A DNA stretch of 53,648 bases from Nemertoderma westbladi (lineage: Eukaryota; Animalia; Xenacoelomorpha). The notes beneath the pieces were generated by a model. That model did not search any database. It saw only the letters and a list, made by a program, of their open reading frames with translations, and was not told where the DNA came from. Positions within the stretch are counted from its first letter, which is position 1, and every line of letters starts with the position of its first letter. The translations under genes were made by a program, and so were the position numbers. This document shows, piece by piece, positions 1 through 53,648 of this stretch. The stretch lies in assembly GCA_032718475.1 (NCBI GenBank), contig JAUCBJ010000649.1, positions 1-53,648 of the forward strand, in the 5' to 3' direction.

Positions 1-476
1 ATTGTTTATCTTTCTTAAATAAAAACTAGATACCATAACGAAATATTTGGTAACTAACGTCTGTCAAAATGACAAGCCGTTAAAATAATCGGCATTACTA
101 TGCCCTGGATAGGGTAACCGCTTTTTGACAACTTTTTTCATGTGAAAATGGATTTTATCATAACAAGACAAAAAAAGGTAACTGACCGCCACTATAATTG
201 TTGCAACTTACATTATTATTTATTTATTTATTAAAATCAACTCAACTAGAACTAGCACTCCTCCCAAATTACGGGCGGTAATTTCTCCCGAATACGGGTA
301 TCAGTTCATCTTCAGCTTCACAAACATCTGCTATACCTTCACCACCATCTTCCTTGAATCTCTGAACAACTTGAACTGAAAGTCTGAACAACAACTGAAC
401 AACTGGTAGCCCATTTTTGTTACAGTGATAAATTAATATTATAACATATTACGATAAATATAAAAAATGAAAAATT

Positions 477-556
477 CGGACGTCCGAATTTAGCCAACAC
501 CCCCCCCCCCCCCCCCCCCCCCTGACCTCGGACGTCCTTTATCGATGCCCTCTTAA
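477..556. mobile_element. Probable terminal inverted-repeat end of a non-autonomous DNA transposon (MITE)
   Basis: GGACGTCC-polyC-GGACGTCCTTTATCGATGCCCTC followed by TTAA resembles common MITE termini. The partner end is not visible in the window. Confidence 0.3.
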
Positions 557-1419
557 CAAAACTTCTCATTAGAGTTATGTGCAGTATGATTGGGCGTACT
601 CTCAGACTGATGCCTCTGTACTTATAATTTATCTACAACTGTACAACATAAGGCCTATATGTCATCGTAGATACCTGCCAATGTATAACACCTCCAAAGG
701 ATTACAAATAATAAAACGTGAGAAGATTTGTATTTCAGACATATATTTCGCCCCCTAAGGGCAGAATGGTCTGCGTCCTCACCAAAGACGCGTAAAATTA
801 TCAACTAAAAAGGACATATGCAAACCAGTCAGCGTCGTCCCTGCTCCCCAAATATGCAGTAGTGCCAAGTATCAGCTAAAACGCATTATAAATAACGAAA
901 TGAGAGAAGGTTATCACTTTCATACATTTTCCCCCCTACCAGCAGACTGGACAGCTGCATACTGGTCAACGTCCTCCCCAAATACGCATTCATTGGTGTA
1001 ATAGACATCTGCAAAGAATCAGTTAAAAAGCATAATATACAACGAAATGGTGTAAGGATTCCTATTTCAGACATTTCCCCCCTAGCGCATTCACGCAAGC
1101 ATAAAAGAAACCCCGAAATAGCGAAGGATCACGTGCTTAGGGGTTAGGACAGTCTGCATCACGTAGATGCTCATGATGATAGAGTCAAGATAAGAGCCAA
1201 CGTGTAGTTTAGTGTGACAGACTCGTATTTGTTGAGATACTTCCATAGGCAGCACTTAAGCAGAGATAACCAACACCCTCCTGCCTGAGGTCACCTCAAG
1301 AGATGATTGGTCTGCGAGTTGCAGCTGCCTCTGCCTTGCTAACATTTTACTCTAAGCTAGGAATATACGAATCACTTTGAGATTTTGACACACAACATGT
1401 TGTGGCGAACACAAAATAC

Positions 1420-2400
1420 GCATTCACGTAAGCAAGCATAAGTGTAAAATAAGCCTCAAGATAGCGATAGTTTACGTGCTCGGGGCGAGAGCTTTCGATC
1501 AATGTATAATTTCACTCACCACAATTTCATTACCTATATAAACCAGTATGTGCTCATTATTAGCCAGTTGTCAATTTATCTGATGGCAGTAAGTGAATGA
1601 ATAGTTTCCACTGCCGTGCTAGCAAACTTATTACATTAGGCCTAATAACAGTTACCGGTGAACCGTGCAATCAACATTTGGACATTAATATTAGCACCAA
1701 AAACGGACTCTCGGCCACTCAGTCCATTACGAGGTACAAGCCATGGCAGAGCTTAGGTAACACATTCACAAAGTCGAACGGTCGGGATCCCGAGACCAAC
1801 ACATGATCCCGCACAGTAGTGGAAACTACAGCTAAAGCGACAATGATGATGAGTGGACCTGGACTCGGTGACACACCTCAGGGTACCAAGAGGAGGAGCA
1901 CTCCACCTTGAACCCCCAGCGAGAAGGATGCAACCATATGTGAGGTGGTGATACAGTGGTGCCATACCAGCCTGCTACACTGTATCAATCGGAGGAGGGA
2001 TGTGGATCAGTCGGGGTGAGGAGTGTGGATCAGTATGGGATGAGAAATGCAGCTCGACACGCGAAGATGAGGTGGTGAGTACTGGGACCACTGGCCAACA
2101 GGGGGATATATGTGGCGTGCGGCACGATGGAATGGCAGCGGGCAGGCCCACAGTACCGCCGCTGGATGAGGAGAAACCAAGGAAGTCTACCAGTGGAGGA
2201 TGAGGATGTAGATGAAAGCCAGAGATAAACACGAGGCCACAATACTACGAGGAGCCTCCTCAACAACACAAAGATGTCGGGTAAAGTAGATTTGACTAAA
2301 CTCCAGCAACAGGTTGGTTCATGTAATAAACATTTCGAGTGCTTTGTAAGGGAACACCTCTTGTAAAGGTCACTAGAGGGATATCTTTCATCGGGTGTGT
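1420..2400 (+). mobile_element. Decayed 5' remnant of a Bel/Pao-like element (LTR end near 1815 plus gag fragment)
   Basis: The LTR-end hairpin GGTCGGGATC...GATCCCGCACA|GTA matches 27577-27605. The peptide KVDLTKLQQQVGSCNKHF (~2283-2336) resembles KIDPGRLNLRLDESNKHF (~28105-28158). TATA-like CTATATAAA near 1534. Left boundary is uncertain. Confidence 0.5.
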
Positions 2401-2979
2401 GAGATACTCGATAAAGTTATTTTATAGTTCTGTAAAGTAATAATATACTTAGAGTCATATAAATGTCCAATATATTATGTAATTAATGCTTCATTATTTA
2501 TTTATACAGCTTATCATTATATATAGGATTTCTTCTACATAGGTATCATTCACTATATAGGAACGTCGTAAGTAAGTATAAAAATTATTAATATCCTCGT
2601 TCACTCAAATAGGAATGCTTATCATTGTAATATGGAGTTTCAATAACGTTTCGTTTCTTCAATAGTATTTCTTCCAAGTCTCTTCTCGATTATCTGCTGC
2701 TGTCCTATGTTAGCACTTGATACATTATGCAATAACCATCAACCGAGGTCATCCAATCCTGTAGTTCCCGCCGATGTTATCTTCTGCTGAATTATTTCCA
2801 GACTCGTTTTTGATGAGGCAGCCATTAGATCATGACTTGTAAAGTTAGTTTCGTTTTTCCATATAATAACGCTCCTGTTCCTTCGTGAAGAAATAGAATC
2901 CGAGGTGTATACCATGTCTATTGTTTCATCTGAATGTTTTCCTCCTGCCGTGTAAGATTCGAATCATAGTAACCACTTG

Positions 2980-3450
2980 TCCGGGTTTCTTTCATGGCTT
3001 TCAGAGCGTTTATGCCCCCTGAATATCTGAATTCCTGACGAGCAGCATGCATGGCATTAATATTGTCTGCAACTACAGTGCTTGTGATGTTTCCTTCTAA
3101 GGGTAGTAGTTTATTATTCTCTACTGTAGGACGCATTGGATTTTTCCCATTTGAAATCTAATTGATTGGGTGAAAACCCATTAATATTAGTTAATGCATT
3201 GTGATCAGCAACTGCCCATGCCACTGCCACATCACTTTCACATTTTTCTTGAGCCATTATCTTTTGAACATCTAAGCCAAGACCTGCATTCTGCCATATT
3301 CCTCCATGGTTATCCCAACTGGGCGTATATATTTCTCAAAATTCTCATAAGAACAAAACATCAACTGCTCCTTGACCTTTAAATATAAATTGTCCGCTTA
3401 GTTATTACTTTCTCCAGTCCGTCTTCACCGGTTAATTCAGCAATTGGTAT
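2980..3450 (-). pseudogene. GalEa-like Copia remnant, left part (gag fragment joined to an integrase C-terminal fragment)
   Basis: Minus-strand translation gives IPIAELTGEDGLEKVITK..NLYLK..YENFEKY (gag-like), then AWAV..NAL.NINGFSPNQL..LEG..TSTVVADNINAMHAARQEF (GalEa integrase C-terminus-like). It continues in frame from 23563-23672 across the element 1 insertion. Confidence 0.7.
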
Positions 3451-5629
3451 TGTAAAGTCCAGTAGTATACCGTTTACCGGATCCTAGTAATGATGTATCG
3501 TACCGTAAGATCCAGTAGTGTATACGGGCTCGTACAGTATCTGGCAATAAATCCAAGTCCAGGGTGTCTAAATAAACAGATACAAGTACGCGATCAACTA
3601 CTGGCGAGGAACAGAGCCTGGTGTCTATTCTAAATATGTGAGCGAGTCAAATGCCTGACGAACTAGACAAAAGGATACCTGTCCTCTAACCGGTGAGGCA
3701 GATGTACAGTCTACGGTGACAGACCAAACTCACGAGGAAACAATCCCCGCACAGCGAATCCTAACTATTGCTAACGGACCTAAATACCGTAAACCTGCCG
3801 CGGTGTGTTTTATATGGTTTATATACGAGCTAGTGGATTAACAGACTGGCATAACAATACTGACCAGTACTAAATCAGTCAAAGGGGGGTCGTGCCTAAT
3901 GTAACAATACTGTGAGCAGAAAAAACAGTCAAAAGGGGTCGTGCCTAAAGTAATAATACTGTCGCTCAAGTAAAACAACAGTCTAATAAGTAAATACTCC
4001 TTCTTGCCGTAACTAAATCAGATCCTAAATTTACAAGCTACGAACAGTAAAACTATAAAATAGATTCGGTCTGAAAGTAACCTAAAGTAAGCTATAACTA
4101 GTAGAGCTCTAAGGGTGCATATGTTTTAGGGCATTTGTGTGTGTGTGTATGTTATGAATAAAACAGTTTTGGCGTACTCCATTGTACTAGGTTATAGTGA
4201 ATTTCTGACCGAAACAATACCGTGCGCTAGCTACGAAAATAAGCTAGTCGCGCTCTGTAGGGCTTATACTTACAAAATGACATCAAAGCTCTCTCCTTCC
4301 TATCCACAACTCAACCGGGCAATTACGGTGTTAGTAACTACACCCGTGATCGGCACAAATACCAGATTCTGGTTGTAAGATAAGAAATAGGGGTTAATTG
4401 CTACCGTACGTTAGCTGATCTGGTATACAATTTGATTCTAGAATTTTGTTGCTGTGGTGGTTAGCAGCAATACCTATCAGTACGTGGCAAGGTGCGGTAG
4501 GATATTAATAAAACCTCCCTAGGCCAAGCGAGTGCCAGTAGCAGAAATACACCTTGCCTGATCAAATAACGTGGGTCAGGCAGGTGGGGGGGGGGGGGGG
4601 GGGGGGGGTACTAATGTATAAACTACAAAATGAACCGGTACCGAACTGTCAGTATTGCAAATCACTAAATTATGGAATGTATGCTGTCTGTACCTAATGT
4701 GTACTTGCGTACTGACGAACAGCAATAGTTCACACCTGTAGGGAATACAGGTTAATCCGGGGATTTGTCGTACTGGTTCTACTCTGAAGCTTAGTTATTT
4801 GATCCTAAATTTTGCGGCGTCCCAGGACGGCATCACGCTTACCCTGATCTATAGGTCTTACGGTGGGCAAGGGCGTCAAACAAAGTCTTACCTTCCTCTG
4901 AATCGGGTGCTGCATAGCAAAGGTATTTCGAAGGGGCGAAGGGGGTGCATGGGCTAATCTATTGTGGGCGCTAGCGTGTTGTGGACATCTTTCCCTGCGT
5001 TGCTGATGGCCTAACAGTCTAGGCAGCCATCCTCCAAATGCTTGGCTGTCCCAATAGTGGGCAAAGGGAAATATACATGTTCAAAGTTTACAGTATATTT
5101 ACGTAATTTACAAAGATTTATCAAACAAATTTAATCTAAAGATATGACAAGAAACTAATGTGATAACTAAAGTAAGTAATAACGTAATGATGTTGTTGTA
5201 ATGTGTGGAGTGATAACCGAGGGCAAACTGGCCCTTATATAGCAAATCTGGGACATATAATCCACTAGAACATTCCAGAGTATTCCATGGCCTCACATTG
5301 GAGCAATAAGATGTTCTATGCCCAATGATTGGCCCAGCTCATCGTTCCATATGTTGTACGCACCTCATTGGTTTATCTAATCAAATCAATCAAAACATAA
5401 ATAGCCCAAAAATGCAAATTTCCCGACTGGGATTCGAACTCATAACCTATCTGTAATGTAACCAACGCCTTAACCATCTGACCACTGCGCCAATAGAGTT
5501 ACCTATGGATTTATGTGTACCAATATGAATAGGCATATTACATTACTGTAATTTAATCAAAATGCGTTGGATTTTAGAAAGTTTTTACGTTAAGCTACAA
5601 ATGCTACCTTATAGTGAAATAATCCATCA
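3451..5629 (-). repeat. 3' LTR of element 1 (2179 bp)
   Basis: Direct repeat of 21404-23562 with tgtaaagtcc...aatccatca ends. About 19 substitutions in the first ~520 bp by eye (~96% identity). Confidence 0.97.
5422..5491 (-). ncRNA. tRNA-like Pol III cassette in the 3' LTR
   Basis: Minus strand has A-box TGGTCAGATGG, B-box GTTCGAATCC and a TTTTT run just downstream. The cloverleaf is imperfect. Confidence 0.55.
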
Positions 5630-5636
5630 CCGCTCC
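5630..5636 (-). promoter_or_regulatory. Short polypurine tract (GGAGCGG) abutting the 3' LTR
   Basis: The same GGAGCGG|TG junction precedes the 3' LTR of element 2, whose LTR shows no obvious similarity to this one. Confidence 0.7.
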
Positions 5637-6427
5637 ATGAAAACAGTAAGTAAGACTGTTTTCACCAATCGAAATACAAACTATTTACAAAATATCTCTT
5701 TGGTCTAATAGTTAGGCCTAAAATACAAATAATCACTATCTATGTATTGCATACTTATTATTGCAGGTACAGCGTAAATACAATCTATCATACATACAAA
5801 ATATAAATTTACCAATTAACTTTAGTACATAAAATACAAAAAAGAGGGCTTTCGGTTATCAAAATGAACAAATTAAACAAATTAGAACAAATAATTTCAA
5901 AACTTTCGATAATCTTTATATATTACAAATATATATAATAAACTTTCCAAACTAAATCTTTCCAATATAAACAAATATAATGCGCTAATAATTTCCAAAT
6001 AAGTCTTAAAGTGTCCTCCTGACGATCTCAAAGTTCATCCTGCTGGTCTAGATATCTTCTCCTGAGCACTGATTGCTAACGGTAGGCTCATAAGCCTTAC
6101 TTCTCTACCTTGCTCTTCCAAACCCAACATCCAAATATAAATATCCAAATATAAACATCCAAATATAAACATCCAACGGTAGGCTTGCAAGCCTTCCTTC
6201 TTTCACCTCGCTCTCCTAATCCTTTGTCGAACTGGCTCGTCCCTGCCCTCTAAGACGATTGGCTGGTGGTCAGGATCGAACTGGTCTCGGACTTCGGCGT
6301 CGAGCTGTCGGTGGTTCTAAAACGCTAGGAAAGAGGACGACGGGAGTCTCACACATCCGTCCGGCGCTCAATCCTCTAAATCCTCGTCCGATTCCAATCA
6401 TTCGCTTAGTAGCATCGGACCGAGTCT

Positions 6428-9400
6428 CTACAACGCTAGGAGGGAGTCTAAGGGGTGGGACCGTTCCGTCGCTGACACCTCACTCTCCGACGTCGTCTGA
6501 ATCCTCATAGGATCTGGTAGAACATATCCTGTCCCTCCACGTGGTTCTCTAGGAAGGGAAACCGTGCCCCGAGTCATCCGGATTTGGGACTTCAATGTCG
6601 TCCTCTCGGCGACATTTACTACCTTCTTTATTTTCTGTCCGGCTTTCTGGGCTCTAAGTATACTAAGTTGCGGATCTTCCTGTGGGGGACGTGTCTTTTC
6701 GGCTAACGGTGTGGTCCTGAAGCCAGTCTCACGCAAAACGTCCACCTCATCTAGAATACACGAGGTTATGCGTTTGTGATAAAATGCGCTTCGGTATGCC
6801 CAAGCTATCGAATGCCAGGCTCCTCGATTCCGCTGTTCGACTCGCAATTTGTCGAATTCTCCGGCGGTAATCTTATTCACCACAGTCTGAAAGTTCCATG
6901 TGTTCTTATTGTCGGGGTGTACCTGTAGAAAGTAGTCCCTAACAACTTTAAATCCGCTATCCAATGGCAATATATCTAGCACCTCCAAAAGTTCATCGTA
7001 TTGAGGCATAGCTGACACGTATCCGTCTTTCGACATGATGAGAGGGTTTACGGCCCAAAATCCCAAATGCGCTCTCATGGGGAAATGGCATCGCTGCGTC
7101 GACACATGCTCGTCTGCTAGATTCTCCCAATGGTCGAGTAGCTGTTTAACGATTTTAACTGACATATGCTCATAGGGAACGTCCCTAAGTTGGCACTCTG
7201 ATGCCCTATGACCTTTAATATTGCAATACAAGCACTGCGCCACGAAACACCAACAAGTGTAGAAAGTGTGTGAACGTTGATCCCCACACCAGTTGCACAC
7301 TAAATTCGGTAGAGATATGTGTTTCGCTCCACATTTCTTTGTGTGATGGCTAGTAGCCCCGCATCTGCCACAAATGGTGTTGGCAGGATACCAAACTCGC
7401 TCATAGATGAGATCTCCAATGGGGCGAGCGCTACCGTCCACGTGATAACTCTCATCATCCGGGTCAGTCGGTATATTCATCTCCATAGGTTGTACACAAA
7501 CCATGGCGTCGCTTTTCTCTAACTCGCGTATCTCAGTTCGCATCTTCCTCGGAAGGTTCTCTTCTATTTCTATGAGTTGCCGCAACGGCTCGTCTATTAT
7601 CGCGGACTCGGTCGAATCCTCATCGTCATGATGGGCGGTAGGCTCGTGAGCCTTCCAGGATCCTTCCGGGCCTTTGAATTCCGCGTGGCGTTCCCCGTCG
7701 TAGGGTACTAACGTCAACATCGACGGTCTGTCGACTAGGCTTCCCGTGTGAGTAAGATAAACATCCCTAAAAATGCTAAGTCCCGCTTGCGTGAAAACTT
7801 CGCAGTGCGCATCGGTGTTATAAAAGGGTTGGAGAAATCGGCGGAAAACATCAGTATGCATCCTTCCTCTGTCGTAAATGGTATGTCCTTCCCCGAGACA
7901 TAACGGATGTCGCTTTAGAGTCCTAGACACTACATTTGCTATGAAGCATACATTCACCGAAGATTCGATCGCCAAATAGTATTGCAAGATTATTCGTGGA
8001 GGTGAGATAATCGCCCAGTACACGCAACCTTGCCACTTCAACTGTGACTCGAACTCGTTTACGCCGGGGGTATCGCCCTCACCGTATACGTCCGTGTATT
8101 TGCTCCTCTTACTCTCTTTGTAATCCCAACTGAACATTAGATATGAGATATAACCCGTTCCAGTTTTTAGCGTGTTATACTCCCTGAAATATCCTTGCTC
8201 GATAGCCCAAAGCAACAATGGTCTAGTATCCACATATGGCGTAGGCAATCGATCCTCCTCCTCGGGCATTCCTGCGAAATCGCTAATAAGGTCATCCCAT
8301 ACACCGGATCCGATCTTGACGATACTTTTATCAAGTACAACGTCTCGCACGGCCTTTGGCAACATCCTAGCTTCTATGCTACAAGCCAGGTCCATGGATT
8401 TAACTATCCGTTTTATCATCGCGTGTCTTTGCGTCATTCCTTCCAGCATAGGCATCTTTCTGTCACTCCTCTGTCGGCTGAAGACATGTAACACTCCATC
8501 GGGTGCTTGAATTTGTATGGTCTTTGAAGTGAGGCTCTGCTGATGGCTTCCTCCTTCATTATCATAAAACATATAACCATTCTCCTGCAGAGATCGGCTC
8601 GTTGCGTCCCAATCATCGAGTAAATCGTCGGTAGGGTTCCAAATTCTCCCTATGGACTTTTCATCGTCAAAACTAATAGGGTTTCCTGTCCAATTGGTCG
8701 CAATATCGGTGTCGGTTTCGAACGTGCCGACTCCGATCCATAATCAAATCATTTTCGCCAAATATCCTCGCAAGATACAAGGTGCGATATGCGTCCCCGT
8801 GCGATCCACTTCCTTAAAGTCCGTAATATGTGGAGGCATATTGCATACGATTTCCTGAACTATTGTTCTACGCAACTCCGCCGCCTCTAACACATCACCA
8901 AAGGTAACCGATGGGAGGAAATCCAGGTTCGAAATGATCTCCGGGTGTTCAACTATGGGGATCTTGTAAGTTGTCTCCTCTCGGGTTGGTATGCTAATAG
9001 GAAAGCTGGTTGGTCTCGCGACTGGTACTACCGCTTTAGTAGGATAGGGCTGAGGTTCTCGCGTCATCTCGACATGAGGTATCTGTAGTCTCTGCGACAA
9101 ACGCTGAGCAAAGGTGATACTATCGAAGAGTTCAGGTGTCATCTCCTTAGGTTCAGTTTGATCGTAGGATATCCAGTAAAATGGTAGGCTCGTGAGCCTT
9201 CCGCCAAACTCCTCGATCTCACCTTTCTTGTACGCTTTGTACGCCCTATAGAGGCTCAAAGCTTCCCGTTTCTCTTGTGTTGACTTATTAGACTCGTCCA
9301 CTATCATACTATAGATGTCTGGTTCGACTAATTTGGGTTCGTAAATAACAATTTCGCCCGCGTTCAGTTCACTCATCTTAAACGAATGGTACGGATTCGT

Positions 9401-10013
9401 CAAAGGGTATCCGCCTTCTTGGAAACGCAGACTTTCATGGTATGAACATCGTGCTAATATCGGCTCGGGGTTCTCCGAGTTCAAGCGCATAGGAATCGCG
9501 TTGTCTTGCTCGCGCATACATCCTCCACATTTGTAAAACAGTTTATAAATGGAGAACGCGTCCTTTGTCTCTGGATCCACTCCTCGAGCGCGTCTATAAA
9601 GATGCATTCCGTCAAATTCGTCCCTAGCTGCAGGCAAGGGTTCGCTCGCCGTCAAATATTGCAGTGTATGATATAATCGGCATATCTCCGTGTCTGGATC
9701 CTTGCAAATGTCACTGGCGTCGCATAACGCATCGTAGGGATACAACGCATTGAACTCCGCGCATAACTCCTCCGCTCTTTTGTTATAAGCGTCCAATCCC
9801 TGTTGCGTAACATTCGGGTCCGCCTTGGATTTAGAGAGCTTGGCTGCACTCCTAGCCATACTCTCCACTCCAAACACATTAAAGTTGTTGGCTCCGTAAC
9901 GATTAAACGGTGCCTGGTGCTCCTGTTCCTGTGTAAATCCATGACGTAACTCCTTATAAATCTTCTCCGCCATCACATACGCGTATATATGGTTACATAT
10001 CGTTACGTTTCTA
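6428..10013 (-). CDS. Accessory protein: N-terminal CxxC..CxxH region, DEDDy 3'-5' exonuclease and three CCHC-type zinc knuckles (one internal TGA at 8744-8746)
   Basis: The 410-aa and 714-aa ORFs are in one frame, separated by a single TGA and 57 open codons. Motifs: ExoI ISFDDE, IQIQAPDG, LPKAVRDVVLDKSIVKIGSGVWDDL (ExoII), YVDT, W..SPP..LQYYLAIE (ExoIII, D replaced by E). Knuckles: CGRCGATSHHTKKC, CNWCGDQRSHTFYTC, CLYCNIKGHRASEC. Branch point CTAAC (10036-10040) and acceptor at 10013/10010. Confidence 0.8.
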
Positions 10014-10689
10014 CTAGATGAAGCACAAAATAGAGGTTAGATGTGAGGATACTTCGAGTTTTGTCGGCTTTTGGCTCAACTTTGCTCTAAAACCCCTACC
10101 CATTTGCCTAATGACTTTGGGTTTTGCGTGATTTCGCACTGGCTCCTAATCCAAAAAATGTGCCGATAAAAAACGAATTCCAGGTAAACTAGCCGCGAGT
10201 CTAAAATACTCACCTTTTAATTTCCCAAACTACTTACCAAAGAAAATTTTGCAGTCGAGAATTAATTTGGTCTAAGATAATAGTAGACACGACTACGTAG
10301 AATAAGGCCGATTTTCTTTTCCAAAAAAATTTATCGGTAGGCTCGCAAGCATTCCATCCGCTCTTGTCCTCCCCAATTTTTATTTTTATCTAGCTGTATT
10401 CTAGAATTCGCATTCACTGGAGAACCATTTTTCTTAAATTTAAATCCAACCAAATGGATTTGTCTAATAATTTTTGAAAATTGTCTCACTTGTGGGTTCC
10501 AAGTGGAATTCCATTCCTACTGTACACACAATCCCGCTCCTATGTGATACATAAGGGTACTACCCTCCATGTTCACATATAAAGACAATGGAATTCCACC
10601 GCTGTCTCTATCTACAGTGAAGAGGAATACAATGCATATACAGTAATACAAAATACTAAATTACTAAAATACGGTAAGGCTATGTGGCA

Positions 10690-11912
10690 TAGGGTAGGTC
10701 GATTTTTACTTTTTTTGGATATCTAGATTTTCTCATTGATAAAAAGTGGCCTTGGGTCCTAAAACTTTGTAGAAACGAAATTTTAACTCCTAAAAATTAT
10801 GTTTGACCCCTGCACTGGACGTCGTCCAGTTCCCGCCCTAGCCGCTAGTGAGTCATTTTCCCAATTATTGTGATGATCAACTTCTAGTATTCCTACCGCA
10901 TTGATATTATGCTCATTAGAACCGCAATGACCGATTTAGTTGGTGTAGACACCTTCAAAACAAGCATAGAGCGCTAAAAATTATGTTTGACCCCTGCACT
11001 GGACGTCGACAAGTTCCCGCCCTAGCCGCTAGTGAGTCATTTTCCCAATTATTGTGATGATCAACTTCTAGTATTCCTACCGCATTGATATTATGCTCAT
11101 TAGAACCGCAATGACCGATTTAGTTGGTGTAGACACCTTCAAAACAAGCATAGAGCGAGTAGTTTTTGAGATATTGCAGAATATGTGAAGTCCGGTACAA
11201 GTCAACATTAGCGCCTTGATGCGGTATTGACAAATACACTAAAAATGATACTTTTAATTATCTCAAGGCATCCACAATTTACACATAACTGCAGTGATCA
11301 ATTTAGGGGATGTTGAAACTCTAATAATATGAGTTCAGTGATTAGTTCTCGAGTTATTGTACAAAACGTCTGGACTGAGTCAGCTCAATATAAGGTCATT
11401 AATTGGTGGACCTAACCTTGACATTTTGTACAATAACTCGAAAACTAATCACTCAATTAATATTTTTAGAGTGTCAACATCCCCTAAATTGATCATTGCA
11501 GTTATGTGTAAATTGTGGATGCCTTGAGATAATTAGAAGTATCATTTTTAGTGTATTTGTCAATACCGCATCAAGGCGCTAATGTTGACTTGTACCGGAC
11601 TTCACATATTCTGCAATATCTCAAAAACTACTCGCTGTGTGCTTGTTTTGAAGGTGTTTACACCAACTAAATCGGTCATTGCGGTTCTAATGAGCATAAT
11701 ATCAATGCGGTAGGAATACTAGAAGTTGATCATCACAATAATTGGGAAAATGACTCACTAGCGGCTAGGGCGGAAACTGGACGACGTCCAGTGCAGGGGT
11801 CAAACATGATTTTTAGGAGTTAAAATTTCGTTTCTACAAAGTTTTAGGACCCAAGGCCACTTTTTATCAATGAGAAAATCTAGATATCCAAAAAAAGTAA
11901 AAATCGACCTAC
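10690..11912. mobile_element. Foldback/MITE-like insertion with ~493-bp inverted arms
   Basis: 10694-11370 is the reverse complement of 11420-11912, apart from a 184-bp tandem duplication in the left arm (10790-10973 and 10974-11157). Spacer is 49 bp. Possible TSD TGGCA (10685-10689, 11913-11917). Confidence 0.9.
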
Positions 11913-11938
11913 TGGCAACCATCAAGGGTCCCACATCT

Positions 11939-13415
11939 CTATATACTAAGATTGGATGGAGATTTGTAGTCTCCTGTCTCGTTTCTAGTCTCCTCAAGGA
12001 GCACAAGACGTTGTACAGGCCTATCTGCAGTACGTCCGTCAATAGTCCATACAGTAACTGTCCTTACTACACCAGATGTAGGGTGCGTGGTCAAAATGAC
12101 TTTAGTCAGCCAAAACCGTCTTTTCAGATTGGTTTCAGCCAATAAAACATGGTCACCTCGTCTCAAACATTGGGTATTAAGATACCAAGAGGTTCTGGTC
12201 GAAATAGAGGGTAAATAGTGCTTCTGCCATATTTCCCAGAATTTGTTGGCTAACAACTGAGTGATTTTCCAAGCTTTGTTGCCGTATCCATCACTATCGA
12301 CAGGTACCGAAGTGGGCAACAATGTTGTCGGCGCCTGCATAAGCAGGTGCGCTGGTGTCAAGGCAAACTTGGGGATCAAAGCGATCGGTCTGGTATTCAA
12401 AACCGCTTCGACTTCTATTAACAACGTCGTCAGTTGGTCGTCTGTCGAAATGCGTTGCGTCGGTATTACTTTCGCCATAGCTGTTTTAATTGAGCCAATC
12501 AGCCTTTCCCAAACGCCGCCTCTCCACGGACTGTTGGAAGTGTTAAAGCTCCAGACAATACGTTGAGGATGCAGTTCCTTGGAAATCTGGTTTTGGTCCA
12601 ACTTTTTTAAAGCTCTGGTGATTTTATTCCGTGCACCCACAAAGTTAGTCCCTTGGTCGCAATAAATGGATTTGACCAATCCACGTCTAGCAATAAATCG
12701 CCGTAAGGCTAGGATAAAGGCGTTGGTGGTTAAATCTGTCACACGCTCAATATGGACAGCTCTGCTGGCCAAGCAAGTGAAGATCAATCCCCAGCGTTTT
12801 ACCTGTACCCTTCTGCGTTTCGCAATTATGGGTCCAAAACAGTCTATCCCTGTCTCAGTGAAAGGGGGTCTAAAAGCCTGTAATCTCGCTAGTGGTAGTT
12901 CACTCATTTCTTGGTGACCTATCCTCGCGTGCACCTTCTTACAAATCATACAGTTCCGTGTTACCGAACTCAATGCCTTGCTAGGCCTAATCAGTACAAA
13001 CCTCGAGCGTAAGTGTGATAAACAGTGATGCCTACCTACGTGTTTGAGTCATACATGTGTGTCCAGTATCATAGCGCACTGTAACTCATGGTGTTGCGGT
13101 ATGATGATAGGATACCTAAAGTCAAGTGCAAAGTCGATGTTTTGGAGTCTGGACTTGTGACAAAGTAAGCCCCTATAGATAATCGGACTCCAACTCAAAA
13201 TCGGTGAAGACTTGATCTGTTTACCCTGATTGATCACTGTGAACTCTCGTGCGGAATATCGCAATTGATAATGTCTAATAATATCAACTTCACAAAGACC
13301 AGCTTCCTATAAGGTAAGTCTTCTAGGAAAGTCGCGTTTGCCTCTGGCATATTGTCTCAAACGTTTGAGCCATGCTAACTTGCGGCACGCTTCAGTCCAT
13401 GATCTAGTTAGGTTT
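11939..13415 (-). pseudogene. Bel/Pao integrase (Zn-binding, DDE core, C-terminal domain), interrupted upstream
   Basis: PPFTETGIDCFGP, LIFTCLASRAVHIE, CDQGTNFVGA, GGVWERLI, FWEIWQKHYL, RPVQRLVLLE. Stops and frameshifts at 13049 and ~13310-13417. Confidence 0.93.
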
Positions 13416-13416
13416 A

Positions 13417-14982
13417 CTATCCTGCCAACGTAAGTGTTGGTGACGTCATCAGGCAAGGTATAGTCGAAGTGTGGATACTTGTTCGGACTTGGTATGGTAG
13501 GCCCACGGGCCTTCCGGTAGGTGTCTCCCTTTGTGCAATAGGTTTGTCTGAGTCCTCAAGTAATTTAATCTCCGCGGTCTTACCTTTACCGTCCGCACCC
13601 AGTGAATTGACTGGCAGTAACGGTTTCAACTCTACAGTACTAGTGCGTTCCCGTGAGCTCGTAAGCTTCCTAACCTTAGTCACACGTTTACCTGTAGACG
13701 GTAAGTGAAGTATTTTCCTTGAGTGGAGTGTGATTGCTGTGGCCGCACCTTCGTCATCCAAGGAAGTCAAATTTGGTAAGTTGTCAATACCTAATGGGTG
13801 TGTACTAGTCCGCTCCAATGGATTCATTGCATCCTTGTAGTACACGTTGTTTCTTTCCAACAAGTCATCTAGTGGAAAGTCTAGTAGACAGTCTGGTGAG
13901 GCGTCCGGCGAACAGTCTGGTCAGACGTCTGGTGAGACATAGCGCGGAACTTCCAGCAAAATGTCCTGTCGTTGGTCCCAAAGAAAGTCTGGCGTAGCTC
14001 CTGTCAGAATGTCTGGTCTAAAGTCTAGTGGACAGTCTGGCGAGACATCCAGTAGACAATCTGTTGAGAGTTCCATAAAACAATCTGGCGAATAATCCGG
14101 AAAACAATCTGGTGTCGTTTCTGGTGAATAATCTGGCGAGACATCTGGTGAACAATCCGGCGAAACGTCTGGTGAAATCTCCTGCGGAACATCTGGTGAA
14201 AGATTCGTATGAACGTCTGGTCGAGAGTCTGGTGAGACGTCTGGCGTAATGTCAGGTCTAATGTCCAGATCATCAGATTTTGTCTGTCCTTGTTTACTCT
14301 TGACCTTGGCGTTGGCTTTCGCTTTGGACTTGACAACAGTGTCGATTTTTATCTCGGCACCCTCCGGTATGGTATTAGTTGTTGCGTCAAATAACGGTGG
14401 CCATTCGTCTGATGGTCGTTGTAGGAAATTGGGTCCTCTAAACCAAAAGGATTTATTGTCTGGTTTACAAAAGTCAATAGGTAGCATCCCCTGTGACGCG
14501 ATGTCAGCTGGGTTCAGCTTCCCTGGACAGTGACGCCAATCTTGTTTGAGCGACCGGTCCAATATTTCAGCCCGTCTGTTGGCTATGAAAGTCTTGAACT
14601 TGAATGTTTTGTTGTTTATGTACCAAAGTACCAACGTCGCATCCGTCCAATATGTGACCTTCAAGTTAGCCTCCAGCTCGCATTGTACTAAACTGACAAT
14701 ATCGGTGGTTATCGTCCCGGCTTGCAGCTCTCCACGAGGTACAGTCATATACTTCAATGGCATTGTTCTAGCCCTTGAAGTAACGAGAGACACTTCGTAG
14801 CTGTCTGATGTCACTTGTCGTCTAAGGTATATAGTAACCCCCAGTCGATCCTTACTAGCATCACTGAAGCTGTGAAGCTCTAAATCGGCAGGAAAGGTTG
14901 TCTGCAAAGGAAAGTATACCCTCAGTATGGTATAGTCTTGTAAGAACGTCAGTTGGGCTTCCCAGCCCCTCCATTGCTCAGC
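13417..14982 (-). pseudogene. Bel/Pao RNase H (Pao peptidase A17-type) domain plus expanded SPD-repeat linker
   Basis: LHSFSDAS, TVPRGELQA, YWTDAT, WRHCPGKLNPADIASQG, WFRGPNFL. In-frame stop at 13921. Confidence 0.92.
13880..14260 (-). repeat. 12-bp coding minisatellite (SPDV/SPDC/SPDY) within pol
   Basis: About 30 degenerate copies of a TCGCCAGACGTC-like unit. Confidence 0.85.
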
Positions 14983-15942
14983 TTACTTTTCTGGCATGGG
15001 GTCGTCCCATTCCAGTCCGGCTTGCCAAATGCTGCGGAGTATGATCCTGGCATTTAGGATCACTGGGCTAATGAAACACAATGGGTCATACAATCGACTC
15101 ATGGTCGATAAGCAAGTCCTCTTAGTGAGAGGTCTAATCTGTCCGTTGGACCTTACACGTACCCTAAAGTTGTTGGTGTTCTGGTCCCAATTAAGTCCTA
15201 ATACCTTGGACGTAGGTAGAGGTTCTAGGTCTAAGTCCAAGTCTCCTCCACTGTGATCTGTCGGGTCGAATGAGTTCACTAGTTTAGGTTCGTTGGAAGC
15301 GAACTTCGTGAGGTGAAATCCGCCCTCAGCGAGACAATCTTGGAGTTGGTGTGCTACGGTCATAGCGCGCTCCAGAGTGTCACAACTCTTGAGGCCTTCA
15401 TCCACATAGAAGTCTCGTTCCACTGTCTGAGCTAATTCTGGGTCGAATTGGTCTTGTCTGTCTAATGCTGTTTGCTTCAAGGCATACATGGTGCAGTTGG
15501 GGCAATCCCTGGCTCCGAAAACTCTTACCTGCATTTTGTAAGTTTCTGGCGGAAGTTCTAAATTTCCGTCCGGGTACCAAAGAAACCTTAAACTATCCCT
15601 GTCCCGCTCCAAAGCCTTAACCTGGCGAAACATAGCCTCTACATTACAGGTGAAAACCACTTTGCATTGACTAAAACGCATTAGGACTCCCATGAGGTAA
15701 TTATTCATATTTGGCCCGTCCATCAGTTCGCTGTTCATAGACATCCCTTGGTAAAGTGCGGCGCAGTCATTGACTACATGCACCTTGCCAGGTTTGTCCG
15801 GGTGTCGAACAAAATGATGTGGCAGGTAATATATTTGATCTGTGGTTACCTCTGGATTTAACATCCTAATGGCGTATCCCTTTTGGAGATACGACTGAAG
15901 TTGCGCATTGTATTGCATATGGGCCGTCTCATCACGCAACAA
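14983..15942 (-). pseudogene. Bel/Pao reverse transcriptase
   Basis: YYLPHH, KPGKVHVVNDCAA, MFRQV, VFGARDCP, FYVDEG (catalytic YVDD changed to YVDE), KVLGLNW, YDPL. Flanked by in-frame stops. Confidence 0.93.
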
Positions 15943-17217
15943 TCACTGCCTTATTGATTTTAGTCGCCGAAAAGCAAGCAGGTAGTTGTTAACGAGCTTA
16001 GGTTGTCCATGGCGCCACAACATGCCAACTTCGTAGTGGCCATTCGGGGTCTGGCGAATGGTATCTCTCATTATATTTAATGATCGTTTTTCCTGTTCTG
16101 ACATAGCGGTCTTGTAACTACCGGGTTCTGCTGAGTCCTGTTCTAACCATTTAATGGTCAATTCAGTCAGCAGTCGGTCAAGTGCTGCTTGCACTGTGCC
16201 ATAGTCCTCGTCTACATCGTCGTCCTCTGTGGTGGCTAGTGTCAATGTGTCTGGTAGGCTCGCAAGCCTTCCGGTGTCACTAGTCGGTGTCGAAACTTTG
16301 TGAGGCGGTTTGACAACCTTCTGATCTGTCGGTAGGCTCGCAAGCCTTCCAAAATCCTCGTTAATCGAGTCATCCACAGCAACAACCCTTTGGTCTTCGG
16401 TAGACAATACAACCTGTTTCGCTGCAAGTAGCTGTAAGTCAGAGGTCCGTGTGGTCATGTCCAGATCAGTTACATCAGTATCAGTTACGTCAGTGTTAGC
16501 GACGTAAGTCTGTCGTAGTGCAGTCTGTACAATTGGACCACAGGAGTGTGGAGGAGAATTATCTATCGTGGTAGTCAGTAAACTACACGTACTTAAAACG
16601 TCGTCCTCCTGGTCACTTACCTCTAGTGAACGCACTGGTGCTCTAGTATACCAACCTATGGGAGTTCTACATGCATAGGGGTTGCCCGCTGTAATAACAG
16701 ATGGGCGTGTCTCCCATACCTGATGTAAGTTAAACTGGTCTGTCCCAATAAACATTGCGATTGAGCGATAATTAACAGGACATTCTGGTATTCCAAGGTG
16801 TCGGAAATACTTACGATCTTCCGGTGATTGCTCTGGCACAGGGCCGAGCAAGTTACTAAAGTCCTTCGAAGCTGCAAAGGTCAAATTTCTTACCGGAAGT
16901 AATGAGCGCTCCTCCTTACTGTGTTCCGCTTTGGAAAGAAGAGTGTCTAAGGTTAATTTTACTCTTGTCACAGGAATCGCTCTCTTACCATGCATGCTGC
17001 TTACAGTATACTGAGCAGTCTTACCTTTACTCATGTCAGTAACTACGTCGGCTACTTGTTCGTCTACGTAACAACTATGCGATGACGCAGAGTCTAAGAT
17101 AGCATATATACGCTTGCTCCCTCGGGTTCCGGTAATCTTTATAGGAATCACGCTAAACCCTTTTAATTGGTTCTGTGTGAGGAGTGTTATCGATGGTTGT
17201 TCCTCCCCCGCATTCAC
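15943..17217 (-). pseudogene. Bel/Pao aspartic protease and PR-RT linker
   Basis: YAILDSASSHS, MFIGTD, PYACRTPIGW, GHYEVGMLW. Confidence 0.9.
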
Positions 17218-20200
17218 GTAGAGGTGTCGTCTTCCTCCTCATCCTCGTCCGATGATCCAGATTGATCCATACAATCAGTATAGAATGTGCAAATCTCACG
17301 CAGCACACACTCCTTATAAAGTGCATCGCATCTAGCCGCTTTATCTGGATGCTCTCGTCGAAAGCGTTTGGTCGGAGTATGACTATTTGTATGGAGTAAT
17401 GCATCGTGGTTACGTCCACATAGAGGACATGTATCATCGCTCGGGCAATCCTTCCGGATGTGTCCAGGCTTGGTACATTTCCAACAAGAATGCAACAATC
17501 GAATTTGGAGTCTCCTTTCTTCAACTCCCAACTCTCTAAAAGCGCGACATCCACGTGGTTTCTGCCGTTCCGTTCGCAATATGAGCATCCCACAAAGTCC
17601 ATCGGCAACTGTTGTCATGGCTGCTTGGTGCCAATAGGCGTCAGAACTTTAGAAGTTCCCATTGGGGTGGCATAAGTCACGGCTTTCGCGTTCATCGGAA
17701 ATGGTTTGTTCCGATTCGGCGCAGCAATAGCTATTCCTTCTGCCGCTATATGGTTGTCAGTGTAGTTTGATCGAGTCTCAACCACGGCCTCTCGCGAAAT
17801 CAATTGGTTGACGTCGGTAAGTTTTAATAGACCGCTGGCCTCTTCACGCTGATACTCAATACGTCGCCATTTTCGTCATAATCAATGATGGAGTCGACCG
17901 ATTATCCTAATTAGAACTGTCGGTGCGTTGGCGTACTCGAGTTGTCTGATGGACCGTAAAGTCCCTATAGCGTTCTTGATTTCGTCCGCGAGTCGTAGAA
18001 GATTGATCGGTTTCGAAATGCTTCCTCCTCTACAGAGGTCTTCGATAATAGATTTAGCCATTGCTACGCTGCTGCCATAAATTGAAAACAAGCGGTTGTA
18101 CGCCAACTCAAAGGCATTCGGAACACCGATAAAGGTCTCCGCTAATCTTTTCGGCTCACCAGATAGTACTTGGAGCAAGTAGTTAAACTTCTCCGTCGAG
18201 GTGAAGGCACACTTAGCGATCTGGGACTCTACGTAGTCTACCAGCGTACGCCAGTGCTTCGCGTTGCCAGAGAACTTCGGTGGTTGTTGTGCTGGTAATC
18301 CATGTCTGGCCGCAAACTTCGCAATCTCGTTAACCAAATCCAACTGTCCGCGTCTTTGTTCGGTTACGTCGTCCAGTCGTTCCCTTCTGCGCATTGTCCG
18401 TTGGTAAGAAATATTAACGGGATCTTCTTCTCGATGGTTCGGAGTCTGTCTCGTCTCTTGTTCTCTCCTTGGTGGTCGATATTGTCTAGATCGTTCCAAC
18501 TCCATGCTGGGTCGTGATCGATCCGACGGTTGCGCTTTGAGTCGCTCTTCGAGTTGAGCTAGTCGGTCCGCCATCTCAGTGAACTGTTTGGCGCTAATCG
18601 CTTCCGCTGGTTGCAGAGTGGGTTTCTGTTGGGGTGTTTCTCGTGGAGGATTGTCGATGTAAAGATTCGTCGATCTTTCCTCTCGTTTGTAATTTTCTGC
18701 CGCTCCAGTATGAAATATTTCCCTCTCCGTCGACTCCGAGTCACTAGATGAATCGCTATCGTCCGGATAAGGTGGTTGGTGGGTTCGCGTCTGGCATATT
18801 GTTTTCGTCGGTTGTGTCCGTCTTCGTACGGCGTCCTCGGTTCTTCGTCGTTCGGTAGGCTCGCAAGCCTTCCACGAAGTGGTAGGTCTCGTTACACAGT
18901 GTGTCAAAGGTCGAATAAAGCAGCCAGGTTTTGTAGTCGGTCTGTAAATGACTGGGTTCGTGCAGCACTTTACAGGTTTAACTGCCAACGGCTTACTTAC
19001 CTGCTTAACTGTCATAAATACAGGTTCCTCTCTTCCTACAAGTAGACTACGGCTTACTGTAGGTGGACTACTTACTTTACCAGCTAAAATCGGTGATGAC
19101 ATCGCTCTAGGTTGCGGTATTTCTGTCACAACAAACCTGTTACCTTGCGTTGAGCGCACAGGTGATATTTCTTTTGGTTTTGCAACTAAAACCGGTTTTA
19201 TCGGAGTTGTGGGTTTGAGCATAGGAATCACTTGGGGAAAACGTTTACAGTAATCCTCGACGAACTCCCCTCCTCGATTTATCGCTCCCACACTTCCTTC
19301 CTCGATTCGCCTTTGAATCCCGCGATATCGAGTCTCTATGCAGTCCAGGGCAGACAAGTCATGTCTAGATTGAGACCTTATAGATCTGTCTCTCGCGTCA
19401 GAGTTCGAGGTCTTCTTGCGCGTTTGCTGCCTCGCACGATCTGTGATCTAGTTCGAATTGGAGCCGCATCTCCCTTTCGCTTTGATCGGCTACCTGTTGT
19501 TGCGCTGCTCGCTACGCTTCCTGTATAGCTAGACGAGCGTTTATTTGTCGCGCCTCCAACTTTGCACGAGTGTCGGATGCCGCCTTCTTCCGTACTAACT
19601 CATCGGCTGCTGCCTGTCGTGCTGCTGCCGCTGCGGCTGCTTCTTGCGCCAAGTCCTCCTCCAGTCTCCGCATTTCCGAGGCTTCGAATTCGGCTTGAGC
19701 CTGGAGTTTCGCAATTCTTGCTTCGTCTTCTCTACATTGTTTCTCTCCCTCGATGGCGATCTGTGCCATCTGTCGTTGCGCTTCTTCCTCGGTGACTTGT
19801 TGTTGGCGTGCGACCTCCTGTTGTTGTCGAGTAATTACAGACGTCGTCTTACTAACGTCACCAACATTGCTCCGTACACTAACGAATGATCTATCCATTG
19901 GTGGAATTTGGTAGGCTCGCAAGCCTTCCGTAGTTAGAACTTCCGTCGTCATCGTTGGTGAGCGTCTCTAACCTCCCGTCCAGGCGATAGAGTTCTTCTT
20001 CCTCTTCGGGTTGCAACAACGTGTCCGAAACTGACTCACCTAGCAGTTGGTCGAACTGCTCCTGTTGAGCCAATCTTATTACTGACTTAAACTGGATGAG
20101 GCTTTCCCTCGCACTTACCAACTTATCTATTATCTTTACCTGAGTAAATTTGTCGCCACACAACTCCGCAAGTTTGTGTAAACCTTTAAGTTTATCTATG

Positions 20201-20604
20201 GAAACATGTACCCTACTTTCTACCCTTACCTGTAAGGTGTAGAACTCGTATCTCGACATCGGGGCGGTTAACCCGCGTAAAACGCGAAAACCTTCTCCGA
20301 GGTTTCGAGTAATCTGGGCCATGTGTCCTCCTATACTCCTAATAACATTTTCTTGGCTTCCCGCCAAGCTTACCATATCTGGTTCCCGCGATCCGGTCTG
20401 CGGGATGGTAAGGAAATCTTCGATTCTGCCGTCGCCACGCATTGCAGCTTCCGGTATTTCTGTTTGGGGTACCGGCGACGCACGCGGTGTGACATCGGTA
20501 GAATCTCGGGTTCTCCTTCTCGGTTCGTCTACTGTCAATCTGTCCGGGTCGCACGAGTCATAGTCGGTAGGTGGGTATCGAGTCAAATGTGGTGTGTCAC
20601 TCAT
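17214..20604 (-). pseudogene. Bel/Pao gag, broken into five or more ORF pieces
   Basis: Start MSDT, coiled-coil segment, DUF1759-like PPKFSGNAKHW..EKFNYLLQVLSGEP, and knuckles CWKCTKPGHIRKDC..CPLCGRNHDALLH. Multiple frameshifts. Confidence 0.9.
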
Positions 20605-20968
20605 GTCTTATTATATACGTCAAGTACGGGTAATAAAAATGTCAAAGTATCAGAATGTCAAAATGTCGAAATGTTCAAACTTACCTTAGTATATATATAT
20701 ACCATATATATACCCTAACTGGTACAAATAAAATCAAAGTATATAATAAAATATGTAATAATCTAGTCTACTGGCTAAATTTGTACGAATAAGTGTGATA
20801 ACGGTATACGTTACCAAAATGTAGATCAACAAGTACAAATAATAGGCAAAACAGCAACGTCTAATGGGAAAATAAGTACCAACAACACTACTAATTAGAC
20901 AGTGGAACCCACAAATTTTGAGTACTACTGTGCTCTTAAGTTTGAACGACATGAGTCGTAAAACTTAC

Positions 20969-21153
20969 GCTCCTTTGATCTTCCAGTCATGCAAATTCCC
21001 AAATACAAACCGGACGTGGGTCGTTCCGTTTTCGGCATCGCGGACGAATTTTGTGTCTCCCAAACTTTGCGAAAAGCGGTCTAATCCCTCGAAGTGGTCC
21101 AGAAATGAGTCCTTGAGTCCTGAAAGGTCGAAGGTGAGAGTTTTACTTCTACT
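20969..21153 (-). CDS. Putative internal coding exon in the element 1 leader, predicted to splice to the accessory ORF
   Basis: Flanked by TTTTTTGCAG| and |GTAAGT, open for 61 codons, and ends in phase 2, matching the phase-2 acceptor at 10013/10010. Confidence 0.5.
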
Positions 21154-23167
21154 CTGCAAAAAATCTTCCTAGGTACCGATACAACTTGGTCTTTAAACCC
21201 TATGTACCTTTTCAAGTACCGAAAGTAACACCGCACACACACAGCGTAAAACAAATTGCTACAAACTAACTATTAGCTAGTCAAATATTAAATACGAAAA
21301 CTACTAGCTACCCTAAAGGCCTACTGAAGCAATGTACAAAATGTTGCCTTTCAGAAAGGACAAATAGTATTCTTACTAAATATTTAATAAGAATATTCCC
21401 TACTGTAAAGTCCAGTAGTATACCGCTTACCGGATCCTAGTAACGATGTATCTTACCGTAAGATCCAGTAGTGTATACGGGCTCGTACAGTATCTGGCAA
21501 TAAATCCAAGTCCAGGGTGTCTAAATAAACAGATACAAGTACGCAAACAACTACTGGCTAGGAACAGAGCCTGGTGTCTATTCTAAATACGTGAGCGAGT
21601 CAAATGCCCGACGAACTAGACAAAAGGATACCTGTCCTCTAACTGGTGAGGCAGATGTACAGTCTACGGTGACAGACCAAACTCACGAGGAAACAATCCC
21701 CGCGCAGCGAATCCTAACTATCGCTAATGGACCTAAATACCGTAAACTTGCCGCGGTGTGATTTATATGGTTTATATATGAGCTAGTGGATTAACAGACT
21801 AGCGTAACAATACTGACCAGTACTAAATCAGTCAAAGGGGGTCGTGCCTAATATAACAATACTGTGAGCAGAAAAAACAGTCAAAAGGGGTCGTGCCTAA
21901 AGTAATAATACTGTCACTCAAGTAAAACAACAGTCTAATAAGTAAATACTCCTTCTTGCCGTAACTAAATCAGATCCTAAATTTACAAGCTACAAACAGT
22001 AAAACTATAAAATAGATTCTGTCTGAAAGTAACCTAAACTAAGCTATAACTAGTAGAGCTCTAAGGGTGCATATGTTTTAGGGCGTGTGTGTGTGTTACA
22101 AATAAAACAATTTTGGCATACTCCATTGTACTAGGTTTTAGTGAATTTCTGACCAAAACAATACCGTGCACTAGCTACGAGAATAAGCTAGTTGCGCTCT
22201 GTAGGGCTTATACTTACAAAATGACCTCAAAGCTCTCTCCTTCCTATCCACAACTCAACCGGGCAATTACGGTGTTAGTAACTACACCCATGATCGGCAC
22301 AAATACCAGATTCTGGTTGCAAGATAAGAAATAGGGGTTAATTGCTACCGTACGTTAGCTGATCTGGTATACAATTTGATTCTAGAATTTTGTTGCTGCG
22401 GTGGTTAGCAGCAATACCTATCAGTACGTGGCAAGGCGCGGTAGGATATTAATAAAACCTCCCTAGGCCAAGCGAGTGCCAGTAGCAGACCTTGCCTGAT
22501 CAAGTAACGTGGGTTCAGGCAGGGGGGGGGGGGGGGGGGGTACTAATGTATAAACTACAAAATGAACTGGTACCGAACTGTCAGTATTGCAAATCACTAA
22601 ATTATGGAACGTATGCTGTCTGTACCTAATGTGTACTTGCGTACTGACGAACAGCAATAGTTCACACCTGTAGGGAATACATGTTAATCCGGGGATTTGT
22701 CGTAACTGGTTCTACTCTGAAGCTTAGTTATTTGATCCTAAATTTTGCAGCGTCCCAGAATGGCGTCATGCTTACCACGATCTATAGGTCTTACAGCAGG
22801 CAAGGGCGTCAAACAAAGTCTTACCTTCCTCTGAATCGGGCGCTGCATAGCAAAGGTATTTCGAAGGGGCGAAGGGGGTGCGCGGGCTAATCTAATGTGG
22901 GCGCTAGCGTGTTGTGGACATCTTTTCCTGCGTTGCTGACGGCCTAACGGTCTAGGCAGCCATCCTCCAAATGCTTGGCTGTCCCAATAGTGGGCAAAGG
23001 GAAATATACAAGTTCAAAGTTTACAGCATATTTATGTAATTTACAAAGGTTTATCAAACAAATTTAATCTAAAGATATGACAAGAAACTAATGTGATAAC
23101 TAAAGTAAGTAATAACGTAATGATGTTGTTGTAATGTGTGGATTGATAACCGAGGGCAAACCGGCCC

Positions 23168-23174
23168 TTATATA
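23168..23174 (-). promoter_or_regulatory. Candidate LTR TATA box (TATATAA) with upstream CCAAT boxes
   Basis: Minus-strand GCTATATAAGG ~390 bp into the LTR, with CCAAT motifs near 23233, 23263 and 23302. Conserved in the 3' LTR (5235-5241). Confidence 0.55.
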
Positions 23175-23354
23175 GCAAATCTGGGACATAGAATCCACTA
23201 GAACGTTCCAGAGTATTCCATGGCCTCACATTGGAGCAATAAGATGTTCTATGCCCTATGATTGGCCCAGCTCATCGTTCCATATGTTGTACGCACCTCA
23301 TTGGTTTATCTAATCAAATCAGAGCGAAAATAAATAGCCCAAAAATGCAAATTT

Positions 23355-23424
23355 CCCGACTGGGATTCGAACTCGTAACCTATCTGTAATGTAATCAACG
23401 CCTTAACCATCTGACCACTGCGCC
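23355..23424 (-). ncRNA. tRNA-like Pol III cassette in the 5' LTR
   Basis: GGCGCAGTGGTCAGATGGTTAAGGCG...GAGTTCGAATCCCAGTCGGG, then TTTTT. Confidence 0.55.
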
Positions 23425-23562
23425 AATAGAGTTACCTATGGATTTATGTGTACCAATATGAATAGGCATATTACATTACTGTAATTTAATCAAAATGCAT
23501 CGGATTTTAGAAAGTTTTTACATTAAGCTACAAATGCTACCTTATAGTGAAATAATCCATCA

Positions 23563-23780
23563 GGTATATCTACATGCCATATTTCGATTTCCTTTTTCCA
23601 GTCGCCATAGGAAAGATCTGCACGCATTTTGGGGGGTATTTTATAACTTGCCACACATGCCGATTCCGCCATTTTATTAAGGAAAACCATGCTCTGCTAC
23701 CATGAAATATTGACTATAAAGATAATATCACTCCTGACTGTCCTACATATATTTTAGATATTATTTCAGATAACACAATT
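23563..23780 (-). mobile_element. GalEa-like Copia remnant, 5' part (LTR end, PBS, gag start)
   Basis: ...TTTCA|TGGTAGCAGAGC (PBS at 23691-23702, tRNA-Met type as in GalEa). ATG at 23672 gives MAESACVASYKIPPKM..SYGDWKKEIEIW. Confidence 0.75.
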
Positions 23781-25998
23781 ACACCCTGACACCAGTAGGC
23801 ATGAGACACCGGTTACTCCTGTACCAGTAGACTTTACTGCAGTAAGGTCTGGTACAGATAACCCTATTTCTACAATAAGCTCCCATAACTCTTAGGTCCA
23901 AGGGTGATCCTAACATCCACATCCCGGGTCTCCTGTCTTCTTCGGTTTTGTAATCTGTATATATGTCAGTACCTCGTATCGGGTGTCCTGGGCTACTGTT
24001 AGAGCCTCTTCAACTGTTGCTTGTTTATTACGTCTAGCTCCCTCAACTTCTGTGTTTCTTTATCTTTATATAGTTAATCCATTACCATCTGTTGTAGCAC
24101 ACCACATTTTTCCTTATAATATGTCTTCCCTCGTCTTCTATGTAATCCCTCGGTCCGGGTTTATTCCAATATAGATTGTAATTATCTGATGATGTTCCCA
24201 CATCATTTAATACTTGTTGTACCGCAATACCTTTTCCAAGGTATCTCGTCCCATCATCAAATATCCTACCACAATATATATCCCGTTGGCTTGATTATTC
24301 GTCGTTGCTCTATCATTCGACTCGCTCCTCGCCATATCCGTACTGATTGCATTCGTGATAGCCTAACCGGTGGACTAGGTGATCTACTCCATAATAATAT
24401 AGACTTCTCATCCGAGTCAAGATTCCAACCCATGCGACTTTTTACTGCTGCTTTGTAGTCCCAATACTCATCTTTCTTGGGTACTATATTTTCGTCTTCA
24501 TCCCTTTGGATCCTTTGGACCGCACTACGTGTCTTTCTATTTCCATTATCCTCATCCGCATGGGCTCAAATCTGGTGGCCATCCAATGCCTGTATTCTCT
24601 ATCAGTCCTGGTATCTGTTGCTTGTTGTGTCTATGTTGCCATTGTTTAGATAAGATCAGAAGTACACATAGTACTGGTTCATCGTCGTCACAGTTCACTA
24701 TCTGGAAATCGCTAAGCTGCATATCGCGTTGCAAGCTAGATATCCCTATACTACTACTCAATTTACTCAGACAGATCGCCATCCTGTCCATCGGATACTT
24801 TAGTTCCTTGTTATCTAATACATTGAAATGTAAATCATCAGTATTGTAAGCGATAACGTTTCCACTTCCTAGTCCTCATAATGGTTTGGTTGCCACTATT
24901 AGTGCCTTCCTCATCGTCATTACCATTCTTCCAGTCTTTCAAAACTTCATCGGTTCTTCACCTTATGATGTATGCCATAAGCAGATACAAGAAAGAATTC
25001 AGTATCGTTTTTTCTTGTATTATATATTCCTGTTGGATTTTGGTTAAGTTGCCCTTCGTCCAACGCCATTTCTTCCATGGTTTAGGTCTCTTGTTTGCGA
25101 AATCTTCCACTACAAGCATCGTCTCTGGGTATCTTGTCTTATACTTCCTCCATTCAATTGGTTTCTGGTCATGTTGTCCCAGTACGATTGTGATACTTCC
25201 CATTGAAGTACGCTGCATCCATTTGATCATCCCCATGCTGTGTATGATCCTTGCCATTCCATCGCCACTGTAAATCTAATGTTGTGCCTATGTATCCACT
25301 CATAGTCTTGCCGATATCCTTTGTAATGTCCGAACTGTATAATATGTTCATTCTATCCAATATCAGGTGCCGTACTTCATCCGGTATCCTGTCATCCCTG
25401 TGATCATTCCTCATTACCTAGAATATGTATATGTCCCCGTCCAGATTGGACACGTGTAGGAAGCGCCTCCAACTTTGCCCTCCATATCCATTAATAGAAT
25501 ACCCATTTCTTTATCTCGTTTCTTGAAGGCCATCCATTGTTTACCCATTAGGTGCTTTGGCGTTTCTCCTTGGTTTTGATGTAGGTGCATCCTCGCTTCC
25601 ACTACATTATTTATTTGCAGCCTCCCATACATATTCGTCAACATTTCTTTATGTGCTAACCAGAATTTCTTCTATAACGCTGCCTTTCCATCATGTCTCA
25701 CTATCTTCACAGACTTGGATAGACTCATCATTGGACTTTATGCCACTCTATAGGGCGTCCCTCTTTATCAATGAGTTCATTTATTACTATTACCTTTCTA
25801 TATTGTATCTATAATGTTATGTTTCAATATCTTTAATTAAATTAATATAAACTTATCCTAGTGCCTAAATAATTTAGTAGAATCATAATCAACCCACTAT
25901 CCTAATCCTAATTTATTTTAGAGTTAGTTGAGTTATCCATTTGTTTCTCTTGTGGCTGTAAATAGCCATAATTGTACGTCACTCAAACAAATAAAAAT

Positions 25999-27081
25999 GC
26001 AATAATTTTTATTGTCCGTTTAAATCACTCATGATGCCCTTTTTTATGACTTTTTATGTCCTCCAGAAATTTACCATTAGGTTCCATGCTACCGGTTTCT
26101 CTACTGCTTTTCTCTCAGGCTATCAGTACCGGTATTAGTTTTTTTTTTATTTTTTTATGTCCTCCAGAAATTTACCGTTAGGTTCCATGCTACCGGTTTC
26201 TCTACTGCTGTTCTCTCAGGCTATCAGTACCGGTATTAGTATATAGAGCACTATTTTGCAGTATTGCATGTACAGATGTAGGTATAAAGCAGGTATTTTA
26301 GTACCGGTACCGGCACCGGTACTGCTGTATGCCTACTGTGTAGCCTACCATTTAAATACGGTACTGGTAGGCCTACCGGCTGACCAGTTGTTTTGGTTAG
26401 AAAATCCCGCCTCTGTAACCTGCTCCTTTCCCTGATTTGGTAAAGTGACCGTTTATTGTTTTGGTTAGAAAGGCCCGCCTCTTTAACCTCCTCCTTTCCT
26501 TCATTTTGTAAAGTGACTGTTTACTGTTTTGTTTAGAAAATCCCGCCTCTGTAACCTGCCCCTTTCCCTCAATTAGTTAAATGATCGTTTATTGTTTTGG
26601 TTAGAAAATCACGCCTCTGTAACATGCTCCTTTCCCTCAATTAGTTAATTGATCGTTTATTGTTTTGGTTAGAAAATCCCGCCTCTGTAACCTGCTCCTT
26701 TCCCTCAATTAGTTAAATGATCGTTTATTGTTTTGGATAGGAAATCCCGCCTCTGTAACCTGCTCCTTTCTCTCATTTGGTAATGTTATCGTTTATTGTG
26801 TTGGTTAGAAAAGACCATCTATGTAACCTGCTCCTTTCCTTCATTTGGTAAAGTGATTGTTTATTGTTTTTTTTAGAAAATCCCGCCTATGTAACCTGCT
26901 CCTTTCCCTGACTTGGTAAAGTGACCGTTTATTGTTTTGGTTAGAAAGGCTAGCCTCTGTAACCTGCTCCTTTCCTTCATTTGGTAAAGTGACTGTTTAT
27001 TGTTTTGGTTAGAAAATCCGGCCTTAACCTGCTCCTTTCCATCAATTGGTAATTGTTTTTGGCTATAAAATGAGTGTTTTG
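25999..27081 (+). repeat. Repeat element with a unique head and ~10 copies of a 68-bp satellite
   Basis: Unit GTTTATTGTTTTGGTTAGAAAATCCCGCCTCTGTAACCTGCTCCTTTCCCTC... The head (26000-26380) is the reverse complement of 33850-34140. Confidence 0.85.
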
Positions 27082-27094
27082 GTAGGCAATTGTT

Positions 27095-30000
27095 TGTCAT
27101 AGGTAATTGTGAGTGGATTCAATTCCGCCCACCACCCCATAAAGTTGGGAAATGGCGCCTTTTAGCGATATTGGGGATATGAGGTTAATCCCCAATTAAC
27201 CTCGTATCACACAACCAATAACGGGGACAACAAACCCCCAAAAGGCCACACAAAGGGAGGTCAGAGGTTAAACCTCCGGGAGAGAGAAAGTGAAGGCAGT
27301 GGGGGGGGGGGGGAATTAGGTTATTGGCCAATGGGGGGCAAGGAAAGTGCATCCGCTAGATACAGAGGCCACAAGTAAAGTAGGTAATCAATATATTACC
27401 AGTCAGTGTTTCTATCCTATTTCAGTTATCTCAGTCACATTCAATCTGAACTGTGCTATCATATATTACCGATCGTTATCTCAATTCTATATTTTGGAGT
27501 TTATTAATAACATTGGAACAACAACAAACTCTTTTACCATTCGCACAGTGACGCTGACGCGTAAATAAATCAAACCGGTCGGGATCCTCTGATCCCGTCA
27601 CAGTATTAAAGTCGCCTACTGGCCTAGTATTAAAGTCACCCAGTACGCCTAGACAACTACCATAACTGTGACTACCAGCCACCAGAAAGAAAGTGATAAA
27701 GGATGAGCGAAGCCCGAAACCTAGAGGGAGAGACGACACCGCCGCGGACCCTGGACGATATGAACGAAACGATCCATGAGGCCGCGACGCGACGGTATCG
27801 ACCCGCAACGCCGGACTCGCCGGAAAGAGACGATCCGGCAACAACCGAAGCGGAGGGCGGCCGTCTACCAGACCGAGAGGACGAGTTGACGCACGACGGC
27901 GGACGACGTACCGATGTCGCCGGCCAGCCACAGGCCGAAGGCGACGGACGGCCCACCAGAACAGCGATGGTGGGGCCGCCGGTACGACGCCGAACCAGGA
28001 GGGGAGGAGGAGAGGTCGGCGACGAGGACGTCGGAACCAGTGACCGGCTCCGACGAGCCTACAACGCAACTAAGAAACAACTCAAGGAAGCTAGAGAAGG
28101 TGTAAAGATAGATCCAGGGAGGTTGAACCTGCGACTAGATGAGTCGAACAAACACTTTTAAATACCTAGTTCGCTTCGGGCAGGGAGAACTAGCCAGTGA
28201 GAGAGCGAGGGGGGTCACCACCCAACTATTTGAATTGTGGCGATCATGGATAATGGAGCCCCAGATAGTGTACATAGGGCCGTATTTAGTGGATGCCAGG
28301 GGAATTAAGTTAGTGGGTTGGGCAGACCTCCATGAGGGCGAATCCGAGATGAACCCCGAGGATTCGGTCTCGTCAGTTAGCGAGAACCCCAGAAAGCGGG
28401 GGAAAGTTGGTAGGAAGGAGAGGCGACGGGAGTCCGTCGCGACCGACAAGTCCGCTACATCCTCCGCAAAAGTAAGAAGGGTATTAGAAATAGATCTGGC
28501 ATGTCAGTTGGATATGGTGGCGCTAGACCAGAAAGAGTTAGAGAGGCAGTTGGAAGAGGGAATTGCGTTGTTGGAAAGAGAGAGAGAACTGGCGAGAGAG
28601 AATAAAGAGAGGGCTGAGAGGGTCGCGAGAAACTTTAGAGAGTGTGATGAGATAGAAATAAGGGAAGGAAAGGAGCGAGAAGAGCGAGAGACGAAAGAGA
28701 TGAACGAGCATAAGGAGCGAGAGGCGAAAGAGGCGAGTGAGCGTAAGGAGCGTGAGGCGAGAGGGGCGAGCGAGCGAAAGGAGCATGAGGCGAGACGGCT
28801 TGAGAGGATTGCGAGAGAGGCGGAATTGGCCGTGCAGAGTTTGCTAGAGGATAGGGAGAGAGAGAGAACGGGAAAGCGTATGCGGGATGATATGCACGCC
28901 CGGTTGAGGGGGCTTATGCAATATCAGGCCAAACAGAAGCGCCGATTGGAACTGGCGCAGTTGGGGCTGTCAGAGAGTGAGGCTGGATCGGGTAGTGTTT
29001 ACGAGGAGCCAGAAGTTATGGAAACATTTGTTAATACCCCACTTACAGGGACCGGATGACAGACCCAAGACTGGTGTAACCGTACAGGCGGGGGGGGGGG
29101 GGGTAATAATAATACGTTAGAGAACGTTAATATTAATAGTACCGTAGTGGATAACCCTAATCAAACTTTCATTGCAGGAAATAATATTTTGCCCGATAAT
29201 AGTAATTTAAATCCGAACGATCCTAATTTAAATGTAGGAAATAATTCAAATAATCTAGATTCGAATATACAAAATAATTCAAATAATTTAAATTCAAATA
29301 CGCAAAATAATCTAAATAATAATCTTAACTCAAACGAACAAAATAACCCCAATTCGAAATAATTTAAATAATAATCCGGATTCAGAAAATAATTCTAATA
29401 ATTTAAATAATTTAGAAAATAGTATTGATATTAATGTGCTATTAATGTAAAAGAGGCAGATGTGGGGCCCTGGTAGGCCACGTAGTTAATACGCAGGGAG
29501 TCACAGGGTTGAGTCAACCCGACGGGAGCAACGCAGTGATAGAGGGAGAGGCGGGGGTGCATAGACCCAGCTGCAGTAGAGTTAGTGCGTCGACTAGAGA
29601 GGGGTGTAGAAGCGAAGTGAGAGATAGTGAAGTGATAGGTGGCGAGTGGGGGGGGGGGGGCGGTGGGGGGGGGGGGGGGGGGCTGCAGGAGCCCCACGAC
29701 AAGATATTAGCGGCGAGAGGAGGGGCAGAGAGTGCCCCACAGGCATCGGTGGATAATGCGTGGGGCAAATTAGGTGAACCGCAGCACCCGGCGATGGAGA
29801 ATAGTAGGGGGATTACGAGTATCCCCAGCGGCAGCGGCGCGCGACCGGGTAGAGAGAGAGAGGTTGACGTTGTGAGGGGGCGAGCGACGAGACGTCGAGC
29901 CCAGTCAGAAAAGGGAAGAAGAACAGTGGAGTTTAACCGGGAGGTCGACAAGAGATCTCATGAGCGGGGACACTACACTGCAGAGAGAAAAATGGAAGAG

Positions 30001-30160
30001 AGTAGAAGAAGTGTCGTCGCAAACGACAGGAGAGCGAGGATGGATAGTGAGCCGTCGGTAGTCGAGATGGAGTCGGAGAGTCGGTGGGGTCGAACTCCGG
30101 GAGATTGCCGTCATCCCGGAGAAACGCGACCTGACAAGGTGTACTATACAGATACGGCAT
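27095..30160 (+). mobile_element. Truncated Bel/Pao-like element: putative LTR (to 27602) and decayed gag N-terminus
   Basis: AATAAA, then hairpin CGGGATC..GATCCCG and ACA|GTA. ORFs 27703-29059 contain PEDSVSSV..SATSSAK and a coiled coil, typical of Bel/Pao gag N-termini. No pol is present, and the left boundary is approximate. Confidence 0.6.
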
Positions 30161-30162
30161 AC

Positions 30163-30437
30163 CGTTTATTGTTTTGGTTAGAAAAGACCATCTAGGTAAC
30201 CTGCTCCTTTCCCTGATTTGGTAAAGTGACCGTTTATTGTTTTGGTTAGAAAGGCTAGCCTCTGTAACCTGCTCCTTTCCTTCATTTGGTAAAGTAACTG
30301 TTTATTGTTTTGGTTAGAAAATCCGGCCTTAACCTGCTCCTTTCCATCAATTGGTAATTGTCTTTGGCTATAAAATGAGTGTTTTGCTACGTCATGTGGT
30401 AATCGATTATCGACAACAACCACAAACTATTAAATTT
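30163..30437 (+). repeat. Second piece of the 68-bp-satellite element (about 3 units plus tail)
   Basis: Near-duplicate of 26858-27081. The tail is the reverse complement of 32240-32330. Confidence 0.85.
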
Positions 30438-31189
30438 AGTTTCTTCTGCAGTTAATACTGCAATGAAATTATATATGGGCTTCACTTCACTTCCCATTCG
30501 TCTGACTTTCTGTGTGTTTAAATTCCCATTCTTCATTATTTTATTATTTAAATTCTTATTTAATCTTGCTTTATTTCCTGTCGCTCATACACAATTATCC
30601 TGTTTGTCATAAAATCATGTCATTGTAATAATCATATGTCATTATATGTCTAATTTATCGTATGTCTTCATATAATATACATAATATGTCATCATTCATT
30701 CATCAGCACACTTTAATTTAATTTAGCTGGATTATTCGTAATATAAATGTAAATTCATAAATAATTCCTATAAATATAATTCTATCCTAGGGCCTAATAT
30801 AAATATCCTACTTTATTATATTACTTTATGACTTTATTTTACTGCTAATGGGTATACGCCAGGGTTTTATTTTCCCCGCACTTTTATTGAGCCTGTTCAT
30901 ATAAACAGCATTTGTTTATTGGTCTTAGAATGGCTTTCTTAGCACTCTTCACTGTCCTTAGTTCGACTGTCCTGACATGCCTATCTCTCCCGGTTTTTGT
31001 ACCGACTACTCTGGCTAATATCTAGTCGAACTAAGTCCTATTCTATTATACTATTATAAGGACTATACTAGTCCTTATACTATTATCTTAATAATTTGTT
31101 TAATAGAAGCAACTAGCACTATTCGTTCTGTGAGTTGAATATACATAACTGCACAGTGCACCTGATACATGGAGGATACATGGAACACC

Positions 31190-31975
31190 AAATTTATTAA
31201 ACACATTTACAGTTTGTAACTCCAGCACCGAATAAAAGTAATGATTGTCTAAAAGGTTGTAAAGTAAGGATAACAGTACATAATTTGAAAAGATCTACGC
31301 CTATAAGTTATTACGATGTTTAAATGCCTTACATGTGAAAATAGATAGATTTTTGATTTCAAGTCTGGACTGAGATAAAAGTAGTTTCCGAAGTTTGTAT
31401 ACGGTCGGGATTATGTGGAAATACCGTTTTATGTATTCTGATCTGAGTTCTCTGTAAGCCGGACATATCAATAAAAAATGTAGTTCATCTTCGATTGCCC
31501 CTGAATTACAAATCCGACACCAAGATCTCCAACACCGACCAAGATCTCTCCAAAGCCGCTTGTCGTTCCCACCATCCAACCTCAATCTGCAAGCCATGAC
31601 TAGTACACCTTGCGAACAAGGGCCAACTTTAAAGCGGGGGAATCTTTCAGCAGATTGAGGTATTGTTCAGTCGCAAATCTGTCCTTTATGTATAGTCTTC
31701 CCTTGGGAGAAAGGTCAATGCTAATCCACCAAGATTGTATGAAGTGGTCACCCAAAACCTGTCTAACGGTTCTCAAAAACCCATCACGATCTTCAACCTC
31801 TTGGTTGTTCCACGCCCAGCTTAACCCTATACTATCTAAGCAGTCTCTAACTCTAGAAGCCCAGTTGACCACAGATCCATTGGTAACTGAGACCTGATAC
31901 AGTTCAAGGTAAATATTCGTACTTAGCCTATGGTTGGGTAGATAAAGCAGGCGTAACCAGAACTTTAATATGGCA
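31190..31975 (-). pseudogene. 5'-truncated non-LTR retrotransposon (ORF2 C-terminus and 3' UTR)
   Basis: NWASRVRDCLDSIGLSWAW..Q and CRICNSGAIEDELHFLLICPAYRELR (C-terminal CCHC). Minus-strand AATAAA near 31194-31199. Clade not determined. Confidence 0.8.
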
Positions 31976-31979
31976 GTGA

Positions 31980-34140
31980 TTTTTTATGTCCTTTTATTTG
32001 ACTTTTTTTGTCATTTTTTGTTTACGAATTATTCATAATGACTTTTGTTGTCCTTTTAATGACTTTTATTGTCCTTTTAATGACTTTTTATGTATGTATT
32101 TCTTCAAACTGTCAGACTGCTGATTTCTGGACTGTCAGACAGTTGATTTCACTATGCCTGTGCCAAAACATTCCATGACTCCATGATTTATAGACTATGA
32201 GATAGATTTCCATATGCGCCTGTGGTAAAAAGACTCTATATTTAATAGTTTGTGGTTGTTGTCGATAATCGATTACCACATGACGTAGCAAAACACTCAT
32301 TTTATAGCCAAAAACAATTACCAATTGATGGAAAGGAGCAGGTTAAGGCCGAGTTTTCTAACCAAAACAATAAACAGTCACTTTTCCAAATCAGGGAAAG
32401 GAGCAGGTTACAGAGACGGGATTTTCTAACCAAAACAATAAACGATCACTTAACTAATTGAGGGAAAGGAGCAGGTTACAGAGGCGGGATTTTCTAACCA
32501 AAACAATAAACGATCACTTAACTTATTGAGGGAAAGGAGCAGGTTACAGAGGCGGGATTTTCTAACCAAAACAATAAACGATCATTTAACTAATTGAGGG
32601 AAAGGGACAGGTTACAGAGGCGGAATTTTCTAACCAAAACAATAAACGATCACTTAACTAATTGAGGGAAAGGAGCAGGTTACAGAGGCGGGATTTTCTA
32701 ACCAAAACAATAAACGATCATTTAACTAATTGAGGGAAATGGGCAGGTTACAGAGGCGAGCCTTTCTAACCAAAATAATAAACGGTCACTTTACCAATTC
32801 AGGGAAAGGAGCAGGTTACAGAGGCGGGATTTTCTATCCAAAACAATAAACGATCATTTAACTAATTGAGGGAAAGGGGCAGGTTACAGAGGTAGGATTT
32901 TCTAACCAAAACAATAAACGATCATTTAACTAATTGAGGGAAAGGAGCAGGTTACAGAGACGGGATTTTCTAAGCAAAACAATAAATGATAACATTACCA
33001 ATTGAGAGAAAGGAGCAGGTTACAGAGGCGGGATTTTCTAACCAAAACAATAAACGATAACATTACCAATTGAGGGAAAGGAGCAGGTTACAGAGGCGGA
33101 ATTTTCTAACCAAAACAATAAACGATCACTTAACTAATTGAGGGAAAGGAGCAGGTTACAGAGGCGGGATTTTCTAACCAAAACAATAAACGATCATTTA
33201 ACTAATTGAGGGAAATGGGCAGGTTACAGAGGCGAGCCTTTCTAACCAAAATAATAAACGGTCACTTTACCAATTCAGGGAAAGGAGCAGGTTACAGAGG
33301 CGGGATTTTCTAACCAAAACAATAAACGATCATTTAACTAATTGAGGGAAAGGGGCAGGTTACAGAGGTGGGATTTTCTAACCAAAACAATAAACGATCA
33401 TTTAACTAATTGAGGGAAAGGAGCAGGTTACAGAGACGGGATTTTCTAAGCAAAACAATAAACGATAACATTACCAATTGAGAGAAAGGAGCAGGTTACA
33501 GAGGCGGGATTTTCTAACCAAAACAATAAACGATAACATTACCAATTGAGGGAAAGGAGCAGGTTACAGAGGCGGGATTTTCTAACCAAAACAATAAACG
33601 ATCACTTAACTAATTGAGGGAAAGGAGCAGGTTAAGGCCGGATTTTCTAACCCAAACAATAAACAGTCACTTTACCAAATCAGGGAAAGGAGCAGGTTAT
33701 CCGTAACACTACTCAGACAGTAGTCATGATCCATTATTGATTATAAAACTAATACAGTAATAGGCCTAAATTATGTGAAAGGTATATCCACATTTTCCAC
33801 AATCCTGCAATCCAGTTTGGCCTATCAATTATTTAATATTTATTAGCACAACCGGTAGGCCTACCATTACCGTATTTAAATGGTAGGCTACACAGTAGGC
33901 CTATAGCAGTACCGGTGCCGGTACCGGTACTAAAATACAGAAATACCTGCTTTATACCTACATCTGTATATACATACAGCAAAATAGTGCTATATATACT
34001 AATACCGGTACTGATAGCATGAGAGAACAGCAGTAGAGAAACCGGTAGCATGGAACCTAACATTAGACTTTTGGAGGACATAAAAAAAATAAAAAAAAAA
34101 GGACAAAAAAAGGATTAAAACTGACAATAAAAATTATTGC
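31980..34140 (-). repeat. Inverted copy of the satellite element with ~20 x 68-bp units (32330-33700)
   Basis: Period 68 (for example, equivalent bases at 32504 and 32572). Flanks are reverse-complementary to 26000-26380 and 30350-30437. Confidence 0.9.
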
Positions 34141-34656
34141 GCTTTAATATCATGAACTTCCTGTGAGTAATAAGGGGCATCACGCCTGACTCGCCATACA
34201 CCATGAAGTTTGGTGTACTGGACTTTAGACCAATCTATACTTGAGAAAGGACAGCTGACGTTTTCGATATCATTGCCCGCATGGAAACCCCAAACTTCGG
34301 CACCATAATTCAATATTGGTATAATAAGAGTTGAAAATAGCGGAGATCAAATGATATATTCGAGAATTTGCTTAGATATCTGAATAGAGAAAAGAGTGCC
34401 TTCTTTGCTTTCATTGCCAGTGCCTTCTGCGCTACAACAAAACTTCCGGAAGAAGAAAACTCGTCACATCAGCAATGTTTAGCTTATCTACAAGTGTAGA
34501 GAGTGCTGTAGAAATGTATTGTAGTTAAGAGAACCAAGTACACTGCGTCTGGGATAATCGGGTTTGAATTTGTATAAGGGTAATATACCATTTAGTCTCC
34601 CTGATAAAGGGTTTAAGTTAAATTATTTACTGTCAGAGGAGGGTCCTCAAATAGGG

Positions 34657-35894
34657 TGTTCGCGCTTTTAAGACCTTTGGCAGTTTAACCCGCCAAATCT
34701 ATATGTCTTCTAGGTTATAAATCTACTCCAGCCTATGACAAGTATTGAACACCTATAATAATTCTAACATTAGCCAAAGCCAGTCTGTGCGCGACCATTC
34801 ACCCGCTGGATATACCCGGGAGACTGGATTTGGATGCTTTAATTTGATTGCGGTGCAGGCCTACCGTACTATTCGATTGATCGTTAATATATAATCTCTG
34901 ACGAATATTATTCACTTTCGGGAAATATTAGCAGTTCCTTTAGGACGTGGCGCTCTATCTATTTAAACAGAGCTATGACTTACTCTATACACAACAGTAT
35001 GTCTTATAGATCACCAAAGTGCATTCTTTAGGAAATGCTTTGTTACTCGGTCAAGCACACACAGACTATTGCACACAACTGCACACTGAATTGCCGACAT
35101 TCACTGATTTTAATCATATATAAAGAGAATAACAACCGACATTTGTAGGGCCTATTAAGTAGCATTGAACTCACTACAAACCACGATAATGTATGTCGCA
35201 AATTGTTATATGTAACCGGTCTCTCTAACCTTAGTGTATCAAGAAGATTGGGTTTTCAGATCGTTATCAATATTCTTCCCAATAATAATATGTAAACGAA
35301 CGATACAATTAACAACACAGTAAATAGCAGTAAATAATGCGGCGAAAAGCAGTTTACGTCAGGGTGCTTAATCAGATGCCGAGACAGACCGAGTACTTAA
35401 CCAAGTTGACCAAGATAACAGTTTGATGATCTTATAATTAAAGACGCTCTAATGTCAGAAAACATTCCCCGGCCGGTGTTCTAGGCGTGGGGGAAACGTC
35501 AGTACTGAATCCTGTAATTCTGCTGTACAGCTTTTACACAAAGAGGGAAACTCTGATTGGTCGAATGGCAAAAAGCTCCACGTGGATACAGCTGATAGAT
35601 GTCGTTATTTTGAGCTGAGCAGAACAAAGAACCAAGGCAAGGCTCCGGGCAAGCTACACGTGTAAAGCTCAGCCATTAGCTGTCATCATAGTAACGACAC
35701 TGTTTCAAGAGGATCTAGGGCGTTGCGTCATAGAATTGCTAATCATGTCCTCCAAAGTACACATACAGAAGAAATAACTTTTATGTCCCCTAAAAACACC
35801 GGTACAGCAATGACACGGCCTTTTATGCCTGCTAAACCAACTACAGAGTACTTTATGGGGAAAATAACCGGGCAATTCCGCAAAAGCTTTTACA
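34657..35894 (-). repeat. 3' LTR of element 2 (1238 bp)
   Basis: Direct repeat of 45259-46503 with ~10 substitutions and 2 small indels. Confidence 0.97.
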
Positions 35895-35902
35895 CCGCTC
35901 CC
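35895..35902 (-). promoter_or_regulatory. Polypurine tract GGGAGCGG
   Basis: Abuts the 3' LTR and shares its core with the element 1 tract. Confidence 0.7.
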
Positions 35903-35920
35903 AGAAAATGGGATTTTAGT

Positions 35921-37480
35921 CTATAAAATATAAAAAATCACAGTTTCTAAAATATAAAGATACTCTAAACAGTTAGTTTTTCTTGCGCGGACGGCGTTTA
36001 CGCAGTTTCTAGAGACTAGCAAGAGTCCTTTTCTCTTTGGGGTGAGCCACTTTACTAGGAGGGCTATAACTCCTGGGTGAAGGGTGCAATACCATTGCAT
36101 CAGAAGGTTTAGGGTTACGGTCAGTGTCTCATCCATTTCGATCTGCTTCTCCTCGAGCTGATTTTCCTCCGCTTGTCGTTGGACACGCTCGTCCAAACTC
36201 TCGCAGAGAATAGGGTTGTCTAAGCTCGATATCTTCTTAGAGATTCAAGATTTCCCAATCGAACTGAGATAAAGCCAATTCGTTTACCGCTTGGACTTGC
36301 TGTTATAACTTACGTTTATCTGAACAAACGCAGGTTTCCTTTCTGATCTTTGTAGAATAGCGTTTAACTCGTTTCGTACAACGCTCTCCTTCACCTTGAT
36401 GAAGGGTTGTATCGCGTTAAACTGGGACGACCATACGGTTGAATGGTGATATTAGGTGTCCGCGTCCCAATACGGCTAGGTAAGATGGGCGGCTAGCTAG
36501 AGCTTGCTGCCGGAGTGTTACCGATTAATTGTTAGGGTAGCACTAGATCTTTGAACAGTGAATACAGCTCGTGAGGATCCGGGATACCATCAGAATCGAA
36601 AGTCTGAGGTCTAATCAAGGAACGAGGTGGTCTGACCGAGAATTCCGGAACTATGATCGTAGGTTTACTCAAGGATCGTCTGAGTCGAGCGAGCGTAGGT
36701 GATATGTCGAACAAGTTTCGGTTTCCGTGGATGTTTATGTCTTTCCGTTTATTAGTTGGGTCTAGGGCATTTATCGTAATAATACCAAAGACGCACGTCT
36801 GGTAGGGGAAACGCGGATGATATTTATTTGTTGTTACAATGCTTCTATCAAGAATTCCAAATATACGTTAGAGTTACCGCGTCCATTTGTCTCTCTAATG
36901 TCTTTTCTTTCGAGTCGATTTCGAATAGAATTTTCGCATTCGAATTTCAGTTTATCGTTCCGACTCCGCTAGGTAGGATATATGTTCGACATAGACCGTA
37001 TCGTGTGAATCGATAGAATGGCCAATGGTTAAGAAGTCCATATACGTACTATTACGATGCGTGTAGCGAGCGGTGAATTTTCCATAGTCCAATTCACGCG
37101 TAAGTTGCTTCGAGGAAATCGTCGGTTCGATATAACGACCATCGTCCTCCGTAGTAGTTGGACTAGCGTCGCCGCGTATCAAACTATCAACAAACACTTG
37201 TAAAGGTAGAGTATATCGCTCCCCGATACCAAGACCATCTTCTATCAACTCCGTTATATCTGCTATATATGAGTTTATTAATATTATAATGAGCTTATAA
37301 TTAGGCTAGCGAGCATCGCTGCCTACCCCAATCAGCCCCCGGACATTGTACGATCCTCAGCGCAAATGTATCGTCGTCGCTGTGTTTTCCGCCAACGTGT
37401 AGCTACACAACGACAACGACACTAGCACGAGTCACTCCACTGTCCGTCCCAAAGGCTTAGATACACTTCAGGTTCTTACT
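35921..37480 (-). pseudogene. Decayed accessory gene of element 2 (function uncertain; weak SGNH/GDSL resemblance)
   Basis: GC-richer, ORF-dense block in the env position. A 67-nt GT-AG intron (37326-37260) joins CPGADW|DITELIEDG in frame. Several stops and frameshifts follow. Confidence 0.45.
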
Positions 37481-38907
37481 GGAGAATTAGGGTTACTTTC
37501 ACAATTGCGACTCGCTACTGTAAACACACCTTAGTAGTAACATTCGCCTATAAACTCACAAATTCCACACACACAACTGTCACAAATTACACACACTCGG
37601 GCCATTTGTCCGTTAGTCAGTGCCTTCCAGAATGCCACGTTATTATTATGTATCCTTGGATACTAGCAGTGCGCTATTTATTTCTTACTATGCAATGGGG
37701 CAAGCTTTCTATTGTTCTTTTTAACTTGTTTCTAATTCTAGCGTGGGTGTTACTATGGTGACATTATGGAAAGCTAGCGGTAGAATTAGGGTAATTCCAA
37801 TGCCTACAGATCTGGGATGCTATTTAATAGTAATTCTTTAATGGTCCAATATCTCGTTTATATATGATTTTATAAATTTTATCGGCTATTGACTCATACA
37901 TGGGAGATTCTCACACTCTAACACATTTAATAAGATGAATCTCCGCTCCCGTGATCTATTAATTAATGGGATTTTGGGAATGTTATAAATTGCACAGAAT
38001 GACAATTTATTAAATTCATTAAAATATGAATTCAAATTTATTCCCTGAAATTTTATTATTTGATAGTGCAATTGACACAATTTGATTCCAGAGCAGGTCT
38101 GGGGACATAGGATCCTTAATTCTATGAAAATTGTCTTTTAAGAGTATCGGTAAGTGCTACGATATCTTAATCGACTAGAATTGTTAAAGGATCTGAATTT
38201 TACAGATTTTGATTTATAGATTTATAAATATTAAATAATTAATATTTGAGATGGACACCAATTTATTCCAGAACTTGTCTGGGGACGTTAACCACTGATT
38301 CTAGAATTTGTCTTTCAAGTATATCAGTGGGTGCCGCGATATCTTAATCGACTAGAATTACAGATGGTCAAAAGGTTTAACAGATTTATTTGCATTTCAC
38401 GCTACTGTTAGAGGGACATCACGCTACTATATGTATTATTGTATATGGTATGAGAGCAATATCGCACGAAGCAATGTCAGTGTGAAGAGGCAAGTCGTTT
38501 CCAAGGTCTACCCAGAGCTTGGTTTAGCCGAGACACGAGGATCTGAACTTTGCATTCCTAATACTCTGCCTACCAATAATACTTGAATGTAGTAGTGGCT
38601 TTATTGTACTTTAATAAGTACGGACATTTCATCTTACTGTAGTCACGTATTTATAATATGATACGGACAGTAAGGAAAGAGAAAAAATAATTATTTCTCG
38701 CCGTCGCACTAAATATATATTATAAGTAATTACGTACGTAATAAACACTAATATATTGCACTAATCTACTAAATAATCACTAAAAGAACATTCTACTAAA
38801 TAAAATTAAAGAAAACGATTATAATAAAATTACATAATAATACATACATAAATATAAAATAAAAACAAATATAAAATAATATAGTCACACGCCCACTCCA
38901 TATGTTA

Positions 38908-41900
38908 TTACGTTATGGAGTCCCTAGATATTTGTCGGATTAGGGAAGTGGTCGTAGGAAGAGTATCTTGCCTTCCATAGTTTCCGGACAGTTTTCGGTC
39001 TCTTTCCAGTAAACATAAACGACCAGCTGGGCGATTGAGTTGTTGTGTTACTTTCTCCGCTCCCTTGGCCTGTCTAATCTCCGCCGTGGTAAGATGAGGA
39101 GGCCGTTCTTCTTCTTCTTTACTTAAGAAGTCGGATCCACCTAACCAGCCTGGAGTATCTATCAGTTCTTGAGGAGTTGCTCCTCTGGAAGCAATGTCGG
39201 CTGGGTTAATCGTCCCAAGGCAATGTCTCCATTGATCTACATTGGAGTTAATATCGTCATTATCTGAGGAGTATGGTGTTCCCTCAGTTGGGTCGTCCAC
39301 CTCACTGCTCTCCACTTCCCATTCCTTTACTTGGTATACCTGTTCTTGAGGTAATCTCTCTTTGAGAGTTCTACGGGAAGGGCCAGTGAAGTACCAACCT
39401 ACTCTAGTTCTTACTGCATAGGTTTGTAGTGGCTGTGGTTGAGCAGGCCGTTTCTCCAATGTCTCTAGCGCCTCATGCGCGTTTTGGCCGATGAGTATTT
39501 GCACTCCAGGATAATCTGTGTGGAATCGAGGTATCTTAAGCTGCTGGATGCTCTCGTCCTCGTCCCAGTTATAAGGTTCTACTTGGGTAGTAGCGAAGTT
39601 CTTTATAGCTACCATTTTTACTGACCTTATACTTTGTGCTCCTAATTTATCCTGGGGGGTGGACAACGCACCTACATAGTAATCTGCCGTTATGGTAGAT
39701 TTCCAAACCTGCATAATTCCAGACATATTCAACTTAGTTCGGAATTTGGGTTGTCCAGCAAAGATATCTTCGCCTAGTTCTTGATCGATGAATGTTCCTG
39801 TGCTGCCGGAGTCAAGGAGGGCGTTCACTATGTAACTTTTGTTAGGGCCGTGAACTCTTACCTGCACTACAGGAAATTCTCTGATTCCTACGTTGGAATT
39901 TGGAGCTTTCCAAGATGGTTGTCTGTCAAAAGTAGTTGGGGGGAACTCATTGTCAGTGTCCTTTTCGTAAGTAAGTGCTCGATACACTGCGGTATTTATT
40001 AGGTAACAGGATTCGTTGGCGTCGGAGAATTCGTCAGTATAGAATCCTTCCATCTCAGATTCTTGATCAGTGTCATTTACATCACTGAATTGGACATGTA
40101 GTTCGGGCTCACTTACCTGACTCGGGTTGTTTCGTTCGAATTCACTGTGTAACAAGATGTGATGTTTCGCACCGCACTTTGCACACCTTACGTCGGAGTA
40201 ACAGGTTCGCCGTTGGTGTCCTGGTCTGAGGCAATTATAGCATAACCGCTTATCCCACATGACTTCACATCTGTCTACCAGGGATTTCTTTAGGAATTCA
40301 GCACACGCACTCAAACGGTGGGGCCCGTCGCACAGCGCACAGTTTGGTTTGATGTTACTCACTTTACCTTGGGTAATGTTATGCACTCTCGTTCTTTCTT
40401 CGGGCTTTCTTCCGTGCATTCTGTTAGGAGACTGAGGAGGAGTCTTGGCAACCTGTTCTCTCCTATCGTTGGTTCGAGCCTTGTATTTACTTACGTCCTT
40501 TGAGGTTTTGTTAACGTAGTAAAATCTGTCAGTGTCTTTCCCGCTGTCCTCTTCTTGAGAAGCTTGGCTTTCGCCGTCGTCAGTGTAACACACTGGTGTT
40601 ACTCTTCTCCTAGAAACGGGTTTCTCACTTACCTTATTTTCCGATGTTTTCTCTCTGGACTGCTTTATGAGTTGTAGTTTTACTTCACCATCTAAGAAGG
40701 ACATGAGATCAGCCATGGTAGGGCCTCGTCGTTGCTGCTCATTCATATACAACACTTTCTTGTCCCAGCGTGTACATACTCCACCCTTTGGTAAAGTAGA
40801 GACTACGGCTCCAATAACCATGGAACTCTGATATTCATGAGACTTACCTAACCAGTCCAATTGTCTACAGATCTCCTGAATCTCATCGGAAAACTCTATA
40901 ATCCCGCTACTAAGGAACTTTCGGGGGGCTACTAATTTTGCATACAAATACTTAGCTATGTTATCCTTGTTACCATACCTGATGTTTAATGTATCCCAAA
41001 CTTGTCTTAATCCATCTGGATGTCCAATAAACTTTAACGCCATTAACTTGGGAGGTCCTTCCAAGCACTTGATGAGGAATCTAAGTTTCTCTCCGTTAGA
41101 CAGTACAGAGTTCTGTATGCTATCTTTGTAATATTCATTGAAAGGTAACCATTTCATCTCATCTCCATTGAATTTGACGATTTCTCCCACTTTGACCGCT
41201 TGGCGGGCTTCTGTTCTAGCCATCTGACGCGTAAAGCTTTCTTGGGCCATCGTGTTATTTAATATCGAATTATCGGTATATAAATTTCCCGGATTATTAT
41301 CAGGTCTATAGGGAATATCATCAACAACAGGTTTATAATCACCCTTAATAGGGTTTGCTATAGGAGTTTCTACTTCACTAGCAGTATAGATGCGTGTAGG
41401 CTCCACACCTTGCGCATGTAATACTTCAGACCTAACAGGTTGACACACAGTTACAGGGGGTATTGGTATACCCTTTTGTATATTGACTAATTTGTCGCGT
41501 TCTAGCGCGATACTTTGTTGCACTTCTTGCAATTCTAGCGCGATACTTTGCTGCACTTCTTGCAATTCTAACCTACTTTCCCTTACTGTTCCCTTGAGTT
41601 GGTGGACAGTCCCTTCTGAATCTCGGATCTGCTGTGAGGAACATTCTCGGTGCTCTCTCAGCTGCCCGAGCAAGAGACCCATCTCCCGCCGTCCCTCATA
41701 AATCCACTCGACCGCCGAAGCGGGAGTCGCCAACGTAGTAGAGGGCCGACGTGGGATGACGGGAGACAAATCTTGGATTTCTCTCTCGGCGTCAAGAACC
41801 GGGACATTCTCTGGGACTGCTCCACCGGGTGCAAACAGTTTCGTACTGTGTAAAGGGAATTTGGTTGTAGGTTCGGGGAGTACAGGGGCCTCTCTCACCG

Positions 41901-43078
41901 AAGGGGTGTTTTCGAGAACAGGCTTAACTATTTCAGGCTCATCTACTATCGTAGGGAGTCTTTTGACCTTAATAATTTGGTCTGTGGGTTCTGTACTACC
42001 TAAGTCTGTGCTAGCTAGTTGTCTTCTAACAGCTGGGGGCAAATCAGGCAATTTGTGACGGTGAGATGTTTTTCTACGCCTGCTTAGACGAGATCTATTT
42101 CCTCCACCTTCAGGATCGGTGGTCTCGCCTTCCTCCGATGATGTGTATTCTTGGCGCTTGGGAGTAGATCGACTCATCATCTGCATTTGACTAGCAGTTA
42201 ACTGTTTATTTATGCAGTCTTGCGTCTCTTGAAGATTTTCCAACTCCAGTTGGGTGGTCTCTTCAGACGCTCTCTGTTCTGCTTCTGCCAATGCCATTGC
42301 TGCTGCTGCTTTTGCTGCTTCCACTGCCGCTGCCGCTTTTGCCGCTTCCACTGCCGCTGCCGCTTTTGCCGCTTCCACTGCCGCTTTTGCAGCTGCTACT
42401 GCCTTTCTGTCCTCTATACGTTTTTTCTTTACTTGTTCTTCTTGGACTCTAGCGAGGCGGAGTTTTTCATCAAATTTAGCTTGGTTCGCAGCTAACATTT
42501 CCGCATCGATTGCATCCAACACAAGCTTGGTTCCTTCACTATTAGGGCAAAGTCCAGACAGTCGTTTCTCAACTCTTCGTCTCCTAGGAATCGCTGATAG
42601 TCTGACAGATAAATATCAATAGCGTCTCTCTTTTGCGGCCCCCCCGCTGTCACTTCGCTTTCTTCTTGAGAAGAAGTGGCGTCGGTTGATTCTTCAAATG
42701 TTGGCCGCTCATCATAAACCGTATCCGCCATCTTCACTCCGCGTTCGGGCGTCCGCTCAACAGTATCCGAACTACTGGAGCTATCGGGCCGCTGAGAACT
42801 AGGTTCTTGGCTAGGATGTTGCTGCTGTTTGACAGCTGCTTCTTGATCCCGCTTGACTTGGGCCCGAGTGCCGATGATAGACCTACGTTGTTCTACTAGC
42901 CTAGGGTCTGACACTACTACTGTGGGATGGCCTTTTTTACAATAGTAGGTGACTTAGACTTGGATCTAGGATGTTCTATACTTGGATCTGGGTCACTGAT
43001 CTTTTTAAGACACTGTCTAACAGTCATTCTAACACTTTCTAAGAGACTATCCGACAGTGATTGGGTTGTGTCTGACAT
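38908..43078 (-). CDS. Bel/Pao gag-protease polyprotein fused to short RNase H and integrase tail fragments (1204-aa ORF; 5' part frameshifted from ATG 43078)
   Basis: KFNGDEMKW..EKLRFLIKCLEG, CALCDGPHRLSAC..CYNCLRPGHQRRTC..CAKCGAKHHILLH, ALLDSGSTGTF, then QWRHCLGTINPADIASRG..WLGGSDFL and RPAGRLCLLE. Confidence 0.9.
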
Positions 43079-44454
43079 GTTTGTTTACACAGTTGAATGC
43101 CTACGGCTATAAATACAGTTAAAGCAAGTCTAGTAATTCAGTATCACTGTTAGCCTAATAATTAATTACTGATACTGCTACTCAGTGTAGCGTGATATAT
43201 ATATAATATATTAGAATACCGGTATGCTTATAGTATATATATAAGTATTATTACAGACTAGATTTGTCACAGAGTACCGGTATATAATTTTAGCACAAAT
43301 ATATATAAATATATAATAGGCCTATCGTGAATACCGGTATACAGCTGACACTTATAGTATATATAAGTATAATTATTACAGACTAGAATTAATTACAGAA
43401 TACCGGTATGATTTCAGCCTAAATTTATAGAATAAATATAATAAGCCTATTGTAAATACCGGTATGTCAATTATTTTAAAAAATAATTGAATTTCTGAAT
43501 GTTAGGGGTTACTTGGTTACTTTACTTACTTTATTACCGTTATTTAAGCAGCAGTCTAACTGATATTAAGACCTAAGTGTTGTATAACAGGCCTACTATT
43601 TTATTAATAGATTTAGTGGATTTATATGTACCCGTATGAGGGATTTTGTTACAATATTGAAATAGATGTTATTATTTCTGGGAAGTAATCACTACACAAA
43701 AGCTGTGCGCTCTCAGTGAAGTGCTACTTATTGGACACTAAAACAAATAATTCTACTTCCTAAGTTACTTATCTACGAATTACTTACGATACGGGTGAGA
43801 TTAAATCTCTAATTAAACACAACAAAAATATTACGTACGAAATTTTAGGGTAATTTTACAGGGAACTACAAACCAGTCTAACAGAGTGTTAGATTTTCTG
43901 GTTATTACAACGGACAGGATACTACGGTATTTGAAAATAATAAGTAGTAGTAAATACACTGTATTGTCCAGATAGGAAAATACCACCGTCTGACGACCTA
44001 TAGCCATATCGCTATAGGTACTACGTTATGTATCACGGAGTGTCCCTACCTAGAAGTTAATTACCGCGGTCTACCAGAACCAACGTGCCTATTAACCACT
44101 TTACAACACAAATATACTGCCTACACACTAATTACCTTCGGAAAGCACTGTACACTAAACCCTAAATTAGGTACAAGTACTGGTACAACAAATAATCAGT
44201 AGTTAAAAATACTTGAACAGCTAAAAGAACCACGGCATCTGCTGGAGTGACCGGTGCACAAAATCACCAGTCTTTACCTACGCCAAGCAGCCCGTGTAGT
44301 ACCAGGGTTAATTTAACTATAACGGTATATATAACAAGCACAATTACTGTAGGAATAAACTTAGGGATATGAATGTTGCGAATAATCGCATAAACTCTGA
44401 ATAATAAATATTACGCTACCCGTACAGAATACTCAAACAAAATACAAACCAAAT

Positions 44455-44976
44455 GCTGGCAGACTACCATCAAGCCTAAATAAACTACAGTATGTGCAGA
44501 TTCCAAAATGGTTAGTTAGTATGCGTTCTAACACGGTAGTACGACTTATTCTTTAGGAGGGGGTTGACCTTACAATTCAAGATGCCCCAACTTACTAACT
44601 GGCACTTTATCGGACAGACTCTACACACGCAGCAATCTCTTAAGACCTAATAACAGCTAGACAACAATCCAGCCTACAAAATATCTGAGTAATAACTATT
44701 ACGGTACCTGAACAGACCACACAAACAAACACAGGCTAAAACGCTGGCAGACTACTATCAAGCCTAAATAAACTACAGTATATGCAGATTCCGAAATGGT
44801 TAGTTAGTATGCGTTCTAACACGGTAGTACGACTTATTTTTTAGGAGGGGGTTGACCTTACAGCTCTGGCTGCCCCTACTTCCTAACCGGCACTTTATCG
44901 GACAGACTCTACATGCACTGCAATCCGTTCAGACCTAACAACAGTCAGAACAACAGTCCAGCCTACAAATTATCTC
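44455..44976. repeat. ~230-bp direct duplication (period 288) in the element 2 leader
   Basis: gctggcagactac...ccagcctacaaa at 44455 and 44743. Smaller duplications at ~43214-43464 and ~38070-38395. Confidence 0.85.
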
Positions 44977-45258
44977 TGCAATCTGAGCAGGGTTACACGC
45001 CTTCTGCTCAATATTATCCTACTAGTAAATAAAACTGACAGAAATAGACCTAAGTAAAATCCCAATAAAAACCAGGCGTCCCCGATTTAATATCGAGACC
45101 TACCGGTATATAATTATCAAAATCGAATAATACTGCTGTACCTGTACTGCTGTAAGTACCGGTCCGGATGATCAGGCAGTCAGGCCTACAGATTACCGGT
45201 CGACCGGTACTTTAGTCTTGATCGCTTACGCCGTAATCAAGATCCTACAAACTGTTAT

Positions 45259-46503
45259 TGTTCGCGCTTTTAAGACCTTTGGCAGTTTAACCCGCCAAAT
45301 CTATATGTCTTCTAGGTTATAAATCTACTCCAGCCTATGACAAGTATTGAACACCTATAATAATTCTAACATTAGCCAAAGCCAGTCTGTGCGCGACCAT
45401 TCACCCGCTGGATATACCCGGGAGACTGGATTTGGATGCTTAAATTTGATTGCGGTGCAGGCCTACCGTACTATTCGATTGATCGTTAATATATAATCTC
45501 TGACGAATATTATTCACTTTCGGGAAATATTAGCAGTTCCTTTAGGACGTGGCGCTCTATCTATTTAAACAGAGCTATGACTTACACTATACACAACAGT
45601 ATGTCTTATAGATCACCAAAGTGCATTCTTTAGGAAATGCTTTGTTACTCGGTCAAGCACACACAGACTATTGCACACAACTGCACACTGAATTGCCGAC
45701 ATTCACTGATTTTAATCATATATAAAGAGAATAACAACCGACATTTGTAGGGCCTATTAAGTAGCATTGAACTCACTACAAACCACGATAATGTATGTCG
45801 CAAATTGTTATATGTAACCGGTCTCTCTAACCTTAGTGTATCAAGAAGATTGGGTTTTCACATCGTTATCAATATTCTTCCCAATAATAATATGTAAACG
45901 AACGATACAATTAACAACACAGTAAATAGCAGTAAATAATGCGGCGAAAAGCAGTTTACGTCAGGGTGCTTAATCAGATGCCGAGACAGAGACCGAGTAC
46001 TTAACCAAGTTGACCAAGATAACAGTTTGATGATCTTATAATTAAAGACGCTCTAATGTCAGAAAACATTCCCCGGCCGGTGTTCTAGGCATGGGGGAAA
46101 TGTCAGTACTGAATCCTGTAATTCTGCTGTACAGCTTTTACACAAAGAGGGAAACTCTGATTGGTCGAATGGCAAAAAGCTCCACGTGGATACAGCTGAT
46201 AGATGTCGTCATTTTGAGCTGAGCAGAACAAAGAACCAAGGCAAGGCTCCGGGCAAGCTACATGTGTAAAGCTCAGCCGTTAGCTGTCGTCATAGTAACG
46301 ACACTGTTTCAAGAGGATCTAGGGCGTTGCGTCATAGAATTGCTAATCATGTCCTCCAAAGTACACAAGTCATACAGAAGAAATAACTTTTATGTCCCCT
46401 AAAAACACCGGTACAGCAATGACACGGCCTTTTATGCCTGCTAAACCAACTACAGAGTACTTTACGGGGAAAATAACCGGGCAATTCCGCAAAAGCTTTT
46501 ACA
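45259..46503 (-). repeat. 5' LTR of element 2 (1245 bp)
   Basis: Direct repeat of 34657-35894, followed by TSD TAGGG. Confidence 0.97.
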
Positions 46504-47429
46504 TAGGGAGAGCAAACCGTGATGTCTGCAAGGAGAATACAGACTCCCTGGGACATTGTCTGTCAGATATTTTCCAATTGGTCCATATGGCCTGACCTCA
46601 AAATTATTGGTTTTATTATACATGATTCTATTTTGGGTTGCTTTGATACTTTAGTTTACTGTACTCTCCAGACAAAAAATGCAAAAATCTGCGAATCAAT
46701 ATGGGTTGAAGCCCAAACGAAGTGCAATGCTTATATGGTGGGGTTATTGTACACAGTAGAAGGAAATATTACGCATCCTGTAATTATGAGGTACCCATTG
46801 TTGTACAAGTAAAGGAGACAATATTGTGTTAGGAGTTAGGAAGGCCCTTCACATGCGTGATGAGTATCTGTAGTTAGTGTACCTTGAGTAATGTGCTAAT
46901 AGTAGAGTGACCAGATGTTGGAGTTATTGGTTTTATCGGTGTATTTAATATTTCGATATCGGATGGAGGACTTCATTCCTAGAGTGCAGTTCTGCATCAA
47001 ATATAACCTACTGTATCGGTGTATTTGGTTATTAGTAAGATTTATTGGTATTATACGTTGTTCTCAATGTAGTTGCAATATCATTATTGGTGTATTGGTG
47101 AGATGTATAGCAGGACTAGTTGATATCAGAAACATTATACTTTGTAAGTCACACAACCGTTCTTATTTTATGACACTCCCTCCGGGGTCTAAACAAATCG
47201 CTCGACAAGAGTTTCCGACATTCAAGAATCTTCCCCATTAGTTAAAATAGGCGACAAAACAATTAAACTCAAACATACAGCAACATTTCTGTTATGTCAT
47301 ATTTCACGTTATGTCATATTAATTTAGATATTTAGTCATAAATTTTGTTATATATATTTAGTCATATGGTATTCTACTATGGGGAAACACGTATAATACG
47401 TACATAAATCCTATCAAAATAAAAATTAA

Positions 47430-47810
47430 TAAAATGATACGTGCCATTAGTTTTAACCATTACCAGGCTCACGCTGCACCCATTTACAAATCCCTATAAT
47501 TCCTCCCTATCGATTTAGTATATAACCTAGAATTACTGTCAATAAATTAATGTACGCCATCCGCAATGAAACGAAACCGCAAGCACTTCGTCATTATTCC
47601 AAAAGACATCCCAAATACACACACACAATACTCGTTCCCGCTCTGCTGGTCATTATTTTATCCCTTCCACTAGACTAGTAGCAGCCCAAAAATCACTTCG
47701 GAATGAAGGATCTGTAATCTGGAATTCGTTACCACATTGCATCAAATTTAAAAAATCTCTTTCAATTTATAAAAGCACTAAAGACCTATCTTTTCTTAAA
47801 ACTGTCATAA
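47430..47810 (+). pseudogene. Decayed CR1/L2-like LINE ORF2 3' end
   Basis: Fragments read HAAPIYKSL..LPIDLVY, HTHNTRS, IWNSLPHCIK..KALKTYL. Confidence 0.55.
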
Positions 47811-48247
47811 TTTATTACTCAAATTATAATTCTTATTTTCATTTTTCTATTTATATTCCGAAAATGATATGAAAATGTTTATGACATTGTTCTTGAACAG
47901 AAAATATTTTTGTTCTAGGACATACAATTTTATTCTAATAAAGTTGAAGCGAATTTGAAGTCTATTTATTGTCAATAGTTATACTACTTTATAATTCAAA
48001 TAAATTAGCAGATTCTTAACATTATTGCTTAACATCATTTCAAGGCTTTATTCAATTATATTCTAATAAAGTTGAACCGAATTGGAAGTCACTAGTTATA
48101 CTACTTTACCATTTGAATAAACTAACAGGTTGTTAACATTATTGCTTAATATAATTTCAAGGCTTGTTGAAATAGGAAAAAATATACAAAGTTCAAAAAA
48201 TTTGTATTAGATCTAATTAGTACCATTTAAGCGAAGGTTAAGCTAAA

Positions 48248-50219
48248 ATGTCTCGCAGAGGAAGTGCAATATCCGGTTCTGATTTTAGTGATAATGATAG
48301 TGTTAATGAAACGGGAAAGAGTCAATATCAGATCCCCAGGTCCCCATCTTATAGGAGGAGAGGAGTGTCACCCAAATGGAGCCCCAGGTCCCGATCCTAT
48401 GAAAGAGTGGTGTCACACCAACAACGGAGTCCCAGGTTCCGATCCAATCAAAGAGTGGTGTCACACCAACAACGGAGTTCCAGGTACCGATCCAATCAAA
48501 GAGTGGTGTCACACCAACAACGGAGTCCCAGGTTCCGATCCAATCAAAGAGTGGTGTCACACCAACAACGGAGTCCCAGGTACCGATCCAATCAAAGAGC
48601 TGTGTCACCTCAACGTAGTCCCAGGTTCCGTTCCCATCAAAGAGAGATGTCAACCAAATGGAGTCCCATATCCGGATCCCAACTAAGTGAGGTGTCAACC
48701 ATATGGAGTCCCATATCCGGATCCCAACTAAGTGAGGTGTCAACCATATGGAGTCCCATATCCGGATCCCAACAAAGTGAGGTGTCAACCATATGGAGTC
48801 CCAGGTCCGGATCCCAACAAAGTGAGGTGTCAACCATATGGAGTCCCAGGTCCGGATACCAACAAAGTGAGGAGTCAACCATATGGAGTCCCAGGTCCGG
48901 ATCCCAACAAAGTGAGGTGTTAACCAAATGGAGTCCCATGTCCGGATCCCCAAAAAGAGAGGTGTCCCCCAATCGGGTCCCAAGTTCCAATTTCATAGGA
49001 GAGAGTAGAGAGGTGTCAGCCAATCGAGGCCCAAGTCCCAATCCTATAGGAGAGAGCAGAGAGGTATCAGCCAATCGAGGCCCAAGTCCCAATCCTATAG
49101 GAGAGAGCAGAGAGGTGTCAAACCAACATACTCAGGGGTCTCTAAACAGAACTGTGGTCGACATAGAAAGGGAAGTGAATTCTCATCAAAGAAAAGTCGA
49201 CGCAAATTTATCTAACAGAAAAGAAAGAAGAGAGACTAACTGCAGTAAAGTTCAACCTAGACGAATGAGAGGTAAGGTTACAGGTTTATCGACGACCAAA
49301 GTCGAACCCTTTACACCAGAGAGACAAAATCAAGAAAGTGAATCCACTCGGACATCCCATCAGTCCCAAAAAATAACTGGAAAAGAGGACACAAAAAAAC
49401 ATGCAAAACGCGAACCTACTTCAGAAGAACTTGTTAAAGAACTAATGGGAATTATCCTACAAATATGTATTGGATTAGTCCTTCTTGTTTTTCTAATTAT
49501 ATTCGCTGTGGTTCAAATAAGTTGGTGCACAATGTCCATTTATGGTAAACATAATGCGATAGAAGAAAAGTTTGTTAAACAAAAAGCCGAACAATACGAG
49601 TTATTAATGCAACAAGATAAGGAACGAGAGTCGTTGAATGGAGCAAAGTTTAGTCTAGCGAATACAATTAGAGGTAAAATAGAGAGAAAGCAGGAGAAAG
49701 TTCAAGAACAAATAGAACTAAAGATTGATGATTTTAATAAAAAATTAGGTAAGGAGACGGATAGAAAAGGTAAACTTGAAATAGAGAAACAAACACAGGA
49801 GAATAAAAACAAATTATATAAAAAATGCGAGACCATTCTATCTCCAGGTCGAATGGAGACGGTGATATATGACATTCAAGATATTTGTGACATTGAGACA
49901 GGCGGCGGCGGTCCTTGGGTGCTAATAATGAAACGTAACAGTGGAGAACTATCATTCGATCGCGGCATGGGAGAATATAGGGATGGATTCGGAAATCCGA
50001 GTAAAGAGTTTTGGATTGGTTTCAATTTCTTACAAAAGGTGACAGGACGAAATCGGGTTACTTTACGGTTTGATTTTAAGGAGGAGGACGGCAGTGAATA
50101 CTGGGCTCTATATTATGATTTTAAGATTCTTTATCATGAAGGAATAGCCTTAAATTACGGAGGCGGCAATGCGGGAGATGCCATGTACATCGACTATAAA
50201 GGCTACAACTACTATTCAG
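48248..50219 (+). CDS. Fibrinogen-related protein (type II membrane FReP), exon 1
   Basis: Ser/Arg/Pro repeat N-terminus, hydrophobic helix GIILQICIGLVLLVFLIIFAVVQI, coiled coil, then fibrinogen-domain motifs CDIETGGGGPWVLIMKR, FDRGMGEYRDGFG, EFWIG, GNAGDAM. Donor CAG|GTAAAA, phase 1. Confidence 0.88.
48370..49120 (+). repeat. Coding tandem repeats with 48-, 45- and 51-bp units
   Basis: VVSHQQRSPRFRSNQR x4, STIWSPxSGSQxSEV x7, SREVSANRGPSPNPIGE x2-3. Confidence 0.9.
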
Positions 50220-50457
50220 GTAAAAAATTATTCATTTTATTGTCATATTGTCAAGCTTGGTTTAAGTAAAAAAGTGTTCTTTGCGATTCGGTCCAGTGAA
50301 TAGAAAATGTGCTAAATACTAAAGGTTCGCATCATAACTTTATGGCTCTGCCCAGTAGCCGCACTTAAGTATAACAGTGATACTGTCTGACTGATCTTCA
50401 GTCAAAACCACGACAAAATAACAAGTCTGGGTAAAATGTTATGAACATCAAACTCCC

Positions 50458-51758
50458 GGATCTAGGACACTCCCCCCCCCCCCCCCCCCCGGACAGTTCC
50501 CCCCCGGACACTTCCCCCCCGGACAGTTTCCCCCTGGACACTTCCCCCCGTCCAAGTAGGACACTTCCCCCCCGTCCAAGTAGGACACTTCCCCCGGACA
50601 CTTGCCCCCCGGACACTTGCCCCCCGGACACTCCCCCCCCCCCCCCCCCCAGTTAAAGTGTTAAAATTAATCTGGGTGCATCAAAGCAATAAACAAAAGT
50701 TAAAGATGGTTTCAGGACAAGTTGTATCTAGATGAGTTTTTGAAATTATAAAAGAAACATTTTCATAGTCAACTTTTATTTGTTTTTATTTTAATTGGGG
50801 GCTGCCGTCCCCAAACCCCCGCTTCTTTTGTTGGGGGCAGCCGCCCCCAAAACCCCGCTTCTTTTCTTGGGGGCTGCCGCCCCCAAACCCCCGCATCTTT
50901 TCTTGGGGGCTGCCGCCCCCAAACCCCGGCATTTCCCTGTGTGCCCGTGTTGAAAGACTTTGAGACTGTTTTGAAATAATCAATTCATGTTTGTATCATC
51001 AGATAATAAATCGACTAAACCTAAAGTAGGAGCTGTATTGAACGTTAACCAAATTAATATATAAATTACTCTATTTATATTTTTATTTATATATATATAT
51101 TTATATATATATTATATAATTCAACAAAATCCCATTAAAAATATTGCAAGTAACCAGGAAATTTAATATGTAGTGTGTATAATATCTATATAGTATGTAT
51201 AGTAAGTAATATGTAATGCTGAACACAGAATACAGGTCGACGCATGTCGATTTTACCCTGGGGAGGTATAATTTTGATTGCAACAATAATATTCATCCCC
51301 ATCTGCTATAATTTGAAGAAGACTATTACATAATAATACCTATAATTAAAACAATTAATTATTATAATTATATAGTTAATAAAAACAGTATATCATTCGG
51401 GGATGGAATTTATAGGTCATCTAATTAATTGTTTAAAGATTAGCAAACAATACGATGTAATTGCATTGATAAAACCCATAAACAAAACTTGGATATAAAA
51501 TGTAAAATCGGGATGCAAAAGATCACTTTCTGAGCTACGAAAGGAAAATTGGATACAACTTGTCTGGATACAAGCGGTCCGTTTACCTTACAAAATGAAA
51601 AATAAGAATGTGCTAAATTAAGAACAGTCGGGGGGGAAGTGTCCGGGGGTGAAGTGTCTGGGGGGGGGGGGGAAGTGTCCGGGGGGGGAAGTGGCCTACT
51701 TGACCGGGGGGGGGGGGGGACTGTCCGGGGGGGGGGGGGGGGGGAGTGTCCGAACACC
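50458..51758. mobile_element. MULE/foldback-like non-autonomous DNA transposon in the FReP intron
   Basis: 9-bp TSD CAAACTCCC (50449-50457, 51759-51767), GG...CC ends, and inverted subterminal CCCCCGGACACTT arrays. Internal ~34-bp x4 repeat at 50795-50930. Confidence 0.85.
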
Positions 51759-52069
51759 CAAACTCCCATTTTACTAACAATAACCTTAATTATTCATTTA
51801 TTCGTGAACCAATCAATGAATTTTGCATATAAAATTTGACTTTATCCTTTTATTTGCGCATTCGTGCAAATTTTCACATTTACGCAGCTGCTTAAATTTT
51901 CGCAGCTGTGGTAGCCCTGTACACTAATAACGTCTGAAAACGGGATGCACCACTCAGTTTAACACAATGTAAAGTGACATTTTACACACTAACTGTTGTT
52001 TGTTCAGTTAATAATTGTAAAGTTATAGTTAACAGTTTTACATACCCAACAAATTATTTGCACACCTTT

Positions 52070-52378
52070 AGATTAGATACCTTTTTGCACCAAATAAACT
52101 TACTTTCCACCCAAAACGGCTTACTTTACCACCAAATGATAGGTCTGTCTATGGCCCTGGTTAGGGTCACCCTGAGGGCCAATTGGCTTTAATTGGCCAT
52201 ATTGGCTCAAGGTAGGGTTGAAAACCAGGTTTCCAGTTAGGTTTAGGGTTGAAGACACTTTTTGTCTAGGGTTTCGATTGCCGAAGTTTAGTTATAGCTA
52301 ATTAAAAAATTTTTGGTGGAAAGTGATCCGTTTTGGTGCAAAGGTTAATTTATTTGGTGTTGAAGTAAATCGTAGCCT
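52070..52378. mobile_element. Small degenerate MITE
   Basis: Imperfect ~60-bp inverted ends (caccaaataaa..caaaacgg..ccacca versus tggtgg..ccgttttg..tttatttggtg) with internal TTAGGG motifs. Confidence 0.5.
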
Positions 52379-52436
52379 TTTACTCATCTTGCTTGACAAT
52401 CAAATTAATACATTTATAAATTTTTATTATTATTAG

Positions 52437-52678
52437 ATACCTACACGTTGTACTTCAATGAATACCAAGGTCAGATTCATTTCAATGCGGATAGCGATAA
52501 ACGTTGCCCTGGGTTTAAGGGGTGGTGGTGCTACTATGAAGCGGATTATTATTCATTATATACTTGCGAGCCAGGGGCGTATTTATTTGGACAGATGAGT
52601 AATACTTATTGGAATCCCAGATTTAGAGAGAAAAGAGGACCATTTCAAAGCATAGAAATGAGGATAAAAGTTACCTAA
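52437..52678 (+). CDS. Fibrinogen-related protein, exon 2 (C-terminus; total ~737 aa)
   Basis: Acceptor TTATTAG|AT restores the frame (S-D-T-Y-T-L-Y). Contains C..FKGWW..C..YLFG..W..SIEMRIK. AATAAA motifs follow. Confidence 0.85.
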
Positions 52679-53123
52679 CTAGAGGCTGAGATTGAAACAA
52701 TATCAAACAGAAATACTTGCTGATGCTGAGTAGATATAAATAACGAAACCTAATATTTGTAGTAATCATATACCTTAATAATCAGTAATAAATCGTAATA
52801 AACCGTAATAAATAATTGCAACAATTCCCGGACATTACTTACATCATTTGAATTTCTCGCTTCTTTAACAACTAATAAATTAAACATCGCAATTTTTGTT
52901 TGGAGAGGATCTCATGTTAAAAAATACTCAATGCTGATTTGTTCTTGGTAACTTAAGATTAATCTAAATTCATCAAAACACTTTCATATGTAAACAGTAA
53001 AGACACTCGTAAGTAAAATAACAAGAAATTAAAAGCTGGCTGTAAAAGAAACTGGATAAACTTTAAACCAAAACATCTGAACCAGGATCGAACCCATTAC
53101 TTTCACATTTTAAAAGCAACACG

Positions 53124-53648
53124 GGAGCCTACTTCACAAGAACTTGTTAAAGAACTAATTAATTATATTACAATTAGAGATAAATTAGTGTACAAGCACG
53201 AGAAAGTTCACAATCTATTAGACGAAAGGATTGCTGATTATAACGAAATATTAATTGACGAGTTGAACCATCAAGTTGTACTTGAAATAAATAAAGATCA
53301 ACTTGAGAAGGAAAACAGTTTATATGATAAATGCAAGTCATAATGTAACGGGAATTGAAACTTGGGAATATTACAAAATTAAAGATATTTGTGACATTGT
53401 GGCAGGCGGAATAACTGTTAATAATGTAACGAATTTATGGTAAACTATCATTCAAATGCACCATGATAAGAATTATTGAGGTGAGGGATTCGGAACACCA
53501 ATAAAAGAGTTTTAGATTGGTTTTCATTACATACGAAAGGCGACAGAACAAAATCCGATTACTTGACGGTTTAAACTTATTGGAAACCCTTAAATGGAGT
53601 GAAAATAGGATCAATTGAAATAATTCAAATAAGGATAAAAGTTACCTG
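53124..53648 (+). pseudogene. Decayed tandem paralog of the FReP gene
   Basis: Nucleotide matches to EPTS.ELVKEL, DICDI..GG, GFG.P.KEF.IGF and the terminal aggataaaagttacc, with stops and deletions. Confidence 0.8.

Follow-up and report, generated by a model that had tools for sequence, protein, structure and literature searches.

Ten same-orientation copies of a 20-nt near-palindrome in a BEL/Pao retrotransposon as a possible distributed RNA tag

Ten near-identical copies of a 20-nt near-palindrome lie in a single orientation through the interior of element 1, a BEL/Pao LTR retrotransposon in a 53,648-nt stretch of the Nemertoderma westbladi genome (contig JAUCBJ010000649.1; hereafter the window), and they likely represent a cis-acting RNA signal. 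Such a signal had been proposed in the first-pass annotation and remains the leading reading: within the window the motif is confined to this element, and it is kept at two sites in sibling copies, but covariation does not exceed chance and, by prediction, close copies would pair among themselves. We tentatively favor a version in which the ten copies jointly mark the RNA of element 1 for packaging and are recognized by its zinc-knuckle proteins, and rate it somewhat short of an even chance.

Element 1 combines LTRs bounded by TG...CA and a short target duplication (ATACC) with a gypsy-like domain order (gag-protease-RT-RNase H-integrase), confirmed by tblastn with relatives, and with the BEL/Pao-type domains DUF1759, zf-CCHC, Peptidase_A17 and DUF5641. 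By sequence comparison its RT is closest to BEL/Pao RTs, with 30 matches at E <= 1e-40 (33-42% identity), 29 of which carry Peptidase_A17. At 20.1 kb, the element exceeds the 15-kb bound used for BEL/Pao. Stops and frameshifts disrupt the reading frames of the copy in the window, and its 5' and 3' LTRs differ by 74 substitutions over 2159 aligned columns. Its features are these:

3451..23562, minus strand: element 1, BEL/Pao LTR retrotransposon, 20.1 kb, TG...CA ends, 5-bp target duplication ATACC
21404..23562, minus strand: 5' LTR, 2159 bp, motif-free
17217..20607, minus strand: gag, several ORF pieces, with DUF1759 (E 8e-8) plus, at ~17439-17486, a CCHC zinc knuckle (E 1e-4)
11942..17238, minus strand: pol, several ORF pieces, with protease, RT, RNase H (Peptidase_A17) and integrase (DUF5641)
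6431..9973, minus strand: accessory gene, ~1180 codons, one internal stop in this copy
3451..5629, minus strand: 3' LTR, 2179 bp, motif-free
10689..11918, strand not given: 1.2-kb insertion whose 280-bp terminal inverted repeats are 98% alike
21394..21403, minus strand: primer-site position, 10 nt, exact pairing with 22670-22679 inside the LTR

The 1.2-kb insertion is not part of the family, because sibling contigs join across it. The primer site has no TGG and is therefore not of the tRNA type; its pairing with the LTR-internal segment makes self-priming a candidate. Zinc knuckles are encoded twice, in Gag and in the accessory gene.

All ten copies listed in the first-pass annotation were recovered in the same orientation, with 0-4 differences from the reference 20-mer:

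19910..19929, minus strand: motif copy 1, loop UGCG, N-terminal gag region, in the overlap of two gag ORFs
18854..18873, minus strand: motif copy 2, loop UGCG, Pro/Thr-rich gag linker, read as WKACEPT
16331..16350, minus strand: motif copy 3, loop UGCG, protease-RT linker, read as GRLASLP
16253..16272, minus strand: motif copy 4, loop UGCG, protease-RT linker, read as GRxxxLP, 78 nt from copy 3
13496..13515, minus strand: motif copy 5, loop CGUG, C-G replacing U-A, RNase H-integrase linker, read as GRPVGLP
10336..10355, minus strand: motif copy 6, loop UGCG, one stem pair broken, non-coding, between pol and the accessory gene
9183..9202, minus strand: motif copy 7, loop CACG, accessory gene, read as GRLTSLP
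7637..7656, minus strand: motif copy 8, loop CACG, accessory gene, between exonuclease-like domain and knuckles, read as WKAHEPT
6178..6197, minus strand: motif copy 9, loop UGCA, 3' UTR, non-coding
6081..6100, minus strand: motif copy 10, loop UAUG, one closing pair broken, 3' UTR, 97 nt from copy 9

Permitting five differences in a 20-mer scan of the window added no site. The arm pattern GGTAGGCT-N4-AGCCTTCC, allowed at most three mismatches and with both strands of the near-palindrome counted, gave 19 matches, all at the ten sites, where 0.33 were expected; none of 100 shuffles reached this count, and the largest gave 2. Neither this relaxed scan nor a covariance model of the window, which was made from the ten copies and matches them by construction, yielded an eleventh copy (best other site, E ~1). 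The annotated absence from the LTRs and element 2 held in both searches and extends to the 33.5-kb flank (0 copies). Placement in gag, the protease and RNase H-integrase linkers, the accessory ORF and the 3' UTR likewise stood; the 5' UTR has no copy. Copies lie in linkers and UTRs, and the RT, RNase H and integrase cores of pol contain none. Since the pairs 6081/6178 and 16253/16331 sit only 97 and 78 nt apart, we count about eight independent sites; these merged sites are spaced 1.06-2.80 kb apart, more evenly than random (P 0.007), an evenness that is partly imposed by the enzyme cores and loses significance when each of the ten copies is counted (P 0.14).

Motif columns 1-8 and 13-20 are identical in nine or ten of the ten copies, and beyond one base outside the 20-mer the commonest letter occurs in six at most. 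The coding copies are read as GRxxxLP at 16331, 16253, 13496 and 9183 and as WKAxEPT at 18854 and 7637, while copy 19910 gives EGLRAY in the gag ORF that continues downstream and GRLASLP in the gag ORF that ends just past it. In the four GRxxxLP copies both adenines of the A.A mismatch are synonymous third positions, and both are kept (chance from codon usage 2e-4, if the copies were independent). Because conservation ends within a base, spans frames and includes synonymous positions, the encoded protein does not explain the motif, as had been claimed, and we infer selection at the nucleotide level. The outer position is never Watson-Crick. Outer bases are C/A in four copies, U/G in four and A/G in two (Fisher P 0.029, post hoc and a lead only).

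Sense-strand loops are UGCG in five copies, CACG in two, and CGUG, UGCA and UAUG in one each; the annotated variants were all present, and only CGUG, at 13496, had been omitted. Much of this variation fits decay: CpG sites mutate ~14 times faster than others in this copy of element 1, so CpG decay after insertion can account for UGCA, CGUG and part of the UAUG loop, and the two single arm changes (6081 and 10336) agree with the 1.3 expected from post-insertion decay. As the source of the whole pattern, CpG decay was set aside: although the rare loops agree with it, element 1 shows no shortage of CpG (observed/expected 1.02 overall and 0.99 across codon boundaries).

The motif RNA is predicted to fold as GG-A-AGGCU-loop-AGCCU-A-CC, in line with the annotated sense hairpin, although two copies (6081 and 10336) have a broken pair and the antisense strand folds at near-equal energy. 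On that strand copy 13496 becomes a CACG-loop hairpin, and inner-stem probability exceeds 0.9 in six of ten copies sense and five of ten antisense (160-nt folding windows). With a common motif at multiple sites and a predicted fold, the copies have the form of dispersed stem-loops. No curated Rfam family matched the motif; the one Rfam match in element 1 lies elsewhere and is at chance level (E 0.92). The UNCG/YNMG tetraloop class, whose closing pair is C-G, was set aside because the closing pair here is U-A. The compensatory change described earlier at 13496 is a genuine double change that preserves pairing, but it is one event that 339 of 500 shuffles reach (score 0.050 versus 0.074), and covariation above chance was not found across the ten copies.

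Because both strands fold alike, we can only infer the acting strand. One orientation of an asymmetric palindrome in ten of ten copies fits a single-stranded target, and would be consistent with action as RNA. The motif could also be a DNA site for a dimeric protein, with near-identical half-sites 4 bp apart, and would then work on the element's DNA once integrated or just after it has been copied; fixed arms, a variable center and a symmetric double change resemble such a site, and identical folding of the two strands does not favor RNA. We consider this quite unlikely: half-sites could be arranged in four ways, yet all ten copies show a single arrangement and a single orientation, the spacer is constrained to Y-R-Y-R in every copy, the LTRs, expected home of transcription control, have no copy, and element 1 has no recognized dimeric DNA-binding domain apart from integrase.

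An unlikely alternative that deserves real weight, and that the first-pass annotation had not considered, is that the copies are self-complementary sites for RNA-RNA pairing within the same or a partner genome, giving a dimer zipper or a compacted RNA. Two UGCG copies are predicted to join in an 18-bp duplex, unbroken over a 14-bp core, at -33.7 kcal/mol, versus -18.2 as two hairpins, and the twins 16253/16331 in an inter-copy duplex at -45.6 versus -31.0; in this gain UGCG ranks 15 and CACG 51 among 256 loops. By these predicted energies the motif shows the self-complementarity and extended duplex of a dimer site. Cross-pairing would account for the sequence-fixed stems, and palindrome dimerization is known in Ty1, Ty3 and MoMuLV. 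However, calculations of this kind credit any hairpin with a duplex gain, the duplex is weakened by the fixed A.A mismatch and by the non-Watson-Crick outer position, CACG copies retain two A.C mismatches, and ten interchangeable sites would permit out-of-register dimers. Known dimer sites are moreover few and 5'-terminal, with one to three copies near the 5' end, a pattern that element 1 does not follow.

The family of element 1 is multi-copy, and sibling contigs retain the motif at both 3' UTR sites within flanks that differ from those of the window. Compared by eye, intact-type copies occur in sibling contigs from sequencing runs, at the 6081 site in those of two studies and at the 6178 site in those of one; among the 40 sibling differences listed, of 2362, none falls in a motif copy, where only ~0.5 would be expected, too few for this count to be informative. 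No peptide trace of the motif appeared in 30 relatives or in 11 more cluster members, from 26 listed. Viral, metagenome and prokaryote collections gave single chance-level matches (68, 2 and 2 loci), which do not support a REP-like origin; among the first 70 of these 72 loci there was no second relaxed copy and no protein match to element 1, and a search of viral contigs found no relative of its RT or accessory domain. A micro-MITE or REP-like mobile palindrome is likewise not supported, given the single orientation, the lack of copies outside element 1 in the window and the lack of a target duplication.

On a further reading, a micro-repeat of neutral or selfish nature would have multiplied within one element lineage, through template switching or gene conversion, with linkers and UTRs as the only places that tolerate it. 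The motif is stop-free in all frames, its 21-nt unit preserves frame, enzyme cores are avoided, two pairs resemble local duplications and every relative examined lacks it; according to one report, template switching can yield a double change in a single step (PMC8794818). We nevertheless find this decidedly unlikely, as the copies have no common flank or target duplication, the A.A mismatch was never corrected, and sibling flanks diverged around an unchanged motif. Loop type and outer-base type are also incongruent across copies, so a simple copy tree does not fit, and direct repeats should bring deletions to the element.

The accessory gene probably encodes a DEDDy-exonuclease-like (PF01612-like) domain within 7790-8659 plus knuckles, of which three Cys/His knuckle-like motifs run from ~7372 downward. 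Its D-x-E and G-S...D motifs, candidates for the acidic Exo I, II and III motifs of a DnaQ-like exonuclease fold, align with P0002, the one relative among 1.84 billion representatives (E 3e-4, same domain order). Atlas structure rows point to PF01612 for both proteins, with feature scores of 0.75 and 0.87 (bar 0.9); two structure predictions of the domain are of low confidence (pLDDT 32-33), and Pfam, NCBIfam and PDB searches gave no exonuclease match for the accessory protein. A word-index search with this protein found no match at 424-1350 residues, and one with P0002 found only itself.

Conceivably this protein reads the hairpins and directs RNA export, transport or shielding, as Rev, CERV or Egalitarian do. 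The rarity of both motif and gene and the Atlas leads speak for it, as does the contact of the exonuclease-like domain of Egalitarian with stem-loops without its catalytic residues; in Cer1, genomic RNA export needs CERV (PMC10309623). We hold it a long shot: the five copies downstream of pol would not mark unspliced RNA alone, the exonuclease domain is a lead only, and P0002 has no peptide trace of the motif. A private two-part system of self-recognition, in which a fixed 20-22-nt RNA barcode placed every 1-3 kb across all genes of the element would be read by the accessory protein or zipped copy-to-copy so as to keep two very long genomes joined, is doubtful on balance but has some claim.

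In the favored packaging reading, each copy would fold into a small hairpin on the genomic RNA of element 1 in the cell, the hairpins would be bound by the element's own zinc-knuckle protein, most likely Gag, and many Gag molecules would load along the unusually long RNA, leading to its selective packaging. The length of element 1 and the knuckles encoded in Gag and the accessory gene speak for this reading, as do precedents in RSV and in the dispersed signals of RNA viruses. Against it, stems of fixed sequence would be expected just as much from a DNA site, from pairing between copies or from recent copying; element 2 and all 30 relatives carry no trace of the motif; and known packaging and dimer signals of LTR elements are 5'-terminal, where element 1 has no copy.

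RNA selection and compaction by LTR retrotransposons are known for a few yeast elements, with short, 5'-terminal signals, and in the literature searched we found no repeated motif tag of this type and, for BEL/Pao, nothing on selection or compaction of an element's own RNA. Because the 20-nt motif is discrete, occurs ten times and shares its element with two candidate partners, the question can be approached with synthetic RNA and individual protein domains. A packaging or pairing tag would mean that LTR elements, too, use the principle of dispersed signals seen in RNA viruses, and would suggest a way for elements of such exceptional size to handle their RNA.

Among known systems, Ty1 (PAL1/PAL2), Ty3 (PAL6) and MoMuLV (DIS-1/DIS-2) have short self-complementary sequences that switch from hairpin to intermolecular duplex, like the motif, but they carry one to three sites near the 5' end, whereas here one sequence runs through gag, pol, the accessory gene and the 3' UTR. 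As generally described, the RRE is confined to unspliced or intron-retaining RNA. Rev/RRE-like logic, suggested in the first-pass annotation, fits poorly because half of the copies lie downstream of pol, two of them inside the accessory gene, and would also be in an accessory-gene mRNA. Rev/RRE and C. elegans Cer1 CERV (PMC10309623) are likewise cases of LTR-element accessory genes possibly acting on their own RNA. Bdelloid Juno/Vesta ORF3, in the passages available (PMC5408684), similarly follows pol as an additional gene and has a DEDDy-like domain, in an account whose passages mention no hairpin or stem-loop; element 1 differs in being BEL/Pao, with a much longer gene that has knuckles and a weakly supported domain.

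Passages on RSV (PMC5035970, PMC7599994) describe a UGCG tetraloop in micro-Psi stem-loop C that is bound by an NC knuckle, just as a CCHC knuckle is the candidate partner here. Stem-loop C is single and lies in a 5' three-way junction, unlike the ten dispersed copies, which leave the 5' UTR empty; RSV NC pockets a G at the second loop position that is missing from both CACG copies, and in one study the UGCG loop was dispensable for Gag specificity (same passages). Dispersed packaging signals are known from the ssRNA virus MS2, picornaviruses and the HBV pregenome, and the passages available (PMC6281560) describe them as degenerate and with coat binding shown, whereas the copies in element 1 are near-identical 20-mers with putative Gag binding; both consist of many small stem-loops, predicted ones in element 1, that are spread along the RNA genome, coding regions included, around a common recognition motif.

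The ten copies of a 20-nt stem-loop that the first-pass annotation had placed at 6081, 6178, 7637, 9183, 10336, 13496, 16253, 16331, 18854 and 19910 were all recovered there, in the single orientation claimed (10/10). On the sense strand the motif reads GG-A-AGGCU-loop-AGCCU-A-CC, with every arm column identical in nine or ten of the ten copies; past one base on each side, comparison of the copies revealed neither conservation nor a target duplication. An arm-pattern scan of the window returned 19 matches, spread over 10 sites, where 0.33 would be expected, a level reached in 0/100 shuffles. Neither relaxed scanning nor a covariance model trained on the ten copies found an eleventh in 53.6 kb (next-best model site, E ~1), bearing out the claimed absence from element 2, a second BEL/Pao element. 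The commonest dispersed 8- and 10-mers of element 1, which hosts the motif, are words of the motif, and the same count in element 2 gave no comparable repeat. Rfam yielded no match, a peptide trace of the motif appeared in 0/30 relatives and 0/11 further cluster members examined, and viral, metagenome and prokaryote collections gave only single, chance-level matches. By these sequence comparisons the motif looks private to the element 1 family, and it is a real and probably selected feature.

Element 1 is a minus-strand LTR element (3451-23562) that ends in TG...CA, carries LTRs of 2.16 kb and is flanked by a 5-bp target duplication. Its domains and domain order are those of BEL/Pao; its RT is 33-42% identical to the 30 best matches, the named ones all from animals. 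At 20.1 kb (18.9 kb minus a private insertion) it lies above the 15-kb bound for the group, and its LTRs lie above the 0.2-1.2 kb range (PMC3118150). The following features lie within it:

5420-5495, minus strand, in both LTRs: stretch resembling a tRNA-derived fragment by eye; ARAGORN finds no tRNA gene
6431-9973, minus strand: long accessory gene with three knuckle-like motifs and a probable exonuclease-like domain of DEDDy type
10689-11918: insertion missing from sibling contigs, non-coding, bounded by terminal inverted repeats of 280 bp and holding a 184-bp tandem duplication
13868-14261: decayed 12/24-nt tandem repeat, a (S/C)PD-rich coding stretch in the RNase H-integrase linker

The window copy is dead, its gag, pol and accessory gene broken by stops and frameshifts. 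Its LTRs differ at 43/188 CpG positions and 31/1969 others (~11% versus 0.8% per copy), which implies strong CpG decay after insertion. Sibling contigs of the same family, drawn from four runs that span three samples and three studies, cover 30, 30, 30 and 29 of 30 internal-region bins at 80-100% identity, with 15128, 8012, 9466 and 236 records per run; the family is large, accessory gene included. These contigs are continuous across the site of the 1.2-kb inverted-repeat insertion and lack the stop that interrupts the accessory gene of the window copy. Among the sibling joints listed (15 of 263 joints and 12 of 126 insert rows, with ~20 letters on the shorter side), an intact-type motif stands at the 6081 site in runs X1, X3 and X2 (two studies) and at the 6178 site in X1 and X3 (one sample); the flank beside the 6081 site is unlike the window at ~6/28 positions in a by-eye comparison.

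Seven of the ten copies fall in coding sequence. The reading GRxxxLP is common to four and WKAxEPT to two; the seventh is shared by two overlapping gag ORFs, of which the one that continues downstream reads EGLRAY. This agrees with the claim of more than one coding frame. The GRxxxLP frame puts the two mismatch adenines at third positions, where they are synonymous, and they are kept in 4/4 copies, with a codon-usage chance of 2e-4 if the copies are independent; shared ancestry is possible. The RT, RNase H and integrase cores are avoided. With close pairs merged and the insertion discounted, eight sites are spaced 1.06-2.80 kb apart (evenness P 0.007; P 0.14 with all ten copies). Noticed post hoc were a purine directly after the motif in 10/10 copies and outer two bases that are never Watson-Crick (C/A in four, U/G in four, A/G in two).

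The loops do vary as annotated, with CGUG in addition (UGCG in five copies, CACG in two, then CGUG, UGCA and UAUG), but about two are expected to have decayed at the CpG rate; given this and the intact-type sibling copies at both 3′ UTR sites, the working set is likely narrower than that seen, ending in CG. The two single arm changes are in line with the 1.3 that decay after insertion would produce. The double change at 13496, proposed as compensatory, is present but is one event and not above shuffles, 339/500 of which reach its covariation; a single step of template switching is described as able to produce such a change (PMC8794818), and this copy, read on the opposite strand, gives a CACG hairpin. 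The inner part of the sense-RNA stem is predicted to be well formed in local context in 6/10 copies, and the antisense folds with near-equal energy.

Established, then, is a fixed, oriented, frame-independent 20-mer across one element, kept in siblings at two sites. The pattern suggests selection on the nucleic acid, acting on RNA, because a symmetric site in DNA would be expected in either orientation and also within the LTRs; we consider a DNA site rather improbable, and neutral copying of the motif equally so. Tentatively, and at somewhat less than even confidence, we favor a distributed packaging tag on the element RNA, to which knuckle proteins of the element, with Gag the likeliest, would bind. 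Its strongest rival, itself unlikely but compatible with a packaging tag, is copy-to-copy pairing, which accounts for the fixed stem sequence and has precedents in Ty1 and Ty3 palindromes (PMC6844567, PMC11381356); the close twins 16253/16331 are predicted to prefer pairing together (-45.6 versus -31.0 kcal/mol). The earlier proposal of a cis-acting RNA signal survives as the packaging tag, whereas its Rev/RRE-like logic, taken strictly, is a poor fit, given that five copies are downstream of pol. An export or transport signal read by the accessory protein, for which CERV (PMC10309623) and Egalitarian (PMC13186709) offer comparisons, seems to us about as improbable as a DNA site.

The accessory gene (1181 positions with X at its one stop) has no match in Pfam, NCBIfam or PDB, nor do its N-terminal 410 residues in Pfam. 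Among 1.84 billion representatives it has one match (P0002, E 3e-4), aligned over two regions in kept order, an exonuclease-like domain and then a Cys/His knuckle cluster. Atlas searches indicated PF01612 for the accessory protein and P0002 (scores 0.75, 0.87, under the tool's bar of 0.9). The gene probably encodes a DEDDy-like exonuclease domain; bdelloid LTR elements are likewise reported to carry a DEDDy-type extra gene (PMC5408684).

Both BEL/Pao elements lack a tRNA-type primer site and share the polypurine-tract end GGAGCGG. In each, the first nucleotides downstream of the 5′ LTR can pair without mismatch with an LTR-internal site, resembling Tf1/Tj1 self-priming as outlined in PMC4600332. 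Element 2, in which a domain search detected no RT or integrase core, is probably young and non-autonomous, and the 68-nt arrays may represent a mobile element that contains a minisatellite:

21394-21403 with 22670-22679: element 1 pairing, 10 nt (chance ~0.003)
45248-45258 with 46019-46029: element 2 pairing, 11 nt (chance ~0.0006)
34657-46503: element 2, BEL/Pao, 1.24-kb LTRs 98.6% alike, target duplication CCCTA, open 1235-codon gag-protease frame
26320-27160, 30160-30465 and 32210-33741: a 68-nt unit repeated in tandem in three arrays, which share flanks and occur in two orientations
48242-50266: 675-codon open frame containing repeats of 45/48 nt, fibrinogen C-terminal domain (E 3e-18)

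Titles and abstract openings, mostly from outside subscription journals, mentioned no repeated dispersed hairpin in BEL/Pao or other LTR elements; the motif stands out in that its stem sequence is fixed and holds an internal A.A mismatch, and in that its loops are self-complementary. Its nearest precedent is the UGCG loop of Rous sarcoma virus, reported to be bound by a nucleocapsid knuckle (PMC5035970, PMC7599994) yet dispensable for Gag specificity in the same paper (PMC5035970); five copies of the motif also carry a UGCG loop, which a knuckle may bind. For its spread along one element, the precedent is found in RNA viruses, where dispersed packaging signals are described as established (PMC6281560).

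Follow-up and report, generated by a model that had tools for sequence, protein, structure and literature searches.

The rotifer LTR retrotransposons Juno and Vesta are placed in Ty3/gypsy. Like the Athena/Terminon elements, these bdelloid elements carry a third open reading frame (ORF3) encoding a DEDDy exonuclease, for which a role in RNA 3′-end processing has been proposed only and whose evolution did not depart significantly from neutrality (PMC5408684). In RNase D of Trypanosoma brucei (TbRND; PDB 7C42), a DEDD exonuclease domain is followed by tandem RNA-binding CCHC knuckles, and this combination of exonuclease and C-terminal knuckles, a pairing called "very unusual" by its authors, trims RNA (PMC7797062). 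As for Bel/Pao, the ICTV profile of Belpaoviridae (Semotivirus) describes elements of 4.2-10 kb with LTRs of 0.2-1.2 kb, an 18-nt tRNA PBS (tRNA-Arg or tRNA-Gly) as a descriptive trait, and env as the sole third gene (PMC8742986).

Here, we analyze a contig of Nemertoderma westbladi (JAUCBJ010000649.1), the whole 53,648 nucleotides of which are called the window. It contains a Bel/Pao element whose third gene, also called ORF3, is predicted from its sequence to extend the exonuclease cargo of LTR elements to Bel/Pao, together with selection and an RNA-binding module; the rotifer cargo has so far been without function or evidence of selection. An initial annotation of this DNA had mentioned DEDDy cargo in rotifer elements, which is indeed published (PMC5408684). 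Bel/Pao is absent from that publication, and no Bel/Pao or knuckle-fused DEDDy cargo was found in the articles consulted; Repbase and GyDB entries could hold such cases. Like ORF3 of Juno, Vesta and Athena, ORF3 described here is predicted DEDDy-type cargo lying 3′ of pol in the env position without a clear TM domain, and its candidate acidic motif is altered (to DED-E here, to DEED in the rotifer elements). It differs from them, compared by description, in its length of 1181 aa, its three CCHC knuckles and two further regions without assignment, and selection is seen on it, in contrast to the rotifer genes. The coordinates are collected in Table 1.

Table 1. Positions in the window of the element, ORF3 and associated features.
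Feature	Position	Strand	Remark
5′ LTR	21404..23562	-	2159 bp, TG...CA ends
3′ LTR	3451..5629	-	2179 bp
TSD GGTAT	3446-3450 and 23563-23567		5 bp
gag	17217..20607	-	in frameshifted pieces; carries DUF1759 and Cys motifs of BEL type
pol PR-RT-RH-IN	11942..17238	-	Peptidase_A17, DUF5641; interrupted by stops and frameshifts
Fold-back (inverted-repeat) insertion	10689..11918	.	1.23 kb
Short purine-rich tract, probable PPT	5630..5640	-	abuts 3′ LTR
ORF3	6428..9973	-	from first ATG; frame open from 10036
Sole internal TGA	8744..8746	-	codon 431
ISFDDE	8660..8677	-	ExoI of initial annotation; more likely strand before first helix; pLDDT ~30
MFYDNE	8555..8572	-	preferred ExoI candidate; D492, E494; aa 489-494
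ExoII block	8288..8362	-	aa 559-583; score 38.9
ExoIII candidate Y687-x3-E691	7964..7978	-	by eye; Glu in place of family Asp
Three CCHC-type zinc knuckles	7193..7372	-
Knuckle 1	7372-7331		CX2CX4HX4C
Knuckle 2	7297-7253		CX2CX5HX4C
Knuckle 3	7234-7193		CX2CX4HX4C
Predicted ORF3 splice acceptor	10014..10040	-	branch point CTAAC, pyrimidine tract, AG
Candidate splice donors	20684, 10237, 10213
Ten hairpin copies, full span	6081..19929	-
Hairpin starts	19929, 18873, 16350, 16272, 13515, 10355, 9202, 7656, 6197, 6100
20-nt hairpin in ORF3	9183..9202	-	codon phase 0
20-nt hairpin in ORF3	7637..7656	-	codon phase 1
Primer-site position	21393..21403	-	first 10-11 nt after LTR pair with LTR-internal site
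LTR site complementary to primer-site position	22670..22680	-	second copy 4738-4748

The element measures 20.1 kb, or 18.9 kb without the 1.23-kb fold-back insert, and judged from its sequence it is a member of Bel/Pao, the reverse transcriptase being placed by domains and motif order. Pfam recognizes DUF1759 (7.7e-08), Peptidase_A17 (2.3e-18) and DUF5641 (7.2e-17), the gag-pol domains are Pao-type in the order PR-RT-RH-IN by their motifs, and the TG...CA termini and short TSD are as expected of Belpaoviridae; the identity given in the initial annotation is thus supported by domains, LTRs and TSD. The two LTRs differ at 73 of 2156 aligned positions. The fold-back-free form is also present in sibling contigs, with the joint 10688-11919 occurring in three of four runs. 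While LTRs, gag, PR-RT-RH-IN and the third-gene position are common to the element and Belpaoviridae, the element departs from the profile in its size even without the insert, its 2.2-kb LTRs, its lack of a tRNA-type PBS (no TGG follows the 5′ LTR) and its non-env third gene. Since a tRNA PBS is a described trait rather than a basis of classification, we regard the element as a variant within Bel/Pao and not outside it.

ORF3 lies between integrase, which ends at around 11940, and the 3′ LTR (5629), with the fold-back insert intervening. As had been noticed initially, a single long frame (10036-6428, minus strand) is interrupted by one TGA: it has 1202 codons and a stop, 1181 of them from the first ATG at 9973. 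At the same composition, one stop or fewer in 1180 codons would be expected by chance with a probability of ~1e-27, and the remaining five frames of the region contain 43-83 stops each. The encoded protein comprises an N-terminal part of ~440 aa, a DEDDy-like domain, an acidic linker, the three knuckles and a C-terminal part of ~250 aa, in this order. The earlier view that it is not env holds: no clear TM helix is found in ORF3 (top 19-residue hydropathy 1.48), for which reason the env reading was dropped, and a Pfam search gave no match to an env family.

ORF3 is a real family gene under purifying selection on its frame, as observed in one organism. In the nuclease region (7940-8700), 31 of the 40 listed differences among sibling copies are synonymous, against an expected fraction of 0.295 (p=5e-10), and the excess persists (p=5e-5) even if all 16 unlisted places are taken as non-synonymous. 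The TGA at codon 431 is private to this copy: 99-100% of the contig depth differs there in all four runs. Amino-acid changes private to this copy occur as well. Sibling contigs over 761 bp, from four runs that all carry one organism label, number 662, 564, 354 and 32, representing many divergent copies. It is hardly credible, and already largely refuted, that ORF3 is a one-off captured or nested sequence evolving neutrally in this copy. Such a capture would fit the fact that no single contig bridges pol to ORF3 and the single organism label of the four runs, but it is opposed by the strong synonymous excess, by element-specific hairpins inside, before and after ORF3, and by contig cover: the medians for ORF3 and integrase (20.7k vs 44.3k, 19.3k vs 22.6k, 16.9k vs 30.8k and 254 vs 82 in the four runs), which are not copy numbers, are of the same order. 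Two of these hairpins form part of the ORF3 coding sequence, each in a different codon phase, which points to a long residence of ORF3 in the element. Comparison of siblings, suggested earlier as a way of recognizing a separate insertion, thus finds ORF3 integral to the family. A candidate ORF3 remnant in a second element of the window was rejected.

ORF3 is likely to have a WRN/EXD-like DEDDy fold, albeit a remote one. ISFDDE, KIGSGVWDDL (8317-8288) and YYLAIE (7981-7964), which the initial annotation had taken for ExoI, ExoII and an ExoIII-like motif, are present in that order and are followed by the knuckles it had reported. A strong signal among these is ExoII, whose 25-residue block (38.9) ranks top among the 107,148 positions that the window offers in six frames (runner-up 20.8), exceeds the maximum of 5000 shuffles (22.6) and falls in the range scored by the family itself (six lowest members 11-42), with the Asp after the K-x-G strand present. 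Six blocks taken out of an alignment of a WRN-like family form an ordered chain with a score of 90.4, to which ExoII contributes much and which none of 500 shuffles reaches (mean 42.2, maximum 65.3); helix-strand-DxE, QxQ strand and DT motifs also come in the right order. The choice of ISFDDE as ExoI is probably wrong. MAFFT placed ExoI at MFYDNE in 16 of 16 runs, and with the preceding helix included MFYDNE scores 9.7 and ISFDDE 4.3, whereas the short block alone gives 14.6 for ISFDDE and 9.2 for MFYDNE; MFYDNE fits better, and two DxE candidates remain. Neither the ExoII acids nor those of either ExoI candidate show an amino-acid change among the 40 listed sibling differences, 16 further places being unlisted. 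As for ExoIII, the YxxxE at 687-691 does not come among the four best placements of the family block; both MAFFT and the chain test choose the stretch 665-678, which contains no acid. Because of this Glu and of the differing placements by eye and by program, catalysis is predicted only. Of the DEDDy reading originally proposed, the ExoII block and the WRN/EXD-like affinity stand, ISFDDE as ExoI is doubtful, and the ExoIII candidate is non-canonical. With the WRN/EXD2/WEX/MUT-7 group (PF01612), the domain shares the ExoII block, a candidate helix-strand-DxE before it and the block order; it is unlike that group in being below Pfam detection, with 10-22% identity, in a candidate ExoIII other than YxxxD and in its length (~270 aa with insertions vs 190).

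Database searches leave the domain isolated. The nuclease region (348 aa) found no homolog by full phmmer among 1.84 billion representatives and no match in Pfam, NCBIfam or PDB sequences; in the Pfam check recommended earlier, PF01612 did not appear even at E values as high as 10, so that the curated cut-off was not reached. Word-index searches restricted to near lengths gave no homolog for a 771-aa part of ORF3 or for its 409-aa N-terminal part, and the C-terminal 250 aa had none in Pfam, PHROGs, NCBIfam or PDB. Likewise, ORF3 homologs were absent from metagenome and viral contigs and, by tblastn, from phages and plasmids. Weak, unnamed PHROG rows (E 0.03-0.2) were disregarded. In a search for eukaryotic WRN/EXD references, the 120 of 203 matches listed look bacterial by their fused domains and names. 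A 33-sequence family HMM matches the ExoII stretch only (4.2 bits, reached by 2 of 2000 shuffles), and the hhalign probability is 13%. In the ESM Atlas, 30 of 30 named clusters are PF01612 (score 0.92), with WEX/WRN-like neighbours; at 160-164, the shared features fall short of the 170 that true family members typically have, and one third of shuffled proteins also show all-ten agreement. Structure prediction, another earlier suggestion, gave pLDDT 33 for an unaided single-sequence model and pLDDT 58 for a family-guided AF2 model (VIA Z up to 8.5, rmsd 4.3, 181 aligned), whose fold matches are non-independent, as DEDDy rows were part of its input. This model places strands on TIQIQ and VLHVF, where MAFFT places no family residues. 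Marginal HMM and hhalign support, the failed single-sequence fold and the want of any database homolog would all suit a real, selected ORF3 of another fold with a convergent or relic ExoII-like block. We consider this very unlikely, given the standing of the ExoII block against window, shuffles and family, the correct motif order and the concurring language-model neighbours.

The WEX/WRN-like Atlas neighbours are also consistent with counter-silencing, in which an active exonuclease would shorten or destroy the piRNAs or siRNAs by which the host targets the element. MUT-7, EXD1 and Maelstrom work in small-RNA pathways, and DEDDy-bearing Juno1/2 may have higher copy number, but DEDDy-bearing Vesta2/5 are low-copy and small RNAs cover rotifer ORF3s like other ORFs (PMC5408684). 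The many divergent copies of the present family would agree with this function, one of those guessed at initially; it has no direct support, the non-independent fold matches do not favour Nibbler, EXD1 or MUT-7 over PolA, RNase D or Rrp6, and we hold it to be unlikely.

Of the three knuckles, two have the exact CX2CX4HX4C spacing and the third is CX2CX5HX4C; three motifs occur in none of 5000 shuffles and one motif in 7 of 5000. The zf-CCHC profile gives 15 bits, below the cut-off of 20.8. A copy of the gag knuckles was rejected as their source (best E 0.53). Of the RNA-binding exonuclease envisaged initially, the knuckle pattern is thus borne out, while activity remains a prediction. TbRND, a cellular enzyme, trims guide RNAs in mitochondria and has four knuckles after a linker of 28 aa, whereas in ORF3, a retroelement gene, three knuckles follow the domain at a distance of ~170-200 aa. 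As the two proteins showed no sequence similarity, the parallel is an analogy.

Our favoured explanation, held tentatively and at somewhat less than an even chance, is that ORF3 is a selected third gene whose WRN/EXD-like DEDDy 3′-5′ exonuclease and knuckles trim the element's own RNA at its 3′ ends. We infer from its predicted acceptor, one of two passing the filter in the element, that the ORF3 protein is translated from a subgenomic RNA produced by splicing. Its knuckles would bind single-stranded RNA at a point upstream of the active site, as in trypanosome RNase D, and the exonuclease would shorten the 3′ tail until a duplex is met.

A different use of the same domains is conceivable. In an RNA adaptor with weak or no catalysis, comparable to Egalitarian (Egl), EXD1 or Maelstrom, exonuclease-fold domain and knuckles would read the ten hairpins and thereby route or package genomic RNA, with ORF3 as a functional env stand-in for reaching the germ line. 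These hairpins are element-specific, all on the sense strand and of 8 pairs, with an A-A mismatch kept in ten of ten and one double change. A match to Rfam or to a tRNA was rejected. The hairpins and the Glu-bearing or acid-free ExoIII speak for an adaptor, and the exonuclease-homology domain of Egl contacts stem-loop RNA without catalytic residues (PMC13186709), but Egl signals contain two helices of 6 bp or more and exceed the present hairpin in length. Since the acids at both ExoI candidates and ExoII are kept among the listed sibling differences, and gag nucleocapsid would be an equally plausible reader of the hairpins, the adaptor, including its germ-line role, is on the whole not likely.

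RNA trimming by ORF3 gains circumstantial support from the non-tRNA primer site, which pairs with the element's own LTR; RNA or primer processing is thereby the better placed of the initial guesses on function. Such complementarity arose by chance in 17 of 3000 shuffles and 29 of 15765 control 10-mers. Tf1-type self-priming requires no exonuclease, a point against trimming. The most specific candidate substrate would be element RNA pairing with the primer site. It is possible, if quite unlikely, that this giant Bel/Pao lineage dropped the tRNA primer and that ORF3 matures a primer from its own RNA: the knuckles would grip an element RNA that pairs with the primer site through its end region, while the DEDDy domain would trim the 3′ overhang to the duplex, leaving a 3′-OH for reverse transcription. 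If true, ORF3 would be a nuclease for primer maturation encoded by a retroelement, and exonuclease cargo of LTR elements would for the first time have a job assigned to it. As the same element offers concrete candidate substrates in its dispersed hairpins and its self-complementary primer site, the role of a cargo nuclease is directly testable with one domain and short RNAs. The final 7 bases of the PPT candidate are identical in the second element of the window.

The first element is assigned to Bel/Pao from Pfam matches in its gag-pol (DUF1759, zf-CCHC, Peptidase_A17 and DUF5641) and from the motif order of its pol, PR-RT-RH-IN. The target-site duplication GGTAT lies on both sides, and 73 of the 2156 positions aligned between the two LTRs are different. 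This copy is dead because stops and frameshifts break gag-pol. It measures 20,112 bp; leaving out a fold-back insertion gives 18,882 bp. Belpaoviridae are described (PMC8742986) as elements of 4.2-10 kb in which the LTRs measure 0.2-1.2 kb and the third gene is env; a second source (PMC3118150) gives identical element and LTR sizes. The fold-back insertion lies between pol and ORF3. Within pol, a repeat of 12-bp units placed between the RNase H and integrase parts encodes an (S/C)PD-rich spacer of ~120 aa, followed by another low-similarity stretch.

Coordinates of features in the window
Feature	Positions	Strand	Remarks
5′ LTR, first element	21404-23562	minus	ends TG...CA
3′ LTR, first element	3451-5629	minus	ends TG...CA
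ORF3 frame	10036-6428	minus	1202 codons, sole TGA at codon 431
Hairpin span	6081-19929	minus	ten copies
Fold-back insertion	10689-11918		long inverted arms, internal 184-bp tandem duplication
Repeat of 12-bp units	13868-14265		
68-bp tandem arrays	26320-27160, 30163-30465, 32210-33741		opposite orientations
Low-complexity open frames	27476-30301		
Second element	34657-46503		LTRs 98.6% alike, TSD TAGGG
Hairpin look-alike	38957-38976	minus	four mismatches, weak pairing
Fibrinogen C frame	48242-50269	plus	675 codons
Partial copy of fibrinogen C frame	near 53116-53572		diverged

ORF3, the long frame in the env position (chance of so few stops ~1e-27), is a gene of the element family. The motifs ISFDDE, KIGSGVWDDL and YYLAIE and three CCHC-type knuckles were found where the initial annotation had located them, and its reading that there is no TM helix agrees with the lack of any hydrophobic stretch of TM strength. 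Three such knuckles together occur in 0 of 5000 shuffles, and their best PDB rows are nucleocapsids (E 0.18 and 0.9); comparison with the gag knuckles ruled out that they are a duplicate of these. Six sequencing runs were considered, none of them RNA and all with one organism label; sibling contigs came from the four that contain part of the window, which represent at most three samples. An insertion absent from siblings had been envisaged, but every bin of ORF3 is covered by contigs in all four runs, at a depth, which is not equal to copy number, of the same order as that of integrase. As 99-100% of depth differs at the codon-431 stop in all four runs, the TGA is private to this copy. The joint 10688-11919, found in three of the four runs, is the sibling form without the fold-back insertion; because no contig piece reaches from pol to ORF3, their linkage in siblings is deduced from overlap.

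ORF3 is under selection, as measured in 7940-8700, the stretch that the selection test covered. Here, 40% or more of the depth disagrees with the window copy at 56 places, 40 of which are listed. Among the listed places, each scored singly even where two share a codon (three codons), 31 fall at third codon positions, every one of them synonymous, whereas the expected synonymous fraction is 0.295; the synonymous excess has p=5e-10, or p=5e-5 if all 16 unlisted places were non-synonymous. Listed places with a share below 97% are synonymous in 27 of 30 cases, and 6 of the 10 with a share of at least 97% are non-synonymous, which is decay of the window copy. That ORF3 is a neutral insertion is extremely improbable.

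The putative nuclease region of ORF3 very probably has a DEDDy fold. Neither Pfam, NCBIfam and PDB sequences nor phmmer over 1.84 billion representatives gave a match to it, and a protein of another fold would be the alternative, a very unlikely one. In ESM Atlas, PF01612 appeared in 24 of 30 matches, and in 30 of 30 among named clusters, which are WEX-like (score 0.91-0.92, with 160-164 features shared). The tool's own figures make this a lead. A family HMM was built from 33 dereplicated domains out of 126 bacterial WRN-like domains, one of which matches WRN at E 6e-18. Its match to ORF3 is confined to the ExoII block, aa 559-583, at 4.2 bits, a score reached by 2 of 2000 shuffles. Ungapped, this block scores 38.9; the next best of 107,148 six-frame positions scores 20.8, and the highest value among 5000 shuffles is 22.6. 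Six family blocks chained in order score 90.4, of which ExoII contributes 37, versus 42.2 ± 5.4 for shuffles (0 of 500) and 46.3 for the reversed sequence.

The catalytic residues appear less certain than the initial annotation held, and ORF3 is a predicted nuclease only. The annotation's choice of ISFDDE as ExoI was also that of the chain test, whereas 16 of 16 MAFFT runs favour FYDNE (D492, E494), with WTGNP/TGNPI, immediately upstream of ISFDDE, aligned to the family's upstream strand in 12. Scored as a short block alone, ISFDDE reaches 14.6 and the FYDNE site 9.2; with the preceding helix included, the values are 4.3 and 9.7. D492 lies 16 residues upstream of the TIQIQ strand, compared with 19 residues in family members, and D457 lies 51 upstream. 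For ExoIII, the Y687/E691 pattern of YYLAIE is a candidate, a YxxxE at aa 687-691 picked by eye with upstream Trp and Pro as in WRN, but automatic methods place ExoIII at aa 665-678, a stretch without an acid. AF2 gave pLDDT 33 without an alignment and 58 with 38 family rows. The latter model has a helix at 470-486, a strand at 488-493, strands at 503-510 and 516-523 (pLDDT ~50-56) in columns without MAFFT-aligned family residues, and a single long helix, 659-692, spanning both ExoIII options. Its matches to DEDD nucleases (RICE1, EXD2 and WRN in Foldseek; Z up to 8.5, rmsd 4.3 and 181 aligned in VIA) are circular because family rows were fed to AF2.

What does ORF3 do? On the preferred reading, which is tentative, it may be a 3′-5′ exoribonuclease: the knuckles would grip single-stranded RNA of the element, and the DEDDy domain would trim the 3′ end of that RNA back to a duplex. 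TbRND works with an exonuclease and knuckle architecture (PMC7797062), and 3′-end processing has been proposed as a role of rotifer ORFs (PMC5408684). The latter paper describes DEDDy ORF3s in Juno and Vesta elements and Athena/Terminons, an occurrence restated elsewhere (PMC5718144, PMC6431247, PMC6338049). A counter-silencing factor is a rather unlikely alternative. In the open-access literature we saw no nematode retroelement with a DEDDy ORF, and among the matches listed by text searches neither an exonuclease gene nor dispersed hairpins were reported for any Bel/Pao element. ORF3 is real, selected and, as far as searched, new both for Bel/Pao and in architecture; its fold is likely and its nuclease function predicted.

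The hairpins share a 20-nt form, GGAAGGCT-N4-AGCCTACC, on the sense strand only and, within the window, only inside the first element. They sit in gag, pol, the spacer, ORF3 (two) and 3′ of ORF3 (two), in two codon phases and also in non-coding DNA. Eight pair perfectly around an A-A mismatch (0 in 30 shuffles, 0 antisense), which is kept in all ten; one copy has a double change from U-A to C-G, and two have one broken pair. A shorter pattern has 16 matches versus 0.24 expected. The hairpin is a candidate dispersed packaging or recognition signal. ORF3 could also be a catalytically dead adaptor reading the hairpins, for which there is a small chance; an exonuclease-homology domain, that of Egalitarian, contacts stem-loops (PMC13186709).

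ORF3 would be made from spliced subgenomic RNA, as ORF3s usually are (PMC5408684). A predicted splice acceptor, made up of a branch point, a pyrimidine tract and an AG, has its end at 10014, 41 bases upstream of the first ORF3 ATG, and is one of two acceptors in the element to pass the filter; GTRAGT donors occur at 20684 (leader, upstream of gag), 10237 and 10213, and further ones lie within gag-pol.

No tRNA-type primer site follows the 5′ LTR of either Bel/Pao element in the window, and both are candidates for self-priming. In the first element, the 10 bases that directly follow the 5′ LTR match the reverse complement of LTR positions 22679-22670, and 21393-21403 pairs with 22670-22680 (11 pairs including one G-U), as reached in 17 of 3000 shuffles and 29 of 15,765 control words. 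The second, distantly related (gag-PR pieces 24-29% identical), has the same arrangement with 11 different bases, 45248-45258 with 46019-46029 (6 of 5000 shuffles, 6 of 9354 controls). In the first element, a TATA box at LTR position 389 and ATTAAA at 495 are upstream of the complementary site at 883, which is preceded by ATTAAC and runs into AG-GTGTG; these surroundings might mark either a poly(A) site or the end of an intron. Were the self-complementary site near an RNA 3′ end, priming would call for 3′-end trimming of the kind proposed for ORF3; overall, this reading is quite unlikely. Downstream of the complementary site of the second element lie TATA-like and ATTAAA words, an order that fits a Tf1-like 5′ primer.

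The second element has one open 1235-codon gag-protease frame with a short RNase H-like remnant at its end; RT and integrase were not seen in it. The hairpin look-alike near the end of this frame may be chance. Elsewhere, 68-bp tandem arrays flank low-complexity open frames with no significant match among the Pfam families scanned, and a further frame combines 45-51-bp repeats with a fibrinogen C domain (E 3e-18).

Follow-up and report, generated by a model that had tools for sequence, protein, structure and literature searches.

The extra gene carried by a BEL/Pao retrotransposon of Nemertoderma westbladi raises the question of how such a gene could be expressed. The window, a 53,648-nt stretch of contig JAUCBJ010000649.1, holds two BEL/Pao elements, and the one considered here is 20 kb in length, lies on the minus strand (as do all features given below), has 2.2-kb LTRs and bears an additional open reading frame (ORF) 3′ of pol. 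A 3′ ORF that lies 10.6 kb behind the gag start requires splicing, a promoter of its own or internal entry. The 5′ LTR (21404..23562; 2,159 nt) and 3′ LTR (3451..5629; 2,179 nt) were of the TG...CA type, were accompanied by a 5-bp target duplication (ATACC) on either side, and differed by 3.8% substitutions, with CpG sites accounting for 40 of 62 transitions. The gag-pol region (11939..20604), which is broken by stops and frame changes in this copy, encodes DUF1759 and zinc knuckles in Gag, followed by the order PR-RT-RNase H-IN with Peptidase_A17 and DUF5641. The reverse transcriptase (RT) was 26-42% identical to 43 proteins, with PF05380 in nearly all, and in an RT tree built without named reference elements it formed a long branch among elements of aquatic animals, separate from three insect rows. 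Membership in Tf1/sushi was ruled out, as the domains are those of BEL/Pao and not of a Ty3/gypsy chromovirus polyprotein. Directly after pol lies a fold-back (inverted-repeat) insertion of 1,219 nt (10694..11912), probably a later DNA element, and then a spacer (10037..10693) that is common to other copies with many indels and includes an acceptor at 10611, AATAAA at 10384 and donors at 10238 and 10214.

The accessory ORF (6428..10036) spans 1,181 codons when read through one stop (8746-8744) and encodes three CCHC knuckles at approximately 7370-7190. Its first in-frame ATG, at 9973, is in a strong context (G at both -3 and +4). The two ATGs upstream of it open frames that terminate immediately. 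The stop is private to this copy, with 99-100% of the depth differing at the site; based on this depth and the TGA TTA context, programmed read-through was ruled out. The joined product of ~1,260 aa given in the preliminary description is correct as a length through the stop (1,263 aa by our count), whereas the spliced product of this copy would end after 491 aa. Over 3.6 kb, the ORF has a single private stop and lacks common indels, which argues for a maintained gene. When this copy was compared to the family, 10 of 28 coding differences (28 of the 29 coding rows, the stop row being excluded) were synonymous, matching the neutral expectation of 34%; thus, the substitutions give no sign of selection on the ORF.

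The encoded protein had no clear signal or membrane segment (highest 19-residue hydropathy of 0.94 and 1.48), and neither the combination of signal peptide and transmembrane anchor nor the fusogen homology by which an Env is recognized was found. Searches with both halves detected no family or homolog, an Atlas search with the second half gave only a CCHC lead (0.81), and single-sequence folds were unusable (pLDDT of 33). Judged by its sequence, the accessory gene is non-Env, with three zinc knuckles and no clear membrane segment or detectable homolog. The earlier term 'env-like' is consequently apt for the proposed mode of expression and not for the protein. At a guess from the Gag-like knuckles, the protein would be soluble and would bind RNA as a helper in packaging, RNA protection or counter-silencing.

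Every splice site and phase named in the preliminary description was present on the minus strand. Within the LTR, an ATG at 22848 is followed over 24 nt (22825..22848) by the donor AAG/GTAAGA at 22825, encoding MQRPIQRK and ending in phase 0; the ATG and its 24-nt spacing are retained in the 3′ LTR. A candidate exon of 185 nt (20969..21153) begins behind the acceptor at 21153 (TTTTTTGCAG, cut after its last base), includes a second acceptor at 21119, and ends in phase 2 at the donor AGC/GTAAGT (20969). Ahead of the accessory ORF (10010..10040) are a branch-point-like CTAAC (10040-10036), a run of pyrimidines and two AG acceptors in tandem, 10013 and 10010, each of which falls on the third position of an ORF codon. 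The start codon inside the LTR that had been proposed is plausible and in phase 0, but a second start and donor are at least as good. In other copies, a start codon (22776..22778) directly precedes a donor at 22776 that is also in phase 0 to acceptor 21153. Both LTRs of this copy differ there, and in each of the four runs the start-codon variant at 22778 accounted for 93-100% of the depth. A TATA-like box (23166..23175) with CCAAT boxes ~60-130 nt upstream is a candidate promoter. Three short upstream ATGs lie between this box and 22848, and three or four precede either LTR start.

The 185-nt exon was open in frame 0 only (one stop in frame 1 and three in frame 2) and had a GC content of 47.6%, compared to 34.4% and 30.2% for its flanks. 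The highest-scoring GC-rich segment of the leader ended at 20968, at the donor 20969, with a score reached by 3 of 2,000 shuffles; its upstream edge (21246) was 93 nt off the acceptor 21153. Codon usage failed to favor frame 0 (0.112 compared to 0.146 for frame 1). Among relatives, LTR introns with NNN/GTAAGT donors and short T-rich acceptors were usual (11 of 15 loci). When sites were ranked by an independent model whose training set was 10 introns from related elements and excluded the sites in question, donors 22825 and 20969 ranked 11 and 51 of 955, and acceptors 21153, 10013 and 10010 ranked 45, 27 and 117 of 1,305; by this model, the four sites were within the best-ranked 1-5%. Across models, donor 22825 ranked 9-11, and donor 22776 ranked 4 of 955. 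By a vertebrate-like long-tract model, acceptor 21153 ranked only 189-204 of 1,305 AGs. The splice frequency tables behind the long-tract ranks and the in-frame path counts were approximate, and by these counts 15 in-frame two-intron paths passed the site thresholds of the preliminary description, with at least one such path in 63 of 300 Markov sequences. With the long-tract model, 23 of 300 sequences contained an open exon of at least 185 nt with a phase-2 exit; the count was 0 of 300 with a short T-rich acceptor model that was picked after the site had been seen. Thus, the sites and phases partly exceed chance.

Other copies were compared through depth in four runs (X1-X4). A 1-nt insertion in the 185-nt exon, behind 21122, was present in 26%, 20% and 15% of the depth of X1, X2 and X3 and in 0% of X4. 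This insertion shifts the exon frame, and part of the family tolerates such indels there. The exon gains independent support from the GC island that ends at its donor and from its site ranks, with the insertion standing against it. From loose ends, an additional +1 at 21032 (7 and 2 contigs) and an ATG-donor spacing of 25 nt at 22831 (2 contigs) can be deduced. All 10 indel rows with a share of at least 45% fell in the spacer (10099-10630); the range 8660-10098, and with it the interval between acceptor and ATG, had none. An indel threshold of 5% was used for the leader exon and not for the accessory ORF, such that the two are not directly comparable. The substitution comparison was based on the best 40 of 669 rows on the leader side and the best 40 of 161 on the ORF side, which leaves conservation of the splice sites unestablished. 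No DNA joint matching the proposed splices was detected among the 15 listed for each stretch, neither stretch spanning both ends of the 11-kb intron.

We next consider priming of reverse transcription. A typical BEL/Pao primer-binding site (PBS) is complementary to the 3′ end of a tRNA and starts with TGG. Such a site was absent from both BEL/Pao elements of the window and from the 15 relatives examined. Instead, the bases immediately after the 5′ LTR, ~11 in number as in Tf1-type elements, could pair with the element's own LTR in both elements of the window. In the element under study, the predicted self-primer (22670..22680) forms 10 Watson-Crick pairs and one G-U pair with the primer-binding position (21393..21403), which is non-TGG and followed by a 12-bp hairpin. 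Complements as good as this 11-bp match were found in 58 of 16,396 and 20 of 4,000 controls; for the second element, where the match had been set as a prediction beforehand, the corresponding values were 5 of 17,014 and 4 of 4,000. A tRNA-like stretch of the LTR gave no ARAGORN or Rfam match. With the best TATA box ~470 nt upstream of the complement, and with two donors also upstream, the self-primer may not be the 5′ end of the RNA. A primer that fixes the transcription start at 22680, and so excludes the LTR exon, was dropped as unproven, as the primers of relatives lie behind an upstream exon. A primer built by splicing was ruled out for this element (best 9 pairs, with 15 of 202 controls; also 5 pairs).

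The accessory ORF is probably expressed by splicing out gag-pol, while a coding exon with its start in the LTR has, in our estimate, slightly less than an even chance. Our best explanation, held tentatively and just short of even confidence, is an LTR-started spliced RNA that would keep the 185-base leader exon, skip gag-pol and lose the self-primer and its binding site. Transcription would start from the inferred TATA box at 23174, and exon 1 would end at donor 22776, abutting the start codon of other copies, or at 22825 after ATG 22848. Joining to acceptor 21153, and then of donor 20969 to 10013/10010, would give the accessory protein an N-terminal extension of ~75-83 residues. That two separate phase-0 start/donor pairs feed one exon frame is counted in favor of the LTR start. 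As the primer (22680-22670) and the PBS (21403-21393) would both fall within intron 1, the spliced mRNA would not be reverse-transcribable, and RNA unspliced at intron 1 would remain as the replication template. It is possible, yet doubtful, that one splicing choice in the LTR sets two RNA fates, the unspliced RNA retaining its 11-base primer and being copied, and the spliced RNA losing primer and binding site, taking its start codon from the LTR and encoding a zinc-knuckle protein of 1,260 residues that belongs to a new family.

An explanation to which we assign perhaps one chance in four is that the leader is spliced but non-coding: donor 20685 or 20969 would be joined to 10013/10010, perhaps via 10611-10214, with translation from ATG 9973. 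The ~11-kb gag-pol intron would still be removed, and the phases and LTR ATG would be irrelevant. In both models, donor 20685 (20679..20685) ranked 2 of 955; it lies just 5′ of gag, where a retroviral major donor is placed, with the gag ATG (20604) following after 81 nt. The favorable context of ATG 9973 and the frame-shifting indels in the 185-nt exon also fit this reading. It leaves unexplained the open, GC-rich exon with its matching exit phase and the two phase-0 LTR starts, and it places many ATGs in a long leader. Rather unlikely is an internal promoter, in which the spacer would serve both to terminate the gag-pol message, by way of AATAAA at 10384, and to start a separate accessory message with a 200-nt 5′ UTR intron (10214-10013). 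Here, the alternative donors noted earlier at ~10207-10239 fared differently: 10214 ranked 3 and 14 of 955 by two models and lies within a stretch matched by diverged contigs, while 10238 was lost in 23-100% of depth. Relatives had only 66-536 nt between integrase and polypurine tract (57 of the 65 loci with an integrase end), so that the 657-nt spacer would have arrived with the extra gene, and maize Grande offers a precedent of an extra ORF, though antisense, with its own promoter (PMC7264820). By contrast, no TATA-like box was found at 10000-10800, and the leader exon is left without explanation. That the sites match by chance, the leader being AT-rich, and that the ORF is reached otherwise (by internal ribosome entry or other exons) or unexpressed, is improbable: the 63 of 300 random leaders and the neutral share of synonymous differences would allow it, but the intact 3.6-kb frame, related-intron ranks and GC step speak against it.

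To our knowledge, extra genes of BEL/Pao elements are almost exclusively captured envelopes. A family-wide, knuckle-bearing non-Env protein of ~1,200 residues in a high-copy family is a new kind of cargo, and if the splice holds, the retrotransposon would exclude the accessory message from the RNA that is copied through removal of its own primer. An extra ORF between pol and 3′ LTR is likewise described for roo, Kanga, Tas and Cer7 of BEL/Pao and for gypsy env, the last being expressed from a spliced message (PMC1262188, PMC554778). Compared to Env-bearing elements, the protein here has three CCHC knuckles and no clear signal or membrane segment or detectable homolog, and translation of its proposed two-intron message would begin within the LTR. 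Plant Bagy2 and Grande gene23 similarly have a large internal region on the 3′ side that includes an extra ORF and are precedents for both routes considered here, the env-like ORF of Bagy2 being spliced and gene23 having its own promoter (PMC7264820); they differ in superfamily and kingdom, the Grande ORF is antisense, and env-like ORFs often carry membrane segments. Absence of a tRNA-type site with own-LTR pairing is reported for Tf1/Tf2, Tf1/sushi and plant Tcn1 and TAR (PMC5341516, PMC6317226), which are Ty3/gypsy or Ty1/copia and not BEL/Pao. BARE1 has separate RNAs for translation and copying with a spliced subgenomic message (PMC3735527), as proposed here, but splicing in BARE makes Gag, while here it would make the accessory protein and delete the primer. 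In the openly available literature, taken without Repbase/GyDB entries and supplements, no report of splicing for a non-Env ORF, or of self-priming, was found for BEL/Pao. Element sequences in the supplements of PMC3118150 could change how new these features are judged to be. The sizes reported for BEL/Pao are 4.2-10 kb for the element and 0.2-1.2 kb for the LTRs (PMC3118150), compared to 20 kb and 2.2 kb here.

The main element (23562 to 3451, minus strand) is bounded by LTRs of 2,159 and 2,179 nt with TG...CA ends, which differ at 3.8% of aligned sites, and is flanked by the target duplication ATACC. Pfam analysis revealed the order gag-PR-RT-RNase H-IN with DUF1759, zinc knuckle, Peptidase_A17 and DUF5641; based on this domain content and order and on its structure, the element is a BEL/Pao retrotransposon without the typical tRNA site. 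Its RT formed a long branch amid aquatic-animal elements by tree analysis, and its length of 20 kb is twice that usual for BEL/Pao (4.2-10 kb with LTRs of 0.2-1.2 kb; PMC3118150). The gag-pol of this copy is disrupted by stops and frame changes, and a fold-back element of 1,219 nt (10694-11912; arms of 280 and ~400 nt, 184-nt tandem duplication) lies directly after pol. The RNase H and integrase regions are separated by a PD-rich spacer encoded by degenerate 12-nt repeats at 13868-14265 (minus strand). Contigs from four DNA-type sequencing runs (three studies) covered both stretches compared; three of the runs yielded 2,800-4,900 contigs each over 4.2 kb, and thus the family is high-copy. A tRNA/SINE-like stretch in the LTR (23340-23430, minus strand), with a T run and, by eye, A- and B-box-like motifs, was the top depth bin in runs X3 and X4 and among the top ones in X1 and X2; it had no ARAGORN or Rfam match.

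The accessory ORF of this copy is interrupted by an in-frame stop at 8746-8744. At this codon 99-100% of depth differed from the window copy in all four runs, revealing the stop to be private to this copy, and the accessory gene is a family-wide trait. All 10 indel rows with a share of at least 45% fell within the spacer, at 10099-10630, while 8660-10098 had no such row; this clustering has a probability of ~1e-5 when calculated by hand for independent, uniform rows, although the rows are not fully independent. Synonymous changes made up 10/28 of the substitutions among the rows listed vs 34% expected; these do not prove selection on the ORF and are as expected for decay of the window copy. 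The encoded protein carries three CCHC knuckles, which suggest that it may bind RNA, has a maximal 19-residue hydropathy of 1.48 and lacks a hydrophobic start. It is not Env. No homolog was detected in Pfam, PDB, a word-indexed collection or 1.84 billion representatives, the last of these queried with the first half of the protein only. Among 79 related loci, the integrase end was present in 65, a polypurine tract followed 66-536 nt beyond in 57 of these, and none matched the accessory ORF.

A preliminary description had proposed that gag-pol is removed as an intron to express this gene. All of its sites were located on the minus strand with phases in agreement: the exon at 21153-20969 is 185 nt, is open solely in frame 0 and leaves two bases over, and acceptors 10013 and 10010 both enter the downstream ORF at codon position 3. 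The joined product, put at ~1260 aa, is 1,263 aa if the stop is counted through and 491 aa in this copy because of it. Removal of gag-pol by splicing is probable overall. The leading, still tentative, candidate is a three-exon message in which an LTR start (ATG 22848 with donor 22825 or, in other copies, a start codon at donor 22776) would be joined to the 185-nt exon and then to the accessory ORF. Since donor 22825 and a second LTR donor, 22776, both lie upstream of a predicted LTR primer, splicing to 21153 would delete this primer together with the primer-binding site (PBS).

Variation in other copies, examined as the best 40 of 669 and best 40 of 161 rows, bears on this message in both directions. 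Among these rows, no variant falls at the claimed donors or acceptors. In favour of the message, a start codon abuts donor 22776 (rank 4/955) at 93-100% of depth, in phase 0 to 21153; both LTRs of the window copy each deviate at this codon. A 1-nt insertion behind 21122 accounts for 26%, 20%, 15% and 0% of depth across the four runs, and loose contig ends imply +1 at 21032 (7 and 2 contigs) as well as at 22831 (2 contigs), all of which count against this message. Use of acceptor 21119, to which ATG 22848 with donor 22776 is in frame, would make the 21122 insertion harmless, but each such match has a 1-in-3 probability by chance.

The verdict on splice-site quality varied with the scoring model. 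An approximate vertebrate-like table ranked acceptor 21153 at 204/1,305 and donor 20969 at 60/955, whereas a short T-rich table, picked after seeing the site, ranked 21153 first. A model from introns of related elements, a fairer test yet a small sample (n=10) from other hosts, ranked donors 22825 and 20969 at 11 and 51 and acceptors 21153, 10013 and 10010 at 45, 27 and 117. Independent of site models, the exon is of coding-like GC content (47.6% vs 34.4% and 30.2% in its flanks), and the top GC-rich leader segment stops at 20968 (3/2,000 shuffles), although it starts 93 nt before acceptor 21153; codon usage picked no frame for the exon.

Next in likelihood, though rather unlikely by itself, is splicing from donor 20685 or 20969 to give a non-coding leader, with translation from ATG 9973; it counts together with the three-exon message towards removal of gag-pol. 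Transcription from an internal promoter, with an intron spliced 10214>10013, is unlikely; the preliminary description had named donors at ~10207-10239 for such an alternative. At donor 10238 the GT is missing in 23-100% of depth, whereas 10214 lies within a stretch still matched by diverged contigs. Chance matches or other routes to the ORF are improbable, even with 15 in-frame paths at vertebrate-like thresholds and at least one in 63/300 random leaders.

No TGG-type tRNA site follows the 5' LTR. Instead, the bases behind it pair from the first base with LTR 22679-22670 (10 pairs and one G-U; controls 58/16,396 and 20/4,000), and this pairing predicts self-priming. A second, distantly related BEL/Pao element (34657-46503, minus strand; LTRs 0.8% apart, target duplication CCCTA) was predicted beforehand to do likewise, and 11 pairs from the first base were found (5/17,014; 4/4,000), its PBS at 45258-45248 matching 46029-46019 with 7 further pairs after a small loop. 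Among 15 relatives with a defined LTR end (L017 and L052 being one family), no contiguous LTR-PBS match of at least 10 was detected; in 11 (L002, L008, L013, L017, L022, L023, L049, L052, L055, L057 and L066) the only pairing of the PBS, over 10-15 bases, is with the exon-exon joint formed by removal of a 67-186-nt LTR intron (0-1 of ~101 controls each). Such joint pairing was absent from L004, L046, L053, L067 and the main element. LTR introns are thus usual in this lineage. A possible 157-nt intron (22668-22824, minus strand) would join donor 22825 to acceptor 22667, with the predicted primer as its pyrimidine tract; this acceptor ranks 4-7 with the approximate tables but 191 under the model trained on introns of related elements. 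A 12-bp hairpin (21367-21394, minus strand) lies right behind and overlaps the PBS, and a 66-nt stretch there folds at z = -3.75.

In expression mode the main element would resemble gypsy env and Bagy2 (PMC1262188, PMC7264820), although its accessory protein is not an Env. In the MDG1 group, by comparison, the small ORFs lie upstream of gag and are unspliced (10.1101/2025.03.14.642691). BARE offers a precedent for keeping the RNAs used in translation and in copying as separate pools (PMC3735527), and self-priming is known in Tf1/sushi, Tcn1 and TAR elements (PMC6317226, PMC5341516) with none found for BEL/Pao in the literature searched; PMC3601003, PMC8220671, PMC554778 and PMC3383448 provide general background. 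What makes the element notable is its orphan cargo gene together with the connection predicted between splicing and self-priming, rather than splicing itself.

The second BEL/Pao element has an open 1,235-codon gag-protease frame followed by ~3 kb of short ORFs, and no RT was detected within it. Several short ORFs are flanked by two tandem arrays of 68-nt repeats (26320-27160 and 32210-33741) that are inverted relative to each other; with inverted matches extending to 25991-26382 and 33849-34148, these are possibly a large inverted-repeat element. An ORF at 48242-50269 (plus strand) contains 45-48-nt coding repeats and a Pfam fibrinogen C-terminal domain.
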